This document shows positions 1 to 64,000 of a stretch of 64,000 nucleotides of DNA, one piece after another. The stretch lies in assembly GCA_964572455.1 (NCBI GenBank), contig CAZNFL010000002.1, forward strand, positions 1,423-65,422, read 5' to 3'. Numbering within the stretch: position 1 is the first letter of the stretch; the number at the start of each line of letters is the position of its first letter. The notes under the pieces were generated by a model. The model saw only the letters and a list, made by a program, of their open reading frames with translations, did not search any database and was not told where the DNA came from. This DNA comes from an uncultured Anaerolineaceae bacterium. Lineage in GTDB: Bacteria; Chloroflexota; Anaerolineae; Anaerolineales; UBA11579. The translations under genes were made by a program, and so were the position numbers.

Positions 1-526
1 AGATCCCTCGACGACCCCACTCTACAAAGAAAAAGCAAGACCACCAGAATAGTGCCCAGGCCAAGGCATGGTGCAGTTTTTTAAGCGAAAGCATATCTTG
101 CAGGGCCAGCGGCATAAGGCAGGCGGCCAGGGTAACCAGGACGGCCAGCCAAGGGTTTTTTGTGTACTCCGCGATAAGAAGCCCCAAGGCAACAGCCGCC
201 AGGATGACCAGAATGTGGGATGCAAGGTAGAAAACAGGGGGATTGTAGCCAAAACCGGCATAAAGGCCTGTAACTAAGATGCCATGCAGAAAACGTCCGC
301 GATCTCGTTCGAAGAAGAAATGTGTAATGCTATCTTTCCAAGAGTGGAGATAGGGGAAAGAGAAATCAAAAAAGGCTTCTCCGGTAAGGTGACCAGGTAA
401 AAGCTTTGCAAATAATAGTAGAGTTACCAGGCCTATCAAACCAAGGCCGACGTAAATTACTGCCCGCTTTGCCGGGGTATCAAAAAATTGATAGAAAGAA
501 CGTCTAATTCTTTTTCCAAGCTGCAA
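1..526 (-). CDS. Partial multi-pass membrane protein (GT-C/Gtr-like), runs off window start
   Basis: Hand-translated open minus frame from TTG at 526: LQLGKRIRRSFYQFFDTPAKRAVIYVGLGLIGLVTLLLF...DRGRFLHGILVTGLYAGFGYNPPVFYLASHILVILAAVALGLFI... It has several hydrophobic helices and is not in the ORF track because no stop falls inside the window. Confidence 0.6.
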   Translation of the reverse strand, partial: MQLGKRIRRSFYQFFDTPAKRAVIYVGLGLIGLVTLLLFAKLLPGHLTGEAFFDFSFPYLHSWKDSITHFFFERDRGRFLHGILVTGLYAGFGYNPPVFYLASHILVILAAVALGLLIAEYTKNPWLAVLVTLAACLMPLALQDMLSLKKLHHALAWALFWWSCFFFVEWGRRGI

Positions 527-674
527 TGTAAAATTCCCAACAAGCCAAAGATTTTGATTCCCGAGTGTTCATTATAAAGTTTTTTTGCCGCATCCTTGCC
601 AGCAATTAGCCCTTCTAAGGCTATTGAAAAGCGCATATAGAAAATTTGTTCAATGTTTGATAGAATCCCGCCCC

Positions 675-3260
675 ATGGCCAACCTTGAAAGCCTGCTGGC
701 CCGCTGGCGCGCCGAGCCGACTATCGGCGGCAACATCACCCACTGGCACCTGGAGCCGGCCCGCCCCGGCGCCTTCCGCCCCTTGCCCGTTGAGATGCAC
801 CCCGCCGTAGCCGCTGCCTTCGCCAAGCTGGGCTACGCCCAGCTATACAGCCACCAGGCGGCTGCCTGGGAGCGGTTGCAGGTGGGCGATAACATCGCGG
901 TGGTTACTGGCACCGCCAGCGGCAAAACGCTGTGTTATAACCTGCCGGTCCTGGATGCCCTAATGCGCGACCCCGATGCCCGCGCCTTGTACCTTTTCCC
1001 CACCAAAGCCCTCGCCTACGATCAGAGTAATGAGCTCGACACCTGGCTGGAAGCCATGGGCTTGCCCTCGAGCGAAGCGAAAGGCAAGCCCTCGAGCGGA
1101 GCGAAGGGCCACAAAGCCGCCATCCCGGTCTCGACTTACGACGGGGACACGCCCACCCATCAGCGCAGCGCCATTCGCCGCCGGGCGCGCCTGCTGATCA
1201 GCAATCCCGATATGCTCCACCATGGCATCCTGCCCAACCACACCGCCTGGGCGGAATTCTTCGGCAATCTGCGCTATGTGGTCATCGACGAGATGCACAC
1301 CTACCGCGGCGTGTTCGGCTCGCACGTGGCCAATGTGCTCCGCCGCCTCTCGCGCATCCTCAAATTCTATGGCGCCCGGCCGCTTTTCGTTTTGGCCTCG
1401 GCCACCATTGCCAACCCGGGTGAACTGGCCGCCCGTCTCATTGAGCAGCCGGTCACCGTCATCGACCAGGACGGCGCGCCGCGCGGCCCGCGCCACTTTC
1501 TCATCTATAACCCGCCGGTGATCAACGCCGAGTTGGGTTTGCGCGCCAGCTTGTTCCAGGAAAGTGTGCGCCTGGCTTCCGATCTGCTGGCTTATGACGT
1601 GCAGACCATCCTCTTCGGTCGCACGCGCCGTATGGTGGAAGTCATGCTCAAGACCTTGCGCGAGAGCAGCCACGCCGAAAAAGATGCAGTGCGCGGTTAC
1701 CGCGGCGGTTACCTGGTGGCGGAACGGCGTGCCATCGAAGCCGGGCTGCGCAGCGGGCAGGTGCGCGGGGTAGTTGCCACCACCGCCCTGGAATTGGGCG
1801 TGGACATCGGTGGCATGGGCGCCGCCGTGCTGGCCGGATACCCCGGCTCGGTAGCCGCCACCTGGCAGCAAGCCGGCCGCGCCGGCCGGGGGGCCTCTGC
1901 CGCGCTTTCCATCCTGGTGGCGTCCTCCAATCCTCTAGATCAATTCCTGGCGCGCCATCCGCAATATATCCTCGGGCGCAGTCCGGAACACGCCCTGATT
2001 AACCCGGATAACCTGATCATTTTGCTTTCCCATCTGCGCTGCGCCGCCTTCGAATTGCCTTTTTCCAAAGGCGAAAATTTTGGGACCGTACCCTGCGCGG
2101 ACGTGGAAGAATTCCTCAAGCTGCTCGCTGAAGGCGGCGAGCTGCATGTGTCGGGCGGTAAATATTTTTGGATGTCCGAACAGCAGCCTTCTCAGAACGT
2201 CAGCCTGCGCGGCGCCGGCTCAGACTCGGTCGTCATCCAGGTCGCCACTGACAAAGGCTGGGCGTTGGTGGGTGAAGTCGATCCCAATGGCGCGCAGCGC
2301 CTCGTGCACCGCGAAGCTATCTACATCCACGATGGAGCCACATATTTTGTGGATAAGCTGGATTTAGAAGAGAACGTCGCTTATCTGCGGCCTATCGAAG
2401 CCGACTACTACACCATGCCTCAGACCCGCAGCACGGTCTCTCTGGTCGAGGAGAAGACCCAGGCTCCCGTGGCCGCCGGCAGCAAACATTTCGGCGAGCT
2501 GAACATCACCGAGGAAGTCTATGGCTTCCTCAAGATCCAGTGGTCCGGCAACGAAATGCCCGGCGGCGGGCAGCTGGATCTGCCGCCCATGCAGCTCAAC
2601 ACCTTCGGCTACTGGGTCGCCCTGGAAGAGGCCGCCATCGAGCGCCTGCGCCAGCGCGGCCTGTGGAGCAATGATCCCAACGAATACGGCGCCAACTGGC
2701 CCGCCCAGCGCGATGCTGCTCGCGCCCGCGACTCTTACACCTGCCAGGTGTGCGGCGTGCCTGAGAACGGCCGCCCGCACGACACACGTCGCATTCACGA
2801 CGTACACCACAAGCAGCCCTTCCGCAGTTTTACTTCCGTTAAGGAAGCTAATCGCATCGAGAACCTGATCACCCTGTGCTCCAATTGCCACCGCCGCGCC
2901 GAAACCATCGTGCGCATCCGCAGCGGTCTGGCCGGCCTATCCTTCGTCTTGCAGCACCTGGCTCCCCTGTATTTAATGTGCGATCCGCGTGACCTGGGCG
3001 TCTATTCCGACCCCAAAGCTGATTTTGCGGACGGCATGCCGGTGGTGGTGGTCTACGACCAGTTGGGGGACGCCCTCGGTTTCAGCCAAAAGCTGTTCGA
3101 GCTGCACACCGAACTCATGCATAGCGCCTACGATCTGGTGAAGGAATGCGATTGCGCCGACGGCTGCCCCTCCTGCGTGGGACCCGGCGGCGAGCTGGGG
3201 CAGGGCAGCAAGCGCGAAACTCTGGCTTTGCTGGAAGAGCTCATCGGGTCAGCGAGCTAA
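675..3260 (+). CDS. mrfA: DEAD/DEAH-box helicase with C-terminal DUF1998 (MrfA/YprA/Hrq1-like) carrying an inserted HNH domain
   Basis: Motifs LYSHQ, TGTASGKT, DEMH, SAT, ALELGVDIG, QQAGRAGR and C-terminal CDCADGCPSC. Internal CQVC..DVHH..N..NLITLCSNCH. ATG 675 chosen because TAGAAT lies just upstream. Confidence 0.85.
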   Translation: MANLESLLARWRAEPTIGGNITHWHLEPARPGAFRPLPVEMHPAVAAAFAKLGYAQLYSHQAAAWERLQVGDNIAVVTGTASGKTLCYNLPVLDALMRDPDARALYLFPTKALAYDQSNELDTWLEAMGLPSSEAKGKPSSGAKGHKAAIPVSTYDGDTPTHQRSAIRRRARLLISNPDMLHHGILPNHTAWAEFFGNLRYVVIDEMHTYRGVFGSHVANVLRRLSRILKFYGARPLFVLASATIANPGELAARLIEQPVTVIDQDGAPRGPRHFLIYNPPVINAELGLRASLFQESVRLASDLLAYDVQTILFGRTRRMVEVMLKTLRESSHAEKDAVRGYRGGYLVAERRAIEAGLRSGQVRGVVATTALELGVDIGGMGAAVLAGYPGSVAATWQQAGRAGRGASAALSILVASSNPLDQFLARHPQYILGRSPEHALINPDNLIILLSHLRCAAFELPFSKGENFGTVPCADVEEFLKLLAEGGELHVSGGKYFWMSEQQPSQNVSLRGAGSDSVVIQVATDKGWALVGEVDPNGAQRLVHREAIYIHDGATYFVDKLDLEENVAYLRPIEADYYTMPQTRSTVSLVEEKTQAPVAAGSKHFGELNITEEVYGFLKIQWSGNEMPGGGQLDLPPMQLNTFGYWVALEEAAIERLRQRGLWSNDPNEYGANWPAQRDAARARDSYTCQVCGVPENGRPHDTRRIHDVHHKQPFRSFTSVKEANRIENLITLCSNCHRRAETIVRIRSGLAGLSFVLQHLAPLYLMCDPRDLGVYSDPKADFADGMPVVVVYDQLGDALGFSQKLFELHTELMHSAYDLVKECDCADGCPSCVGPGGELGQGSKRETLALLEELIGSAS
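1064..1109. repeat. In-frame tandem 24-bp palindromic (REP-like) repeat inside the helicase gene
   Basis: gccctcgagcgaagcgaaaggcaa / gccctcgagcggagcgaagggc, encoding PSSEAKGK-PSSGAKG. Each unit is an imperfect hairpin. Confidence 0.7.
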
Positions 3261-3323
3261 AAAGAGACTACGGGAGGCAATTTGGAATTCTAGAGTTAGC
3301 GAAGATATTGGCGTTCTACGGCT

Positions 3324-4748
3324 TTACTTTTGCTGCGTGACTGCGAGAAGAACTTCAAAAACCTTCACCATGGCCATGGTATCTAAACCGCAATAGATTA
3401 GCAAAGCTTCAGAATATTTCTTTGCATCGTCGCCGGTCAGCTCCCCGCTAACAATTCGGTTCCATACTTGCATAGCTTCAGTGCCATCAGGTACGAGAAG
3501 TTCGCCGTATTTCAATTGAAGGTCACTCACTAGGACGGGTAAAACTTTCTTAATCGAAGCGCTTCCATGAAAATCCCGGTGTACATAATGACCTTTGCTA
3601 AAAATCTCCATCAAGTCAAAAATCCGGTTGTTGATATCGGTCAGGAAATCGGAATACTCTGGATGGGCTTTTGCCATTTCCTTATTTCGAGTAGCTTCAA
3701 ATGATTTACTCCAAACAATAACAGATCCCGATTTGCCGATATTTTCTGCCATATGTGTAACTAAGCTTCTACCTGCATCACCTTCTTCTAGCATTAAATA
3801 TTCGCGATGCTTCAATTCCGCACCAGGCGCCTCTAGAATATGTAATGAGTACTGGAAAGCGACTTGGTTGTAAGGAGATTGGCCGTCGTAGCGAGGTATT
3901 GCTGAGCTATAAGCCTCGTAATCTAGGAAATATATTGGGTACTCAAGGTTTTGAAGTTCTGTTGCAATAGCCTCTGCATCAATTACCGGGACCCCTGTTT
4001 TTACTGCCATCACTTGCTTGGCTTGGCTCTCATTTAGCTGGAAGCCATCAGGAATATCTCGGATCCCAAAAATCCCCTGAGAAACCAGGTCGTCCGCAAC
4101 TTTTTGCGTTAGCCTAGCAAGGTCATAAATAGGATATGTAGGTAGATCGGGATGGCAATACTTAGGACAAGGGCACTCTTTTGGTGAACGACAACCTATT
4201 ATGTCCACTCGTTTAATAGTGCTGCTTACTTGCAGGGCTTGAGCTCTTTCCGTCTTTACTATTTCTACTAGTTCTGTAATTTCCTCCTTTGCGTTATGGA
4301 CAACAAAGAATTGCGAGAAATCTATGTTGCCAACTTTTACATAAGTTTTATTAACGTAAACCGCATATACATCCCTTAGGGCAACGGTAGCACCAACAAC
4401 CAGGTATTGGAAGGCTAATTCATATTTATGTGTTGTTTTTAATGACGTTGAGCTTTTGACTTCATAGATGTCATAAACTTGCTTCTTTTTATCTAAAACC
4501 CACGCGTCGACACGGGCTTGATAATCCCCGTCAATAAATGTGCGCTGTGAACCGAATTCAAATTCGTCCTCTTGGCCGCTGAATTTCGTTTTTAGATAAT
4601 CAACGGCCAGTTTTTCAACGACTTTCCCCTGCTCCATTAGCTGCCGTTCGAAATCTGAGGGAACGACCTCTTCCAGTTGCCTATTAATCTTCGCCCATAG
4701 ATGCATAGGCGCTTCAAGATAAAGCAGGAAGTCTGTTTTAGTTAGCAT
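3324..4748 (-). CDS. DUF2779 domain protein (N-terminal PD-(D/E)xK-like, C-terminal RNase H-like exonuclease fold)
   Basis: ARVDAW..YEVKSST, YPIYFLDYE..AIPRYDG..PY.QV.FQYSLH, GSASIKKVLP, YCGLDT; AT-rich. Confidence 0.75.
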   Translation of the reverse strand: MLTKTDFLLYLEAPMHLWAKINRQLEEVVPSDFERQLMEQGKVVEKLAVDYLKTKFSGQEDEFEFGSQRTFIDGDYQARVDAWVLDKKKQVYDIYEVKSSTSLKTTHKYELAFQYLVVGATVALRDVYAVYVNKTYVKVGNIDFSQFFVVHNAKEEITELVEIVKTERAQALQVSSTIKRVDIIGCRSPKECPCPKYCHPDLPTYPIYDLARLTQKVADDLVSQGIFGIRDIPDGFQLNESQAKQVMAVKTGVPVIDAEAIATELQNLEYPIYFLDYEAYSSAIPRYDGQSPYNQVAFQYSLHILEAPGAELKHREYLMLEEGDAGRSLVTHMAENIGKSGSVIVWSKSFEATRNKEMAKAHPEYSDFLTDINNRIFDLMEIFSKGHYVHRDFHGSASIKKVLPVLVSDLQLKYGELLVPDGTEAMQVWNRIVSGELTGDDAKKYSEALLIYCGLDTMAMVKVFEVLLAVTQQK

Positions 4749-4805
4749 ATTTGAATCTAACCGAGAATTCTATGAATTAAGGTATCCGAACTAATAGTAT
4801 TGCGC

Positions 4806-7322
4806 TCACTTTATTAATGCAACATCAAGCGCAGAAATGTAATCTTTGATATTTCCGTCTCTAATACTTTGGAAATATCGGTTGAAATCATTTGGTGTAA
4901 GGAAATTGAATTTGTATCTTTCTTCAGCCTTGTTTTTTTGAAGATACTTGTTGATTCGATTAAAATGAGCTGAAGCATATTCACCCTTCTTTATGTTCTC
5001 GGGAGAGGGATCCTTTATTTCGTCGTCATCTTTTATCTCAACAACCAAAACTAACCCGTCTAGTTTTACGAAGAAATCTGGATTAAATTTACCGCGCTTT
5101 GGATGTTCGCCTTTTTTCCAAAAAAAGTCAAGATCATAAAACCCTATTGGGGTTGACTTTATCCATGCTCGGACATATTGAGTGTTGTCGGGACTTATAA
5201 GTTCCTTGATAAATCTACGTTCGTTATTGTGATCAGCCACCACTGCATTGAGGGGGGTTTTGAAATCATAGTGATTTGCTACCCTTACGCATTTAAAGCC
5301 GCTCCCTTCTTCAATGGCTTCTTCGTAGAATTCCCTATACTCCTCTGGCATGTTTTCTTTAGTCTTGCTTGTATAAAAAAAGGTCTTACCATTTTTTAGA
5401 TCGGATGCGCTGGCACTTTCTTGGGGTCGCTCCGTTGTGGGCTTGGCATAGTAGTTTGTGGGCTCGAAATCATATCTAACAACTTGGCTCGATTTTCTTT
5501 TGAGTGTACCTAGAGATTGTAAAAACTTCTGGCGTATACCATCGGTTATTACTTTATTATTGCTTTTTTTAAGCGACAACCTAATGATCTCCTCCAGCTT
5601 GTCTACAGGAAATTCGCGTATGTAAAAATCCCTATCATCCGGTTCAGGCAAGTCTTCAAATCGCTGATACATGACTTCTGCAACTTCATGTGTAAAAAAA
5701 GTCTTATGTTTGATCTTTGTTTTCCACTGGGTCCGCGCTCCAGTGTCGGCTTCTTCGAATTCAACTCTTATTTCCTCAACTTGTTGTTCGGTTGGAAGAT
5801 CAATGTATCCTTTTGCAAACAATTTGTATTTCTTATCCATAGGATAAGTCTCAATTCGAGCTTTTGGTTCATACTCTATGTTCAGCAATGCAAAATTGAA
5901 CTCGGATGAAACAACTGGAAATGTTGGTACTCGCTTTTCGAATTCCATTACTTCATAAACTAGATGGCGAATATCATCAGCCCACTTGTCGTGATTGAAA
6001 ACAGTTACCTCTGGTTGGCTTCCCTTCCAGCCGTCAGGCACACGCAGGCCACGGCCTAGCACTTGTGCGATAAGTAGTTTGCTTTCAAAAGCCCTTTTCT
6101 CGTGTGGGACGATCTGAAAAACGCGGTTTACATCCCAGCCCTCGTTAAGCATAGAAACTGACAAAATCCACTCAACTTTACTATTAGAGCTATTTACGCC
6201 TGCAAGGCGCGGTAAATCTGGCGCGTTGCTATGAATTACTAATACTTGCTCATCAATCTGTTGGGGACTTTTTTCGGTCTCAGCCTTCAAAAAAGCCTTA
6301 AATTGTTCGGCTACATCTTTACAGCCTCGGATATCCCTTGTAACAATGATGGTTAGTGGGCGAAGTTTATGAGCCTTGAGTTTGCGCCGGATTTCTTCGT
6401 GACGATTGAAAACTAGTTGCCATCTCTCTTCCTCCTGTTGTCTAGTTTTCGGCATTTCCGCAACGTACTGCACTTTTTTGACGAACCCCTCTTCCATTGC
6501 CTGACGTAATGAATAACGATAAATTACATCTGAAAAGTACTCATTACCAATATAGCAAGTGCCAGAAACCCCGATGACATATCGAAAGGCGTAAACGGGA
6601 TCTGTTAAGAACTCCTTCCATTTTTTTACTCTATTTTCGACTTCATTTGCGACATGGTGCGTCTCGTCATTCAAAATAAGTGTTCGGTCCCCTTTGTCTT
6701 TCAAGCTATCACGTATAGACGATCGAACGTGAGCAAGAATCGCATGGTAATTTTCTACACAGATACTGCCAGCCACAATACTCTCGCTAGCGTTTATTAC
6801 TCTCGGTGCGTTAACAACGGCTTTTGCAGGTAGAAGGTCGCGCAAATCTGCGTTTCCAGCTAATAACTGGAATTTTTCCAGAAGCCCAGTTTCAATTGTT
6901 GTTGATGGGCAAAGTACCAGAACACGATCAACCACACCTTCGGCAAGCATAATTACTGCAATTCCGTACATTACATAACTCTTACCCGTTCCTGTGGCCA
7001 AATCGAGGGAAGCAGCTAGTTGGTCTGGTAGCTGCAAATGATGCCCCATATTTTCTATGGATCCATATTTTTCACGCAATTCCGAGTTGCGCTCAAAATT
7101 CTTTCTCGCCAGTTCTTTCAAATCTCGATACTCGTTGCCAAGCAAATACCTAAGAGCGACCCGTATGGCTTCTTTTTGATATTCCCGAACACCGCAAAGC
7201 TCGTCAATAAACGGCTCGTATTTATTTTCGTCCCACTTGCGGCGATCAACAGAAGTACCAACTTCAAGGACTAGATCTTCGTTGTGAAAGCTTTTAATTC
7301 CGTTATTTCGTCTTCTTGCCAT
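4806..7322 (-). CDS. res: Type III restriction endonuclease Res subunit
   Basis: DLATGTGKS, DETHH, LNEGWDV, QVLGRGLR helicase motifs; C-terminal FNPDFF..VEIK nuclease motif; directly downstream of the methyltransferase. Confidence 0.85.
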   Translation of the reverse strand: MARRRNNGIKSFHNEDLVLEVGTSVDRRKWDENKYEPFIDELCGVREYQKEAIRVALRYLLGNEYRDLKELARKNFERNSELREKYGSIENMGHHLQLPDQLAASLDLATGTGKSYVMYGIAVIMLAEGVVDRVLVLCPSTTIETGLLEKFQLLAGNADLRDLLPAKAVVNAPRVINASESIVAGSICVENYHAILAHVRSSIRDSLKDKGDRTLILNDETHHVANEVENRVKKWKEFLTDPVYAFRYVIGVSGTCYIGNEYFSDVIYRYSLRQAMEEGFVKKVQYVAEMPKTRQQEEERWQLVFNRHEEIRRKLKAHKLRPLTIIVTRDIRGCKDVAEQFKAFLKAETEKSPQQIDEQVLVIHSNAPDLPRLAGVNSSNSKVEWILSVSMLNEGWDVNRVFQIVPHEKRAFESKLLIAQVLGRGLRVPDGWKGSQPEVTVFNHDKWADDIRHLVYEVMEFEKRVPTFPVVSSEFNFALLNIEYEPKARIETYPMDKKYKLFAKGYIDLPTEQQVEEIRVEFEEADTGARTQWKTKIKHKTFFTHEVAEVMYQRFEDLPEPDDRDFYIREFPVDKLEEIIRLSLKKSNNKVITDGIRQKFLQSLGTLKRKSSQVVRYDFEPTNYYAKPTTERPQESASASDLKNGKTFFYTSKTKENMPEEYREFYEEAIEEGSGFKCVRVANHYDFKTPLNAVVADHNNERRFIKELISPDNTQYVRAWIKSTPIGFYDLDFFWKKGEHPKRGKFNPDFFVKLDGLVLVVEIKDDDEIKDPSPENIKKGEYASAHFNRINKYLQKNKAEERYKFNFLTPNDFNRYFQSIRDGNIKDYISALDVALIK

Positions 7323-7324
7323 AG

Positions 7325-9205
7325 TTACTTCCGCTTTTTAAGTCGCTGAACTTTAGCCGTAAGTTTCTTTTTCTCAATGAGTATTCGCGATTCGTTCCCG
7401 TAAATATCCATAAAGACAAGCATGACATTTCCGCGAATTTCTTTAGTTGGAAGCTCAATTTTCCATTTCTGTTCTTTGGTCTCATTGGCATAAAAGACTT
7501 TATCCAAATCAAATACATTGTTTTTAAAATCCAAATCAACCATTATGATAGAGAGAGCGTCGTGATTGCTGATTTTATCTTTTCCTCTCAAACGAGCGCG
7601 ACTCTCAAATTGCTTGATGGCGACGGAAACGGAACCCTTTTTTGCAGAAATCTTAAGGTCGACAAGCGGCGGTTGAATAAAATCAAAACCAACGGCTTCA
7701 ACCGTTTCATTTACGGCCATTTCATCGTTTGGTTGAGTAAGGGCAGAAAACTCCCGCCTATGCAATTCGTTGATGTAAGAATATGGGATACGGAGGGCGT
7801 AATAACGAACGTGGTCTATTTCAATGTAATCTTCCTGAAATAAAAACGCACCGCGCGGAGCAATGATAAAGCAGCGATCTCCAACCGCTTTGCCGATGCT
7901 CGCATGTATATCGGCAATTGTTTCGCGACTCACTGCTCCTTTGTCAAAGTGGTTAAATACGTGAACACTAGACCCTTGCCTCCGACCATCCATCTGGAAA
8001 CCATGTATTTTGTATGGTTCGTCCTTGCACTCGAACAGGTGTAGCGCAAAAAACCGCCAATCCTCCCAAGGTAATTTGCGTAAAGTTTCAAAGTCATACA
8101 AGCCAGCGTTATAAAGTGTAAAGGGTTTAGCGGGTAGTGTTTTGCCGGAATTTCCAATCCCAGAATTTAATGTCAGCATTCGTTTTTGAGTAGTATAAAT
8201 TGCTAACTTACCGCAATCAATTCCAATCCACCTGCGATTTAACTTTTCAGCAACAGCGCAAGTTGTACCTGACCCTGCAAAGGCGTCAAGAACAATATCC
8301 CCCTTATTAGAGGAGGCGTTAATAATTCGATCTAGCAATCCTTCCGGTTTCTGCGTTGGGTATCCGGTAGCTTGTTTTGCGAAGCTAACGACCGCCAATG
8401 ATGTTACACCCTCCTTCTCAAAAACACCCCAGACGTCTTCGATTGGCAATCCCTGGCCTTTCTTTCGGCCACCCCATCTCTCATAACCTTTTGGATATGG
8501 TAAATACTTCTTGTTAAAAATGAAGTTATTACCACTTTTTGCATAAAAGAGAATTGTCTCATGGTTTCGGATCCAGTTCTTGGCAATCGATTTGTAACCA
8601 GAAATCCAACCTATGCGCCAAATTATTTCACGCACAAAATTTTGTTCGCCAAATATTTCGTCCATTAAAACTTTTGCGTAATGCGCCTTTTTCCAATCAA
8701 GGTGTATGTAAATACTTCCATCTTCCGAAAGTAATTCCTTAAGTAAAATAAGTCGCTTGCGTAAAAATTCCAAAAATTCTGCGCCAGCTATTTTATCCTG
8801 ATACGCTTTTTGATCCTGACTTCCCTTAAATTCTCTCTTTGTAGCAAAGGGAGGATCAATGTAAATAAGGCGCACACCTGGAGTACCGTCAGAATTCATT
8901 AACTTTCCGTTATGTTTCATTTGTAAAAGTGTTTTCATTGCTTGCAGGTTGTCGCCAAAAATGAGCTTATTGTGCCATTCGTTGCTACTAGTTCCAAATT
9001 TGCTTACCTCCTGGAACGGCACTGCTATTGTGTCAGCTAGTATTTGTTCCTCTGTTTCTTTCCCACTGTAAACAAGCTCGTATTCGCGGCGCTCCGGCGG
9101 GAAGAGTTCTCTCGCCCATTCAGCCGGAAGCTCTTCGCCTTTCTCGGTAAGCTTTAGACCTCGTTTAATTAGTTCATAAAGTTTCTGCTGTCGAATACTG
9201 TCCAT
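7325..9205 (-). CDS. mod: Type III R-M DNA adenine methyltransferase (Mod)
   Basis: [32 protein letters not shown] (beta-class motif order); AAGGAG RBS. Confidence 0.85.
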
Positions 9206-9497
9206 GTCACTCCTTAAACTTGGTCGACCGTTTGGCCTTGTCTAATCATCATATCTATCTTGCAAAATTCTTACACCTTCTAAGCTAGTAGAGCTAGCGA
9301 ATAGGTTCGGAGCGGCATCATCGAACTAACAGGGACCAACAGCTTGATAAATGACATCCATTCGCTCCGCGCCTTCCATTTTATGCTTAAATATGGTTTG
9401 TGGAACGTCTTTTAAAGAAATCGGCCTTTTTTCCAAGAAGGAGAAAGTGCTTCAACCAAGTCTTGTCAAGCACCTTGAAGTTACGGTGATTATGTAC

Positions 9498-9968
9498 TTA
9501 GCAAACGCATACGGGTAAATCTCTCATATTGGAAGTTAGCAAGAAATAGATTGCGGTCGCTAATAAGATGGTTGTGGCAAGCTGAAACAATACCGACCAG
9601 TCGCAATAAACCTTTCTATCAGTTGTGAGTGGTGGCGTATCTATCCGTCTCTGAAATTGTTCAAGCGATTTATTAATGATCTCCACGCTTATATCTCTGC
9701 AGTTGAAAGCCACCAATTTATCTTTTTGGTCTGCCTCAAATACTTTTACAAGCCAAAATAGGTGAAGCCCAAAAACTGCGACCGCGGCAATCAAAATGAT
9801 TGATGGCGAGATTTCTCTATCGCGTAACAGAGTAGCAGCCCCGATAAGAGCCCCCCAGAACGCAAGTGCAACTTTCCAACTGTACTCGCGCCTGTTGTCA
9901 AATCGGGCAATATGAAAATCGGCCTGGCGCATAAGCTCATTTATTAGGGGTAAGTCTTTTTCGTTCAT
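9498..9968 (-). CDS. Hypothetical membrane protein (about 3 TM helices), IS passenger
   Basis: 156-aa ORF, GAGGG RBS, ATGA overlap with the upstream ORF; its stop abuts the putative IS end. Confidence 0.7.
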   Translation of the reverse strand: MNEKDLPLINELMRQADFHIARFDNRREYSWKVALAFWGALIGAATLLRDREISPSIILIAAVAVFGLHLFWLVKVFEADQKDKLVAFNCRDISVEIINKSLEQFQRRIDTPPLTTDRKVYCDWSVLFQLATTILLATAIYFLLTSNMRDLPVCVC

Positions 9969-10105
9969 CTATCCCTCTTTTTCTTTGGCTTTTTCTTGGC
10001 TTCAGGCTTCACTTTCAAGAAAGCTGCCATGAGCTTTTTGAAGTTCGCGCCATGAAGTGAGATGGGCTTTTCGTTGGTGGTTTTCTTTTCTGTCTTTTTC
10101 ATCAT
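9965..10105 (-). CDS. Small Lys-rich protein (46 aa), IS1595-associated type
   Basis: MMKKTEKKTTNEKPISLHGANFKKLMAAFLKVKPEAKKKPKKKRDR; ATGA overlaps with both neighbours; below the ORF-track length cutoff. Confidence 0.6.
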   Translation of the reverse strand: MMKKTEKKTTNEKPISLHGANFKKLMAAFLKVKPEAKKKPKKKRDR

Positions 10106-10353
10106 TCCTGCCATTCCCCGCCCCATTCCTTAACGATCTCCATCGCCTGTGATGCGCTAATTTTGTCGTATTTTTCGCCGTTACCGCCCAGACCAGACAT
10201 GTTCCAAAGCAACCATTCGTGATCTGTCCATGAGCCGCCCACGGAACGATTCCAAACCTGTGCAAGTGACCCATTCTCATAGCGGTACAGGGCGACTGGC
10301 TTGCCAAAATCAGGCAGGTTAGGCGTGTGGCCTTTTAGGACTACATACTGCAT
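10102..10353 (-). CDS. Hypothetical protein (83 aa), IS passenger
   Basis: Trp-rich ORF translationally coupled to the next ORF; TANNNT just upstream of the ATG. Confidence 0.6.
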   Translation of the reverse strand: MQYVVLKGHTPNLPDFGKPVALYRYENGSLAQVWNRSVGGSWTDHEWLLWNMSGLGGNGEKYDKISASQAMEIVKEWGGEWQE

Positions 10354-10442
10354 AGACTCATACTATAATCCTTTAAGAAAATGCCCGTGAGCGTTTGCCG
10401 CGCCACACGGGCAACAATCCTTGCGCGGTTGAGCCATTAAAC

Positions 10443-10475
10443 GACAACAGCGACCCTTACACGGTCGCTGTTGTC
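10443..10475. terminator. Perfect 13-bp stem hairpin downstream of the transposase remnant
   Basis: gacaacagcgacc-cttacac-ggtcgctgttgtc; a second hairpin tgcccgtg...cacgggca at 10382-10413. Confidence 0.5.
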
Positions 10476-10517
10476 AAAATACAAAAACGGAACCCGAATA
10501 GATTTTAACACGGATTT

Positions 10518-10616
10518 CTATTTCTTTTGTGGCTGTTTGTAGTAAAGCCGTTTTCCTGGTGCACCTTTGATCGCTTTTATTGTGCGCTGAACATCATCCA
10601 TTTCCAAAACCGAAAA
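10518..10616 (-). pseudogene. C-terminal fragment of an IS1595-family transposase
   Basis: FSVLEMDDVQRTIKAIKGAPGKRLYYKQPQKK* resembles the D..RT..A.KG..GKRL.Y tail of IS1595 transposases; there is an in-frame stop immediately upstream. Confidence 0.6.
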
Positions 10617-10927
10617 CTAAAAAAATAGCTGTAAAGGTCATCAACCACTACGGTGACGAGGTTATGAAAGTAATCGAAATAAAGTAGTCTCGGTCTACTT
10701 GCAGCAAAAGCAATCCCTTGATTTTTGCCGCCTTTTGCCCCCCAAATCCGCCCTTTCTGCGACAATCGCCCCCAGCGGGGTGTGGGGCCAGCGGCCCCAC
10801 GAAAAGGTTTTTGCTAACCTTAGAAAAAATGAGGGTCTTGTGTTTGCGGAAACCATTCGTTACAAAATCTCCTGAACCGCTTGTGTCCGCTATGACAACT
10901 TGGAGCTAAGAGTTATATAATCCCACC

Positions 10928-12154
10928 ATGGTCACCCTTTCAGATCGGCTAAAAGCCCTCGGCCTCCAAATCGGGACCAGCGACTTGCGGCCCAAGCCTC
11001 CGCGCGACGAGCATCCCATCGAATCCGTCGTCGGCGGGCGGCTGCAGGAAACCGAATTTGGTCCGGCCTTCATTGTGGAGCGCTTCATCCCCGCCGATGA
11101 GCTCTACGGCGAGGCGCCCCTGCGCTTCCCCACCATGATGGAAAAACTGGCCGCCTGGGGCGCGGATACCCGGCTGGCCCTGCTCTCTCCCGAGCGTTTC
11201 GTCTTCCTGGATACCGAGACCACCGGCGTGTGGGGCTCCGGTACCATGGCCTTCCTGGTCGGTCTGGGCCGTTTCGAAGCCGGCGGCTTCCTCCAGACCC
11301 AATATTTCCTGCGCGAGCCCATTGAGGAACGCGCCATGCTGGAGGCCCTAAATCGCCAAATTGGCAGCCAGGATGCCTTGGTCACCTTCAACGGCAAGAG
11401 CTTTGATCTCCCCCTGCTCAAATCCCGTTATCTCACCAACGCCTTCCCGCACCCCTTCAACAGCCTTCCCCACCTGGATCTGCTGCACTTGGCGCGCCGC
11501 TTGTGGCGCGATCTGCTGCCCAGCCGGGCGCTCGGGGACTTGGAAGTGAATCTATTGAAGGTGTATCGCACCCAGCAAGATATCCCCGGCTGGATGATCC
11601 CCCAAATGTATATCGACTATCTCCACACCGGCGACGCCCGGCCCCTGGCCAGCGTCTTCTATCACAACAGTATGGATGTGCTCAGCATGGCCGCTCTACT
11701 TTCACACCTGGCCGCCAAGCTGGCCGCGCCGTTGGAAGAGTTCGAGCATCACAGTGAGTTGTATGCCATCGGCCGCCTGTACGCAGATACCGGCTTCGCC
11801 GAAGAGGCCATCGGCGTGTTCCAAAGCACGCTTTCGATGGAACTGCCGGCTGACACCCGCTACCGCTTGGTGGAGAATTTGGCCTGCCTGTTTCGCCGCC
11901 GTGGCGATTATGAAGCCGCCTTGCAGCTTTGGGAGCAAGCCGCCACTGATGGGCATGTTTATGCCCATGTGGAAATTGCCAAGTATTACGAACACCGCAC
12001 CGGTGATTACACCGTCGCCATCCAGTACACCCAACGTGCTATCAAGCTAGTCGAAAAGCGAAAAACGCCCGAGCTTGAGCGTTTGCACTGGCAGCCTTTG
12101 CTAACCCACCGTTTGGCGCGCCTGGAGCGTAAGGCAGCTCGCCGCACAATTTAA
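10928..12154 (+). CDS. mrfB: RNase H-like (DEDD) exonuclease with C-terminal TPR (MrfB/YprB-like)
   Basis: FLDTETTG, TFNGKSFDLP, HLDLLHLARRLW, HNSMDVLS, C-terminal TPR with AKYYEH; usual partner of MrfA. Confidence 0.85.
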   Translation: MVTLSDRLKALGLQIGTSDLRPKPPRDEHPIESVVGGRLQETEFGPAFIVERFIPADELYGEAPLRFPTMMEKLAAWGADTRLALLSPERFVFLDTETTGVWGSGTMAFLVGLGRFEAGGFLQTQYFLREPIEERAMLEALNRQIGSQDALVTFNGKSFDLPLLKSRYLTNAFPHPFNSLPHLDLLHLARRLWRDLLPSRALGDLEVNLLKVYRTQQDIPGWMIPQMYIDYLHTGDARPLASVFYHNSMDVLSMAALLSHLAAKLAAPLEEFEHHSELYAIGRLYADTGFAEEAIGVFQSTLSMELPADTRYRLVENLACLFRRRGDYEAALQLWEQAATDGHVYAHVEIAKYYEHRTGDYTVAIQYTQRAIKLVEKRKTPELERLHWQPLLTHRLARLERKAARRTI

Positions 12155-12630
12155 GGCGCCTTTTTTCTTTTAGCAGCCTTCGGCCTTTCATGGCGGCTAG
12201 GGAATATGCCTTCACCTTCTTCAAGTTTTTTGATTTGTTTGATGGAGTCTTCGATCAACTCCGTCAGCACTTGTTTGTCGATGTCCGCCAGCCGTTTGAC
12301 ATACAGGCAGACCACCCCGGTCTTATATTTGCCTAGTTTGCTCATCAGGTCCGGTCTGGCTTCGAAACCCTCCACCACATAGATGGTCAGGTTTTGTTTG
12401 CGCGGCGAGAAACCGGTCAAACCGGAATCCCCTTCGCGGCCTGAGGCATATTTGTAGTGATACCTTCCAAAGCCGACCATACTTGTGCCCCACATTACCG
12501 GGTCAGCCTTGGTGATCTTTTTCATCAAGGCCACCAGTTCAAAGCAATCGCGCCGCGTGCCTTCGTCCGATATTTTCTTCAGAAAGTTTTCGACGCTTTT
12601 GGTTGTCGGTTTGGTTTTCGTTTCTGCCAT
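12151..12630 (-). CDS. DUF1801 (YdhG-like) domain protein
   Basis: MWGTSMVGFGRYHYKYASGREG, GFSPRKQNLT, LGKYKTG..CLYVKRL; GGGAG RBS before ATG 12630. Confidence 0.85.
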   Translation of the reverse strand: MAETKTKPTTKSVENFLKKISDEGTRRDCFELVALMKKITKADPVMWGTSMVGFGRYHYKYASGREGDSGLTGFSPRKQNLTIYVVEGFEARPDLMSKLGKYKTGVVCLYVKRLADIDKQVLTELIEDSIKQIKKLEEGEGIFPSRHERPKAAKRKKAP

Positions 12631-12642
12631 GTCTCCCTTGGG

Positions 12643-12678
12643 TGTCATTCTGAGGCGAGCTCGGCGAGCCGAAGAATC
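12643..12678. repeat. REP-like palindromic element (TGTCATTCTGAGGCG family)
   Basis: The first 35 nt match 54961-54995 with one mismatch. Confidence 0.8.
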
Positions 12679-12787
12679 CTCACTGTGATGTCTTCCATAG
12701 TACCTGTTGCTGCAAATAATGCAAGAGTCAAACTAGAAGACATCAGTTTCTCCGCCCACTTCATAAGCCCTACTCTTGGTGCTGGAT

Positions 12788-12901
12788 TTAGCTTTGCTCG
12801 GCGGGAGCGAAGAAAACCAATAATTCCAGATCTTCTTCGATATCGACGAACTTATGTTGCGCGCCGGCTTCCACAAACAAGACCGCGCCGGGGAAGGCAT
12901 C
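12788..12901 (-). pseudogene. 3' fragment of an interrupted cupin gene
   Basis: DAFPGAVLFVEAGAQHKFVDIEEDLELLVFFAPAEQS* is a cupin motif 2 plus C-terminus. Confidence 0.7.
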
Positions 12902-13022
12902 GGTTTGCGTTACTGGCGCTGGGGAGGGTGTGGACTCTGCTTGGGAGCAGGAAAAACTCGAAGCCAGAAAATGCTTGTAAACCGCGCAGAATCCCCAGCG
13001 TCCAGTGCACGCTGTGTTAGCC
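12895..13022 (-). mobile_element. Integron attC-like site
   Basis: Minus strand GGCTAAC-acagcgtgc-ACTGGACGCTGGGGA ... TCCCCAGCGCCAGT-aacgcaaacc-GAT. Inverted arms with one unpaired base, about 128 bp, 40 nt downstream of a gene stop. The R' box reads GAT rather than GTT. Confidence 0.65.
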
Positions 13023-13062
13023 ATCTTCTCCCCATTCTGCTCTTCTGATCGATAGAACAACA

Positions 13063-13446
13063 TCAAATCGTTGGCTGCCATATACCCTTGACATAAGTAG
13101 CTTCTGATTCGCCTGGCCAAGGCGGCATGGTGATGCAAATGAACTTCAATTCTACGTCTGAAACATTTCGGTATTGAAATGCTGTTCCTACTGGAATATC
13201 AATTGATGTGCCTGGAACAAGAACAGTGATGCTGCTCTCTTTGCCGTCATCTCTCCAAATCTCACCATGTCCCTCCAACACATACCAGAATTCACTCACC
13301 GTTGCGTGAACAGTCGCTTTATTTATTTGGTGCGGAGGGACAGTACTATGGATCATGTCGCCCGTTTTGCCATCCATAATGAAGCGAATGTCTGCACCTG
13401 CTGGCGATTTCGCATCGGGTTCCTCTGGAAGCATTGTTGTCTTCAT
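13063..13446 (-). CDS. Cupin domain protein (gene-cassette ORF)
   Basis: SPAGADIR, HATVSEFWYVLEGHGEIWR, IPVGTAFQYRN, CITMPPWPG; GAGGAG RBS; followed by an attC-like site. Confidence 0.85.
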   Translation of the reverse strand: MKTTMLPEEPDAKSPAGADIRFIMDGKTGDMIHSTVPPHQINKATVHATVSEFWYVLEGHGEIWRDDGKESSITVLVPGTSIDIPVGTAFQYRNVSDVELKFICITMPPWPGESEATYVKGIWQPTI

Positions 13447-13492
13447 ACTTCTCTCCTCAAATTTCATCTGCTGCTTTTTTGAAGCATCAGTT

Positions 13493-13653
13493 GTAATAAA
13501 CCTCATCTTGCTTGTGAGGGGATTGCAGGTCGGTGCCACCGGCAGGCAAGCGATACAGCCCCAGGCTCATGGCTGGCTCGCGCAGGAATTCAGAATATCT
13601 TTCTTTGCTTGTGGCTGCTTGTTTACGATCTTTTCAAGATCAAAGCTTTGCAT
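13493..13653 (-). pseudogene. 5' fragment of the interrupted cupin gene (one frameshift)
   Basis: AAGGAG + [16 protein letters not shown], frameshift, then [38 protein letters not shown] (cupin motif 1), then an abrupt end. Confidence 0.7.
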
Positions 13654-13684
13654 AGCTCTGCTCCTTTTATGGCTCCAGCGGCGC

Positions 13685-13726
13685 ATACAGCTCGGCCAGC
13701 GCAGCTTGCCCCACCTCACCTTGCAG
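13685..13726 (-). repeat. Diverged direct repeat of the lipoprotein gene 3' end (other copy 15425-15466)
   Basis: 35/42 nt identical; both copies encode LQGEVGQAALAELY and all 7 differences are synonymous. Confidence 0.8.
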
Positions 13727-13807
13727 GGCAAGGCCGGTAAGGCAAGCCCACCCCACTTTCTATCGCCCCGCACTGTCTTGTCTGGAGTTCAGTGACAAAG
13801 CACGGTT

Positions 13808-15346
13808 TTAGTTAGAATCATTCTTTGGTAACCAATTGAAATAGATGTCTTCGAACTTCGCAGAACTTCCAGGAATAAATTCAACATCCACATTCCCTTT
13901 ATTAGCTGTGGCATAAGATTCCAAAAGTTGCTTTCCGCCCTTTATTTTCATTGTCTCAAATTTCCGTGAAAATCGTCCTAAAGAAAAACTTCTTCCTAGC
14001 AACTCAAATTCCATATTTGAGTCTTCAATTGCCAATCCCGCCTCGTCCCTTTCGCCAAATAATTTCATTAGCTCGGACGGCCCGCCACGTTTCATGTTTA
14101 TGGTCACAACACCTGAAAACGTACCACTCTTTTTTCCAGTAGTTATGATTGTATATAAATTCAGTATCCCCGGAATACTATTACCCTCTGGATCTAGTTC
14201 CCTTGTTTCAATGTTTGTGTTTAATTGGTCGTTAATAAAGGTCAATTTTTCAAAAAACTCGAGAACTTTAGGATCAAACTGAACGCCATCATCTTGTATC
14301 TCCATATTTATAAATTCCCTTTCTTCTTGGAGAAAAACAGCCCTCAATTTACAACCGGTCGAAATAAACTTGGCCAATTTTAGGTATCGAAGGGATTCTT
14401 TCGTTGTAGCAAAGTGCCGGTTAAAAGTTATCGTTAGGTGAGTTTGCTTAGAGATCATATTTGATCTAATTCGTATTTTAAATGGCTGCGACTGAAATTC
14501 ATTTGAAACTGTTATTTCCTCCGACCCCATTCGCTCGGTGCGCAACTCAATGTAGTCAAAAGTTATTTTGTCTTCTTTGGAAATAAACTCAAGCTTAATT
14601 GGCCTCGGCTCCGCCTTGGGGTTGGACTTGATTTCCAGCTCATAATTTATTCCTGACGAGGGCATATTGGTAAGCCACTTGAACCAGACGGGAGCCTCGA
14701 ACTCCTTTATGTACTTACTGGGAATTCGAGTTGCTGCTCCAGTTTTAAAGAAATTATCCAACGATGCTGCGGCTTCTTTCCCAATGGCGTCACTGGAAAA
14801 ATCGAACTCAAGTTTTCCGGGCACCCCTTCAGCTCCCGCTAGGATTGGCAAAAACTTTAAATACCATGTTTTAAAGGTCGATTCAAATTTTCTAAAGCCG
14901 TCGTGGTCAAAAGTGTTGACTAAAGGGATTCTTACAGTAAGCGAATCTTTAGAGATCCAGCTCGGGTTTACTTCGGTTTGTGACTGTGCGTAATTGTGAA
15001 TTTCGACCCAATAGCCTGCTTGATTTGGAGGTACCCAAAGTACTAGAAAAACGGGCACCTGCTTTTGCTTCCATAAATCTATATGGGCTGTCTTTATATT
15101 TACTTGATAGGCATTAGCCTTCTTCAGCCTTTTTGGATTTGTTGATGTTTTTACTTGAACGAGAAAAAACATGCCAGTTACTTCATTATTTACTACGATC
15201 TTTACTAGTTGATCTTCGCCGAAATCAGTAAAACCATCTAGACCATCTACCAACCAACCGTGGTTTTCAAATTGCTCGCGTACCTTTAACTGCCCCTGGC
15301 TCGCTATTCGATGTGAATCAGGCCGCTTGATTCTTTTTCGCGTCAT
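13808..15346 (-). CDS. DUF4365 domain protein (putative restriction-like nuclease)
   Basis: N-terminal DFGEDQLV..FFLVQVKTS..W...VPVFLVLW; AT-rich relative to its flanks. Confidence 0.75.
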   Translation of the reverse strand: MTRKRIKRPDSHRIASQGQLKVREQFENHGWLVDGLDGFTDFGEDQLVKIVVNNEVTGMFFLVQVKTSTNPKRLKKANAYQVNIKTAHIDLWKQKQVPVFLVLWVPPNQAGYWVEIHNYAQSQTEVNPSWISKDSLTVRIPLVNTFDHDGFRKFESTFKTWYLKFLPILAGAEGVPGKLEFDFSSDAIGKEAAASLDNFFKTGAATRIPSKYIKEFEAPVWFKWLTNMPSSGINYELEIKSNPKAEPRPIKLEFISKEDKITFDYIELRTERMGSEEITVSNEFQSQPFKIRIRSNMISKQTHLTITFNRHFATTKESLRYLKLAKFISTGCKLRAVFLQEEREFINMEIQDDGVQFDPKVLEFFEKLTFINDQLNTNIETRELDPEGNSIPGILNLYTIITTGKKSGTFSGVVTINMKRGGPSELMKLFGERDEAGLAIEDSNMEFELLGRSFSLGRFSRKFETMKIKGGKQLLESYATANKGNVDVEFIPGSSAKFEDIYFNWLPKNDSN

Positions 15347-15412
15347 CTTGGTCCCCAACGGGGTAAAAAAGAAGTTTAACACAAAAAGAATATATGTTCT
15401 AGACTTACATCT

Positions 15413-16135
15413 TTATTTCCTCTCATATAGCTCTGCCAGCGCCGCCTGTCCTACCTCGCCTTGCAGGCAAGCCAGCAGTTGGCGCGCCGCGCCGCTCGGC
15501 TCCCCAGCTGCCAGCGCCAGCACCGGAAGTTCCACTTCGAGCTCAATGGCCCGCACGGACTCGTCCGCCCACGCCGCCGGCAAGATGCCCGCCGCCGCCG
15601 GGTCAGCCGCCACCGCAGCCAAGACGTCTTCGGGATTAGTAGCCAGGTTAGCCGCGCCAGTCACCGGGCTGCCCAGCAGCACATCGGCCTCGAACGCCTG
15701 GCGCGCCTCGTCACTCTCCGGCCCCACCCACAGGCTCACGGCCGCCGCTTCGCCAGCCAGCTCGCTCCAATCCTCGACGCGGCCGCTGAACAGGTCCGCC
15801 AGTTGGGATCTGCTCAAGTCCAATTCGTTGTCTGGATGAAGCACAACGACAATATTTTCCCAGGCCACTTGGGCGGCGAACTCCGGTTCCTCCGCCGGTT
15901 CCCCGAGTCGCACAAAAAGGTCAACGTCATCCAGATCTACAAAATTGGCGTAGCGGGCTTCCAGTTTCGCGGATAAGTTTTCGACATTTGGCATGCAGGC
16001 AGCCACTGCCGCGCTTACTGGCTGCGCCGCCGGGCTGAGGACGATGTGCAAGCTGGGGCCGGCTTCTGGCTGTGGGCTGCAAGCGCTCACCAGCATACTG
16101 AAACCAAGGAGCAAGCCGAACTTGAAAGTCTTCAT
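15413..16135 (-). CDS. Substrate-binding lipoprotein (PBP/PstS-like domain)
   Basis: Lipobox LVSAC; IVVVLHPDN..LSRSQLADLFSGRVEDWSEL; ATG overlaps the uppP stop. The longer track ORF to 16783 is a shadow extension. Confidence 0.75.
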   Translation of the reverse strand: MKTFKFGLLLGFSMLVSACSPQPEAGPSLHIVLSPAAQPVSAAVAACMPNVENLSAKLEARYANFVDLDDVDLFVRLGEPAEEPEFAAQVAWENIVVVLHPDNELDLSRSQLADLFSGRVEDWSELAGEAAAVSLWVGPESDEARQAFEADVLLGSPVTGAANLATNPEDVLAAVAADPAAAGILPAAWADESVRAIELEVELPVLALAAGEPSGAARQLLACLQGEVGQAALAELYERK

Positions 16136-16944
16136 GCCATCACGCTGATGAAGATGGCGGCTGCTCCGACCACCACGCAATAAATAGCGAAAGGCAACGA
16201 GGAGTGGCGCGATAAATAATTGAGCAGCCAGCGGATGCTCAAGTAACCCACGAAAGTGGACACGATGAAACCGATCACCAACGGAAGCAGCAGCCCGCTG
16301 GCGCTGGGCAGGCTGCCGAGGTCGAGCAAGGCCACCACCGCCGCCGCGGGCATGATCGGCACCGCCAACAGGAAAGCGAAGCGCGCCGCCTCTGGGCGGG
16401 TGAAATTGCGCGTCAGGCCCCCGGCCAGCGTGGCCGCCGAGCGCGAGACGGCCGGCAGCAAAGCCGCCGCCTGGAATACGCCGACCCAAACCGCGTCCAC
16501 CGCGTTTGCGTCCTTCAACGCCCGCGTGCGGCGCCCAACCCACTCGGCGACCGCCAGCAGCAAGGCGTTGGTCAGCAGGAAGACGCCGGTCAGCAGCAGG
16601 GCGCTGACCTGGCCGGTCATGGCGTCTTTGATCAGCCAGCCGGCGATCACCGCCGGCACCGTGGCCAGCCCCAACAGCCAGCCGAGGCGCGCCTGCGGCG
16701 CCGGCTGGCCGCGCAAGCCGCGCCACATATCCGCGGCGATCGCCACCAGGTCCCTCCAGTAATAGATCAGGATCGCAACCCAAGTCCCTAGCTGTATCAG
16801 GACATCGAAGATAAAAGCCGAGTGCGCTTCCTGTTGGATGCCGAGCAGTTGGCGGACCAGCAGCAGATGGCCGGAGCTTGAGACGGGCAGGAATTCGGTG
16901 ACCCCCTGGACCACACCTAGCAAAATGGCTTCAATGAGATTCAT
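16132..16944 (-). CDS. uppP: Undecaprenyl-diphosphate phosphatase
   Basis: GVVQGVTEFLPVSSSGH, PAVSRSAAT, ARFAFLLA motifs. Confidence 0.93.
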   Translation of the reverse strand: MNLIEAILLGVVQGVTEFLPVSSSGHLLLVRQLLGIQQEAHSAFIFDVLIQLGTWVAILIYYWRDLVAIAADMWRGLRGQPAPQARLGWLLGLATVPAVIAGWLIKDAMTGQVSALLLTGVFLLTNALLLAVAEWVGRRTRALKDANAVDAVWVGVFQAAALLPAVSRSAATLAGGLTRNFTRPEAARFAFLLAVPIMPAAAVVALLDLGSLPSASGLLLPLVIGFIVSTFVGYLSIRWLLNYLSRHSSLPFAIYCVVVGAAAIFISVMA

Positions 16945-16974
16945 GGCGGTTGTGGCTTGGAAAGAGGCTTAATC

Positions 16975-18111
16975 TTACTCGAGCCGCGCGTTTGGCTCAA
17001 CGCTAGCAGCTTGGCGCAGGTTCAGGCTCGAGACAAAGGTTTCGAAGTCGCCGCGCAGCACGGCCGCGCGCAGGTCCTTGGTTAACTGGATGAGCGTGTA
17101 CACATTGTGGATCGACAGCAGCGTCGCCGCCAGCATCTCTTTCGCCTGGATCAGATGGCGCAAATAAGCCCGGCTGAACTTGCGGCAGGTATAGCAGCCG
17201 CACCCTTCGTCTATCGGGGCGCTGTCCCGGCTGAATTCGGCACTCTTCAAATTAAGGCGCTCCCCCGAGCGCAGGAATACTGCGTTATTCCGCCCCAGCC
17301 GCGTAGGCAGCACGCAATCGAACAAGTCCATCCCGCGCCGCACGCCTTCCACCAGGTCCTCCGGCGTGCCCACGCCCATCAGATAGCGCGGTTTGTCCTC
17401 CGGCAAGCTGGCGTCCACGATCTCCAGCATGCGGTGCAAGTCCTGCTTGCTTTCCCCCACCGAAAGGCCGCCGATGGCGTGGCCCTCAAAGCCCAACGAG
17501 GCGATGAACTCGGCCGATTCCTGGCGCAGTTCGGGGAACACGCCGCCTTGCACGATGCCGAACAGGGCCTGGTCCTTGCGGCGCTTCGCCTCCAGGCAGC
17601 GCTGCGCCCATGCATGGGTGCGCGCCACGGCCTGCTCGTTGTATGCCTGGTCATTGGGGTCAGCGCACTCGTCCAGCACCATGATGATGTCCGCTCCCAG
17701 GTTCTCCTGGATGGCCATCACCTTTTCCGGGGTAAAGCGGTGCGTGGACCCGTCCAGGTGGCTGCGAAAGGTGACGCCTTCGGCATCCACCTCACGCCGC
17801 GCCGCCAGCGAAAACACCTGGAAGCCGCCCGAGTCGGTCAGGATCGGCCCGGGCCATTGCATGAACTCGTGCAGCCCGCCCAGCTCAGCCACCAATTCGT
17901 CCCCCGGCCGTAAATACAGGTGATAGGTATTGGCCAGCACCAGGCTGGCGCCCATCTCTTCCAACTGGGCTGGGGTGATTGCCTTGACGGTCGCCTGGGT
18001 ACCCACCGGAGCAAAGACCGGTGTCTCCAGCTCCCCATGCGGCGTGAAAAAACGCCCGGCCCGCGCCCGGCCGCTCTTCCCTTCCAGTTGAAATTGAAAC
18101 AGGCTTGCCAC
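16975..18111 (-). CDS. tgt: tRNA-guanine transglycosylase
   Basis: ANTYHL, TDSGGFQVFSL, GIVQGG, GGLSVGE, YLMGVG, DCVLPTR, CxCxxC zinc site. Confidence 0.96.
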   Translation of the reverse strand: MASLFQFQLEGKSGRARAGRFFTPHGELETPVFAPVGTQATVKAITPAQLEEMGASLVLANTYHLYLRPGDELVAELGGLHEFMQWPGPILTDSGGFQVFSLAARREVDAEGVTFRSHLDGSTHRFTPEKVMAIQENLGADIIMVLDECADPNDQAYNEQAVARTHAWAQRCLEAKRRKDQALFGIVQGGVFPELRQESAEFIASLGFEGHAIGGLSVGESKQDLHRMLEIVDASLPEDKPRYLMGVGTPEDLVEGVRRGMDLFDCVLPTRLGRNNAVFLRSGERLNLKSAEFSRDSAPIDEGCGCYTCRKFSRAYLRHLIQAKEMLAATLLSIHNVYTLIQLTKDLRAAVLRGDFETFVSSLNLRQAASVEPNARLE

Positions 18112-18114
18112 TAA

Positions 18115-20481
18115 TTAACGCAGGGGCCAAAAATAAGGAATGGTGAAGATGGCGACCAGCATGATCAAAATGGTCAGCGGGAGCCCCACCTTTGTGTAGT
18201 CAATAAAGCGATACCCACCGGGACCCATGATCAGCAGGTTGGCCGGGTGGCTGATCGGGCTAAGGAAGGGAATGGCCGCCCCCATGGCCACGGTTAGCAA
18301 CAGCGCCTGCGGGGACGCCTGCAAGCCGGAGGCCGTGCTCAGCAAGATGGTGGGCACCAGCACGGCCACGATGGGGGGCGGGATGACCTGCGCCAGCAGG
18401 TTGCTCACCAGGAAAAGAATGGCAAGCAGCAAAGTAGTGTTCCACGCGCCGGCCTGCGCGAAAAGCTGCTGGCCCACGTAGGCCGCCGCGCCGCTGTTCT
18501 GCAGGGCGATGCCCAGCGGCAGCATGCCCGCGATCAAAAATACCACCGGCCATTGGATGGATTGCTGCGCCTCTTCCATATTCAGGCAGCGGGTCAGCAC
18601 CATGGCCGCCGCGCCTGCCACCGCCGCGATCTCGATTGGCACCAGGCGCAGCCCGGCCAGCGCCACGATGCTGGCCAAGATCAGCGTCGCCAGCAGCGCC
18701 CGCTCGCGCTTGGGCGCTTCCTGGATCTCCTGGGACAGCACCAGGAACTCGCCTTCCTCCGCCAGCATTTTGATGCGGTTGCGATCTCCATAGATCAAGA
18801 CCGAATCACCGTGGTGTAGCGGCATTTCTCGAAGATTGGATCGGTAAGCGCGTCCGCCGCGCCACACCGCCAATACGTTCAGCCCAAATTTTTCGCGGAA
18901 GCGCAGGTCGCGCAGGCTCTTGCCACCGACTTTGGAATGCGGCGAGATCACCGCCTCGACCAGGCCCACCTCGTCCGTCTCCAGGTCGCCGAGTTCCGGG
19001 ATCTTGCCTTCCTCCACATGCACTTGCTGCATAGCCCGCAGCAATTCCACGTCCTCCACTTTGCCCTCGACCACCAGTTGGTCGCCGGCCTGCAAACGTT
19101 CCTTTGGCTTGGGCATCAGCCGCGTTTTACCTTTGCGTATGATGCCCAGCACGGAGAGTCCAAAAGCTTCCCCGAGCTCGCTCTGCGCCAGGGTCTTGCC
19201 CACCAGCTTCGATCCCTCCGGGATCGCCACCAGCATCAAGCGTTCCTCTAGCTGGTAGATCTTCACCGCGTCCTGGCGCCCGGGCACAAAATCCTTGGAG
19301 GCGGCCAGCTTGTCCAGGTTGTCCCGGCTGGCTTGCACCAGCAGCCGGTCGGCCTCCTGCAGCGGGATATCTTGCAGGTTAGTGCGCATTGGCCGCTCGT
19401 TGCGCCAGATCGCCAACACATTGGCTTTGTATTTGTCGCGGAAATTGCAATGGTAAAGGCTGAGCCCGATAAGTTCAGAATCTTTTGGAACGGTGACTTC
19501 CAGCAAAGATATTTGCTTGGAGACCAGGTTTTTTACATTGAGTAATACGCTTTCCTCATCCTGGCCATTGGTTTTTTCCAGAGTGAGATGCTGCCCGGTA
19601 ACCAGCTCTTCCAGCCAGTCCGCTTTTCCCAATACCAGCAGCTGGTCGCCGCCGTGCAAGATGGTGTTGGGTGTTGGCGCATATTTCGTTTTTCCCAGAT
19701 GGCTGATGCTGATCACGTTCAGTTTCAGCGCGCTGCCCAGCCGGCTTTCGCCCAGGCGTTTGCCGGCCAGCACGCTGTCCGAGGGCAGCTGCAGCGTGAA
19801 CAAGCGATCCTCGAGCTCGAACAGCTTGCCCGGTTCCTGGCTGCTGCGCCGCAGCTCGCCTGCCAGGTCGCGCTGCGGCAGCAGGCGCCGACCCAGCACC
19901 ACCATGAAGGCGATGCCGGCCAGGGTTACGGGCACACCGGCGTAAAGAAAATCAAAGAAATGGAATTGTTGGCCGTTGAACTCCTGCAGGGCGTTGCTCA
20001 CCAGGATGTTGCCTTGCGTACCGATCAGCGTATTCACCCCGCCCAGCAAGGTCCCAAAGGCCAGCGGCATGAGCAATTTGGAAGGCAGAATCTTTCGTTT
20101 GCGCGCCACGTAGGTGATCACGGGCAGGAACATGGCCACGATGGCGGTGCCGTTCATGAAGGCCGAGAGCCCTGCCACGATCAGCATCAAGATGGCGGTG
20201 AATCCTGCCTCCCCCCGCCCGCTGAGGCGCAGGATGCTGCGCCCCATCAGGTTGGCCACCCCGGTGCGGGACAGACCTGCCCCCAGGATGAACATAGCCC
20301 AAACGGTGATCACCGCCGGGTTGCTGAACCCGGAAAGGGCTTCAGCCGGGCTCACCAGGCCGGTCAGCGCCAGGCTCAGCAGTACCAAAAGGGCGATCAG
20401 GTCGGAGCGCAGCCTGGCAAAGGCCAGCAAGACCACCGCAACCCCTAAAATGCCGAGGGTTAGGGCAATTTCGTTGGTCAT
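18115..20481 (-). CDS. SLC13/CitMHS-type permease with four TrkA-C (RCK-C) domains
   Basis: GFSNPAV, LLMPLAFG, four repeats of P..S.L.G..L...F...VL.I.R, MGPGGYRF.DY. Confidence 0.85.
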   Translation of the reverse strand: MTNEIALTLGILGVAVVLLAFARLRSDLIALLVLLSLALTGLVSPAEALSGFSNPAVITVWAMFILGAGLSRTGVANLMGRSILRLSGRGEAGFTAILMLIVAGLSAFMNGTAIVAMFLPVITYVARKRKILPSKLLMPLAFGTLLGGVNTLIGTQGNILVSNALQEFNGQQFHFFDFLYAGVPVTLAGIAFMVVLGRRLLPQRDLAGELRRSSQEPGKLFELEDRLFTLQLPSDSVLAGKRLGESRLGSALKLNVISISHLGKTKYAPTPNTILHGGDQLLVLGKADWLEELVTGQHLTLEKTNGQDEESVLLNVKNLVSKQISLLEVTVPKDSELIGLSLYHCNFRDKYKANVLAIWRNERPMRTNLQDIPLQEADRLLVQASRDNLDKLAASKDFVPGRQDAVKIYQLEERLMLVAIPEGSKLVGKTLAQSELGEAFGLSVLGIIRKGKTRLMPKPKERLQAGDQLVVEGKVEDVELLRAMQQVHVEEGKIPELGDLETDEVGLVEAVISPHSKVGGKSLRDLRFREKFGLNVLAVWRGGRAYRSNLREMPLHHGDSVLIYGDRNRIKMLAEEGEFLVLSQEIQEAPKRERALLATLILASIVALAGLRLVPIEIAAVAGAAAMVLTRCLNMEEAQQSIQWPVVFLIAGMLPLGIALQNSGAAAYVGQQLFAQAGAWNTTLLLAILFLVSNLLAQVIPPPIVAVLVPTILLSTASGLQASPQALLLTVAMGAAIPFLSPISHPANLLIMGPGGYRFIDYTKVGLPLTILIMLVAIFTIPYFWPLR

Positions 20482-20615
20482 TTGGTTGTTTGCGGGCAAA
20501 AATACGGGGAGAAAGGCATCTTTTGGGATTATACCGTTGGGGGTTCAGCCTTCGCCACACCCCGAATGTTATAATCCGTCCCTTGCCCCTTTTCCATAAA
20601 CTGGAGACGCCCTGA

Positions 20616-21959
20616 ATGAAAGCTTCTGAAGTCCACGCTCAAATTGCCAAACACCTGCCCCCCGGCAGTGAACCCATAGTGGTGGACTTGGAACGCTCTC
20701 ATGGCGCCTACTTACACGACGCCCTTACCGGTAAGGAATATATAGATTTCTTCACTTATTTCGCCAGCGCGCCCATCGGCCACAACCACCCCAAGATGCA
20801 CGACTCGTCATTTATCGAACGCTTGCTGAGCGCCGCCATCTCCAAGCCTTCCTCCTCGGATTTCTACACCACCTATATGGCCGAGTTTGTGGAGACTTTC
20901 GCCCGCCTGGCTATGCCCGCCGATATGCAGCACCTCTTCCTTATCGGGGGTGGGGCGCTGGCTGTGGAAAACGGGCTCAAGGTGGCTTTTGACTGGAAGG
21001 TGCGCCGCAACTTTGCCCGCGTCGGCCAGGCCTCATCCAACGGTGCCCTTCCTCGCGTCGACGGCTTGGGCGGCAAGGTCATCCATTTCCGCGACGCTTT
21101 CCACGGCCGTTCCGGTTACACCATCAGCATGACCAATACGGACGATGCCCGCAAGTACCTCTATTTCCCCAAGTTCGATTGGCCGCGGGTCATCAACCCC
21201 AAACTGCGCTTCCCGGTGACCGACGAGGTTTTGGCCGATGTGAAACGGGTAGAAGAGATCGCCATCGCCCAAATTGAGACCGCTCTGCAGCAATACCCTG
21301 GTGATATCGCCGCCTTGATCATCGAACCCATCCAGGGCGAAGGCGGCGACAACCACTTCCGCCCCGAGTTCTTTGCCGAGCTGCGTCGCCTGGCCGATGA
21401 GCACGAATTCCTGTTCATTGCCGACGAGATCCAGAGCGGCATGGGCATCACCGGCAAGATGTGGGCTATGCAACATATGGGCGTGATGCCCGATGTCATT
21501 GTTTTCGGCAAGAAGTCCCAGGTCTGCGGCATCATCGTCGGGCCGCGCATTGATAATGTCGCCCATAATGTCTTCGCCGAAGAGAGTCGCATTAACTCCA
21601 CCTGGGGTGGGGATGTGACCGATATGGTCCGCTCCACCCGTTTCCTGGAAATTATTCACGAGGAGAAGCTGCTGGAGCACACTGCAAAGATGGGCGATAG
21701 GTTGATGGCTGGCTTGCAAAGCGCAGCCGCTTCCTCGAAGAAATTTATGAGTAACATTCGCGGCCGCGGCATGATGGTCGCTTTCGATGTGCCGGATAAA
21801 CCCGCCCGCGATGCCATGATCGACCGCATGAAAGAGAACGGCATGTATGCCCTAAAGTCCGGGCAACTCTCCATCCGCTTCCGCGGCATGTTGGACATAC
21901 CCGCCGAAATTATTGATAAAGCTGTCAAGATCGTTGAACAAAGCCTGCCAAAGAATTAG
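20616..21959 (+). CDS. lat: L-lysine 6-transaminase (class III aminotransferase)
   Basis: GALAVENGLKVAFDWK, FHGRSGY, PKFDWPR, EPIQGEGGD, FGKKSQV, RINSTWGG. Confidence 0.9.
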   Translation: MKASEVHAQIAKHLPPGSEPIVVDLERSHGAYLHDALTGKEYIDFFTYFASAPIGHNHPKMHDSSFIERLLSAAISKPSSSDFYTTYMAEFVETFARLAMPADMQHLFLIGGGALAVENGLKVAFDWKVRRNFARVGQASSNGALPRVDGLGGKVIHFRDAFHGRSGYTISMTNTDDARKYLYFPKFDWPRVINPKLRFPVTDEVLADVKRVEEIAIAQIETALQQYPGDIAALIIEPIQGEGGDNHFRPEFFAELRRLADEHEFLFIADEIQSGMGITGKMWAMQHMGVMPDVIVFGKKSQVCGIIVGPRIDNVAHNVFAEESRINSTWGGDVTDMVRSTRFLEIIHEEKLLEHTAKMGDRLMAGLQSAAASSKKFMSNIRGRGMMVAFDVPDKPARDAMIDRMKENGMYALKSGQLSIRFRGMLDIPAEIIDKAVKIVEQSLPKN

Positions 21960-21991
21960 AAGGGTAAGCAAGTTCTGGGGGACCGCCTGCC

Positions 21992-23554
21992 ATGTTGCCT
22001 GATTTCAGAGTTCGCCAACGCGATTATTTGCTGGAGATCGCCCGCGTTATCACCCAGGAGCTCGACCTGGATGTCGTGCTGGCGCGCATCCTGCGCCATG
22101 CCGCCGAACTGCTGGCCGGGCAGGCCGGTCTCGTAGCCTTGCGCGGCGAAGAGGGCGGGTGGACTGTGGCAGCTTTCCACGGCATCCCTAAGCCCCTGAT
22201 CAGTTATTTAGATCCGATTCTGGCTGAAGTTCCCGATTACGAAGAAGCCGCCCGCTTTGAGATCCCGGAGGTCAATCGCCTGCTGCATCGCCTGGCGCAG
22301 GAAGTCTCTCTGGGCCTGCTCACCGGTGTAGGCCTGCCTCTCATCGTTCAGAATCGTGTGCTGGGGGTTATTTTTATTTTCCGTAATTATCGCGGCGTTT
22401 TCTCGCGCGAAGACCGGCTGCTGCTGCAAAGTTTTGCCGACCAGGCTGCCATTGCCGTGCACAACGCCCAGCTTTACGACCAAACCAGCAGCCAGGCCCA
22501 GCGGCTGGACGCCATTCTCGATTCAGTGGCGGATGGCATCCTCATCCTCACGCCCGGCAAGAATATCGAGCGCTGCAACCCGGCTTTCGCCCGTTTGCTC
22601 GGCCGGCCCAGCAGCCAGATCATCGGCGGAAAGCATAGCGAAGTGGTCCGCTGGAAGCAGCTTTCCCACGGCCCCACCCTGGAACAGGCCGAGGCCGGGG
22701 GCTGGCCGCTGACGCCGACCGCCACCCTTTACGTGGAGGGTGACCTGCTGCGCGCCGATGGCAGCGTGGTGGCCGTGGGGGTTACCTATGCCCCGCTGCT
22801 CACCCAGGCTGGGCAGTTGCTCAATATTATTGCCTCGGTGCGCGACGTGAGCCGTTTTCGCCAGGCAGAAGAAATGCAAAGCACCTTTATTTCTGTGATC
22901 AGCCATGAGCTCAAGACCCCGGTAGCCCTGATCAAGGGTTATGTAGGCACTTTGCGCCGTGAGGATGTGCGCTGGGATAGCAAAACGGTGCGAGACAGCC
23001 TGACGGTCATCGAAGAGGAGGCCGACCACCTCGCCGAGCTGATCGAGAACTTGTTGGATGCTTCGCGCCTAGAGGCGGGTGGCCTGGCGCTCAACTCCAC
23101 CGACCTCTCCCTGCCGCGCCTGGCAGAACGCCTCGCCGAACGCTTTCGCACCCAAACCGATAAGCACCAGATCGTGCTGGATTTCCCCGCCGAATTCCCG
23201 ATCATCCTGGCCGACGAGCAGCGCATCAGCCAGGTGCTGCTGAATTTGCTATCCAATGCGGTCAAGTATTCCCCGCAGGGCGGGGAGATCCGCATTGGCG
23301 GCCAGGTGCGCCCGGAACACGTCGTGGTCTGCGTGCAAGACCAAGGCCCCGGCATCCCGCCTGGCGATATTCCGCATATCTTCGATCGCTTCTACCGCGC
23401 CGGCGAGACCGCTCGCAGCATCAAGGGCGCCGGCCTCGGCCTCTACCTCACCCGCGCCATCCTCGAAGCCCATGGCGGGTCTATTTGGGTAGACTCGCAT
23501 TACAAAGCCGGCGCCCGCATTTGCTTTTCATTGCCGCGCGCCAATAACCTATAA
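21992..23554 (+). CDS. GAF-PAS sensor histidine kinase
   Basis: GAF and PAS segments, SHELKTP H-box, NAVKY, DQGPGI, GAGLGL. Confidence 0.92.
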   Translation: MLPDFRVRQRDYLLEIARVITQELDLDVVLARILRHAAELLAGQAGLVALRGEEGGWTVAAFHGIPKPLISYLDPILAEVPDYEEAARFEIPEVNRLLHRLAQEVSLGLLTGVGLPLIVQNRVLGVIFIFRNYRGVFSREDRLLLQSFADQAAIAVHNAQLYDQTSSQAQRLDAILDSVADGILILTPGKNIERCNPAFARLLGRPSSQIIGGKHSEVVRWKQLSHGPTLEQAEAGGWPLTPTATLYVEGDLLRADGSVVAVGVTYAPLLTQAGQLLNIIASVRDVSRFRQAEEMQSTFISVISHELKTPVALIKGYVGTLRREDVRWDSKTVRDSLTVIEEEADHLAELIENLLDASRLEAGGLALNSTDLSLPRLAERLAERFRTQTDKHQIVLDFPAEFPIILADEQRISQVLLNLLSNAVKYSPQGGEIRIGGQVRPEHVVVCVQDQGPGIPPGDIPHIFDRFYRAGETARSIKGAGLGLYLTRAILEAHGGSIWVDSHYKAGARICFSLPRANNL

Positions 23555-23572
23555 TCGTCACAAGAGAGAGTT

Positions 23573-24940
23573 ATGCCTAAAACCCAGGTCCAATGCCCCA
23601 ATTGCAGGCAGCCCGTCATGGCCGATATCGAGCAGCTCTTTGATGCTGGCACCGACCCGGAGGCCAAACAGCGCCTGCTCAGCGGCCAAGCCAACACCTT
23701 GCGCTGCCCGCATTGCGGCTACCAGGGCGCTTTGGCCACGCCCATCATTTATCACGATCCGTCTAAAGAATTATTACTTACCTATTTCCCCCATGAGTTG
23801 AATGTGCCCGTGATGGAGCAGGAGCGGCGCATCGCGCCTCTGCTCAATCGCGTGGTCAATAGTCTCAAGCAGGAGCAACGCAAGGGCTATCTGCTCAAGC
23901 CTCAACACATGTTCACCTTGCAAAGCCTGGTCGAGAAAGTGCTGGAGGGTGAGGGCATCACCAAAGAGATGCTGGATACCCAGCGTAAAAGGGTGGAATT
24001 GCTGCAGCGCATGCTGACCGCTCCGGAAGACAGCCTGCCTGAGCTGGTGAAGAAAGAAGCCGCCACCATCGATTCCGAATTCTTCACATTGTTAAGCCGC
24101 ATGCTCGAAGCGGGAATGTCCGCCAGAGACGAGACCAGCGCCGCCCGGCTGGGCAAGATCCAGGAAGCCTTATTGGAGCATACCGACCTGGGTAAGCAGA
24201 TCAAGCAGCAAGCCGATGAGGTCGAGGCCGCCCGCACCAGCCTTGAAGCGGCCGGCAAAGACCTGACCCGTGAGAAATTGCTGGAGCTATTGATCGCCGC
24301 GGTTGGCAACGAGGTGCGCTTGAACGCCCTGGCCAGCATGACCCGCCCAGGCTTGGACTATGTCTTTTTCCAGACCCTGAGCGACCGCATTGATAAGGCC
24401 CAGGGGGAGGAAAAGGAAAAATTAAACAAGCTGCGCACCGACCTGTTGGAGATCACCAAGCAGATTGACGAGCAGTTGCAAGCCCGCCTGCTGCATGCCC
24501 AACGCAACCTGGAAACATTACTGGACGCCGAAAACCCGAGCGAATTGCTTCAGCAGAATCCCGGTGTGCTGGACGACTTCTTTATGCAGGTATTGAACCA
24601 GGCCTTGGCCGAAGCAGATGAGAAAAAGGACGCCGCCCGCAAACAAAAACTGGAAGCCCTCGTTCAAGTTATCCAGCAATTGATCGCTCCGGGATACAAC
24701 CCGCAGCTGCTCAACGAATTGCTGGAAGCGCCCGATGAAGAGGCCCGCAAACGCGTCATCGACGCCAACCAGGAAAGCATTACTCCCGAATTTGTCGAAT
24801 CCCTCTCGGCCATGATGCTGCAATTGCAAGACGGCAAGGACCAGGACTTGGCCAATAAAGTCCGGGCCGCCTATCGTTTGGCCTTGCGCGTTTCAATGAA
24901 AAAAGGCATCCAATCCCCCGCCGTTGAGCCCAAATCCTAG
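23573..24940 (+). CDS. CpXC domain protein
   Basis: CPNC ... CPHCG ... YHDPSKELLL followed by a helical body. Confidence 0.85.
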   Translation: MPKTQVQCPNCRQPVMADIEQLFDAGTDPEAKQRLLSGQANTLRCPHCGYQGALATPIIYHDPSKELLLTYFPHELNVPVMEQERRIAPLLNRVVNSLKQEQRKGYLLKPQHMFTLQSLVEKVLEGEGITKEMLDTQRKRVELLQRMLTAPEDSLPELVKKEAATIDSEFFTLLSRMLEAGMSARDETSAARLGKIQEALLEHTDLGKQIKQQADEVEAARTSLEAAGKDLTREKLLELLIAAVGNEVRLNALASMTRPGLDYVFFQTLSDRIDKAQGEEKEKLNKLRTDLLEITKQIDEQLQARLLHAQRNLETLLDAENPSELLQQNPGVLDDFFMQVLNQALAEADEKKDAARKQKLEALVQVIQQLIAPGYNPQLLNELLEAPDEEARKRVIDANQESITPEFVESLSAMMLQLQDGKDQDLANKVRAAYRLALRVSMKKGIQSPAVEPKS

Positions 24941-24971
24941 AACGCCTACACCCTTTGATCCCCTTCGTTCC

Positions 24972-25652
24972 CTAACTCTTCTTTTCCGCCTTCGGGTTGT
25001 CCAGCCGTAGCCCGTGGCCGCGCACCGTAACCACGTATTCGTGCGCCTTGTCCACCTCCGCCAGGCGGTCGCGTAAGCGGCGCACCAATGCGTCCAGCGC
25101 CTGGTCGGAGATGCCGTAGGCCTGCTCCTGCCCCCACACCGCCTGCACCATCTCTTCGCGCGGCACCACCAAGCCATCGCGTTGATAAAGCAGGTCTAGC
25201 ATGGTGAACTGGGCCACCGAGAGCGGTGGCGCCACTTCCAAATCCTTCACCCACACGCGCCGCGAGCGCTTATCCATCCGCAGCCGCCGCGGCTGGAGCC
25301 CGCTCTCGATAGGCGGCTCGAACTCCAGCGGCATGGTGGCATCCGAACTGACGTACGCGAACTTTTGCGCCAAGGCGATCTGAATAATGTCCCCATCCGA
25401 TAAGGGGACAATTCCTTTTATCAGTTTCCCGTTGTGGTGGGTTCCATTTTTGCTGCCCAGGTCCTCGAGCACGATTCCTTCTGAGCCGGGGCGCACTTGG
25501 GCGTGTTGTCTTGAAATTTTTCGATCCGGAATGATAATGTCACATTCGTCGCCGCGGCCGATGGTCACTGGCCCGTGGATAACCCATCGGTCCCCATTCA
25601 ATGGCCCGCTTTGGGCCAGGAGTACCGGAAAAGATTCGCTGCTACGCGGCAT
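24972..25652 (-). CDS. FHA domain + OmpR-type winged-helix regulator
   Basis: IGR..SRQHA..DLGSKNGT FHA; ALDALVRRLRDRL..TVRGHG wHTH. The start could be GTG 25664. Confidence 0.88.
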   Translation of the reverse strand: MPRSSESFPVLLAQSGPLNGDRWVIHGPVTIGRGDECDIIIPDRKISRQHAQVRPGSEGIVLEDLGSKNGTHHNGKLIKGIVPLSDGDIIQIALAQKFAYVSSDATMPLEFEPPIESGLQPRRLRMDKRSRRVWVKDLEVAPPLSVAQFTMLDLLYQRDGLVVPREEMVQAVWGQEQAYGISDQALDALVRRLRDRLAEVDKAHEYVVTVRGHGLRLDNPKAEKKS

Positions 25653-25772
25653 GTTTGCTTCCACAGGTATAATACCAAAGTTCGGCGTTAGGCTCTCACC
25701 CGTATTTCCCCCGAGCGAATCGCCTCAGTTCAACGCCCCGGTTCGCTGCCTAAACGGAACCGTTAACTGTTC

Positions 25773-26780
25773 TTGGATGGAGAGAAGATCATACGCAAGC
25801 AACTAGAGGCGGACGGGCTTTTACGCGACCGTTACCGCATCAAGCAATTCATCAGCCGCGGGGGCATGGGCAACATCTACCTGGCCGAAGACCTGCGTCT
25901 GGAAGGCCGCTTGTGCGCCATCAAAGAGGTGCGCCTCGACCCCTCCCTGTCCAAGGAAACCCTGGATCAGACTCGCGCCCAGTTCCTGCGCGAAGCTACT
26001 GTGCTGGCCAGGCTGGATCATCCCAACCTGCCCAAGGTCTCGGATTTCTTTTCTGACGAAGCCATCGATTATCTGGTGATGGATTATGTGCCGGGCGAAG
26101 ACCTGCGCTCCCTGATGCTCGAGGCGCGCCAGCGCCAGGAATTTTTACCCGAAGAGGAAGTGCTGGGCTGGGCCAGCCAGATCGCCAATGCCCTGAACTA
26201 TCTCCATAGCCAGGAGCCGCCCATTCTGCATCGCGACATCAAGCCGAGCAATATCAAGCTGACCCCCAATGGCGTGGTGAAGTTGGTGGATTTCGGCTTG
26301 GTCAAGATCCTGGCCGCTCAGGAGGACACGGTGACCATCGTCCAAGGCCACGGCACAGCCCTTTACACTCCGCTGGAGCAGTATGGCAGCGACAGTGGGC
26401 ATACCGACGTGCGCACTGATGTGTACGCTTTTGGCGCCACCCTCTATCATCTCTTGGTCAATACTGCGCCCCTCGAGGCCCGCGAACGTTTCCTGAATCC
26501 AAAGAGTATGCCTTCGATCCGCGAATTGAATCCCGAGCTCAGTCCGCGCACCGAACGCGCTGTAACCTGGGCGATGAATCTGCATCCGGAAGAGCGGCCG
26601 CAGAGCATTCAGGCCTTCCAGCAGGCCCTGCTCGGCCAGCTGGACCCGCAGACGCGCACCAACGGCCGCCTGCCGCGCCCCACGGTGGCAGATATTCTGT
26701 CGTCGCGCACGGAGCGAACGCTGGTCTGGTTTGCCGGCGCTCTGCTTTTGCTTAGTTTTATTGCTGCGGTGGGTCGTTAA
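25773..26780 (+). CDS. Serine/threonine protein kinase with C-terminal TM helix
   Basis: GGMGNIY, AIKE, HRDIKPSN, DFG, PLEQ, DVYAFG. Confidence 0.93.
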   Translation: MDGEKIIRKQLEADGLLRDRYRIKQFISRGGMGNIYLAEDLRLEGRLCAIKEVRLDPSLSKETLDQTRAQFLREATVLARLDHPNLPKVSDFFSDEAIDYLVMDYVPGEDLRSLMLEARQRQEFLPEEEVLGWASQIANALNYLHSQEPPILHRDIKPSNIKLTPNGVVKLVDFGLVKILAAQEDTVTIVQGHGTALYTPLEQYGSDSGHTDVRTDVYAFGATLYHLLVNTAPLEARERFLNPKSMPSIRELNPELSPRTERAVTWAMNLHPEERPQSIQAFQQALLGQLDPQTRTNGRLPRPTVADILSSRTERTLVWFAGALLLLSFIAAVGR

Positions 26781-29649
26781 CCTTGGGCTTGGCGCGGCCC
26801 TTGCTTCCAAATTGCTGCCAGGCCCAGCCTGCCAGCCAGCCCAAGCCGCAGCCGGCCAGGGCAAACAGCACTACCCCCCAGGCGCCCCCCACAACTAATA
26901 GCCCTTCGCTGCCCGGCAGGTCGAAGGCCAGGTAACTCCCCACAATTAGGCCTCCGATAAACGTAGTCAGACCGCAGCGCACAGCCCAACGTTTTTGGCC
27001 CAGGCGGGATCCGGTCTGGTAGACAAAATAGCCCGCTAACGTCGAAACCAGCGTAGAAAGGAACCACGCCACCGGGCCGGCGCGCATCGGTTCGGGCTCA
27101 GGGACTTCGACAACGGGCGTTTCCAGCGGCTGGGCGGAAGCGGTTGCTAGTAGTTGGGCTTGGGCTGTTTGCGTGGCCTGCAGCGCCAGGCCTTCAGGGT
27201 TGATGCCGATCACGTCAAAGCGCGCCGGCTCTGACATAGCCGCCGGCTCCCCGCTGGAGGCTGTGATCTCCAGGTTGCCTTCCTCTTCGATGGAATAACT
27301 GCCTGAAGCCAAGCCCAGCCGCGTGGTGGCGCTAATTTGACGCGTTAATGTCCCTCCTTCGCTCGCGATCGTGATGCCGAAGGTGACCGGCGTGTTGTCC
27401 GGCACCACGTGCCCATTGCGGTCCAAGATAGGCCCTGCCAACAGGCTGAGCAGATCGCCTGCTTGAAATATGACCGCCGGCGCGGCCTCCACCGTTTCTT
27501 GCCCCGCGGTCGGCGCCGCCGTCTCGGTCACTTCCAAAGGTGGGGCGGGTTGCGTCCGCTCCACACGCAGGGGGATTATCTGCGTTTCATCTGGGGCGGT
27601 CGCCTCGATCAGGTCATAACCGATCCCCTCAATGGACACCGGCGAATCCCCCGGACCGCTGAGCTCCTGAAACAGTAAGCGAGCGGCTACTTCAGCGATG
27701 CCCTTCCCTTTGCTATACAGCGCGTAATAAGCGGTGATCTTCGTGATGTCGGTGGCGTCCAGGTAATACGGCGCGTTCATGGCAAACACGATCACCTTTT
27801 TGTTTTGGATCAGGTCCGGCCGTTCCGAAAGCAGGCGGCGCAAAGCCGTTGACTCCGGCCGTGTGCTTTGTTTACCCAACGCAAATACCACCCATTCGGC
27901 GCGCTGCAAAGACCCGCGCACCGGATCCTCGCCGTCCGGCCATTGGTTGTCCAACGTGCGCGCCAGATGGGCAAATGAAAACGAGACCAGGTTAGCCGCA
28001 GTCGTTTGGTTGCCCGCGCCGGGTCCGTAAAGAGTCAAAACGGCGTTCTCCATGGCCATCGTATCCATTGACCCCTGGGTTTCGCAATAGCTGCATTGCA
28101 ATACGTCGTATCTGTCGGTAATGAAAACGATCTGTTCGAAGCGCCCCGGCGGCTCCGGCAGGATGTTGGCCAGCTCGTCTACGCTGGGGCTCAACAGCGT
28201 GGCAGCCTGCCGCCCCACTTCGAAAATAAGCGAATTGTTCTGACCCACCGTTTGGCCCCCGGTGATCTGTGAAGCAACAAGGCTTGGGCTGAAAGTTGGG
28301 TAGAGCTTGAATTTAAGCGTCAGGATGCGTGCAACGGATTGGTCCACTCTCTGGGCGAAGGCTTGGTCTTCGCGATATTTTTGCGCAAAGAATTGGACCG
28401 TGTTCCGAATGCTGGCATACGCATCCGGATCACCCGTGGCAAGGAAGTTGCCCAGATATAGCAAGTCCGATCCTGCCAGGAATGCATCCCGCGCCACCAG
28501 GGGCGAATTGAACAACTGCTCAGAAGGATCATAGTTGCGGCGCACAGCCCTGGTTCCCAGGTTGTCGCTCACGATCAGGCCGCCGCCGGCGCGCCACTCT
28601 GCAAATTGCGGCAGGGCCATCAGCTGGCTGAAGGCTTGGAAGTCGAAGCTGATCGGGCGCGTGGTGGCGCGGATATTTCCTTGAAAGCCCTGGTAGCGAA
28701 TGTGCGCCAATAGCATGCCGTCAGCAGTGGCCTCGGCGCTCGGCGCGTCTCCGGTGACGTTAAAAAATGGCGGCAGCTCGATCTGGGTGAGCTGGTCCAG
28801 AGATTTGCGCACGGTGGGCACTTCTTCATCCACCGGCCGGTCCGTTCCGCCGTAACCTGGCAGGTGCTTCGCCACTACGGCCACCTGATCCTCGCTGCCA
28901 ACGTGCACGCCGGTAATGAAGGCTTGCCCCATTTGGCCCACCCAGAAAGGATCTCCCCCGAAGCTGCGCACACCCAGATCACCCAGGCTTTGTGGGTTAG
29001 GGTTTTCCAGCACGTCCAGCGAGGGTCCCAATAAGAGATTGACGCCGACGGCGGAAAGTTCGGAGCCTAATAGTTCGCCAGCTTGTCGGGCGAACTCTGT
29101 GTCCCAGGTAGCGCCGATGGCCATAGCGCTCGGCAGGGGGCTCAACCCCTCCAGGATCTGATCGTTGGGGTAGCCATCCCCTTCCTGGGAAATGCTGATG
29201 AGCAGCGGAATATAGGTCGGCGTGTAGACGTCGTCGCTGATCACATCCTCGCGTTCTGTTTGCGAAGAGGCGGCCTCGGCCGCTTGCAGGTCGCGGGTCA
29301 GGTTCACCAGGCCTTCAACAGTTGCCGGGGCGGCCACGAAATTGTCCATATCCTGGCGCAAAACCACGCCGCCAACGTGATAGTTGGCGATCAGGTCATA
29401 GATCTGGTTTTCCTGGCCGGCAAATGGGCCGCTGAAGGTGACTAAAAAGAGTTGTCCTACGCGTTCCTCGGGGGTCAGTTCCTCGAGCAGATTAGCGGCC
29501 TTGGTCTGAGGGTTGTTCCCTTGCCCGGACGGGGCGGCAAGGCTGCCGCTTGCGCCTAGGCCCAGGTCGGCCAGTAGCAAAACGAACAGAAACCAGGCTC
29601 GCCAGGCTGACTGGTGCTTAGAAACCCAATTAGAAAAAAGAACCAACAT
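26758..29649 (-). CDS. Exported GH3 (NagZ-like) domain protein with C-terminal membrane anchor
   Basis: Signal peptide, ERVGQLF, QEG, PSAMAIGATWD, RSFGGDP, KHLPGYG, SDNL; about three C-terminal TM helices. Confidence 0.82.
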   Translation of the reverse strand: MLVLFSNWVSKHQSAWRAWFLFVLLLADLGLGASGSLAAPSGQGNNPQTKAANLLEELTPEERVGQLFLVTFSGPFAGQENQIYDLIANYHVGGVVLRQDMDNFVAAPATVEGLVNLTRDLQAAEAASSQTEREDVISDDVYTPTYIPLLISISQEGDGYPNDQILEGLSPLPSAMAIGATWDTEFARQAGELLGSELSAVGVNLLLGPSLDVLENPNPQSLGDLGVRSFGGDPFWVGQMGQAFITGVHVGSEDQVAVVAKHLPGYGGTDRPVDEEVPTVRKSLDQLTQIELPPFFNVTGDAPSAEATADGMLLAHIRYQGFQGNIRATTRPISFDFQAFSQLMALPQFAEWRAGGGLIVSDNLGTRAVRRNYDPSEQLFNSPLVARDAFLAGSDLLYLGNFLATGDPDAYASIRNTVQFFAQKYREDQAFAQRVDQSVARILTLKFKLYPTFSPSLVASQITGGQTVGQNNSLIFEVGRQAATLLSPSVDELANILPEPPGRFEQIVFITDRYDVLQCSYCETQGSMDTMAMENAVLTLYGPGAGNQTTAANLVSFSFAHLARTLDNQWPDGEDPVRGSLQRAEWVVFALGKQSTRPESTALRRLLSERPDLIQNKKVIVFAMNAPYYLDATDITKITAYYALYSKGKGIAEVAARLLFQELSGPGDSPVSIEGIGYDLIEATAPDETQIIPLRVERTQPAPPLEVTETAAPTAGQETVEAAPAVIFQAGDLLSLLAGPILDRNGHVVPDNTPVTFGITIASEGGTLTRQISATTRLGLASGSYSIEEEGNLEITASSGEPAAMSEPARFDVIGINPEGLALQATQTAQAQLLATASAQPLETPVVEVPEPEPMRAGPVAWFLSTLVSTLAGYFVYQTGSRLGQKRWAVRCGLTTFIGGLIVGSYLAFDLPGSEGLLVVGGAWGVVLFALAGCGLGWLAGWAWQQFGSKGRAKPKVNDPPQQ

Positions 29650-29851
29650 CCGGTTTTATTCACCGCCAAATAAGAGTTAGAGCCTTTCCCCGTTGCGATG
29701 GGCTCGCAACCGCGATTATAGCATGCGCATAAGAGGCAATTAATTAGCTGATTATTGATACTCGTCTTTCGGGGGATCCGCTAATTGATTGCCTGAGCTT
29801 GTTTTTGGTGCTGGAAATCAAGCTGGCGTTTGCGTCCTTTGCAAACGCCGA

Positions 29852-29902
29852 ATCCAAATGCCATTCCAGCGCTGGTTTTGGCGTTTGGAATGGCATTTGG
29901 AT
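29852..29902. promoter_or_regulatory. Perfect 17-bp inverted repeat overlapping the GT2 promoter
   Basis: atccaaatgccattcca (29852-29868) / tggaatggcatttggat (29886-29902); TATAAT at 29907-29912. Confidence 0.55.
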
Positions 29903-29919
29903 AGCATATAATCGCGCGC

Positions 29920-30600
29920 ATGAAACTGAGCATTATCGTGCCGATCTACAATGAAGGCGCCACAATTGCCAAGATCATCAGCCGCGTGCTGGCGGTGAAG
30001 CTGGCCGACGAGATCATTGTGGTCGATGATGGTTCTACGGACGGCACCGCGGCCGCCCTGGCGAGACTTCGGTCCGAGAAGGTGCGCGTGGTCACGCATC
30101 CCCGCAACCGCGGCAAGGGCGCCGCGGTGCGCAGCGGCCTCCAGGCTGCTCAGGGCGATCTCATCTTGATCCAGGATGGCGACCTGGAATATGACCCGCG
30201 CGACATCCCGGCCTTGCTCAAACCTATCGACGAGGGAATTGCCGACGTGGTCTACGGTTCCCGCTTCCTGGGCGGGCCGCGCCGCCCGACCATGTACTGG
30301 CACATGGTGGCCAATAAAATGCTCACCTTCCAAACTAACGTGCTCTACAACACCATCCTCACAGATATGGAGACTGGCTACAAATTATTTCGCCGCGACG
30401 TCCTGGCAGACATTCACATTCGCTCTAACCACTTCGACTTTGAACCGGAAATTACGGCCAAATTACTTAAACGTCATACGCGCATTTATGAGGTACCGAT
30501 CTCTTTCAACCCCCGCGACTATTCAGAAGGGAAGAAGATCGGCTTGAAGGACGCCTTTTCCGCCTTTTGGGCGTTGCTTAAATATCGTTTTGTGGATTAG
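29920..30600 (+). CDS. Glycosyltransferase family 2 (DPM1-like)
   Basis: SIIVPIYNE, VDDGSTDGT, NRGKGAA, QDGDLEYDP, GSRF. Confidence 0.92.
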   Translation: MKLSIIVPIYNEGATIAKIISRVLAVKLADEIIVVDDGSTDGTAAALARLRSEKVRVVTHPRNRGKGAAVRSGLQAAQGDLILIQDGDLEYDPRDIPALLKPIDEGIADVVYGSRFLGGPRRPTMYWHMVANKMLTFQTNVLYNTILTDMETGYKLFRRDVLADIHIRSNHFDFEPEITAKLLKRHTRIYEVPISFNPRDYSEGKKIGLKDAFSAFWALLKYRFVD

Positions 30601-30724
30601 CCGACCTTTTTGGTCACACCCCGAGCGCCGGAGAGGCTTAACCTGCTTTATCTATTACAATCATGAAGCCTTGGGCAACTCTGGCACAGGATGAGCAGGT
30701 CCGCTAAAGGAGAAAAAGAGACCC

Positions 30725-31363
30725 GTGAATAGCTGCAATTGCGAAGGTTTCGAAGTCGAGTTCGATCAGACGAACGCGGCCGCCGATTTGGAAAGATATC
30801 GCAGCACCGGTCCTGACAAGACTACCCAGATTTTGCTCGATGCGCTGAAGGATGAAGGCGTGCAAGGCATGAGCCTTTTGGACATCGGCGGCGGAGTGGG
30901 TGTCGTGCAACACGAACTGCTCAAAGCCGGCGTGAAAGCTGCGATCAGCGTTGAGGCGTCAAATTCTTATGCTGGCGCTGCCCACGAAGAGGCTGAGCGT
31001 CAGAGTCACACCAAGCGCATAAAGCACGAATTCGGTAATTTTGTAGACTTGGCCGAAAGAATTCCGAAGGCCGATATTGTCACTCTGGACCGGGTGGTCT
31101 GCTGCTACAAGGATATGAGGGCGTTAGTTGGTCTCTCCGCAGCGCATGCGTCGAAGTTGTACGGGGTCGTCTATCCGAGAGACCATTGGTTTGCGAAAAC
31201 TCGCGTTGCTATCGAAAATTTTTTTCACCGGATAAAAGGAAAACAATACAGGGCATATGTACATTCTGCAAAGGCAGTGGACGCGCTGATCCGGGGCGCT
31301 GGTTTGAAGCGCCGCTCGTATCACCAAACCCTGCTTTGGCAAGTCATTGTCTATGGTCGGTGA
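30725..31363 (+). CDS. Class I SAM-dependent methyltransferase
   Basis: LLDIGGGVG, DIVTLDRVVCCY; AAGGAG RBS before a GTG start. Confidence 0.82.
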   Translation: MNSCNCEGFEVEFDQTNAAADLERYRSTGPDKTTQILLDALKDEGVQGMSLLDIGGGVGVVQHELLKAGVKAAISVEASNSYAGAAHEEAERQSHTKRIKHEFGNFVDLAERIPKADIVTLDRVVCCYKDMRALVGLSAAHASKLYGVVYPRDHWFAKTRVAIENFFHRIKGKQYRAYVHSAKAVDALIRGAGLKRRSYHQTLLWQVIVYGR

Positions 31364-31512
31364 GTTTGATGGTCACACAGGCTATTGGGTGCATCCGCAA
31401 TCCAGGGTATTAACCGTTACCTAATGAAGGTAAAACGTATCCACAGAAGTAGGTTTCAAAAGTTAAGTCGCACGTCTCACAGTAGGTAATTCTGGATAAG
31501 GAGAATTGCAAT

Positions 31513-32058
31513 ATGAACTCTCAAATCACCATCCGTGAATCTCTGCAGGGAGTGATCAAGCGGCTGACTGAAAATCCTGAAAAAGCAGTGGGACCGGATA
31601 GCGAGGCGGTCACTGTCCTTGAAGAGGGGTTGCGGGTTCGCGCCTCGGGTCCCAATGGTCAAACACTTGTTTGTGATATGCCCAAAGGAATGGGTGGCCA
31701 GGCAACAGCTCCATCTCCGGGCTGGATGGCGCGCGCTTCCCTCGCCAATTGCGAAGCTGTGATGGTGGCCCTGCGAGCCGCCCAGCTTGGTGTGAAATTG
31801 AAATCCCTCGAAGTCCGTGTGGATAGTGTTTCTGACGACCGCGGTATGCTTGGCATCGACCTTACCAACCCCGCAGGCCCATTGAACATGAAGGTCAGCG
31901 TCCGCATTGACGCAGATGGAAGCTCTCCGAAACAACTTCATGAAATCATAGAATGGGCAGTAAAACACTCTCCTGTTGGCGATATAGTGTCACGTGGTGT
32001 CCCGATCGAATATGTAGTGCGGGTGGGAAAAGAGCTAATAAACCAACCAAAGACATAA
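31513..32058 (+). CDS. OsmC family protein
   Basis: DMPKGMGG...PSPG...ASLANC, HSPVGD; AAGGAG RBS. Confidence 0.85.
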   Translation: MNSQITIRESLQGVIKRLTENPEKAVGPDSEAVTVLEEGLRVRASGPNGQTLVCDMPKGMGGQATAPSPGWMARASLANCEAVMVALRAAQLGVKLKSLEVRVDSVSDDRGMLGIDLTNPAGPLNMKVSVRIDADGSSPKQLHEIIEWAVKHSPVGDIVSRGVPIEYVVRVGKELINQPKT

Positions 32059-32133
32059 ATTCACCCTCTTATATCGCCAGTAGTTGCCCACCAGAACCAT
32101 GGCATAAAACACGGACAATCAAAGGAAATTTGC

Positions 32134-32952
32134 ATGAGTGAAATGACGCCCGAAATGGAATCGCTGAAAGCCCGCCTTAAGGCAATATGGATGACAGGTG
32201 ATTATGGCGTGTTCGCCAAATACCTTGAGCCTGGTGCACTGGAGATCCTGGAGCGTATGCATCTTGCCCCCGGTAGCCGAATGCTCGATGTAGCTTGCGG
32301 CGCAGGTCAAATTTCCATTCCCGCCGCACGTGCCGGAGTGAAAGTTACCGGGGTGGATATCGCCACAAACCTGATTGAACAGGCGCGGGCTCGGGCCGCC
32401 GCCGAGGGGTTGAGCATCCAATTCGATGAAGGCGATGCCGAACAATTGCCATATCCCGACCTTTCGTTCGACACCGTCGTAAGCCTGATTGGCGCAATGT
32501 TCGCCCCGCGGCCGGAGCGAGTTGCAAACGAGTTAGTGCGCGTGTGTCGCCCGGGGGGCCGCATCATAATGGTGAACTGGACCCCTTCAGGTTTTGTTGG
32601 CCAAATGTTTCAGATCATTGGCAAACACGTGCCGCCGACTTCCAACGTCCCTTCGCCCACAAAATGGGGCGACGAGGATACCGTTCGTGGGCGGCTGCAC
32701 GATGGCATCGCTAACTTGGAACTCACCAAAAGGTTTTATCCATTCAAATACCCTTTCCCGCCTGCCGATGTAGTCGAATTCCTTCGCACATATTATGGGC
32801 CCACGCAAAGGGCATTCGCTGCACTCGACCCAGATGGCCAAGCCGCCCTGCGGCACGATCTTGAGCAATTATGGACAGTGCCTAACCTGGCAAAAGACGG
32901 CACGACCCATGTTGAGTCAGAATACCTTGAAGTCATAGCCACCCGAGGCTAA
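32134..32952 (+). CDS. Class I SAM-dependent methyltransferase (UbiE-like)
   Basis: [29 protein letters not shown]. Confidence 0.9.
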
Positions 32953-33025
32953 AATTGGCAGCGTTATTTCTTGGCTAGAATTTTCGTTACAATAATGATC
33001 TCTTTTGAAGTTAAGGAGCAAAAAA

Positions 33026-33304
33026 ATGCCAAAATACCTGATTGAGGTCCCCCACGAAGCCACCAAAGAGGCCTGTGAGCTAGTCCAGCTTGCTTTCTAC
33101 CGAACTGGCTCCCACTTCGTGACCAACGCCGATTGGGGCTGTTCGGATGGCGAACACAAAGCCTGGATAAATGTTGAAGTGGATAGCAAGGAAGAGGCAA
33201 AGATGATTTTGCCGCCCGCCTTCCGCGTCCATGCTAAAGTCATCGAGCTTCAGAAACTTGATAGGGAGACCATGGAGCAAGTCCTTAACAAACACAAAGG
33301 CTAG
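33026..33304 (+). CDS. Small conserved-looking hypothetical protein (92 aa)
   Basis: AAGGAG RBS; MPKYLIEVPH...C...WGC..GEH. Confidence 0.7.
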   Translation: MPKYLIEVPHEATKEACELVQLAFYRTGSHFVTNADWGCSDGEHKAWINVEVDSKEEAKMILPPAFRVHAKVIELQKLDRETMEQVLNKHKG

Positions 33305-33314
33305 CCCTGCCTTT

Positions 33315-34430
33315 ATGAGTTCAGGCAATGAGGATTACGATGTAATCATTGTTGGGACGCGGGTAGGCGGTGCTATTTTAGGCAGCCTTCTGGGCGAAAT
33401 AGGCTACACCGTCCTTGCCCTGGACCGGGCTCATTTCCCTAGCGACACACTCTCCACCCATTTCTTTCGTGCCCCTGCCTTGCGTGCATTCCACGCTATC
33501 GGCGTATTAGATGAGGTGCGCGCCACAGCCCCCCAACTCACCGTCAATTACAACGTGATTGACGGGATTGCCTTCCCCGAACCGGTGGATCGGCCCGAAG
33601 ACTATCCTTTCTTCATGAGTGTTCGGCGAATCACATTGGACCATATTCTCGTTCGGCGGCTGAAGGCCACACCAACTGTGAAGGTGATTGAGGGTGCAAT
33701 CGTGAACGCCCTCGTCAATGAAAATGGCCGAGTTGCTGGCTTAGCATGGAAAGACGAAACCGGAATGCATGAGGCTCGCGCCCGGGTAGTGGTTGGGGCG
33801 GATGGCATTCACTCTTTTGTGGCCAAAACTGTAAAAGCGCAAACCGAGCATGAGCAAGTGGCGCAGCGAGCCATGTATTACTCTTATTTCAGCGGCGTGG
33901 AGCACCACGCTGGTCCTGCCGCCGAATTCCACTATCGCGGAAACCAAATCGCTTACCTAATGCCCACGGATGGCGACCTAACTCTGCTGGCTGTCTCCGT
34001 TCCCATCACCAGGTTTGGCGAGTTCAAACGCGATCCCGAAGGCAGCCTAATGCGGGAATTGGGCCTGATGAGCGATATTGCCCCACGCCTCCCGAAAGCG
34101 CTACGTCAACTTCCGGTACAGGGTAGCGGAAGCATCCCCTGTTACATGCGCATCCCATTCGGTCCAGGCTGGGCGTTAGTGGGTGATGCCGGCATGGTCA
34201 TGGACCCCTGGTCTGGTCAAGGAATTGATCAGGCCTCAGCGCACGCAATGTTGCTTGCTGAAAATCTAGAGAACTATCTGTCCGCTAAGCTCGATTGGGT
34301 TGAAGCTCTTACAAATTATCACCGCGAGCGAAACAAATTTAGCCAAAAAACCTATCGCCGCACCAGCAGCTTCGCCTCTGACTTGCGCCCTATGACGCAG
34401 GCAGCGCTTGCAAAACGCGGTCTGAAATAA
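33315..34430 (+). CDS. FAD-dependent oxidoreductase/monooxygenase
   Basis: DVIIVG..GG, FPSDTLSTH, VVGADG, GWALVGDAG..DP..GQG. Confidence 0.88.
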   Translation: MSSGNEDYDVIIVGTRVGGAILGSLLGEIGYTVLALDRAHFPSDTLSTHFFRAPALRAFHAIGVLDEVRATAPQLTVNYNVIDGIAFPEPVDRPEDYPFFMSVRRITLDHILVRRLKATPTVKVIEGAIVNALVNENGRVAGLAWKDETGMHEARARVVVGADGIHSFVAKTVKAQTEHEQVAQRAMYYSYFSGVEHHAGPAAEFHYRGNQIAYLMPTDGDLTLLAVSVPITRFGEFKRDPEGSLMRELGLMSDIAPRLPKALRQLPVQGSGSIPCYMRIPFGPGWALVGDAGMVMDPWSGQGIDQASAHAMLLAENLENYLSAKLDWVEALTNYHRERNKFSQKTYRRTSSFASDLRPMTQAALAKRGLK

Positions 34431-34443
34431 ATTTCGTCACTTT

Positions 34444-36144
34444 TTATATTGCACCACTTGGTTTCAAATCCCTCACATTAAGCTGCAGCCTGCTGCGGCC
34501 GTTGAATTCATTGGCTTCGAAGCGATAAAGCAGGTCTACGACCTTGGGCATGGCTTGAACCCAGTGGCCCTGGCGAAAGGCGATGGCATCGTAGGTAATG
34601 CGCCCATCGGTAACGGTGAGCTTGAGGTGTTTGCCGTCACCCACCGCCCGCGCATCCCGCACTTGCAGGCCGCGGGTCACTAAATTGATCTGTGGGTTTC
34701 CGTAACCGGTGGGCTCGATCAGCTCCAATTGGTTCAGGATGTCCGCCTTAAGCTCAGCCAAGGGCAGCTCGGCGTCCGCAACCAGCACAGGATGCAGGTC
34801 CAGATTGCCCAGTTGTTGCTGGGCCAGCTTTTGCAATCGCTCCAGCGCTTCGGGCAATTTGTCATTGGGCACAGTGAAACCGGCCGCCGCGGCATGCCCG
34901 CCAAAATTTCGAAATAAATCCGCGCAGGTCTCCAGCGCCCTTGTAATGTGGAATTCCGGGATGCTGCGGCAGGAAGCCCGCGTGAATTCCAGCCCGCGTT
35001 GCCCCACAATGGCGGGTCGATAGAATTTATCCACCAGTCGGGAAGCCACTAGCCCAACCACGCCAGGGTTGTATTCCTCGTGGATGGCGGTGATCAGCAG
35101 CGCATCTGTTTGGGCCGCGGCGATCTCTTCCGCCGATGCGGTCATCTCTCGGGTGAGCTGCTGCCGCTCCCGGTTTTGGTTGTCCAAATATTGCGCCAGC
35201 CGTCCGGCCTCAAAGACATCGTTGGTCATCAGTAATTTCAGGGCATTCAGGGCCGTTTCCAAGCGCCCGGCGGCATTCAGCCGTGGGCCGAGCAGAAAAC
35301 CGATGTCTCCAGAGCGCACCGCCGCTGGCTTAAGCCCGGAGACGCCGATCAACGACAAAACCCCCTGCCGGGTGGGCTTTCGCAGGCCGCCCAGCCCCTC
35401 GCGCACCATCCAGCGGTTCTCGCCGGTTAGCGGCACCATATCGGCCACGGTCCCCAGCGCCACCAGGTCCAGCAGAGTATTCGCCGCGGGCTGCAGCCCG
35501 GATCCCAGCCGTTGCTCCAGTGCGCAGGCCAGCTTGAAGGCGGTGCCTACGCCCGCCAATTGTTTTTCCACATATTCATCGCCGGCCTGTTTGGTGTTGA
35601 TCACCGCAAAGGCGTCCGGCATTTCGGGGCCCGGGGAATGGTGGTCCGTGATGATCAGGTCCAGGCCAATACGCTTAGCTTCGGCCGCCTCGTTTAGCGA
35701 GCGGATGCCGCAGTCCACGGAAACCACCACCGCCGCGCCGTTTTCCTTCAATTGCTGCAGCGCGGCGATATTCAGTCCGTACCCCTCTTCAAAGCGGTCG
35801 GGAATATAAGGTTGGGCTTGGCCGCCCAGGGCTTGTAAGCTGTTCAGCAGCAAGGCCGTGGCGGTGACCCCGTCGGCGTCGTAATCCCCATAAACCACAA
35901 TCGGCTCACCATTCTTGATGGCGAAGGAGAGGCGCTCCACTGCCGCCTCCATGCCTTTCATTTTGAACGGATTGTTGTTTTCAGGTGGCAGGGCGGCCAG
36001 GAAGCGCCTGGCTTCTTCTGCGGTCCCCAGCCCGCGGTTGAATAACACCTGCTGCAGCAGCGCTGGGTAGCCTGCCAGGCCCTGCGCCGCTTCCGCGGTT
36101 AGCCGGTTGGCGACTTGCCAATGTTTTTCGATAATATTTTCCAT
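34444..36144 (-). CDS. recJ: ssDNA-specific exonuclease RecJ
   Basis: YGDYDADG, TDHH, GTVAD, PRLNAAGR, GGHAAAAG. Confidence 0.96.
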   Translation of the reverse strand: MENIIEKHWQVANRLTAEAAQGLAGYPALLQQVLFNRGLGTAEEARRFLAALPPENNNPFKMKGMEAAVERLSFAIKNGEPIVVYGDYDADGVTATALLLNSLQALGGQAQPYIPDRFEEGYGLNIAALQQLKENGAAVVVSVDCGIRSLNEAAEAKRIGLDLIITDHHSPGPEMPDAFAVINTKQAGDEYVEKQLAGVGTAFKLACALEQRLGSGLQPAANTLLDLVALGTVADMVPLTGENRWMVREGLGGLRKPTRQGVLSLIGVSGLKPAAVRSGDIGFLLGPRLNAAGRLETALNALKLLMTNDVFEAGRLAQYLDNQNRERQQLTREMTASAEEIAAAQTDALLITAIHEEYNPGVVGLVASRLVDKFYRPAIVGQRGLEFTRASCRSIPEFHITRALETCADLFRNFGGHAAAAGFTVPNDKLPEALERLQKLAQQQLGNLDLHPVLVADAELPLAELKADILNQLELIEPTGYGNPQINLVTRGLQVRDARAVGDGKHLKLTVTDGRITYDAIAFRQGHWVQAMPKVVDLLYRFEANEFNGRSRLQLNVRDLKPSGAI

Positions 36145-36248
36145 GGAACGACGCTAATCATACCGTGAACTCTCGCACAATCGTTCTGAAAGCGCTTTTT
36201 TCCGCTGCGTTTGACGCTGCTTCTAAACACTGCTATCATCCACGCGCT

Positions 36249-37586
36249 ATGCTAGCTCGGCTTTCGTCTGGGTTCCGCGTTGCCTTGTCTGAAGCCGGGC
36301 GTGTTCTGCGCTGGCTTACCCCAGGCCTGGGGATTAAACGCTGGATCCTGCTTATCCTATTTGGAACTTTTATGATCGGCATTGGTGGCGCCATGCTGGT
36401 GCTGGATGTGTATCGCACTGCGCCGGATACCTGGTGGCTGCCCATCTTCGATTGGCTTTCGCTGCGTTTCCTCGATCGCACCTTGCGCGCCGCGATTTTC
36501 GGCGGCTTGGGCATTGCCGGCCTGGTCTACGGTGTGTTGAAGATGAATCGCAATCTGCTGGCTCCCTATTTGCAGCCCGGCCGCCGCGTGGTCGATACCC
36601 TGGCTGATCACCGCAAGCGCGGCCGCGGGCCGCGCATCGTCGTGATTGGCGGCGGGCATGGCATGGCCACCCTGTTGCGCGGTCTGAAAGCGCACACTTA
36701 TAACCTCACCGCCATTGTCACTGTGGCGGATGACGGCGGTTCCTCCGGACGCCTGCGCAGCAATCTGGGCGTCCTACCTCCGGGTGACATCCGCAATTGC
36801 CTGGCAGCGCTTTCCAATGACGAAACCCTCATTACACAATTATTTCAATATCGCTTTTCCAGCGGCGAGAATGGCATGGATGGGCATTCCTTCGGAAATT
36901 TGTTCATCAGCGCACTGAGTGAGATCACTGGGAGTTTCGAAGAAGCCGTCGCCGAATCCGGCCGGGTCCTCTCAGTGCACGGGCGGGTGTTGCCCGCCAC
37001 CCTGCACGACGTGCGCTTGGTGGCCGATCTGGCGGTGCCCCTCTCCAGCGCCGAAGTGCGCGTCCATGGCGAGAGCCAGATCCCCTCGGTGGCCGGTGCT
37101 GTTCGTCGCGTTTGGCTGGAGCCGAACTCACCGCCCGCCTATCCCGACGCGGTTAACGCCCTGCTCAACGCTGACCTGATCGTGATCGGGCCTGGTTCCC
37201 TGTATACGAGCATTCTTCCCAACTTGTTGGTGCCTGATCTGGCTGCTGCCATCCGCAACAGCCCCGCCTTGAAGATCTTTATTTGCAACCTGGCCACCCA
37301 GACCGGCGAAACCGATGGTTATGCCTGCGGCGATCACATTCGCGCCCTTGAAACCCATGTCGGTCCGGGATTCTTTGATATCGTGCTCAGCAATCGCCAA
37401 CAAAGCAGCCTGCTACCTGAGGGCGCTCAATGGGTGGTGACCGAAGAGGGCCTGGAAGAGCAATATGCGCTATATCGCGCCGATCTGGCCGACCCCGAGC
37501 ACCCCGGGCATCATCAGACGACTATTCTGGCTCAAACGTTGATCGACTTGCTCCAGGAACGCACCGGCCCCTTGGCTAAAGACTAA
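36249..37586 (+). CDS. yvcK: Gluconeogenesis factor YvcK/GlmR (CofD-like) with N-terminal TM segments
   Basis: [37 protein letters not shown]. Confidence 0.88.
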
Positions 37587-37594
37587 GTGGATTC

Positions 37595-38773
37595 GTGTTC
37601 AACAAAAAGACTATCAAAGACATAGAGCCGCGCGGCAAGCGCGTGCTGGTCCGCGTGGATTTCAACGTTCCCATCGAGGACGGCGTTGTTCAGGATGACA
37701 CCCGCATTCGGGCTGCGCTGCCCACCATCCAGAACCTACTTGAGCGGGGCGCGGCTGTTTTGCTTTGCTCCCATCTGGGCCGCCCGAAAGATAAGCCTGA
37801 TCCGAAATATTCCCTGCGGCCGGTGGCCGCATATCTCAGTGGGCTGGTTAATGCTCCGGTAAAATTTGTCGACGAATGCGTGGGTCCCAAGGCCGAAGCC
37901 GCTGCCAAAGGCCTAAAGCCTGGTGAGATCTTGCTGCTGGAAAATACCCGCTTTTATCCCGGCGAGACCAAGAACGACCCGCAAATGTCCAAGCAATTAG
38001 CCGCGTTGGCCGACCTTTACGTGAACGACGCCTTTGGCTCGGCCCACCGCGCCCATGCTTCTACGGAAGGTGTGGCGCACTATTTGCCCGCCGTGGCGGG
38101 CTTGCTCATGGAGCAGGAGATTCGCTACCTCGGCCACGTGCTGGCCGACCCCAAGCGCCCCTTTGTCGCTATCCTCGGCGGAGCCAAGGTCAGCGACAAG
38201 ATCGGCGTAATCCGCAATTTGCTGGCTAAGGCCGACCATTTGCTTATCGGCGGCGGGATGGCCAATACCTTCTTCAAGGCCCAGGGTTTGGAGATGGCCG
38301 ATTCTCTGGTTGAAGCCGAAGCCGTTGCCACAGCCAAAGAGCTGCTTGCCGGCGCAACCGGTAAGCTGCACCTTCCCGTGGATCTGGTGATCGCTGACGC
38401 CTTCGACGAAAAAGCAAACCATAAGGTGATGAAGGTCGGGAACATTCCGGCTGGTTGGCGCGTGCTTGATATCGGCCCGGACACTGTGGCAGAATTCAGC
38501 AGCCTAATAAAACAAGCTGGGACCGTAGTTTGGAATGGACCCATGGGCGTATTTGAAATGAAACCCTTCGGGGCCGGCACCTTCGCCCTCGCCAAGGCCG
38601 TCGCCGAATCGGGGGCCGACAGCATCGTGGGCGGCGGCGATTCCGTCTCGGCGCTGCAGCAATCCGGCCTGGCTGATAAGATCACGCACATCTCTACCGG
38701 CGGCGGGGCTTCGCTAGAAATGCTGGAAGGCAAAGTGCTGCCGGGTTTGGCGGCATTACAGGACAAGGACTAA
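37595..38773 (+). CDS. pgk: Phosphoglycerate kinase
   Basis: [42 protein letters not shown]. Confidence 0.98.
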
Positions 38774-38774
38774 T

Positions 38775-39536
38775 ATGGCGCGCACTCCGTTGGTTGCAGG
38801 CAATTGGAAAATGAACAAGACGGCCTCTCAGGCCTTGCGCCTGGTGGAGGAATTATTGCCCGGCATGCAAGCCGTCTCCGGGGTTGAGATCTTGCTCTGT
38901 CCGCCCGCCACCTCGCTGATGGCGCTCTCCGCCGTGTTGGATATGACCGGCATCGCCCTCGGCGCGCAAAACCTGTACTGGGAGAACGAAGGCGCCTTCA
39001 CTGGGGAACTCTCGCCGGCGATGGTGGCCGAGTTTTGCCAGTATGTCATCATCGGCCATTCAGAGCGCCGCACCCTGTTCCACGAAAGTGACCAGGATGT
39101 GCAGCGCAAAGTGCAGGCCGCCCTGGCCGCTGGGCTGCGCCCGGTGCTGTGCCTCGGCGAGACGCTGCAGCAGAATGAAGCCGGCCGCGCCGCCGAGGTT
39201 GTCTCCGCCCAGCTTCGCGCCGCGTTACAGGGCGCAAATATCAATTCGCCTGAGAGTCTCGTGATCGCCTACGAACCCGTGTGGGCCATCGGCACCGGCA
39301 AGGCCGCCACGCCGCAGCCCACCGATACTCTGTTGCGCAATGTGGTGCGCCCGACCCTGGCCGGCCTGCTCGGCGAGCACATGGCCCAGGCGGTGCGCGT
39401 GCTGTATGGCGGTTCAGTGACCGCTGCCAACGCCGCCGACTTCTTTGCCATGCCGGAGATCGACGGCGCCCTGGTGGGCGGCGCCAGCCTGAAAGCCAAC
39501 GAATTCTTAGGAATTATTCGCTCAGCCGCGAACTAA
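38775..39536 (+). CDS. tpiA: Triosephosphate isomerase
   Basis: AGNWKMN, GHSERR, AYEPVWAIGTG, LYGGSV, LVGGASL. Confidence 0.98.
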   Translation: MARTPLVAGNWKMNKTASQALRLVEELLPGMQAVSGVEILLCPPATSLMALSAVLDMTGIALGAQNLYWENEGAFTGELSPAMVAEFCQYVIIGHSERRTLFHESDQDVQRKVQAALAAGLRPVLCLGETLQQNEAGRAAEVVSAQLRAALQGANINSPESLVIAYEPVWAIGTGKAATPQPTDTLLRNVVRPTLAGLLGEHMAQAVRVLYGGSVTAANAADFFAMPEIDGALVGGASLKANEFLGIIRSAAN

Positions 39537-39557
39537 GCGGGGCGTATTGTTTGGGTC

Positions 39558-40184
39558 TTAGCCAGTGCCAAACTGGCGGTCGCCAGCGTCGCCCAGACCG
39601 GGCACGATATAGCCGATCTCGTTCAGATGGCTGTCAATCGCCCCAAGGTAGATTGGCACATCCGGATGGGTCTTGCTCAGCAGTTCAATTCCTTCCGGGG
39701 CGCCAATGATCCCAACATATCTAATGTTCTTCACGCCCCACTCCTTGAGCAGACTCACCGTCGCCGTGGCCGAACCCCCGGTGGCCAGCATGGGATCCAG
39801 CACCAGGCAGGCGCCTACCGTCGGCAGGGTGGGCAACTTGTTGTAATACTGCACGGGCTGCAGCGTCTTTTCATCCCGGTATAAGCCGATATGCCACACC
39901 TGCGCATCCGGCAGCAGGTCCCAAACTCCATCCACCATCCCCAGCCCGGCCCGCAGGATGGGCACCAGGCCAATGTTGTCTTTCGTGGCGCTGCCCTTCG
40001 CCTTTCCCATCGGTGTTTCGACCTCTCTGGCTTCCATCGCCAGGTCGGCGGTGGCTTCATAAGTCAGTAACGCGCTGATCTCGCGCACCAGTTCGCGGAA
40101 TTTGCGCGGCTCGGTGTTCTTATCGCGCAGAATGGTCAGCTTATGCAGCACCAGCGGGTGGTTGGACGCATGGACGTTGGACAT
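39558..40184 (-). CDS. upp: Uracil phosphoribosyltransferase
   Basis: [36 protein letters not shown]; GAGGA RBS before ATG 40184. Confidence 0.96.
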
Positions 40185-40280
40185 AGGTTCCTCGGCTTTG
40201 GGCATTATAGTTCATGCCCAGCCATGGATTTGTTTCGAGTGGCTAAGCGAGCGTTTGTGCTCGCCATGTATAATCGTTCA

Positions 40281-41309
40281 ATGAGCAGTTCTCAGCCGCG
40301 TCTCATCGATCCACTGCGCCGCACTGACGACAAGATCGATCCCTCGCTGCGCCCGCGCACCCTGGACGAACTCATCGGCCAGGATAACGTTCGGGAAAAC
40401 CTGGCCATCCTCATTGCTGCCGCGCGGCAGCGAGCCGAGTCGTTGGATCACGTTCTCTTCTACGGCCCCCCTGGCCTGGGCAAAACGACCCTGGCCCATA
40501 TTCTTGCCAACGAGATGGGTGTCAATATCAAAGTCACCTCAGGCCCGGCCATCGAACGCCAGGGCGACCTGGCGGCGATATTGAGCAACATGAATCAAGG
40601 CGATGTTTTGTTCTTGGATGAGATCCATCGCCTTGGCAAGGCCATCGAAGAAGTGCTTTATCCAGCCATGGAAGATTTTTCCCTCGACATCGTGATCGGC
40701 AAGGGCCCCGCCGCCCGCGCCATCCGCCTCAAATTGCCTCGCTTCACTGTGGTCGGCGCTACCACCCGGCTTGCCCTGTTAACCGCGCCGTTGCGCGCCC
40801 GGTTTGGCGCCACCTTCCGCCTGGACTATTACGACTCGGCCGCCATCCGCGCCATCCTGGAGCGCGCCGCCGGTCAGCTTGGCGTCGAGGCGGCCAACGG
40901 GGGCCTGGAGCTGATCGCCTTGCGCTCGCGTGGCACCCCGCGAGTGGCCTTGCGTTTGCTGCGCCGCGTGCGCGATTTTGCCCAAGTGCGCGCCCAGGGG
41001 GTGGTTACAGATCAGGTGGCGCGCGACGCCCTGGACCTGCTGGAGGTGGATGAGCTGGGCCTGGACGAACTCGACCGGCGCGTGCTGCGCACCATAATCG
41101 ATAAATATGGCTGCGGGCCGGTCGGCCTCAATACCATCGCCGCTTCGGTGAGCGAAGAGGCCGACACCATCATGGATGTCGTCGAACCCTATCTGATGCA
41201 ATTGGGTTTTCTGGAACGCCGCTCCCAGGGCCGCCTGGCCACCGCCCAGGCCTGCGCCCATTTGGGCCTGCCATATACCGGCCAGCCCAATACCCCCACC
41301 TTGTTCTAA
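40281..41309 (+). CDS. ruvB: Holliday junction branch-migration helicase RuvB
   Basis: [33 protein letters not shown]. Confidence 0.96.
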
Positions 41310-41310
41310 C

Positions 41311-41533
41311 ATGCCCGACCTGGGCCGTATTCTCGTCATTCTTGGGATCGTGCTGCTGGTGGTTGGCGACCTGTTCATTCTGCTGCCTCGGCTTGGGCTG
41401 CCTCTCGGCCGTTTGCCCGGCGACCTGCGCTTGAAACTAGTCGGTTCACCTGTCTTATCCCGATTGCACCAGTGTGGTTTTGTCCATCTTGTTGACGATC
41501 GGTTTGAACTTGCTGGCTCGTTTCTTTAAATAA
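41311..41533 (+). pseudogene. DUF2905 (YrzS-like) small membrane protein with two apparent 1-nt deletions
   Basis: LGRLPGD motif, located between ruvB and queA. Restoring two bases gives ...R(F)ETSRFTCLIPI(A)TSVVLSILLTIGLNLLARFFK*. May be sequencing error. Confidence 0.7.
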
Positions 41534-41548
41534 CTGCATCTTCTGGAT

Positions 41549-42568
41549 TTGAAAACTTCTGATTTCGATTACAGCCTTCCGCCCGGGCAGATCGCCCAGG
41601 TGCCGCTGGAACAGCGCGATGCTTCCCGCCTGCTGGTTTTAGATCGCGCCAAACGTTCGCAAACCCATACCACCTTCCGCAAGCTTGTAGATTTCCTCAA
41701 CCCCGGTGACCTGCTGGTGCTCAATCGCAGCCGGGTCATCCTGGCTCGCCTGCTGGCACGCAAAATGTCGGGTGGTGGCAGGGTCGAATTGCTTTTACTG
41801 GAAAAACTAAATGACCGCAGTTGGAAGGTTCTGGTCGGCGGCAAAGGCCTAAACGTCGGCAAACAGCTTGAATTGCAAAACGGCATGGCCGCCACCATTA
41901 AGCAGGACCTGGGTGGCGCCCAGCGCCTGCTTGCTTTCGATCAGCCTATTGAATCCGAATTAGGTCGCCTAGGCGCGGTCCCGCTGCCACCCTATATTCA
42001 CGCCCAGTTAGCTGACCCGGAGCGCTACCAAACCGTCTACGCCCATGAGCCGGGGTCGGCAGCCGCGCCGACGGCGGGGCTGCATTTCACCCCGCAATTG
42101 ATGGATAAGATCAAAGCCAGGGGAGCTAATTTCGCTGAACTAACCCTGCACATCGGCCTGGATACCTTTGCCCCAGTTAACGAGGAAGACCCGCTCCAGC
42201 ATCAAATTCATACAGAATGGTGCCGGCTAACCGAGCAAACGGCCCGGCTGGTGAATGAAACCCGCGCTACTGGCGGCCGCGTGATCGCGGTGGGCACTAC
42301 CTCCCTGCGCGTCTTGGAAAGCGCCGCGGCCCTTTCCTCCTCTCGGGGCGTTGCACCCTTTGAGGGTCGCACGGATCTATTCATTCTTCCGGGTTATAAA
42401 TTCCATATTGTCGATGCCATGCTTACGAATTTCCACTTACCCCGCTCGACATTATTAATGCTGGTCAGCGCTTTTGCGGGCCGCGACCTTATCCTCGAAA
42501 CGTACCGCGCAGCGATCTCCGCAGGCTACCGGTTTTACTCTTTCGGGGATGCAATGTTTATCGTTTAA
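41549..42568 (+). CDS. queA: S-adenosylmethionine:tRNA ribosyltransferase-isomerase
   Basis: DFDY.LP, PLPPYI, YQTVYA, AAPTAGLHF, TNFHLPRSTL, YRFYSFGD. Confidence 0.96.
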   Translation: MKTSDFDYSLPPGQIAQVPLEQRDASRLLVLDRAKRSQTHTTFRKLVDFLNPGDLLVLNRSRVILARLLARKMSGGGRVELLLLEKLNDRSWKVLVGGKGLNVGKQLELQNGMAATIKQDLGGAQRLLAFDQPIESELGRLGAVPLPPYIHAQLADPERYQTVYAHEPGSAAAPTAGLHFTPQLMDKIKARGANFAELTLHIGLDTFAPVNEEDPLQHQIHTEWCRLTEQTARLVNETRATGGRVIAVGTTSLRVLESAAALSSSRGVAPFEGRTDLFILPGYKFHIVDAMLTNFHLPRSTLLMLVSAFAGRDLILETYRAAISAGYRFYSFGDAMFIV

Positions 42569-45500
42569 ACCGGGGTTAGCACGGTCTCGTCCAAGGCTTT
42601 GATAAAGGCCTGGACCACTTCGGGATCAAATTGGCTGCCGCTGCAGTGCTTAAGTTCCTGGAGGGCTTCCTCGTGGCTGCGCGCTTTACGGTACACGCGC
42701 TCATCCGTCATTGCCACATACGCATCTGCTACGCTGATGATGCGCGCCACCTTAGGGATGGCAGTGTCGCGCAGGCCGTCCGGATAGCCCAGGCCGTCAT
42801 ACCGTTCCTGGTGGGCACGGATGATGGGGGCCACGCTGGAAAGCGACTTTACTCTTTCTACAATGCGCGCCCCGATCTCCGGATGTTGGTGCATGATCTT
42901 TTCTTCATCCGCTTCCAAAACCCCGGGCTTTCTCAGAATATCGTCTGGCACGCCGATCTTGCCGATGTCGTGCAGCAAGGCTCCCCAACGAATGTTGATT
43001 AATTCGCCCTCGGTGCATCCCATCAATTCGCCGGTCTTCACCGCCAGGTCAGCCAACCGCTGGCTGTGGCCGCTGGTATAGGTGTCGCGCACATCGATGG
43101 CGCTTGCCAGGGCCCCGACGGTTTGTACGTAGGCTTCCTGCGCCTCATCGAACAACCGCGCATTCTCCAGGGCAATGCCTGCATGGTTGGCGAACGTGGA
43201 TACCAGCTGTGCGTCGGCTTGGCTGAACTGCTTCGTGCGGAAGCCGTCCACCGTAAGCACACCGATGGATTCGCCGCGTACGATCAAGGGAGCGCCGATC
43301 CAGGATTTGATCATTGCCGACGTGGGGCTTTTTACCCAATCGGGGTGCTTGGTAATATCCTCATAGATCATCGTACGATGCTCAAACAGTAGCGGATGAG
43401 CCAGCTTGTCTGTCTCGATGGGGATTTCGAAGCCGATAATGTTGTTGAGCAGGGACCCGGCATAAGCGCGCACACTCAGGTTCTCGCCTTTGATAATCTG
43501 GATCGAGGCGCTGTCGAAGGGTACCACCCGCTTCAACTGCTCCAGGATCAAATTGAGCACATTGGAGCTGTCGGTGGCGCTTCCCAAAATGGCGGCCACC
43601 TCTCGCAGCGTCTCGGCTTGCTCGCGTTGGACGCGCTCGGCAACGAACAGCCTCAGTTTGTCAATAGCCGTGCCCAGTTGGCCGCCGATCGTGTTCAGCA
43701 GCTGCAGGTCTTTGTCCGAGAAGGCATTCACTTCCGCACTTTCCGCATTGATCACACCCAAGACCCGGTTGTTGTTGGCCAGGATGGGGACGCATAGTTC
43801 CGAGCGCATGTTGGGGCTGACGTTGAGATAGTATGGTTCCTGGCGCACGTCTGCCACCCGCCAGGGTTTCCCCGTGACGGCTACCTTGCCGGTGATCCCC
43901 TCCGAAAGCGGCACTTGCCTCTCTTTGGTCTCCTCGCTAATGCCGCGGTAGCTGCGGTTGACCATTAAAACTGCGGAATCTGCGTCCAGCATCAGGAAAC
44001 CGAATTGGTCCGGATATAAACTGTCGCCGATGATCTCAGTAGCCCGTTCCAGCAGCTCGTCCTCGCTTTTGGCGTTGACCGCCGCGTGCGTGATGGCGTG
44101 CAGCAGGGTCAGTTCCTGCAGTTGCCTGCGTGTCGAATCGAACAGATTGATGCCTTCCAGGGCGATCGAGATCTGGTCGCACAGGGTGCTTAGGGCTTCC
44201 ACTTCATATTCATCGAATGCATTTAATTCGTTGCTCTCGATATTGAGCAACGCAACTACGCGCTTGTAGATCTTGATCGGAATGATCAATTCGGAATTGA
44301 TCATTTCGTGGCCGGGCACCTGCTTATACTCGGAGCGCTCGTGAACGTTGTTGGCCACCACCACCTTGCCGCTGCGGGCGGCCACATCCAGCAACCCGTC
44401 GCCAAACTGCTGGCGATACCCGCTCTCGGCAACCAATGGTTCGAAAGTGCCGCTCACGGCCGAGAGCACGTATTCCCGGCTTCCCTCGTCAACCACCGAA
44501 ATGTCTGTCGAGACGTAGTTCATGTCCTTGTTTAGGCGTTCCACGACGATCTTGAATAATTTCTCCTGGTCCAAAACCCCGCTCATTTCGCCGGTCAGCT
44601 TGTTCAAAATGCCAAGCTGCTTGGTGCGCTGCCGTTCGGAGGCGGCGTTGCGTAGCCGCTCAATGCCGCTGGCCAGCTGCCCGGAGAGGGTAAGCAAAAG
44701 CTGCTCATCCGTTTCGCTGAAGTGATCTAGCTCACTGCTTTCGGCGTTGATCACGCCGATCACTCGGTCTCCGATCGTCATTGGTACGCATAATTCGGAT
44801 TGGGTGTCCTCATTGCAACCAAGGTAATTTTTTACCCGGTGTGTATTGGCCACTCGCATGGTCAGGCCCTTGGCAGCCACCTGGCCGGTGATGCCTTTGC
44901 CCAGGGGAATGCTGAGAACGTTAAGCGCGTTTCCGGTTTCGTACGACGGATGCACCTTGAGTTGGTTGTCTACCCTATCCAGCATAAGCACACCCAAATC
45001 CTCTGGATAGAGATTTTCTCGAATTAAAAGGGTCGCCCGCTCGATAAGTTCGTCTTCACTGGTCGCTTCGGTGGCGATTGCGGACACCTGATATAAGATG
45101 CTCAGTTCTTGCACTTGCCGGCGGGTGGCTCCAAATAAGCGTGCATTTTCGATCGCCACGGCCACTTGGTGGCATAGTGTCTGGGCCAAATAGATCTCGC
45201 GGTCGCTGAAGGTGCGCGGTCCCCGCGTTTCTTGCAATTCCACCAAGCCCATGGTCTTGTTCTGGGCAACCAGTGGTAAAAGCAGCAGCGTGGATATCTT
45301 CGCTTTTTTGAACGCGGCCTTTTCTTTAACCGTCAGGCCGGGGTCATCGGTGTGCTTTTGGATGGGCAGGTTCTTTTCCACTACCTGGGTAAGGGATAGC
45401 TGCTCGGCTAATGAAACCATTTTATATGTTTGCGGTAAATGGGTCACCCTGGGGTTGGCAAACATCGTGTGAGCCTTGATCCCCGGGTTGGGCCGCCAAT

Positions 45501-45732
45501 CGGCCAGGATACAAATAGGCACGTCCAGCAGGTTGGTCAACTGCTGCGCGATGAGCTGCAGCACTTTGTCCACATCCAGGCTTGAGACAATACTGGCGCC
45601 GGCGATAGCCAAGGCAGCCAGATCCTCGGTATTGTCACGCTCAGCCCCGGGGTTTGCCTGGTACCTGGAATCGGTCATCGAACGGCTATTGCTCCGTAAT
45701 GTTTTTTCCTGGTCATGCGATTTAAGCAGCAT
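42565..45732 (-). CDS. Five-GAF HD-GYP cyclic-dinucleotide phosphodiesterase
   Basis: Five GAF repeats ending in A.A(I/L)E/D.A/LRL-type helices; GHS.R, LHDIGK, HQERYDG.GYP, VADAYVAM. Start position uncertain. Confidence 0.9.
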   Translation of the reverse strand: MLLKSHDQEKTLRSNSRSMTDSRYQANPGAERDNTEDLAALAIAGASIVSSLDVDKVLQLIAQQLTNLLDVPICILADWRPNPGIKAHTMFANPRVTHLPQTYKMVSLAEQLSLTQVVEKNLPIQKHTDDPGLTVKEKAAFKKAKISTLLLLPLVAQNKTMGLVELQETRGPRTFSDREIYLAQTLCHQVAVAIENARLFGATRRQVQELSILYQVSAIATEATSEDELIERATLLIRENLYPEDLGVLMLDRVDNQLKVHPSYETGNALNVLSIPLGKGITGQVAAKGLTMRVANTHRVKNYLGCNEDTQSELCVPMTIGDRVIGVINAESSELDHFSETDEQLLLTLSGQLASGIERLRNAASERQRTKQLGILNKLTGEMSGVLDQEKLFKIVVERLNKDMNYVSTDISVVDEGSREYVLSAVSGTFEPLVAESGYRQQFGDGLLDVAARSGKVVVANNVHERSEYKQVPGHEMINSELIIPIKIYKRVVALLNIESNELNAFDEYEVEALSTLCDQISIALEGINLFDSTRRQLQELTLLHAITHAAVNAKSEDELLERATEIIGDSLYPDQFGFLMLDADSAVLMVNRSYRGISEETKERQVPLSEGITGKVAVTGKPWRVADVRQEPYYLNVSPNMRSELCVPILANNNRVLGVINAESAEVNAFSDKDLQLLNTIGGQLGTAIDKLRLFVAERVQREQAETLREVAAILGSATDSSNVLNLILEQLKRVVPFDSASIQIIKGENLSVRAYAGSLLNNIIGFEIPIETDKLAHPLLFEHRTMIYEDITKHPDWVKSPTSAMIKSWIGAPLIVRGESIGVLTVDGFRTKQFSQADAQLVSTFANHAGIALENARLFDEAQEAYVQTVGALASAIDVRDTYTSGHSQRLADLAVKTGELMGCTEGELINIRWGALLHDIGKIGVPDDILRKPGVLEADEEKIMHQHPEIGARIVERVKSLSSVAPIIRAHQERYDGLGYPDGLRDTAIPKVARIISVADAYVAMTDERVYRKARSHEEALQELKHCSGSQFDPEVVQAFIKALDETVLTPV

Positions 45733-45898
45733 AGCTTACCTTAGTCATCCTCACAGCTTACGATCCGCTTTTCCGGGGAAGCACCCCGGCTCCACTTTAA
45801 GAACACTAGTGTGAGTCATCTTCACCCACACCCCTGGTCTTAATCTTGACCCTGAGGGTCTTATTTTTGTGTTTTCAGTGACAAGCCGCTGTCACGGG

Positions 45899-46114
45899 TT
45901 ACGCAACTGCTGTGCCGGGTTGGATGAGCCCGCTCAGGTGGCGAATGAACTGGTCCAGATCCATAGCCTGGATGGACATCACTGCCTGGGCTTCTTCGTC
46001 ATTCAACTGGAAGGCGCCGAGGCGCTCCTGCAGCTGGCCATTCAACACCGCCGTCTTGAACTCGTTGTCCAGCAAAGCTTGTGTAGCGATTGCATTCAGT
46101 TTTAGTTTAGACAT
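45899..46114 (-). CDS. 71-aa helical protein, NHLP/Nif11-clan-like (copy 3)
   Basis: AAGGAGA RBS; MSKLKLNAIATQALLDNEFKTAVLNG...FQLNDEEAQAVMSI; protein identical to copy 2. The track's 113-aa version uses an unlikely upstream start. Confidence 0.8.
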   Translation of the reverse strand: MSKLKLNAIATQALLDNEFKTAVLNGQLQERLGAFQLNDEEAQAVMSIQAMDLDQFIRHLSGLIQPGTAVA

Positions 46115-46148
46115 TGCAAATCTCCTTATTTTTTTAGTCGTGCAGACC

Positions 46149-46313
46149 TTAGTGGTCGGTGCCGATGCCGCCGCCCATGGGGCCTTCAAATTGAACACCA
46201 GTGCCAATGCCGCCGCCCATGGGGCCTTCAAATTGAACACCAGTGCCGATGCCGCCGCCCATAGGGCCTTCGAATTGAACGCCGGTTCCGCTTGTCATCT
46301 GTGTTTTAGACAT
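46149..46313 (-). CDS. 54-aa Gly-rich peptide with three tandem 14-aa cores
   Basis: AGGAGA RBS; MSKTQMTS-(GTGVQFEGPMGGGI)x3-GTDH*; the repeats differ only at synonymous sites. Confidence 0.8.
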   Translation of the reverse strand: MSKTQMTSGTGVQFEGPMGGGIGTGVQFEGPMGGGIGTGVQFEGPMGGGIGTDH

Positions 46314-46349
46314 TTTCGAGTCTCCTATCGTAGTTTGGTTGAAGAATGG

Positions 46350-46565
46350 TTACGCAACTGCTGTGCCGGGTTGGATCAGTCCGCTCAGGTGGCGAATGAA
46401 CTGGTCCAGATCCATAGCCTGGATGGACATCACTGCCTGGGCTTCTTCGTCATTCAACTGGAAGGCGCCGAGGCGCTCCTGCAGCTGGCCATTCAACACC
46501 GCCGTCTTGAACTCGTTGTCCAGCAAAGCTTGTGTAGCGATTGCATTCAGTTTTAGTTTAGACAT
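46350..46565 (-). CDS. 71-aa helical protein, NHLP/Nif11-clan-like (copy 2)
   Basis: AAGGAGA RBS; A..D..F...L pattern and L..EE motif. Confidence 0.82.
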   Translation of the reverse strand: MSKLKLNAIATQALLDNEFKTAVLNGQLQERLGAFQLNDEEAQAVMSIQAMDLDQFIRHLSGLIQPGTAVA

Positions 46566-46599
46566 TGCAAATCTCCTTATTTTTTTAGTCGTGCAGACC

Positions 46600-46680
46600 T
46601 TAGTGGTCGGTGCCGATGCCGCCGCCCATGGGGCCTTCGAATTGAACGCCGGTTCCGCCTGTCATCTGTGTTTTAGACAT
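46600..46680 (-). CDS. 26-aa Gly-rich peptide with one 14-aa core
   Basis: AGGAGA RBS; MSKTQMTG-GTGVQFEGPMGGGI-GTDH*. Confidence 0.78.
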   Translation of the reverse strand: MSKTQMTGGTGVQFEGPMGGGIGTDH

Positions 46681-46716
46681 TTTCGATTCTCCTAGCGTAG
46701 TTTGGTTGAAAAATGT

Positions 46717-46932
46717 TTAGGCAACTGTAGTGCCGGGTTGGATCAGTCCGCTCAGGTGGCGAATGAACTGGTCCAGATCCATAGCCTGGATGGACATCAC
46801 TGCCTGGGCTTCTTCGTCATTCAGCTGGAAGGCGCCGAGGCGATCTTGCAGCTGGCCATTCAACACCGCCGTCTTGAACTCGTTGTCCAGTAAAGCTTGT
46901 GTGGCAATCGCATTCAGTTTTAGTTTAGACAT
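46717..46932 (-). CDS. 71-aa helical protein, NHLP/Nif11-clan-like (copy 1)
   Basis: AAGGAGA RBS; differs from copies 2 and 3 by E>D and A>T plus synonymous changes. Confidence 0.82.
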   Translation of the reverse strand: MSKLKLNAIATQALLDNEFKTAVLNGQLQDRLGAFQLNDEEAQAVMSIQAMDLDQFIRHLSGLIQPGTTVA

Positions 46933-46971
46933 CTCAATCTCCTTGTTTTTGCATAGGTGTTATTAGTCGTG

Positions 46972-47043
46972 CTAGCGCACAACAGTTGATGGTTGGTACC
47001 AAAGTACCGCCCATGGCGTTACAACATCTGTTTTTTTAGACGT
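46972..47043 (-). pseudogene. Degenerate copy of the peptide gene
   Basis: AGGAGG then ACG-TCT-AAA (intact copies have ATG-TCT-AAA), ..CAGATG.., and ATGGGCGGTACTTTGGTACCAACCAT aligning with MGGGIGTDH codons after a 1-nt gap. Confidence 0.6.
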
Positions 47044-47133
47044 TTCAACCTCCTAAAAGCATAGGTTTGCAGGTGGGCATCCTATCCGAGGCCCTATGAA
47101 CGCAGATATGAGCAAGGTCTGTGCCAGGGGACC

Positions 47134-47164
47134 AAAAAGGCCACCCCCAACCCTTGGTAGCCTT
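47134..47164 (-). terminator. Putative intrinsic terminator after the STAND regulator
   Basis: Minus strand aaggctacc-aagggttggg-ggtggcctt-ttt. Confidence 0.5.
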
Positions 47165-47211
47165 GCTGGCGGCGTTGCTTTTGGAACATTGTCGTCTACA
47201 TGGTGGCCTCC

Positions 47212-50200
47212 TTAAGCCTTTACCGCCAATTGGTCGTAATACGCCTGAAGTTCCGGCAATGGCTCTGCATTTAATTCCCTGCGCAGCATGGTGCGGTAAT
47301 CTTTGAAATGGGCGATCGCTGCTGATGGTGCGCCCGAAAGCGCCAGGCATTTCATCATCGCCAGGTGCACTTCGTCGCGATACGGGTCGACCGCCAACAC
47401 CCTCTCGTAATTATGCTTTGCTGAGCGGTAGTGCTTGTTGCTGGTTTCCATGGCGGCCATGTCGATAAGGGCTTCAAGATAAAGGTTGCGCAATTCTTCT
47501 CGGCGCAGGTCTGCCCATTCCATATAGATATCCTGCAAGAAGGGCGCCTGGTACAGGTCGATAGACTGTTTGATCAGTTCGTTGCGCTCCCGCTTCGAAA
47601 GGCTTTGTGCTTCTGCCCGGCTCAAGTTGTTTTCAAATTCTGCTACGTCATACCAGAGCTGGATGGACGGGTGCAAGCTATATTGTTCGTTCTCAAAGAT
47701 GATCGCCTCTTTGAATCCCAGCGCCTGCCGCACCCGCCACAGCGTGGCGTGGAAATTGCTGCTGATCTTGCCTGAACTGAAATCCGGCCAGAAATCCAAT
47801 CCGATGGCTTCCTTGCGAACCTTCCCGTGGTCCAAAATATAGAAGAATAGCGCCCGGGCGCGGCTGGAGCGCCACGTGCTGGGATGTACCAGTTCCCCAT
47901 CGCGGCGAATCTCTCCGGTCCCAAAAGCATGTATCTCCATATGGATGGGAGTTAACTCGGGGTCGGGGGCTTTGCGCTCGAGTGCTACCTTGCCAGTAAT
48001 GAAATTTGCCGCCCGTTCAAACAAGGCTTGTATTTGTTCTGATGACCTTGTTTTTGAAAAATAAGTCAAAAAATCAGGCAAAGACCGGGCAGCATTAACT
48101 AAAAATTGATCGTAGCCTAACTGAGCCGAACCCTTTAATGCCTTATTTAGCAGCTTTTCTGCTTTTTCATATTCCCCATTTTGAAATAAGGTTCGTCCAG
48201 CTAGGAAGGCTGCTAGGACTTGGGGTTGCTTTGGCGCTTTTCGTTCAGGCCAATTGGCTATGGCTTGTTCAAATTGCTCCATAGCCAGATCCATCTGCCC
48301 CATTTCCCCATAGATCGCCCCGAGTTCCGTAGCATAGTCGACTTTGTCCAAACCACCCCCCTTGAAATTAGCGGCCAACCTCAACCAATTCATGGCCTCG
48401 CTGTAGTGGCCCTTCTTGCGCTCGGCCCGCGCTAAGCCGGTATAGGTGTCGATCGACTCGGGTTGTTCTCCAGCTTGTTGCTTCAAAGCAAACGCTTGTT
48501 GAAAGTTCTTATGTGCTTCCTCGGTCTCATCGACTTCTAACAACATTTCCCCACATCCGTTCAATATTGAGATTTGTGCGCGCACATGGTTTGCCGCTTT
48601 CGCGTGGGCCATCCCCAGCGAATACTCACGCCATGCTTCGATGTATTGCCCAATTTGATGGTGCAGATAAGCAATATTGTTGTGTGCGGAGGAAAGTGCA
48701 CCTAAATTGCTGTGAATATTTGTATGTATATCCAGGGCTTCTTGGAAAGCCTTTTGTGCGCCAAGTATTTTCCCAATAGAGATTTGAACGAATCCGAAAT
48801 CGGTGAGGCATTCTGCTAGGTCGTATAGGTAACGGATTTTTTCTGAGGATTCGTTGAGCTCGGTTAACTCCCGTAACCCCGAGGAAGCTGACTCCAGGCA
48901 TTTTATAGCCTTCTGCGATTCACCTAAATAATAGAGCGGTAATGCCTTCAAGCGTTCTGCCTGAAACCACTTCTGACGGCTCTCGGGTTTGCGCTTGCCG
49001 TGCAATAGGTCCTGAGCTTTTTCCGCTAGCTCGAGCCCCTCATGGTACTTCCCGGTAAATCGATAGATCATGCCGCGGGTGATGATGGCGTTCGCTAATG
49101 CGTCCACATCCTTTAATTTCGACAGGATGGGTTCGGCCGTTTGCAGGAGTTTCAGCGCCGGTTGGAACTGGCTCTGGTTGCCGAGGATCTTGGCCTGGTA
49201 AAGCATCAGGTGCGGCGCTTTCTTTCTTAGGTTCGGCGGGCTGCCCAGGCGCTCCATCCAGCGCGCGATCAGCATTTGCCGCCCGGATGTGTAGAACTGA
49301 ACAGCGACTGCATCCATCCAGTTGGCCGCTTCCTGTTTATCGCCGGCCTCCAGTTTGTGGTCGATGGCGCGTTCCCACTGCTGCCGTTCCCGGTACCACT
49401 CCGCCGCTCGCCGGTGCAGGTCCCGCACCCGCGGCTTTTGGTTGCGCACAAAATAATCCTCAAGGAATTCCGCGAATAACTGGTGGTAGCGGTAGCTGGG
49501 TCCTTCGCTGGTCTCCGTGCGGCTCACGAACAAGTTACGCTCTTCGAGTGCGCGCAGGTAGTCGGCGGAATCCTTGCGCTCCAGCAGGAAATTGCACAGC
49601 GGCTCATTGAAATCTTCTAATATGGATGTGGCCAGCATGAAGTCGCGCAGTTCTTCACTTTGGCGGCTGACCACTTCCTCGGCCAGGTAAGCGTAAATAT
49701 GTTCGATGCCTCCGCTAAGGTCTGGCAGTACGCCGTTCTCCATTGTGCGCAAGGCCAGCAGGATGGCAATGATCCAGCCATCTGCCCGCGTGGCAAACTC
49801 TTGGGCCTGCTCATTGCTCAGGCGCACCCTGTGGTTCTGCAGCACCAGCCTTTGCAGCTCGTCCGCCCTAAAGCGCAGTTCGTCCGCGCTGATAGTTACT
49901 AGCTCGTCGCGAATATAAAGGTTGGCCGTTGGGATTCCATATACGCTGCGCGAACCGATCAGGATACGCAATCGGTCGGGCAGGTTTTCCAGCAGGTTTT
50001 CGATGAAGTCAACGATCTGCTGGTTTTCCCCCGCCAGGTGGTAATCGTCCAGCACCAGCAGTGAAAAGTCCTCTACTTTTTCTTCTATTTCATTGATAAG
50101 GTCAACCGCCAGGGTGGCCGCGTCTGGGCTGCCCCCGGGTGAATCCAACTTCTCGGCTAGCTCCAGGCCAAATTGCGGGATTTGCTGTTGGAAAGAGGCT

Positions 50201-50442
50201 ACCAGGTGCTGGACGAACAAAACCAGGTCTGCGTCATCCGGGCTGATGCGGTACCAAAACACCGCGGCATCTACATCCGCGGCAAAATCCACCAGCAAGG
50301 TGGTCTTGCCGTAGCCGGCCGGCGCCGACACAAAGGTCAGCTTGCGGTGCAGGTTTTGATGCAGGATGTCGATCAACCGCACCCGGCGCAGCACATCTTT
50401 GCGCCGCTGTGGCGCACGCACTTTGGTGAGTAGGATAGTCAT
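47212..50442 (-). CDS. MalT-like STAND NTPase-TPR-wHTH/BTAD transcriptional regulator
   Basis: LLTK..P, APAGYGKTTL, LVLDDYH, YRYHQLFAEFL; central TPR helices; C-terminal FG..EI..DG, WPD, NFHATLWRVR, YDVAEFE, DPYRDE, EPLPE. Confidence 0.9.
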   Translation of the reverse strand: MTILLTKVRAPQRRKDVLRRVRLIDILHQNLHRKLTFVSAPAGYGKTTLLVDFAADVDAAVFWYRISPDDADLVLFVQHLVASFQQQIPQFGLELAEKLDSPGGSPDAATLAVDLINEIEEKVEDFSLLVLDDYHLAGENQQIVDFIENLLENLPDRLRILIGSRSVYGIPTANLYIRDELVTISADELRFRADELQRLVLQNHRVRLSNEQAQEFATRADGWIIAILLALRTMENGVLPDLSGGIEHIYAYLAEEVVSRQSEELRDFMLATSILEDFNEPLCNFLLERKDSADYLRALEERNLFVSRTETSEGPSYRYHQLFAEFLEDYFVRNQKPRVRDLHRRAAEWYRERQQWERAIDHKLEAGDKQEAANWMDAVAVQFYTSGRQMLIARWMERLGSPPNLRKKAPHLMLYQAKILGNQSQFQPALKLLQTAEPILSKLKDVDALANAIITRGMIYRFTGKYHEGLELAEKAQDLLHGKRKPESRQKWFQAERLKALPLYYLGESQKAIKCLESASSGLRELTELNESSEKIRYLYDLAECLTDFGFVQISIGKILGAQKAFQEALDIHTNIHSNLGALSSAHNNIAYLHHQIGQYIEAWREYSLGMAHAKAANHVRAQISILNGCGEMLLEVDETEEAHKNFQQAFALKQQAGEQPESIDTYTGLARAERKKGHYSEAMNWLRLAANFKGGGLDKVDYATELGAIYGEMGQMDLAMEQFEQAIANWPERKAPKQPQVLAAFLAGRTLFQNGEYEKAEKLLNKALKGSAQLGYDQFLVNAARSLPDFLTYFSKTRSSEQIQALFERAANFITGKVALERKAPDPELTPIHMEIHAFGTGEIRRDGELVHPSTWRSSRARALFFYILDHGKVRKEAIGLDFWPDFSSGKISSNFHATLWRVRQALGFKEAIIFENEQYSLHPSIQLWYDVAEFENNLSRAEAQSLSKRERNELIKQSIDLYQAPFLQDIYMEWADLRREELRNLYLEALIDMAAMETSNKHYRSAKHNYERVLAVDPYRDEVHLAMMKCLALSGAPSAAIAHFKDYRTMLRRELNAEPLPELQAYYDQLAVKA

Positions 50443-50485
50443 CGCTTCCCGGGACGCTATTTCATCTCTTCTTCCTTGAAAAGTG

Positions 50486-50515
50486 AGTCTATTGCGCTTG
50501 GCTAAGCTTTGTCAA
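50486..50515 (-). promoter_or_regulatory. Sigma70-type promoter for the STAND regulator
   Basis: TTGACA-18 nt-TAGACT on the minus strand. Confidence 0.55.
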
Positions 50516-50581
50516 GCCCGCTTGGAAACCGCGCCCTCAGTTGTATGACAACCTGAGCCTATATTATAATTTTAGTCTTCA

Positions 50582-51886
50582 ATGCGCGCTGTAGACATTA
50601 TTATCAAAAAACGGGACCGGAAAGAGCTAACCGCCGCCGAGATTCGCTTCTTTATTAAGGGATTTACCCATGGCACGGTGACGGATTACCAGGCTTCCGC
50701 TTGGGCTATGGCCGTCCTCCTCAATGGCATGACCGACCGGGAGACCACCGAGCTTACCCTGGCCATGGCCGCATCGGGCGAACAGCTGGACCTGAGCGAA
50801 GTCGTGGGCTTAGCCCTCGATAAGCATTCCACCGGCGGGGTGGGGGACAAAACCACGCTGGTGGTCGAACCCGTGGTGGCCTCTTGTGGCCTGCGAGTCG
50901 GCAAAATGTCAGGCCGTGGCCTGGGCTACAGCGGGGGCACCCTCGACAAAATGGAATCTATCCCCGGCTTTCGCACCGATCTAACCAAAGAAGAGTTCCT
51001 CCGCCAATTGAAAGAAGTCGGCTTAGTCCTCACCGGCCAAACTGGCGATTTGGCTCCTGCCGATGGCAAGCTCTATGCCCTGCGCGATGTGACCGGCACC
51101 GTGGATGCTCGTGCCCTGATCGCCTCGTCCGTGATGAGCAAGAAATTGGCCGCCGGCGCCCAACGCATCGTGCTGGATGTCAAAGTGGGCACAGGCGCCT
51201 TTATGAAAACCCAGGCGGATGCGCGCGCCCTTGCTAAGCTTATGGTGAAGATCGCCAGGCTGGCCGGCCGCAAGGCGGTGGCCCTCATTTCGGACATGAA
51301 CCAGCCCCTCGGCCACGCGGTCGGCAACGCCCTGGAAGTAAAAGAAGCCATTGAGACCTTGCGTGGGGGCGGGCCACCCGATTTTCGCCTGCACGCCATT
51401 GAAGTAGCCGGCCACCTGCTTGTGCTCGGCGAAGCCGAAAAGACGTTAGCTGCCGCCCGCAAACGCGCCGCCGCTGCTTTGGATGATGGCCGCGCCTTCG
51501 ATCGCTTTCGGGTCTTGGTCGAGGCACAAGGCGGGGATGTCAGTTACGTGGACGACCCTGGCCGCCTGCCGAGCGCTCAGCTTATTGAAGACGTTCCGGC
51601 GCCGCGCTCGGGTTACCTCAGGTGGGTGGATGCCAGGGAGATCGGCGGGGCCTCCGTAGATCTGGGCGCCGGCCGCGCCAAGAAAGGCGATTCCATCGAT
51701 CATTCCGTTGGCATCGTCGTGCACCATAAAGTTGGGGATCGAGTGGGGAAGGGCGAACCGCTATTTACTGTTCATGCCAACGATCAGGCCAAACTCGAAG
51801 CTGCCCGCGCCCGCGTGCTTGCCGCCCACCAATGGAGCCCCAAAAAGGTCAAACCGCTTCCCCTTTTCTACGGCACCGTGAAATAG
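50582..51886 (+). CDS. pdp: Pyrimidine-nucleoside/thymidine phosphorylase
   Basis: DKHSTGGVGDK, KMSGRGLG, ALRDVTGT, SVMSKK, DMNQPLG. Confidence 0.94.
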   Translation: MRAVDIIIKKRDRKELTAAEIRFFIKGFTHGTVTDYQASAWAMAVLLNGMTDRETTELTLAMAASGEQLDLSEVVGLALDKHSTGGVGDKTTLVVEPVVASCGLRVGKMSGRGLGYSGGTLDKMESIPGFRTDLTKEEFLRQLKEVGLVLTGQTGDLAPADGKLYALRDVTGTVDARALIASSVMSKKLAAGAQRIVLDVKVGTGAFMKTQADARALAKLMVKIARLAGRKAVALISDMNQPLGHAVGNALEVKEAIETLRGGGPPDFRLHAIEVAGHLLVLGEAEKTLAAARKRAAAALDDGRAFDRFRVLVEAQGGDVSYVDDPGRLPSAQLIEDVPAPRSGYLRWVDAREIGGASVDLGAGRAKKGDSIDHSVGIVVHHKVGDRVGKGEPLFTVHANDQAKLEAARARVLAAHQWSPKKVKPLPLFYGTVK

Positions 51887-51896
51887 CATCCACATT

Positions 51897-52076
51897 TGTC
51901 ATTTCAAGCGGCTCTGTTTTCTTGTCATTTGAGGCGGCTCCGCTTGGTTTCCATTCAGGAAGACTCCTCCATTTGTCATTCCGAGCGGCATACCGAAGTC
52001 CGTACCAGATGGAGATTCAATAAAGCGAGAAATCCGTATAACCTCATATTCCAAATAACCATCGTTCTGCTTGTCG
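51897..52076. repeat. Cluster of TGTCATT-type REP-like repeats including a 103-bp unit (51974-52076)
   Basis: Three tgtcatt..gcggc starts; the 103-bp unit aligns without gaps to 54759-54861 with about 15 mismatches by hand count. Confidence 0.75.
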
Positions 52077-52160
52077 CGCCGCAAACGCCTCCTGTTCCCC
52101 GTAACCTCATATTGCAAGACAACCAATTTTGTGCCACTCAAGTCTGCCTTACAACAAAAC

Positions 52161-52192
52161 AAAAAAGCCCTGCCGAACCTGGCAGGGCTTTT
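52161..52192. terminator. Bidirectional intrinsic terminator between pdp and degV
   Basis: aaaaaagccctgcc-gaacct-ggcagggctttt. Confidence 0.85.
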
Positions 52193-52205
52193 ATATCTTA
52201 TGCTT

Positions 52206-53060
52206 TTACTTATATCCCGCCATAAACGCGAATCCCAACGTGCCGGGGCCTGTGTGTGTGCCCACCGCCGGGCTCACATCCGTAAGGGCGGACTCCTCTG
52301 GCTTGACCCTCTTGCTGGCCTCGGCCAGCAAAGCTTTGGCATCCTCGCGTGCATTGGCGTGCAGCACCGCCAGGTGCAATGGCTTACGCCCGCCCACCCG
52401 GTCCACCAGCAACTCCACCAGGCGCTCCAGCGCCTTGCTCTTGGTGCGCACTCGTTCTGTAGCTTCTAGGGCGCCGTCTTGGATCTCGAGGATGGGTTTC
52501 AGGTTGAGCGCCGTGCCCATAAAGCGCGCCCCGCCGCCGATCCGGCCACCGCGATGCAGGAACTCCAGGGTGTCTACCAGCAGCAAAACACCGGCGTTCT
52601 CCCGGGCGCTTTCGAGGATCTTTACGCAATCCTGGGCGGATTTGCCAGCCTTAACAGCCTTGGCGGCTTCCAGCAGCGGCCAGCCGGTACCCATGGAAGC
52701 CGAGCGGCCGTCCACAATGTGAATATTCACGCCGGAAACCATTCCCTTGGCCTGTTCGGCGGAGGTCAGCGTGCCAGAAAATTTGGAGGAAACAAAGCTG
52801 CACACAATGTCGGTGAAACCTTTAGAGCCCAGCTCCTCGAATTTCTCTTTGAACGCAGCTGGGGTAGGCTGCGAGGTCGTGGGGGTCTCTTTTGAGCTTG
52901 CCAGCCGTTTGTAAAACTCATCGGGCTGGATATCCACCCCATCTTGCAGCGTCTCTCCCCCCCAAATGATCACCGCGGGGACCACGTGAATATCGTGACC
53001 TTTGCTTAACTCTTTGGGGATATTGGTAGTGCTGTCAGTGACTAGCGCTATCTTTGCCAT
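52206..53060 (-). CDS. DegV family fatty-acid-binding protein
   Basis: VTDST, TTSQP, SSKFSGT, L.RGGRIG, KPIL, GTHTGPG. Confidence 0.93.
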   Translation of the reverse strand: MAKIALVTDSTTNIPKELSKGHDIHVVPAVIIWGGETLQDGVDIQPDEFYKRLASSKETPTTSQPTPAAFKEKFEELGSKGFTDIVCSFVSSKFSGTLTSAEQAKGMVSGVNIHIVDGRSASMGTGWPLLEAAKAVKAGKSAQDCVKILESARENAGVLLLVDTLEFLHRGGRIGGGARFMGTALNLKPILEIQDGALEATERVRTKSKALERLVELLVDRVGGRKPLHLAVLHANAREDAKALLAEASKRVKPEESALTDVSPAVGTHTGPGTLGFAFMAGYK

Positions 53061-53145
53061 TTACTCTCTCCTAGGGGTAAGCGAACTATCTACTAATTAG
53101 AACACAGGTTTGAGGGCGAGTCGCGCCCTTTCCCAAGGCTTACCC

Positions 53146-53174
53146 TTGACCGCCATGCTGTTGCAAGCTAGAAT
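53146..53174 (+). promoter_or_regulatory. Sigma70-type promoter of the rpsP operon
   Basis: TTGACC-17 nt-TAGAAT; a second TATAAT at 53210-53215. Confidence 0.6.
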
Positions 53175-53247
53175 GGCAGGCTGTGCGCAGGGATGCTCGG
53201 CGCAACAGGTATAATCCAGGACATCAGAATTCAGGAGTTTTTCGATC

Positions 53248-53835
53248 ATGGTTCGTATTCGATTGCGCCGCGTAGGCGGAAAAAAACAGGCCAGTTTTCG
53301 AGTTGTGGCCGCGGATAAGGAAAGCCCCCGCAACGGGCGCTTTATTGAGATTCTCGGCTTTTATAACCCTCGCACCGAACCGGCTACCATCAACTTAAAG
53401 GAAGATCGCATCTATCAGTGGATCAGCAACGGTGCCCAGCCCAGCGATTCCGCCATGCAAGTGTTCAAGGTGGCCGGCCTGCTGGACCGCTTTGAGCGCT
53501 TCAAATCCGGCGAGAAGGTCGAAACCTTGCTGGCCGAGGCCGAAACGGCTTCAAAGACCCGCAATGCTAATTTCCAGACGGAGCACGCCGCCCCCGCTGC
53601 CGGTACATCTATAAGGAAGAAGGCCTCCAAGGCTGAGAAGGCGGCTAAAGAGCCTGCCAAATCGCCAGAAGTTGCCGCCCAGCCGGCTGCTGCGGCTGAA
53701 CCTGAGGCCCCTGTGGCTGAGCCTGAAGCCCTTGCGGCTGAAGCTGCCGCTCAACCCGAAACACCCGCGGCCGAACCTGCTGCCGCTGCGGAACCCGAAG
53801 CTCCCAAAGCTGAAGAGACGCCTCCCGCCGAATAA
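53248..53835 (+). CDS. rpsP: 30S ribosomal protein S16 with long Ala/Glu/Pro-rich C-terminal tail
   Basis: MVRIRLRRVG, SPRNGRFIEILG.YNP, GAQPSD; AGGAG RBS. Confidence 0.96.
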   Translation: MVRIRLRRVGGKKQASFRVVAADKESPRNGRFIEILGFYNPRTEPATINLKEDRIYQWISNGAQPSDSAMQVFKVAGLLDRFERFKSGEKVETLLAEAETASKTRNANFQTEHAAPAAGTSIRKKASKAEKAAKEPAKSPEVAAQPAAAAEPEAPVAEPEALAAEAAAQPETPAAEPAAAAEPEAPKAEETPPAE

Positions 53836-53843
53836 GTTCTTCA

Positions 53844-54080
53844 ATGAAAGAATTGATCGAGTACGTGGCGCGCTCCCTGGTGGATGATCCCACCCAGGTG
53901 CGCGTTTCCGAGCGCCAAAAGGGCGAAAGCACCGAGATCTCTCTCGAGGTAGCCAAGCCGGATATGGGTCGTGTCATCGGCCGCTCTGGCCGCGTGGCGA
54001 ACGCCATCCGCATTCTCCTGCAGGTGGCAGCCACCCGCGACGGAAAGCGCGCCTTCCTGAATATCTCGGAACCTGATTGA
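53844..54080 (+). CDS. khpA: KH domain RNA-binding protein
   Basis: LVDDP, DMGRVIGRSGRVANAIR; lies between rpsP and rimM. Confidence 0.92.
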   Translation: MKELIEYVARSLVDDPTQVRVSERQKGESTEISLEVAKPDMGRVIGRSGRVANAIRILLQVAATRDGKRAFLNISEPD

Positions 54081-54670
54081 GCTCCCCCAGACGACGCCTG
54101 GCTGCCCGCCGTAAAGCTGCCAAATCGCCTGAGGACGTGGAGACGTCCTCAGGCGATTTGGCTTTTGTCCTGGTGGCCACGTTTCGCCGCCCCCACGGCC
54201 TCAAAGGCGAAGTCTTCGTTTCCTTGGAAACCGATTTCCCGGAACGCTTGCAAAAGGGCACCCGCCTCTATATGGGCGAGGAGCATAACCCAGTCACCAT
54301 CGCCAGCCGCCGGCCCCACGGCGATGGCTTGCTTCTGGCTTTCGAAGAATTCCCCGGCCTTGAATCCGTCAACCCCTTTCGCAATGTTCCCCTCTTCGTC
54401 CCGGTCGAGGATCGGCCGCCGCTCCCTGAAGGCGAGTATTACCAGCATCAATTGCTGGGCATGCGGGTGGTCGAAGAAGATGGTTCCCTTTTGGGAACCC
54501 TGACGGAAATACTTTCCACCGGCGCAAACGATGTCTACGTCGTTCGCTCGGAAGAGGGCGGGGAATTATTATTGCCCGCCACCACCGACGTCGTGCGCCA
54601 GGTTTCTGTGGCCGAGAAGCGCATGGTTGTGCATCTCCTGCCCGGCTTGCTCGAGATCGGTAAGAAATAA
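54077..54670 (+). CDS. rimM: Ribosome maturation factor RimM
   Basis: PHGLKGE, LPEGEYY..QLLG, TGANDVYVV; start uncertain. Confidence 0.93.
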   Translation: MSSPRRRLAARRKAAKSPEDVETSSGDLAFVLVATFRRPHGLKGEVFVSLETDFPERLQKGTRLYMGEEHNPVTIASRRPHGDGLLLAFEEFPGLESVNPFRNVPLFVPVEDRPPLPEGEYYQHQLLGMRVVEEDGSLLGTLTEILSTGANDVYVVRSEEGGELLLPATTDVVRQVSVAEKRMVVHLLPGLLEIGKK

Positions 54671-54681
54671 AATCCCTTGCG

Positions 54682-54995
54682 CGTCATTCTAGGTCGACGC
54701 CCCCTCTATTGTGTCATTCTGAGGCGAACTTTTTCTCTCGCGTGCCATTTCTCCACCTTGTCATTCCGAGCGGCCTACCGAAATCTTTACCAGTCGGAGA
54801 ATCAAGAAAGCGAGAAATCCCTACAACCTGATATTCCAAATAACCAATGTTCTGCCTCTCGAGGGCGATGAATGCCGAATACGCAGCCGACGTTATTTGG
54901 AAACCAAGCCCCGCCGCTTGCGGCGGGGTGCGTTACTCCGAGGCGACTCTTTATCTTCCGTGTCATTCTGAGGCGAGCTCCGCGAGCCGAAGAAT
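54682..54995. repeat. REP-like repeat cluster with an IS200/IS605-end-like hairpin
   Basis: gtcatt units near 54683, 54712, 54759 and 54961; ccccgccgc-tt-gcggcgggg hairpin at 54909-54928. Confidence 0.7.
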
Positions 54996-55126
54996 TATTA
55001 TTACCTTGTTGTCCAAATTGCCTTGTACTGTAAGTAAAGCTGTTTTTGTGATTTTCTTCCAAATAGCCACATTCTGGAATTACCTTCCCTTCCCTAATCT
55101 ATAACTCACCCCCATAACTCCCTTTC

Positions 55127-55156
55127 TTGACATGCCAAAGACGGCTATGATATTCT
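55127..55156 (+). promoter_or_regulatory. Sigma70-type promoter of dprA
   Basis: TTGACA-18 nt-TATTCT with a TG extended -10. Confidence 0.55.
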
Positions 55157-55180
55157 CTGCCACCTTGAGGGGGGCCCATA

Positions 55181-56305
55181 ATGAGTGACGAACGTACCTA
55201 CTGGTTAGCCTTGAACATGGTCAAGGGGATCGGCGCCGCCCGCCTTCGCACACTCTTGGACGCCTTTGGCTCCGCGCAAGCCGCTTGGCAGGCCGCGCCC
55301 GCCGCCTTGCGCGCCGCCGGCGTGAACGAAGCCACCGTCCAAAATTTTGTCGAATTGCACCAGACCCTTGATTTGCAGACCATCGAATCCGACCTAGCCA
55401 AACACAACGTCGTCGCACTTACATTGCAAGAAGACGCTTACCCGCGCAAATTGCGCGAACTCGACCAGGCGCCGCCCGTCCTTTACGTGCGCGGCCAGCT
55501 GCTGCCCGAAGACGAATGGGCAGTCGCCGTGGTCGGCACCCGCCAGGTAACCACCTATGGCCGCCAGATCGCCGAGGAGTTCGGCGCCTTTTTGGCGCAT
55601 AATGGCATCACCCTGGTCAGCGGGCTGGCCCGCGGGGTGGATGCCATCGCACACCAGGCCGCGCTGAAAGCTGGTGGCCGCACGGTGGCCGTGCTGGCCC
55701 ACGGGCTCGAGCAGATCTACCCGGCGGAGAATCGCCAGCTGGGCGAAGAGATCGCGGCGCGCGGGGCACTGGTCAGTGATTACGCCATCGGCACCCCGCC
55801 GGACGCGGCCAACTTCCCGCCGCGCAATCGCATCATCTCCGGCCTTTCGCTGGCCGTAGTGATCGTTGAGGCCGGCGAGCAGAGCGGTGCGCTGATCACC
55901 GCCGGCTTCGCCGCCGAGCAGGGCCGCGAGGTCTTTGCGGTGCCGGGTAACATCCACGCACCGCAAAGCAAAGGCACCAACCTGCTCATCCAGCGCGGCG
56001 CGCATCCCCTCATCCGCTACGAGGATCTGCTCGACGTTCTGAATTTGGAAATGATGGCCGAGCATCGCAGCGCCACCGTGGCCTTGCCCGCCGATGCCAC
56101 CGAGGCCGCCTTATTTAGTCTACTGGGCCAGGAGCCGCTGCACGTCAACGAAATTGGTGCCCTCGCTCGCCTGCCGATCGATCAGGTATCCTCTACCCTT
56201 GCGCTTATGGAACTCAAGGGCTTGGTTCGCCAGGTGGGCGGCATGACCTACGTGGCCGCCCGCGAATTGCGGGCTGAATACCATACCGGCGATGGGGCCG
56301 CTTAA
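55181..56305 (+). CDS. dprA: DNA-processing protein DprA
   Basis: AVVGTR, VSGLARGVD, FPPRNRIISG, EA...SGALITA, VFAVPG. Confidence 0.95.
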   Translation: MSDERTYWLALNMVKGIGAARLRTLLDAFGSAQAAWQAAPAALRAAGVNEATVQNFVELHQTLDLQTIESDLAKHNVVALTLQEDAYPRKLRELDQAPPVLYVRGQLLPEDEWAVAVVGTRQVTTYGRQIAEEFGAFLAHNGITLVSGLARGVDAIAHQAALKAGGRTVAVLAHGLEQIYPAENRQLGEEIAARGALVSDYAIGTPPDAANFPPRNRIISGLSLAVVIVEAGEQSGALITAGFAAEQGREVFAVPGNIHAPQSKGTNLLIQRGAHPLIRYEDLLDVLNLEMMAEHRSATVALPADATEAALFSLLGQEPLHVNEIGALARLPIDQVSSTLALMELKGLVRQVGGMTYVAARELRAEYHTGDGAA

Positions 56306-56316
56306 TAAAGGAACGC

Positions 56317-57408
56317 ATGACCGAAAACTTTTATGCAGTCATTTTGGCCGGAGGGGGCGGTACCCGTTTGTGGCCGCTTTCCCGCCAGGCGCGCCCCAAG
56401 CAGATGCTGCAATTGATCGACGACCACACCCTGTTCCAGATGGCAGTGCGCCGCCTGGAATCCTTGTTCCCCCCGGAACGCATTCTGGTAGTGACCAACG
56501 CCCAGCACAGTGTCGAGTTGAGCAAGCAGGTCCCGGAATTGCCTGAGGCCTCTTTCCTGCTGGAGCCCGTGCCGCGCGGCACGGCCGCGGCCATCGGGCT
56601 GGCCGCCGCCTTCCTGCATAGCCAGCATCCCGGCTCGCTGATGGCTGTGCTCACCGCCGATCACTACATCGGCAATCCGGCCGAATTTCACCGCACCCTG
56701 TTGGCCGCCGCGCAGCTCGCCCAGCAGGGCCACCTCGTCACCCTGGGCATCGACCCGACCTACCCGGCCACCCAATATGGCTATATCCAGAAGGGCGAAC
56801 TGTTGGGCGCGGTTGGCGGCTACCAGGCTTTTCAGGTCCAGCGCTTCAAGGAAAAACCTGAGGCCGCCGAAGCCCAGCGCATGCTGGAGAGCGGCGACTT
56901 CATCTGGAATTCCGGCATGTTCATCTGGCAGACCGACCGCATCTGGGAGGAAGTCAAACAGCATCTTCCGGATCTGTTCACCGCCCTGGACGAAATCAGC
57001 CAGGCCTGGGACAAGCCCGGCTTTGATCGTGTGCTCAACGAGCTGTGGCCGCGTATAGCCGCCCAGACCATCGACTATGGCATTATGGAGCATGCCCGCG
57101 ACGTGGCCGTCATCCCCGCCAAGGACCTGGCCTGGAACGATGTCGGCTCCTGGACTTCGCTGTTCGATGTCATGGACACGGACGGCGATGGCAATTTGAT
57201 CCTGCACGGGCAGCATTTCGGCCTGGATAGCCACGATTCTTTGGTGCACAGCAACGGCCAGGAGCGTATGATCGTTACCGTAGGTATCAAGGACCTGGTG
57301 GTGGTTGATACCGGCGACGTGCTGCTGATCTGCGCCAAAGAGCGCTCGCAGGACCTGCGCAAGATCATCGAACTGCTCAAAGAAAAAGGACTGCAACGTT
57401 TTCTATAA
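56317..57408 (+). CDS. manC: Mannose-1-phosphate guanylyltransferase
   Basis: ILAGGGGTRLWPLSR...PKQ, EP..RGTA, ADH, YGYI, FKEKP, WNSGMF, WNDVGSW. Confidence 0.88.
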   Translation: MTENFYAVILAGGGGTRLWPLSRQARPKQMLQLIDDHTLFQMAVRRLESLFPPERILVVTNAQHSVELSKQVPELPEASFLLEPVPRGTAAAIGLAAAFLHSQHPGSLMAVLTADHYIGNPAEFHRTLLAAAQLAQQGHLVTLGIDPTYPATQYGYIQKGELLGAVGGYQAFQVQRFKEKPEAAEAQRMLESGDFIWNSGMFIWQTDRIWEEVKQHLPDLFTALDEISQAWDKPGFDRVLNELWPRIAAQTIDYGIMEHARDVAVIPAKDLAWNDVGSWTSLFDVMDTDGDGNLILHGQHFGLDSHDSLVHSNGQERMIVTVGIKDLVVVDTGDVLLICAKERSQDLRKIIELLKEKGLQRFL

Positions 57409-57416
57409 CCCAACCC

Positions 57417-57523
57417 GTCACTGCGAGCCCGTTTGCTTCGCTCAGGGTAAACTCCGCAAGCGAAGTCTCTCCCGGCTGGTGGTGGAGATTGCCACGTCGG
57501 GCATTCGCCCTCCTCGCAATGAC
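57417..57523. repeat. 107-bp RPE/REP-like palindromic element
   Basis: Terminal inverted repeat gtcactgcgag...ctcgcaatgac (10/11), internal gtctc/gagat and gggc/gccc stems, and a nested cttcgctcaggg module. Confidence 0.75.
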
Positions 57524-57544
57524 AACGAAATCTGAGGTTCGCCA

Positions 57545-59872
57545 TTGGAAGCATATTGTGTAAAGTGCAAAACTAAACGTGTCATGCAAAACCCGGCGCC
57601 TGAGTTCACCAAGGCGGGCTCGCCGGGCACCCGCGGCACCTGCCCCGTGTGCGGCACCACGCTCTTCCGCATGGGCGGCACGCCAGCCCATGCCGAGCTG
57701 ACCCCGCCGCCCAAGCCCACCCCCGAAGAGCGCGCCGACGCGCGCCGCTCCGGCAAGCTGGTCATCGTCGAGTCGCCGGCCAAGGCGCGCACTGTGGGCC
57801 GCTTCCTGGGAAAGGGCTATCGCGTGGAGGCTTCCGTCGGCCACGTGCGCGACCTGCTGCGTTCCCAGCTTTCCGTGGACGTCGAGAATAATTTCGAGCC
57901 CAAGTACCGCGTGCCCAACGAAAAGCGCCCGGTGGTCAAAGAGCTCAAGAAAGAGGCCGCCCGCGCCGAACAGATCTATCTGGCCACCGACCCCGACCGC
58001 GAGGGCGAGGCCATCGCCTGGCATCTCATCGAGGCCGCCGAGATCGACCCGGCCCGCGCCCAGCGCGTCGTCTTCCACGAGATCACCAAGCCGGCCATCG
58101 AAGAGGCCTTCAACCATCCGCGCGCTATCAACATGGACCTGGTCGACGCGCAGCAAGCCCGCCGTGTGCTCGATCGTCTGGTGGGCTACAGCCTCAGCCC
58201 CATCTTGTGGGCAAAGGTGCGCAATCGCCTTTCCGCCGGCCGCGTCCAATCCGTGGCGCTGCGCCTGATCGTCGAGCGCGAGCGCGAGATCGAGGCCTTC
58301 GTCCCCGTCGAGTATTGGTCCATCGAGGCCGAGTTCCAACCGGAAGGCAGCCAGTCCACCTTCATTGCCAAATTGGCGGAGGTGGACGGTGCCGAGCCCG
58401 TGCTCGGCAAGAAAAACGCGGTCGACCCCTTGCTGGCGGATATGCAAAATGCCGCCTACGCCATCAACGAGATCAAGCGCGGCCAGCGCCGCCGCAAGGC
58501 CCAGGCGCCCTTCACCACCAGCACCCTGCAGCAAGAAGCCAGCCGCAAGCTGAGCTACACCGCCAAGAAAACCATGGCCATCGCCCAGCAGCTCTACGAA
58601 GGTATCGACCTCGGTGAGGGCGAGAGCACCGGCCTGATCACCTACATGCGCACCGATTCCACCAACGTCTCGCCGCTGGCGCAGCAGGAAGCCCGCGATT
58701 ACATCAAAGAGGTGCACGGCGCCTCCTACCTGCCTGACGAAGCGCCGGTCTACAAGACCCGCGCCAAGGGCGCCCAGGAAGCCCACGAAGCCATTCGCCC
58801 CACGTCCGCCCTGCGCACCCCGGCCCAGATCAAAGACCAGCTCAGCCGCGATCAATTCCGCCTCTACCAGCTCATCTGGCAGCGTTTCGTCGCCTCGCAA
58901 ATGAACCCGGCGGTCTACGATACGGTTTCCGTGCGCATCCAGGGCGCCGGCGCCGCCCACCAGTATTTGCTGCGCGCCTCCGGCTCCAACCTGGTCTTCC
59001 CCGGCTACCTGGCGGTCTACGAAGAGACCAAGTCCTCCGAAGATACGGAAGAGGAAAACACCAACATCCCGCCCGACCTGGCCGAGGGCCAGGTGCAAAA
59101 GCTGCTCCAGTTGCTGCCCGCCCAGCATTTCACCCAGCCGCCGCCGCGCTTCAGCGAGGCTACGCTGGTCAAGACCCTTGAAGAATACGGCATCGGCCGT
59201 CCCTCCACTTATGCGCCCACGCTCAACACGCTCCAGCAGCGCGGCTACATTGTGCGCGAAGAGCGCCGCCTGATCCCCACCGAGACCGGCCTGCTGGTCA
59301 ACGACCTGATCACCGAACATTTCCCCGCCATCGTGGATTACCAATTCACCGCCGAGATGGAAGAGGAGCTGGACAAGATCGCCTCCGGCGACTTGGGCTG
59401 GGTCAGCGTGATCCGCGAATTCTATGGACCGTTCTCCGAGGTGGTCGAGCGCGCCAAGGCCGAGATGCCCGAATCCAAGGCCGAGCCCGAATACGTGGGC
59501 CGCACCTGCCCCACCTGCAACCAGGGCCAGCTCATCATCCGCTGGGGCCGCTATGGCAAGTTCATTGGCTGCGAGCGCTTCCCCGATTGCCGCCACACCG
59601 AGCCCTGGCTGCAAAAGATCGGCGTCATCTGCCCGCTGGATAGCGGCGAGCTGGTGGAGCGCCGCACCCGTAAAGGCCGCACTTTCTTCGGCTGCGCCAA
59701 TTACCCGGCCTGCGAATTCACCTCCTGGAAGCGGCCGCTGCCGGCGCCGTGCCCCAATTGCGGCGGCACCCTGGTGATCGCTAATAAATTAAACGCCTCC
59801 TGCCTGAAATGCGAGACCGTCTTCCCGCTGGATGAAGTGCAGAAGGAAGAGCCAAGCGCAGTAGAAGGTTGA
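57545..59872 (+). CDS. topA: DNA topoisomerase I with N-terminal DUF5679-like zinc ribbon
   Basis: YCVKCK...GTCPVCG leader; IVESPAKA, ATDPDREGEAI, SAGRVQS, ITYMRTD, GIGRPSTY, C-terminal zinc ribbons. Confidence 0.96.
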   Translation: MEAYCVKCKTKRVMQNPAPEFTKAGSPGTRGTCPVCGTTLFRMGGTPAHAELTPPPKPTPEERADARRSGKLVIVESPAKARTVGRFLGKGYRVEASVGHVRDLLRSQLSVDVENNFEPKYRVPNEKRPVVKELKKEAARAEQIYLATDPDREGEAIAWHLIEAAEIDPARAQRVVFHEITKPAIEEAFNHPRAINMDLVDAQQARRVLDRLVGYSLSPILWAKVRNRLSAGRVQSVALRLIVEREREIEAFVPVEYWSIEAEFQPEGSQSTFIAKLAEVDGAEPVLGKKNAVDPLLADMQNAAYAINEIKRGQRRRKAQAPFTTSTLQQEASRKLSYTAKKTMAIAQQLYEGIDLGEGESTGLITYMRTDSTNVSPLAQQEARDYIKEVHGASYLPDEAPVYKTRAKGAQEAHEAIRPTSALRTPAQIKDQLSRDQFRLYQLIWQRFVASQMNPAVYDTVSVRIQGAGAAHQYLLRASGSNLVFPGYLAVYEETKSSEDTEEENTNIPPDLAEGQVQKLLQLLPAQHFTQPPPRFSEATLVKTLEEYGIGRPSTYAPTLNTLQQRGYIVREERRLIPTETGLLVNDLITEHFPAIVDYQFTAEMEEELDKIASGDLGWVSVIREFYGPFSEVVERAKAEMPESKAEPEYVGRTCPTCNQGQLIIRWGRYGKFIGCERFPDCRHTEPWLQKIGVICPLDSGELVERRTRKGRTFFGCANYPACEFTSWKRPLPAPCPNCGGTLVIANKLNASCLKCETVFPLDEVQKEEPSAVEG

Positions 59873-60078
59873 AAATAGACAAATAAGCAATTGATATAAG
59901 GGCGACGCATGCTGAGCTGGAATCAAAACGTCTGGCAGCTTTTTCGTTCACCCTGAGTTTATTAGACTAGGGTCGTGAAACCGAGCAGTTCCCTGTCGCC
60001 AATACCGAGCCGCTTCAGGATCGCCGGGCTTGAAGTCGGCCTCGCTGTGATCGAGGGGCAGCTGAGTTCGGTGAGCCG

Positions 60079-61104
60079 CTATACCGCGAGGGCCACCATC
60101 TTCAGGGGCGGCTTGCCGTCTGGGCTGGGGAAATCGGCTTCCGGCAATATCCACTCGAAATCGCGGATCGGCCGTCCCGCCTTGCGGGCGCTGCGTTGGA
60201 GCTGGTCCAGCCAGGCGTCGCGATCAACTTCCGCCACGTTGTTGCAGCAAAATAGGGTGCCGCCCTCGGCGGTGCACAGCAGAGCAGGCTTGAAGAGGGC
60301 GGGATAGTCATTGATCAGGTCCACGACGCCGAAGGGGCTCTTGGCGTAGCGCGGTGGATCGAGGAAGACGAGGTCGAACTGCTGGGGTTCCAGCTTGGGA
60401 AATACGGGCATGCGCTTGCCACGCACCTGCTCCGGCTGGCCAATGCCGGAGAGCTGGCGTAGGGCGGCGAAGGCGTCGCTCTTGATGAAGCGCGGCCGGA
60501 TAGGCAGGTCGTTCAGGCGGGCGTTGGCGCGGCCGACGGCGAGGCTGCTCTCGGCGAAATCCACGTTCACCACCAAGCGCGCCCCGGCTTTGGCGGCCGC
60601 GATGCCGACGCCGCAGGTGTAGGCAAACAGGTTTAGCAGGGATCTTCCAGGCGCGTCGCGCATCACGCGGCGGCGGCCGGCCCGCAGATCCAGGAACAGC
60701 CAGGGGTCCTGGCCTTCGTGGCGGGCCTGGATGAGGTAGGTGACGCCGAGTTCGTGCACCTCCCGGGGCAGCCGGGCGGCCTCCATCTGCTCGGGCGCCA
60801 ACTCGTTGGCTATTCGCGAGTTGCCGTGGCTGCGATCGTTGTAGATCGGGGTTAGGTCCGGCAGCGCCTTGGCGTAGAAGTTCTGCAGGGCGGCGAGATC
60901 TTCGGTCGCGAGGAACTGGTGGAAGCTCTGCACCAGCATCAGGTCGCCGTAGCGGTCGACGGTCAGCCCCGGCCGGCCTTCGACGGTGCCGTGGAACAGT
61001 CGATAGGCGTCCGTTCCCTCAGCATGGAGACGACCAAGCAAGTCGGTGCGGACCTCGAGGGCGGCGGCCAGCAGGTCGGTCAGGGTTTCACGTATGGGGA
61101 TCAA
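60079..61104 (-). CDS. Class I SAM-dependent rRNA methyltransferase (RlmI/RlmK-like)
   Basis: YRLFHG..EG..GLTVDRYG, LFLDLR, LNLFAYTCG, VFLDPP. Start estimated at TTG 61104; the track's 61311 start is probably too long. Confidence 0.82.
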   Translation of the reverse strand: MIPIRETLTDLLAAALEVRTDLLGRLHAEGTDAYRLFHGTVEGRPGLTVDRYGDLMLVQSFHQFLATEDLAALQNFYAKALPDLTPIYNDRSHGNSRIANELAPEQMEAARLPREVHELGVTYLIQARHEGQDPWLFLDLRAGRRRVMRDAPGRSLLNLFAYTCGVGIAAAKAGARLVVNVDFAESSLAVGRANARLNDLPIRPRFIKSDAFAALRQLSGIGQPEQVRGKRMPVFPKLEPQQFDLVFLDPPRYAKSPFGVVDLINDYPALFKPALLCTAEGGTLFCCNNVAEVDRDAWLDQLQRSARKAGRPIRDFEWILPEADFPSPDGKPPLKMVALAV

Positions 61105-61551
61105 GGAGTCGAGGGCGGCAAGATGCTTGAATTGTAATCGTCCAGCACCCTGTATTTCCGGTTGGCCGCCGTTTGGCTGGATTGGTTGCGAATGCGCCAT
61201 TAACGGTAGTGGCAGCCGCCGAGGCCCGGCAGCGGGAAGCGAGGCAGCGGGACGGAGCCGTTTCGATGAGCTGAGCGAAGAGGCGTTGCGGATCGGACAT
61301 GGAACCCCCAAAAAAGCGGTGAAAGTTTAAAGTTGCAGGTTGAACGTTAACAGAGAGCGAGGGGTTTTTGGGGAAAATAGGAGGGTTGTCAAGGTATTGA
61401 AGGTCGGGTCATTTAGCGTAAAATAAACTATTGAGGGAAGCTTATTCCAAACTTATTTGAGTGTGAAGAAGTTCAATCGCTAAGATCTAAATATCGGGGG
61501 AAAAGACGATATGAGCTACCTGAAATCCTAGCAATAGACACGTTAGAGGAT

Positions 61552-62523
61552 TTGAGGTCCGAGCGAGAAGCGCTGGAAAGTATCGCATCTAGGGTGCCTA
61601 AGTCGAAACTCGCCTCTGTGAGAGGTCGATTATTCAGCGACAAACATGATCAATTCCTGGGTGCCTGGTTTGAGCTCCAACTTTTTGGTTGGTTGGAAAA
61701 TATAGGCAAAGCTGAGTTTGAACCTGAGGTGAAAGGAAATTTCCCAGATGCTACATTAGAAACACAAGGTGGCTTACTTGTGTTTGAGGCTCATGTGGTT
61801 TCAAACAGCCCGGAAACAATTAAGAGGGAAAAGCTACTAAGCCAGATCTTCTTTTTACTTCGGCAAATAAATAAACCTTACCTGATTGTCATAAAGGGTA
61901 ACACTTTGAAAACGATCTCAGATGAAGACGAGCTCATCGGTTCAATATCCGATTGGCTGGAATTGGGAGGCGACCCCGTATTCGATTACGGTGATAACAA
62001 AGTCGGACACCTAGTATTAGAGGCAAAAAAGATGCCCGGTTTTAGTAATGTCGAGATCTTAAGTTCTTCTGAGTTTAGTTTTGTTAATCCCAAAATATTT
62101 AGGAGACCTCTGAAACAAAAATCAAAACAACATAAAATGCTAAGAAAGCAAGGGTTTCCTTACATCATAGCTTTATTCATCGAACCGTTCCTTTTTTCCG
62201 CAGAAGAGGTAGTGGAAGCTTGGTTGGGTAAGCATGAGGTAATTATTGATACAAGCGGAAAGGAATTTAAGATCTTAGAAGAACGCGTTGATTTAAGTGG
62301 GCTCCATTTTTTCGGTAAGAAAGTACTCCATACAACAGTTAGTGGGACGCTTGTATTTAAAAGGAAATGGGAGCACGGAAAGTTTGGCTTGGAATCTTTT
62401 TGGATTGAAAATCCTGTAGCCAAGGTGAAAGTTAATCCTAGTATTTTTCCTACAAAGTCAAATTGGATGGTTACAAAGATAACCAAAACTGGGGTTGAAA
62501 TGGCTTGGTTGAAGAATAACTAA
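61552..62523 (+). CDS. AT-rich hypothetical protein with a PD-(D/E)xK-like motif
   Basis: 323-aa ORF; FEL...FEP....FPDATL......FEAH; the frame is open upstream to about 61435. Confidence 0.65.
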   Translation: MRSEREALESIASRVPKSKLASVRGRLFSDKHDQFLGAWFELQLFGWLENIGKAEFEPEVKGNFPDATLETQGGLLVFEAHVVSNSPETIKREKLLSQIFFLLRQINKPYLIVIKGNTLKTISDEDELIGSISDWLELGGDPVFDYGDNKVGHLVLEAKKMPGFSNVEILSSSEFSFVNPKIFRRPLKQKSKQHKMLRKQGFPYIIALFIEPFLFSAEEVVEAWLGKHEVIIDTSGKEFKILEERVDLSGLHFFGKKVLHTTVSGTLVFKRKWEHGKFGLESFWIENPVAKVKVNPSIFPTKSNWMVTKITKTGVEMAWLKNN

Positions 62524-62587
62524 AAGTCACGTTTAGTTTAAAAGCCCGCCACTTGGGTTGGAGCTGAGGTCGCCGCCCGTGCCATTA

Positions 62588-63394
62588 CTACTTCCTTCTC
62601 GCCACCACCCAGGTATAGGCGCCTTGCTCGTCCGCCCCGCCCTGGGCGTGCTTGTGCACCAGGCGCTCGGTCAGAGCCAGGTTCCAGCGGGCCGGCGCCA
62701 GGATCCAGCGGCCGGTAAGCGCCCGCGCAACCAAACTAGGCAGCCCCCAATAATGGCCCCACTCCAGGGCGTGCACCGCCGCCGATGGGAAATAATGCCA
62801 ATAGCGCTCCAGGCTGAAGCCTGCCAGCCCCAGCCTCGCCTGCCATTCTTCGGGGGAGAGCATGTTGATATGCCGCGAAATGCGCGTAAAAAAGCGCGTG
62901 TAAGCCTTCGCCAGCCCGCGCAAACCCACGAGGTTCAGAAATGTGCTCACCGACAACGACGCCTGCCAGCGATGGTTCGGCACGCAGAACAGGAACAGCC
63001 CGCCCTGCTTCACCACCCGGGCGGTTTCGTTCAAGACAGCTTGCAGGTCGGGAATATGCTCCAGCACCGAATTGCTGAACGCCGACGCGAAATACGCATC
63101 CGCGAACGGCAGCCGGGCGCCGAGAGATTGCAGCAGCAAGCGATAGGCGCCATAGGTCTTCGCCTCGCGCAGCGAGGCCAGCGTCGGGTCGATGCCCACG
63201 TCGACGGGCTTATCGAACACCAGGCTGGCGAAATGCCCGTCGCCGCAGCCCAGGTCCAGGGCAGGCGCGGCCAATTCGAACTCACCGTAAAAATCGGCTT
63301 CCACCGCCCGCAGCAGGGCGCGGAAATAGGGCAGGCTGAGCAGCATCGGCCAGAGATAAGGGTTCTCCGATTTCTTTTGATCCCTATTTATCAT
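62588..63394 (-). CDS. Class I SAM-dependent methyltransferase
   Basis: LDLGCGDG, LPFAD, SNSVLEHIPD, RVVKQGG. Confidence 0.88.
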   Translation of the reverse strand: MINRDQKKSENPYLWPMLLSLPYFRALLRAVEADFYGEFELAAPALDLGCGDGHFASLVFDKPVDVGIDPTLASLREAKTYGAYRLLLQSLGARLPFADAYFASAFSNSVLEHIPDLQAVLNETARVVKQGGLFLFCVPNHRWQASLSVSTFLNLVGLRGLAKAYTRFFTRISRHINMLSPEEWQARLGLAGFSLERYWHYFPSAAVHALEWGHYWGLPSLVARALTGRWILAPARWNLALTERLVHKHAQGGADEQGAYTWVVARRK

Positions 63395-63410
63395 CTAGCT
63401 CGAACTCTCT

Positions 63411-63447
63411 GGAGAAGCGTTACTCGGCAAAGCCGAGTAGCTTCTCC
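63411..63447. other. Strong intergenic hairpin
   Basis: ggagaagc-gt-tactcggc-aaa-gccgagta-gcttctcc; a short 8-mer repeat ctcccNNg x3 follows at 63471-63498. Confidence 0.5.
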
Positions 63448-63517
63448 AACGCGTTGCGCAGCAACGCAAACTCCCTTGCTCCCTAGCTCCCCTGCTCCGT
63501 TGCTTTGCACTCGCCAT

Positions 63518-64000
63518 CTATCGCTTCAGTTCTTCCGCGATATCGTCGAACAGCGCCTCATGCCGCGCCGCGCAGGTATCCGGGCTGAATTCGGCCCGCA
63601 GCTTGCCGGGCTCGCCGCGATATTTCTCTGGGTGCCCCAGCACCTCCAGCATGTTGTTGGCAAGCATTGCCACATCCCCTACGGGGGTCACCTTGCCCAT
63701 GCCGGTCATGCGGGCAGGCTGGCGCACCCCGGGCAGGTCGGAGGCGATCACCGGCTTGCCGTTCATCATGGATTCGATTTGCACGAAGCCGAAGGTCTCG
63801 GTGGAGTTGGTGCTGGGTACCACCAGCAGGTCAATGTTGGGATAGAAAGCCGCCATCTCTTGCATACTCAGCGTGCCCAGAAAGGTCCATTGGCCGGCCT
63901 GCTGATAGGCCGCGATGCGCGGCCACAGCGCAGCCAGATATTTCTCTTCTCCCAGCACATCCTTGTATTGCCCGGCGAACCACACCAGGGCCTGCGGATG
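63518..64000 (-). CDS. Glycosyltransferase family 4 (C-terminal part; 5' end outside window)
   Basis: LVVPS...ETFGFVQIESM..GKPVIASDLPGV. Confidence 0.88.
   Translation of the reverse strand, partial: HPQALVWFAGQYKDVLGEEKYLAALWPRIAAYQQAGQWTFLGTLSMQEMAAFYPNIDLLVVPSTNSTETFGFVQIESMMNGKPVIASDLPGVRQPARMTGMGKVTPVGDVAMLANNMLEVLGHPEKYRGEPGKLRAEFSPDTCAARHEALFDDIAEELKR

Follow-up and report, generated by a model that had tools for sequence, protein, structure and literature searches.

A glycine-rich repeat peptide encoded beside a STAND regulator in Anaerolineales and its likeness to the AfsR/AfsS system

AfsS is described as a small protein that has no DNA-binding domain, carries two to five repeats, shows low identity between species and is a direct target of the regulator AfsR (PMC10832544). 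The repeats of AfsS are reported there to bind AfsR with a Kd of 4.7 uM, and the mode of action of AfsS is said to have been explained only in 2023 (PMC10832544). The afs box is given as a pair of 11-bp repeats covering -40 to -19, with contacts to the first 8 bp in both (PMC10936776). The locus described here resembles this pair in having a regulator that combines a SARP module, a STAND NTPase and TPR repeats, and in having an adjoining small gene whose protein, of about 60 aa, contains short repeats that vary much between species. The peptide family of this locus has one to five units of 14 aa, against the two to five repeats of AfsS, and neither protein has a DNA-binding domain. The likeness is one of description, in layout and neighbourhood; the peptide has no visible sequence likeness to described families. 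The order of the regulator domains is NTPase-TPR-SARP rather than the SARP-NTPase-TPR of AfsR, and the phylum is Chloroflexota. The Anaerolineales are abundant, mostly uncultured and filamentous, and to our knowledge there are very few descriptions of regulatory circuits in them. The ligands of bacterial STAND/NLR-like transcription factors are, as far as we know, mostly unknown. Targeted literature searches found no description of the peptide, of the module or of a Chloroflexota peptide circuit of this kind.

The window, which is the whole stretch of 64,000 nucleotides that was analysed, carries the following features.

47212..50442, minus strand: STAND transcription regulator, 1076 aa (Pfam, NCBIfam and PDB matches)
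47132..47164, minus strand: terminator-like hairpin and T run 3' of the STAND gene (genus alignment; missed by a simple scan)
47094..47113, minus strand: two direct repeats, GCTCATAT-ctgc-GTTCATAG, a candidate SARP-domain binding box (conservation)
47079..47084, minus strand: -10-like hexamer TAGGAT, 9 nt after the second repeat
46972..47043, minus strand: decayed first peptide slot (translation and DNA alignment to the 1-unit gene)
46717..46932, minus strand: 71-aa NHLP-clan-like protein, copy 1 (E30D and A69T relative to the other copies)
46600..46680, minus strand: 26-aa peptide gene, one unit (translation, ribosome site, unit comparison)
46350..46565, minus strand: 71-aa protein, copy 2
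46149..46313, minus strand: 54-aa peptide gene, three units (translation, ribosome site, unit comparison)
45899..46114, minus strand: 71-aa protein, copy 3, identical to copy 2
45808..45832, minus strand: terminator-like hairpin 3' of the last 71-aa gene and 5' of the HD-GYP gene (consensus scan only)
42565..45732, minus strand: GAF-HD-GYP protein, 1055 aa (Pfam, NCBIfam, motifs)

The 1-unit and 3-unit ORFs were the subject of the original prediction, and their translations are exactly as it gave them, on the minus strand, which it had left unnamed. The product of 46149-46313 is MSKTQMTS followed by three copies of GTGVQFEGPMGGGI and GTDH, and that of 46600-46680 is MSKTQMTG followed by one unit and GTDH. 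The ATG start of both ORFs is 7-8 nt 3' of TAGGAGA, a GGAG-type ribosome site. The 8-aa N-termini of the two peptides are one non-silent base apart, AGC (Ser) in one and GGC (Gly) in the other. Between the units the differences are silent only, as had been claimed: the four 42-bp units have six variable nucleotide sites (GGA/GGC, ACC/ACT, GGC/GGT, TTC/TTT, CCT/CCC and ATC/ATT) and all six are synonymous. Since 32 of the 126 possible single changes of one unit are synonymous (25%), a naive model worked by hand puts the chance of six silent sites at 0.25^6, or about 2e-4. The eight residues ahead of the first unit are polar, with no hydrophobic stretch and no export signal. The earlier description of an 8-aa leader, no hydrophobic signal peptide and no Cys is true of these two peptides; Cys is present in their relatives. 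Scans of Pfam, NCBIfam and PADLOC gave the peptides no family match, the only rows, for a PhrK model (E 2) and a holin model (E 0.027), being at chance level.

The peptide gene and the 71-aa gene have been duplicated jointly, as a single unit, and the pair is present in triplicate in the window, the first peptide copy having decayed. This decayed slot retains a ribosome site at 47044-47055, has ACG instead of ATG, and has suffered a 23-nt deletion and a frameshift. Tandem Repeats Finder places a 42-bp array at 46159-46280 (2.9 copies, 95% matches) and, at a higher order, a 367-bp repeat at 46243-46950. Assembly may have affected the copy numbers of units and cassettes, because the window comes from a MAG of 81 contigs and the repeat region is internally 94–100% identical. 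Close relatives with two units are known as independent metagenome proteins. Short RNA contigs from two RNA libraries of two studies, in which DNA is possibly present, fall on the two peptide genes as well as on the 71-aa genes. One of these, 46609-46786, covers the entire 1-unit gene and the 3' end of the preceding 71-aa gene, and another, 46041-46194, covers the junction of the 3-unit gene and the 71-aa gene that follows it. These contigs are a weak hint that the peptide genes are expressed. There are no RNA contigs on 45700-45861 or 46996-47300, which says nothing on transcript ends or flanking genes because the data are contigs. Both ORFs are real genes that have not been annotated.

An intact multi-unit ORF adjoins the 71-aa gene in 21 out of 22 genomes of the genus, with four units in 20 of these and five in one; the 22nd has a frameshifted copy of the peptide at a contig end. 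Gene callers overlook the gene, yet these 21 genomes carry a homologue, and it is therefore a conserved micropeptide that has been missed. A GGAG-type ribosome site precedes the ATG at all 14 aligned genus loci. The unit of 14 aa is made up of three linker residues that are free to vary and a conserved core, [Y/Q/H/R/G]-P-x-G-G-G-[I/V]-G-[T/G]-(G-P). Summed over 18 genes, the within-gene codon differences from the core Pro to +7 are 400 synonymous and 6 non-synonymous, against 70 synonymous and 183 non-synonymous in the linker (-4 to -2), although genus-wide counts overstate the number of independent observations because kin are not independent. At position +1, directly after the Pro, the same 18 genes have 46 synonymous and no non-synonymous differences, and between species the residue is M, I, C, T, L, R or V. 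The frame and the core are under purifying selection. The original prediction had argued for selection on this reading frame with the core as the functional unit, and had named loss of frame in relatives as the finding that would overturn it; the silent changes and the in-frame homologues of the genus strongly support both points, and the relatives do preserve the frame. The comparison of repeat number that it had proposed gives one to five units, varying in frame.

In the aligned relatives only 4–10 residues come before the first unit and the peptide is nearly all core. Comparison of the linkers within genes found no conserved processing or cleavage site in them, the core itself aside. A search of 5.8 billion clustered proteins returned only two relatives of the peptide. 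In a search of 1.84 billion representatives there were 44 matches at E <= 0.001, and seven of the ten top matches inspected are true relatives. The long matches to the peptide profile (P0068, P0072, P0074 and P0081) were inspected and are unrelated repeat proteins. One metagenome relative, P0073, has units that are unlike at +1 (V, V, M, M).

Outside the genus the same slot is filled differently. The homologues there have a basic N-region followed by about 20 hydrophobic residues, frequently with an AxA-like site, and one core at the extreme C-terminus. Judged by eye, this combination of a signal-like segment and a single core is present at all eight other-genus loci in the family or order and at 13 of the 29 loci across the class. 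As the slot elsewhere is occupied by one core preceded by a hydrophobic, signal-like segment, the leaderless multi-unit form of the genus would be a derived version, internalised and multiplied, of a ligand that was probably exported. The signal-like segment of these relatives is a further difference from AfsR/AfsS. Forms that bear a signal and a single core, set beside leaderless multi-core forms, are a natural experiment on a peptide signal turning private. The signal-like segment in itself suits an extracellular role better than that of an intracellular co-factor, and such a role would need re-import.

A MalT-like NTPase makes up about residues 5-480 of the regulator; a TPR sensor (about 480-830) comes next, and a SARP module of winged helix plus BTAD (about 845-1076) is at the C-terminus. 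Pfam matches are to BTAD (932-1071), TPR_12, TPR_MalT and AAA_16, and the NCBIfam MalT model matches residues 6-479 (E 4e-76). Among PDB structures, MalT (8bob_C) aligns to residues 5-369 and residues 55-279 of AfsR (8hvr_I) align to 845-1069 (E 5e-6); read by eye, the sequence of 840-930 resembles a winged helix. The Walker A motif is at 43-47 and the NTPase begins at about residue 5, with no N-terminal extension. In Pfam and NCBIfam the TPR part has matches only to generic TPR families and to MalT-type TPR. This part is the most variable among 13 genus orthologues: its mean pairwise identity is 0.50, that of the NTPase 0.76 and that of the SARP module 0.66. This is weak support for binding of the peptide there because variable TPR sensors are common in STAND proteins.

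The regulator gene is followed by a GC-rich stem and T run, at a constant position in each of the 15 genus sequences aligned. The consensus terminator scan gave two sites, which is not above shuffles (mean 2.4). No canonical -35 was found before the cassette, and a scan for sigma-70 promoters returned none. The direct repeats are 8 bp each with a period of 12 bp and end 9 nt before the -10-like hexamer; the 5' end of the transcript is predicted near 47072. The repeats are retained in 15 of 15 genus sequences and at seven of eight other-genus loci, and a TAnnAT lies 8–9 nt past them in the genus sequences and likewise at seven of the eight other-genus loci. A poor -35 together with two direct repeats that by sequence overlap the -35 region, just upstream of the -10, suggests a placement roughly that of the afs box in the afsS promoter, the period of 12 bp differing from the 11 bp of that box. 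The box has a single exact match in the 2.5-Mb genome. A wider regulon was considered on the strength of five sites at one mismatch; a control pattern likewise gives five sites, so there is no enrichment of the box. The stretch LLIAAFIG upstream of the genus peptides, considered as a remnant signal peptide, is the translated promoter box and its frame is not conserved in the DNA alignment.

The order of the module is the STAND regulator (NTPase-TPR-SARP), the terminator, the direct-repeat promoter, the peptide gene, the 71-aa gene and the HD-GYP gene. In 29 of 35 related loci a STAND gene precedes the 71-aa gene; it is elsewhere in L059, L062 and L063, and in L041 and L043 there is only a fragment at the contig end. 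An HD_5 gene lies 3' of the 71-aa gene at all 22 genus loci having downstream DNA, and at six of the seven other-genus loci that keep the STAND-peptide-71-aa order (11 scanned). In the window this gene encodes the GAF-HD-GYP protein, in which Pfam GAF_2 is matched in five stretches and HD_5 at 876-1039, with HD at 921 and GYP at 982. Its NCBIfam match is to a NosR-type phosphodiesterase (155 bits), and the protein is probably a c-di-GMP phosphodiesterase. The 14 proteins scanned at 39558-56305 are the STAND regulator, the GAF-HD-GYP protein and products of housekeeping genes. No modifying enzyme, peptidase or exporter was found among these 14 genes, nor was one conserved at 11 related loci. 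The original prediction had seen neither the promoter and the wider module nor the decayed third copy and the 71-aa partner gene.

The 71-aa family is present in 22 of 22 genus genomes and in 60 of the 301 genomes of the class. The gene is about 35 nt 3' of the peptide gene and has a strong ribosome site of its own. Against NCBIfam NF038399 (Os1348 family NHLP clan) the protein of the window scores 16 bits, the cut-off being 40; the model is matched in 18 of 20 family members (E up to 1), in each case under the curated cut-off, with a best E of 3.3e-6. The only PDB sequence match to the family profile is Os1348 (6lk7_A, E 0.049). These matches suggest that the 71-aa protein is distantly related to the NHLP clan. 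The predicted model of the protein has five helices and a pLDDT of 81, and Foldseek of this model against the PDB gave no match at E <= 0.001. Structural likenesses in a wide VIA search (best Z 4.8, Os1348 Z 3.7, SonA Z 4.6) are noise for helical proteins. Co-folding of the peptide alignment with the 71-aa alignment scored 0.00 against a mark of 0.32, and is uninformative either way. Fused, longer versions of the 71-aa protein were sought among proteins of 147–2000 aa and none was found, which counts as weak evidence.

Because the conserved gene set is AfsR/AfsS-like, the peptide probably serves the large neighbouring regulator as a partner or signal. The reading preferred here, by analogy and with a confidence somewhat short of even, is that the repeat peptide is an AfsS-like multivalent ligand or co-factor of this regulator. 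The SARP domain of the regulator would bind the direct repeats and switch on the cassette, and the leaderless peptide would remain within the cell. Its identical cores may then bind the regulator as a multivalent ligand or co-factor, most likely at the fast-evolving TPR sensor. Such binding could favour oligomerisation of the regulator or its binding to DNA and so create a positive loop, comparable to that of AfsS and AfsR in Streptomyces. The loop would be tied to c-di-GMP by the 71-aa protein and the HD-GYP enzyme as co-evolved partners or outputs; these two additional conserved partners, one NHLP-like, set the locus apart from AfsR/AfsS. On this model the logic of AfsR/AfsS would extend beyond the Actinobacteria, and a bacterial STAND/NLR-like transcription factor would have in the peptide a candidate ligand that can be tested.

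RNPP systems are known from the Firmicutes. Like RNPP and RRNPP pairs such as Rap/Phr, NprR/NprX and Rgg/SHP, the locus has a putative cytoplasmic TPR-type receptor adjoining a very small peptide gene, a C-terminal core that follows a hydrophobic or signal stretch in relatives with one core, and species-specific residues in the peptide. It is possible, though doubtful, that the peptide is an exported and processed signal, the precursor being cut into identical 12-14-mers that leave by a non-Sec route or pass from cell to cell in the filament and serve in quorum or pattern signalling. Their sensor would be the TPR-STAND protein, after uptake, or the HD-GYP/GAF protein. The position of the core at the C-terminus of the signal-bearing homologues fits this, as does the presence of the same species-specific core in every unit, which is what many copies of one product would need. 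TPR receptors that bind imported peptides are described as the rule in the RNPP family (PMC3601965, PMC5131891), and export of leaderless peptides by PptAB is reported as possible (PMC11323143), both of which count for such a signal. Against it are the lack of an export signal in the window peptides, the variable linkers with no conserved cleavage site besides the core, and the conserved module with no protease or transporter. A gene for an HExxH protein with a second promoter-box-like site upstream, considered as the processing protease, is present in only 4 of 61 genomes and is therefore not a conserved part of the system. The candidate receptor differs from those of RNPP systems in being a 1076-aa STAND ATPase with a SARP output, and the tandem multi-core peptides of the window are not of the secreted-propeptide type. 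Multi-copy Phr propeptides, with which the original prediction had drawn an analogy, are similar in having identical short units in one product and a copy number that varies between strains; the peptides of the window differ in having no signal sequence and no conserved processing sites in the spacers. The prediction of a repeated signalling peptide gains indirect support: the signal-bearing single-core homologues and the TPR sensor of the regulator speak for a signal, and the window peptides and their linkers do not bear out the export and processing. Its first alternative, cutting or cyclisation of a multi-core precursor, is possible; the conserved module has no protease, cyclase or other modifying enzyme. 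A RiPP with a split precursor is unlikely. The 71-aa protein would in that case be a leader or recognition element acting in trans, or a chaperone, with modifying enzymes elsewhere in the genome, and Os1348 has been described as a precursor-like protein in a putative bacteriocin cluster (PMC7726476). The status of Os1348 counts in favour, together with the NF038399 matches throughout most of the 71-aa family and its sole PDB sequence match, the duplication of the two genes as one unit and the composition of the peptide, almost entirely core. The 71-aa protein is small and helical like the Os1348 family, with profile matches that are weak but repeated; unlike NHLP-clan precursors it has no core peptide and no Gly-Gly cleavage site, and the leader, fused to the core in those precursors, would here be encoded by a separate gene. 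The neighbours are regulatory and not biosynthetic, the enzymes, peptidase and exporter sought at 39558-56305 are missing, the structural matches to Os1348 and SonA are at noise level and, weakly, no fused leader-core form was found.

A structural or binding protein independent of sensing by the regulator, either a glycine-rich repeat that binds a metal or ligand or a partner of the HD-GYP/GAF or 71-aa protein only, is rather improbable. In many species there are potential metal ligands (C, M, H, D, Y) at -3 to +1, and the HD-GYP gene is the conserved downstream neighbour, but in several species those positions carry just N, Q, L, R or V, 1- and 2-unit forms occur, and in Pfam, NCBIfam and PADLOC the core has no tie to a known binding motif. 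The invariable position of the peptide gene directly 5' of the 71-aa gene, with a short spacer, would suit a regulatory leader peptide in which the Gly/Pro-rich units stall ribosomes and set 71-aa translation, the free peptide having no function; the G-I-G-T-G-P of the unit is, we presume, reminiscent of the G-I-R-A-G-P end of the SecM arrest sequence. This is very improbable, the G-P after the core being absent in one species (L045, GIGH-I), from the final unit of each gene and from the single-core homologues throughout. Stalling also leaves the identical species-specific residue across units unexplained, and the strong ribosome site of the 71-aa gene speaks against it. The suggestion least borne out is that of a RHIM- or BASS-like amyloid motif templating the adjacent STAND protein, which we consider barely credible. 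It would draw on a short glycine-rich peptide adjoining an NLR-like STAND protein in a filamentous lineage, and amyloid motifs have been reported beside bacterial NLRs, the BASS layout being defined there by the same motif at the C-terminus of the effector and the N-terminus of the NLR (bioRxiv 10.1101/2020.01.06.895854). This layout is absent: the STAND protein, with its NTPase at the very start, has no matching N-terminal motif, and the peptide, at 26–54 aa, has no Bell-type effector domain. The G-V-Q-F that had been likened to RHIM is variable linker, V-Q-F differing within genes, being replaced by PSF, PQA, PLF and others in relatives, and not being conserved in 18 of 20 aligned peptides.

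A broader reading is speculative and to be regarded as doubtful. There would be a Chloroflexota peptide circuit with a ribosomally made, glycine-rich peptide as ligand and, as its receptor, an NLR-like STAND ATPase that has a SARP output. The ancestral form would have been a single-core pheromone exported by Sec, the export segment having been lost in one filament-forming genus to give a leaderless tetravalent ligand that acts within the cell or between the cells of a filament. The circuit would be wired to c-di-GMP through the HD-GYP protein, with the 71-aa NHLP-like protein as a partner of the peptide acting in trans. If this were true, the 71-aa protein would be a natural case of a leader-like domain split from its core. 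The AfsS-like model assigns no specific role to the 71-aa gene, which is the best conserved small gene of the module.

The two repeat-peptide genes of the original prediction are real genes on the minus strand, present precisely as noted, and both have a TAGGAGA ribosome site before the ATG start. Across their four 42 bp units there are 6 variable nucleotide sites, and all 6 are synonymous, as against only 25% of the possible single changes in a unit; the claim that the units differ only silently therefore stands. Tandem Repeats Finder detected the 42 bp array and a 367 bp higher-order repeat, the latter overlooked in the original prediction. A gene for a 71 aa protein lies approximately 35 nt after each peptide gene, and this pair, or cassette, occurs in three copies in the window. 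On the minus strand the order is a STAND gene, a terminator-like hairpin, a conserved promoter, the cassette array, and an HD-GYP gene, with the following features:

47212–50442, minus strand: STAND protein, 1076 aa, with MalT-like NTPase, TPR repeats and C-terminal SARP module
47094–47113, minus strand: direct-repeat box, 8 bp repeats
47079–47084, minus strand: -10 element
46972–47043, minus strand: decayed promoter-proximal peptide copy (ATG to ACG, 23 nt deletion, frameshift)
46717–46932, minus strand: 71 aa gene
46600–46680, minus strand: 1-unit peptide gene, MSKTQMTG, a single GTGVQFEGPMGGGI, then GTDH
46350–46565, minus strand: 71 aa gene
46149–46313, minus strand: 3-unit peptide gene, MSKTQMTS, three copies of GTGVQFEGPMGGGI, then GTDH
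45899–46114, minus strand: 71 aa gene
42565–45732, minus strand: GAF/HD-GYP protein, 1055 aa, with five GAF domains and an HD-GYP domain

In genomes G000, G010 and G001 (window 46972–47043, L013 660–863 and L061 5780–5920), the three in which multiple cassettes or a contig end are seen, the peptide copy nearest the promoter has decayed or carries a frameshift, with its 71 aa gene intact. Long antisense ORFs lie on the plus strand over the array at 45869–46966, for example 45912–46556 (214 aa) and 46339–46695 (118 aa). These ORFs are side effects of the repeat and of an antisense frame that stays open in the 71 aa gene, here and in relatives. They probably account for the absence of the true peptide genes from the ORF track and could mask true small genes in automatic annotation.

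All 22 genomes of this genus carry the 71 aa gene (21/21 without the unpublished genome G016, which alone supports no claim). Directly upstream of it, 21 of the 22 have an in-frame multi-unit ORF (20/21 without G016), with four units in 20 and five in one; in the remaining genome the peptide copy is frameshifted and lies at a contig end. A GGAG-type ribosome site is present in each of the 14 aligned genus loci. An alignment of 20 peptides gives a unit of three free residues followed by [Y/Q/H/R/G]-P-x-G-G-G-[I/V]-G-[T/G/S/H], usually then G/D/S and P. When codon differences between units of the same gene are summed over 18 genes, the eight core positions from P to +7 have 400 synonymous versus 6 non-synonymous differences; the three linker positions have 70 synonymous versus 183 non-synonymous. 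Position +1, directly after P, is M, I, C, T, L, R or V by species, and between units of one gene it has 46 synonymous and no non-synonymous differences. Codons at +1 differ despite encoding the same residue, for example CTC/CTC/TTG/TTG. Such synonymous divergence is too large for recent DNA duplication or gene conversion alone; the core identity of all units in one gene is kept by selection. The suggestion that the reading frame is under selection is thus borne out by both the codon counts and the retained ORFs.

The number of in-frame units varies, being 1 and 3 in the window, 2 in proteins P0006, P0079, P0083 and P0084, 2 plus a partial unit in P0007, and 4 to 5 elsewhere. An exception to core identity is P0073, a 91 aa metagenome protein with V, V, M and M at +1 of its four units and with differing linkers; its called start is far upstream and may be wrong. 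The peptide gene is almost never called by gene callers. Two relatives are present among 5.8 billion clustered proteins, and among 1.84 billion representatives there were 44 matches at E up to 0.001, with seven true relatives among the 10 sequences read. Four of the peptide-profile matches read were unrelated repeat proteins. There is a hint that the two peptide genes and the 71 aa genes are transcribed, in that short contigs from two sediment metatranscriptome runs (two studies) match them at 90–99%, although these contigs come from relatives and DNA may be present in RNA libraries. One, at 46609–46786, covers the entire 1-unit gene plus the 3' end of the preceding 71 aa gene, and another, at 46041–46194, spans the junction of the 3-unit gene with the following 71 aa gene.

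The order of STAND, small peptide, 71 aa and HD-GYP genes is conserved in relatives. A STAND homologue is upstream of the 71 aa gene in 29 of 35 related loci; among the remainder it is elsewhere in three and a contig end cuts two. Seven other-genus loci retain the order; in 6 of them the gene that follows the 71 aa gene has an HD_5 domain, with sensor parts that vary (none, GAF, receiver, or dCache and GAF). In the seventh, L057 (6640–7660), a stand-alone receiver-domain gene and then an IS200-type transposase take the HD-GYP place. Sampling of 301 genomes across the class found the 71 aa family in 60 of them, representing 40 of 176 genera. Beyond the module, the flanks are opposite-strand housekeeping genes (queA, ruvB, upp and pyrimidine-nucleoside phosphorylase). 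The ribosomal protein S16 gene at 53248–53835 encodes 195 aa, with the S16 domain at approximately residues 2–78 only and a long C-terminal extension.

The cassette promoter, examined in an alignment of 15 genus sequences and in 8 other-genus loci, has a conserved architecture and lacks a -35 hexamer. The layout is GYTCATAG, 4 nt, GTTCATAG (8 bp direct repeats), 9 nt (8 nt in one locus), and TAnnAT, and is found in 7 of the 8 other-genus loci. The box at 47094–47113 is the only exact match to this pattern in the 2.5 Mb Anaerolineales (Chloroflexota) MAG that contains the window. Counted back from the -10 element, its repeats span about -41 to -22. For comparison, PMC10936776 describes the afs box in the afsS promoter as two 11 bp direct repeats at -40 to -19, with one SARP protomer contacting the first 8 bp of each. 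Since the two boxes are placed alike, the cassette is very probably a direct target of the adjoining STAND regulator. The eighth other-genus locus, L034 (genome G048, contig C1, 1736000–1755999), has a different direct repeat, TGTAAGTG twice, a STAND homologue in three separate matching pieces that is probably broken, and transposase genes downstream of the 71 aa gene.

In other genera, the slot upstream of the 71 aa gene holds an ORF of 35–63 aa, in 8 of 8 loci from the family or order and 13 of 29 across the class. These have a basic N-region and approximately 20 hydrophobic residues, often with an AxA-like site, a signal-peptide reading judged by eye. A single core is at the extreme C-terminus, for example A-P-I-G-G-G-T-G-V or G-P-T-P-G-G-V-G-T. 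Among the loci examined, multi-unit peptides were confined to the genus. Because these single-core ORFs begin much as the genus peptides do (for example M-x-K-x-K-V-Y), the genus form looks like a derivative that has lost the hydrophobic segment and multiplied the core.

The best-supported mechanism, put forward tentatively, is a loop like that of AfsR and AfsS. PMC10832544 describes AfsS as small, without a DNA-binding domain, and with two to five short repeats and low between-species identity; the SARP-STAND-TPR regulator AfsR targets afsS directly, and the AfsS repeats bind AfsR and strengthen its DNA binding. The module likewise combines an afs-box-like promoter with a SARP-STAND-TPR regulator and, next to it, a small repeat peptide that has no export signal. 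The STAND protein has a Pfam match to BTAD, its residues 845–1069 align with residues 55–279 of AfsR, and its residues 5–369 align with MalT. It differs from AfsR in being permuted; the peptide appears unrelated to AfsS, there are two extra conserved partners (the 71 aa and HD-GYP proteins), and the ancestral form appears to be signal-bearing. Of the steps in this model, the reality of the genes, the core constraint, the conservation of the module and the promoter layout are shown. The SARP module would bind the direct repeats and the peptide would bind the regulator, where identical cores in one chain would suit a multivalent ligand of an oligomerising STAND protein. The 71 aa and HD-GYP proteins may also have roles in the loop. 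Mean pairwise identity within the regulator is 0.50 for the TPR, 0.76 for the NTPase and 0.66 for the SARP regions. Species-specific core residues and a fast-evolving TPR region fit co-diversification, but weakly, because TPR sensors vary in many STAND proteins. Full-text literature searches, with most subscription journals outside their coverage, gave no description of the peptide or module, nor of SARP-STAND regulators with peptide partners in Chloroflexota.

An exported, processed signal would account better for the signal-bearing relatives, yet is unlikely, as the window peptides carry no export signal, conserved cleavage sites are missing from the linkers, and the module contains neither protease nor transporter. 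The 71 aa protein, five short helices in the AlphaFold2 model (pLDDT 81), bears on another reading. The NCBIfam Os1348-family NHLP-clan model is matched by 18 of 20 members, all below the cut-off (best E 3.3e-6). A family-profile search of PDB sequences gave a single match, Os1348 (6lk7, E 0.049), and one cluster of language-model neighbours carries the Os1348-family name (score 0.84, a lead only); fold searches with the model gave no match above noise. Os1348 is described in PMC7726476 as an 85 aa precursor-like protein from a putative bacteriocin cluster of Pseudomonas. The 71 aa protein is only distantly related to this family; unlike Os1348-type precursors it lacks a core peptide, and it ends in a short, variable C-terminal tail. 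The pairing of the peptide and 71 aa genes would suit a split RiPP system in which the NHLP-like protein serves as a trans leader or chaperone. This is quite improbable, there being no enzyme among the module and neighbour genes scanned and no fused form found. There is little to expect of a free-standing binding peptide, and less of a ribosome-stalling leader peptide, which is very unlikely. The RHIM-type amyloid motif of the original prediction can hardly be correct, since its G-V-Q-F stretch belongs to the variable linker, and the N-terminal motif that defines bacterial amyloid signalling pairs is missing from the STAND protein.

A second site with the full promoter architecture was seen outside the window, on contig C12 of G000 at about 38342–41590 (loci L067 and L069): CTTTATAG-cttc-GTTCATAG, 9 nt, TATATT. 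It is approximately 65 nt upstream of the gene for P0066, a 615 aa protein that belongs to no Pfam family and bears a zinc-protease-like motif (HExxH...E-x-x-x-D); next comes P0067, an MBL-fold protein with a weak likeness to defence-system MBL proteins. The P0066 protease-like gene is present in only 4 of 61 related genomes; one of these, G010, keeps half of the box and is the sole other genome observed to have a duplicated cassette.
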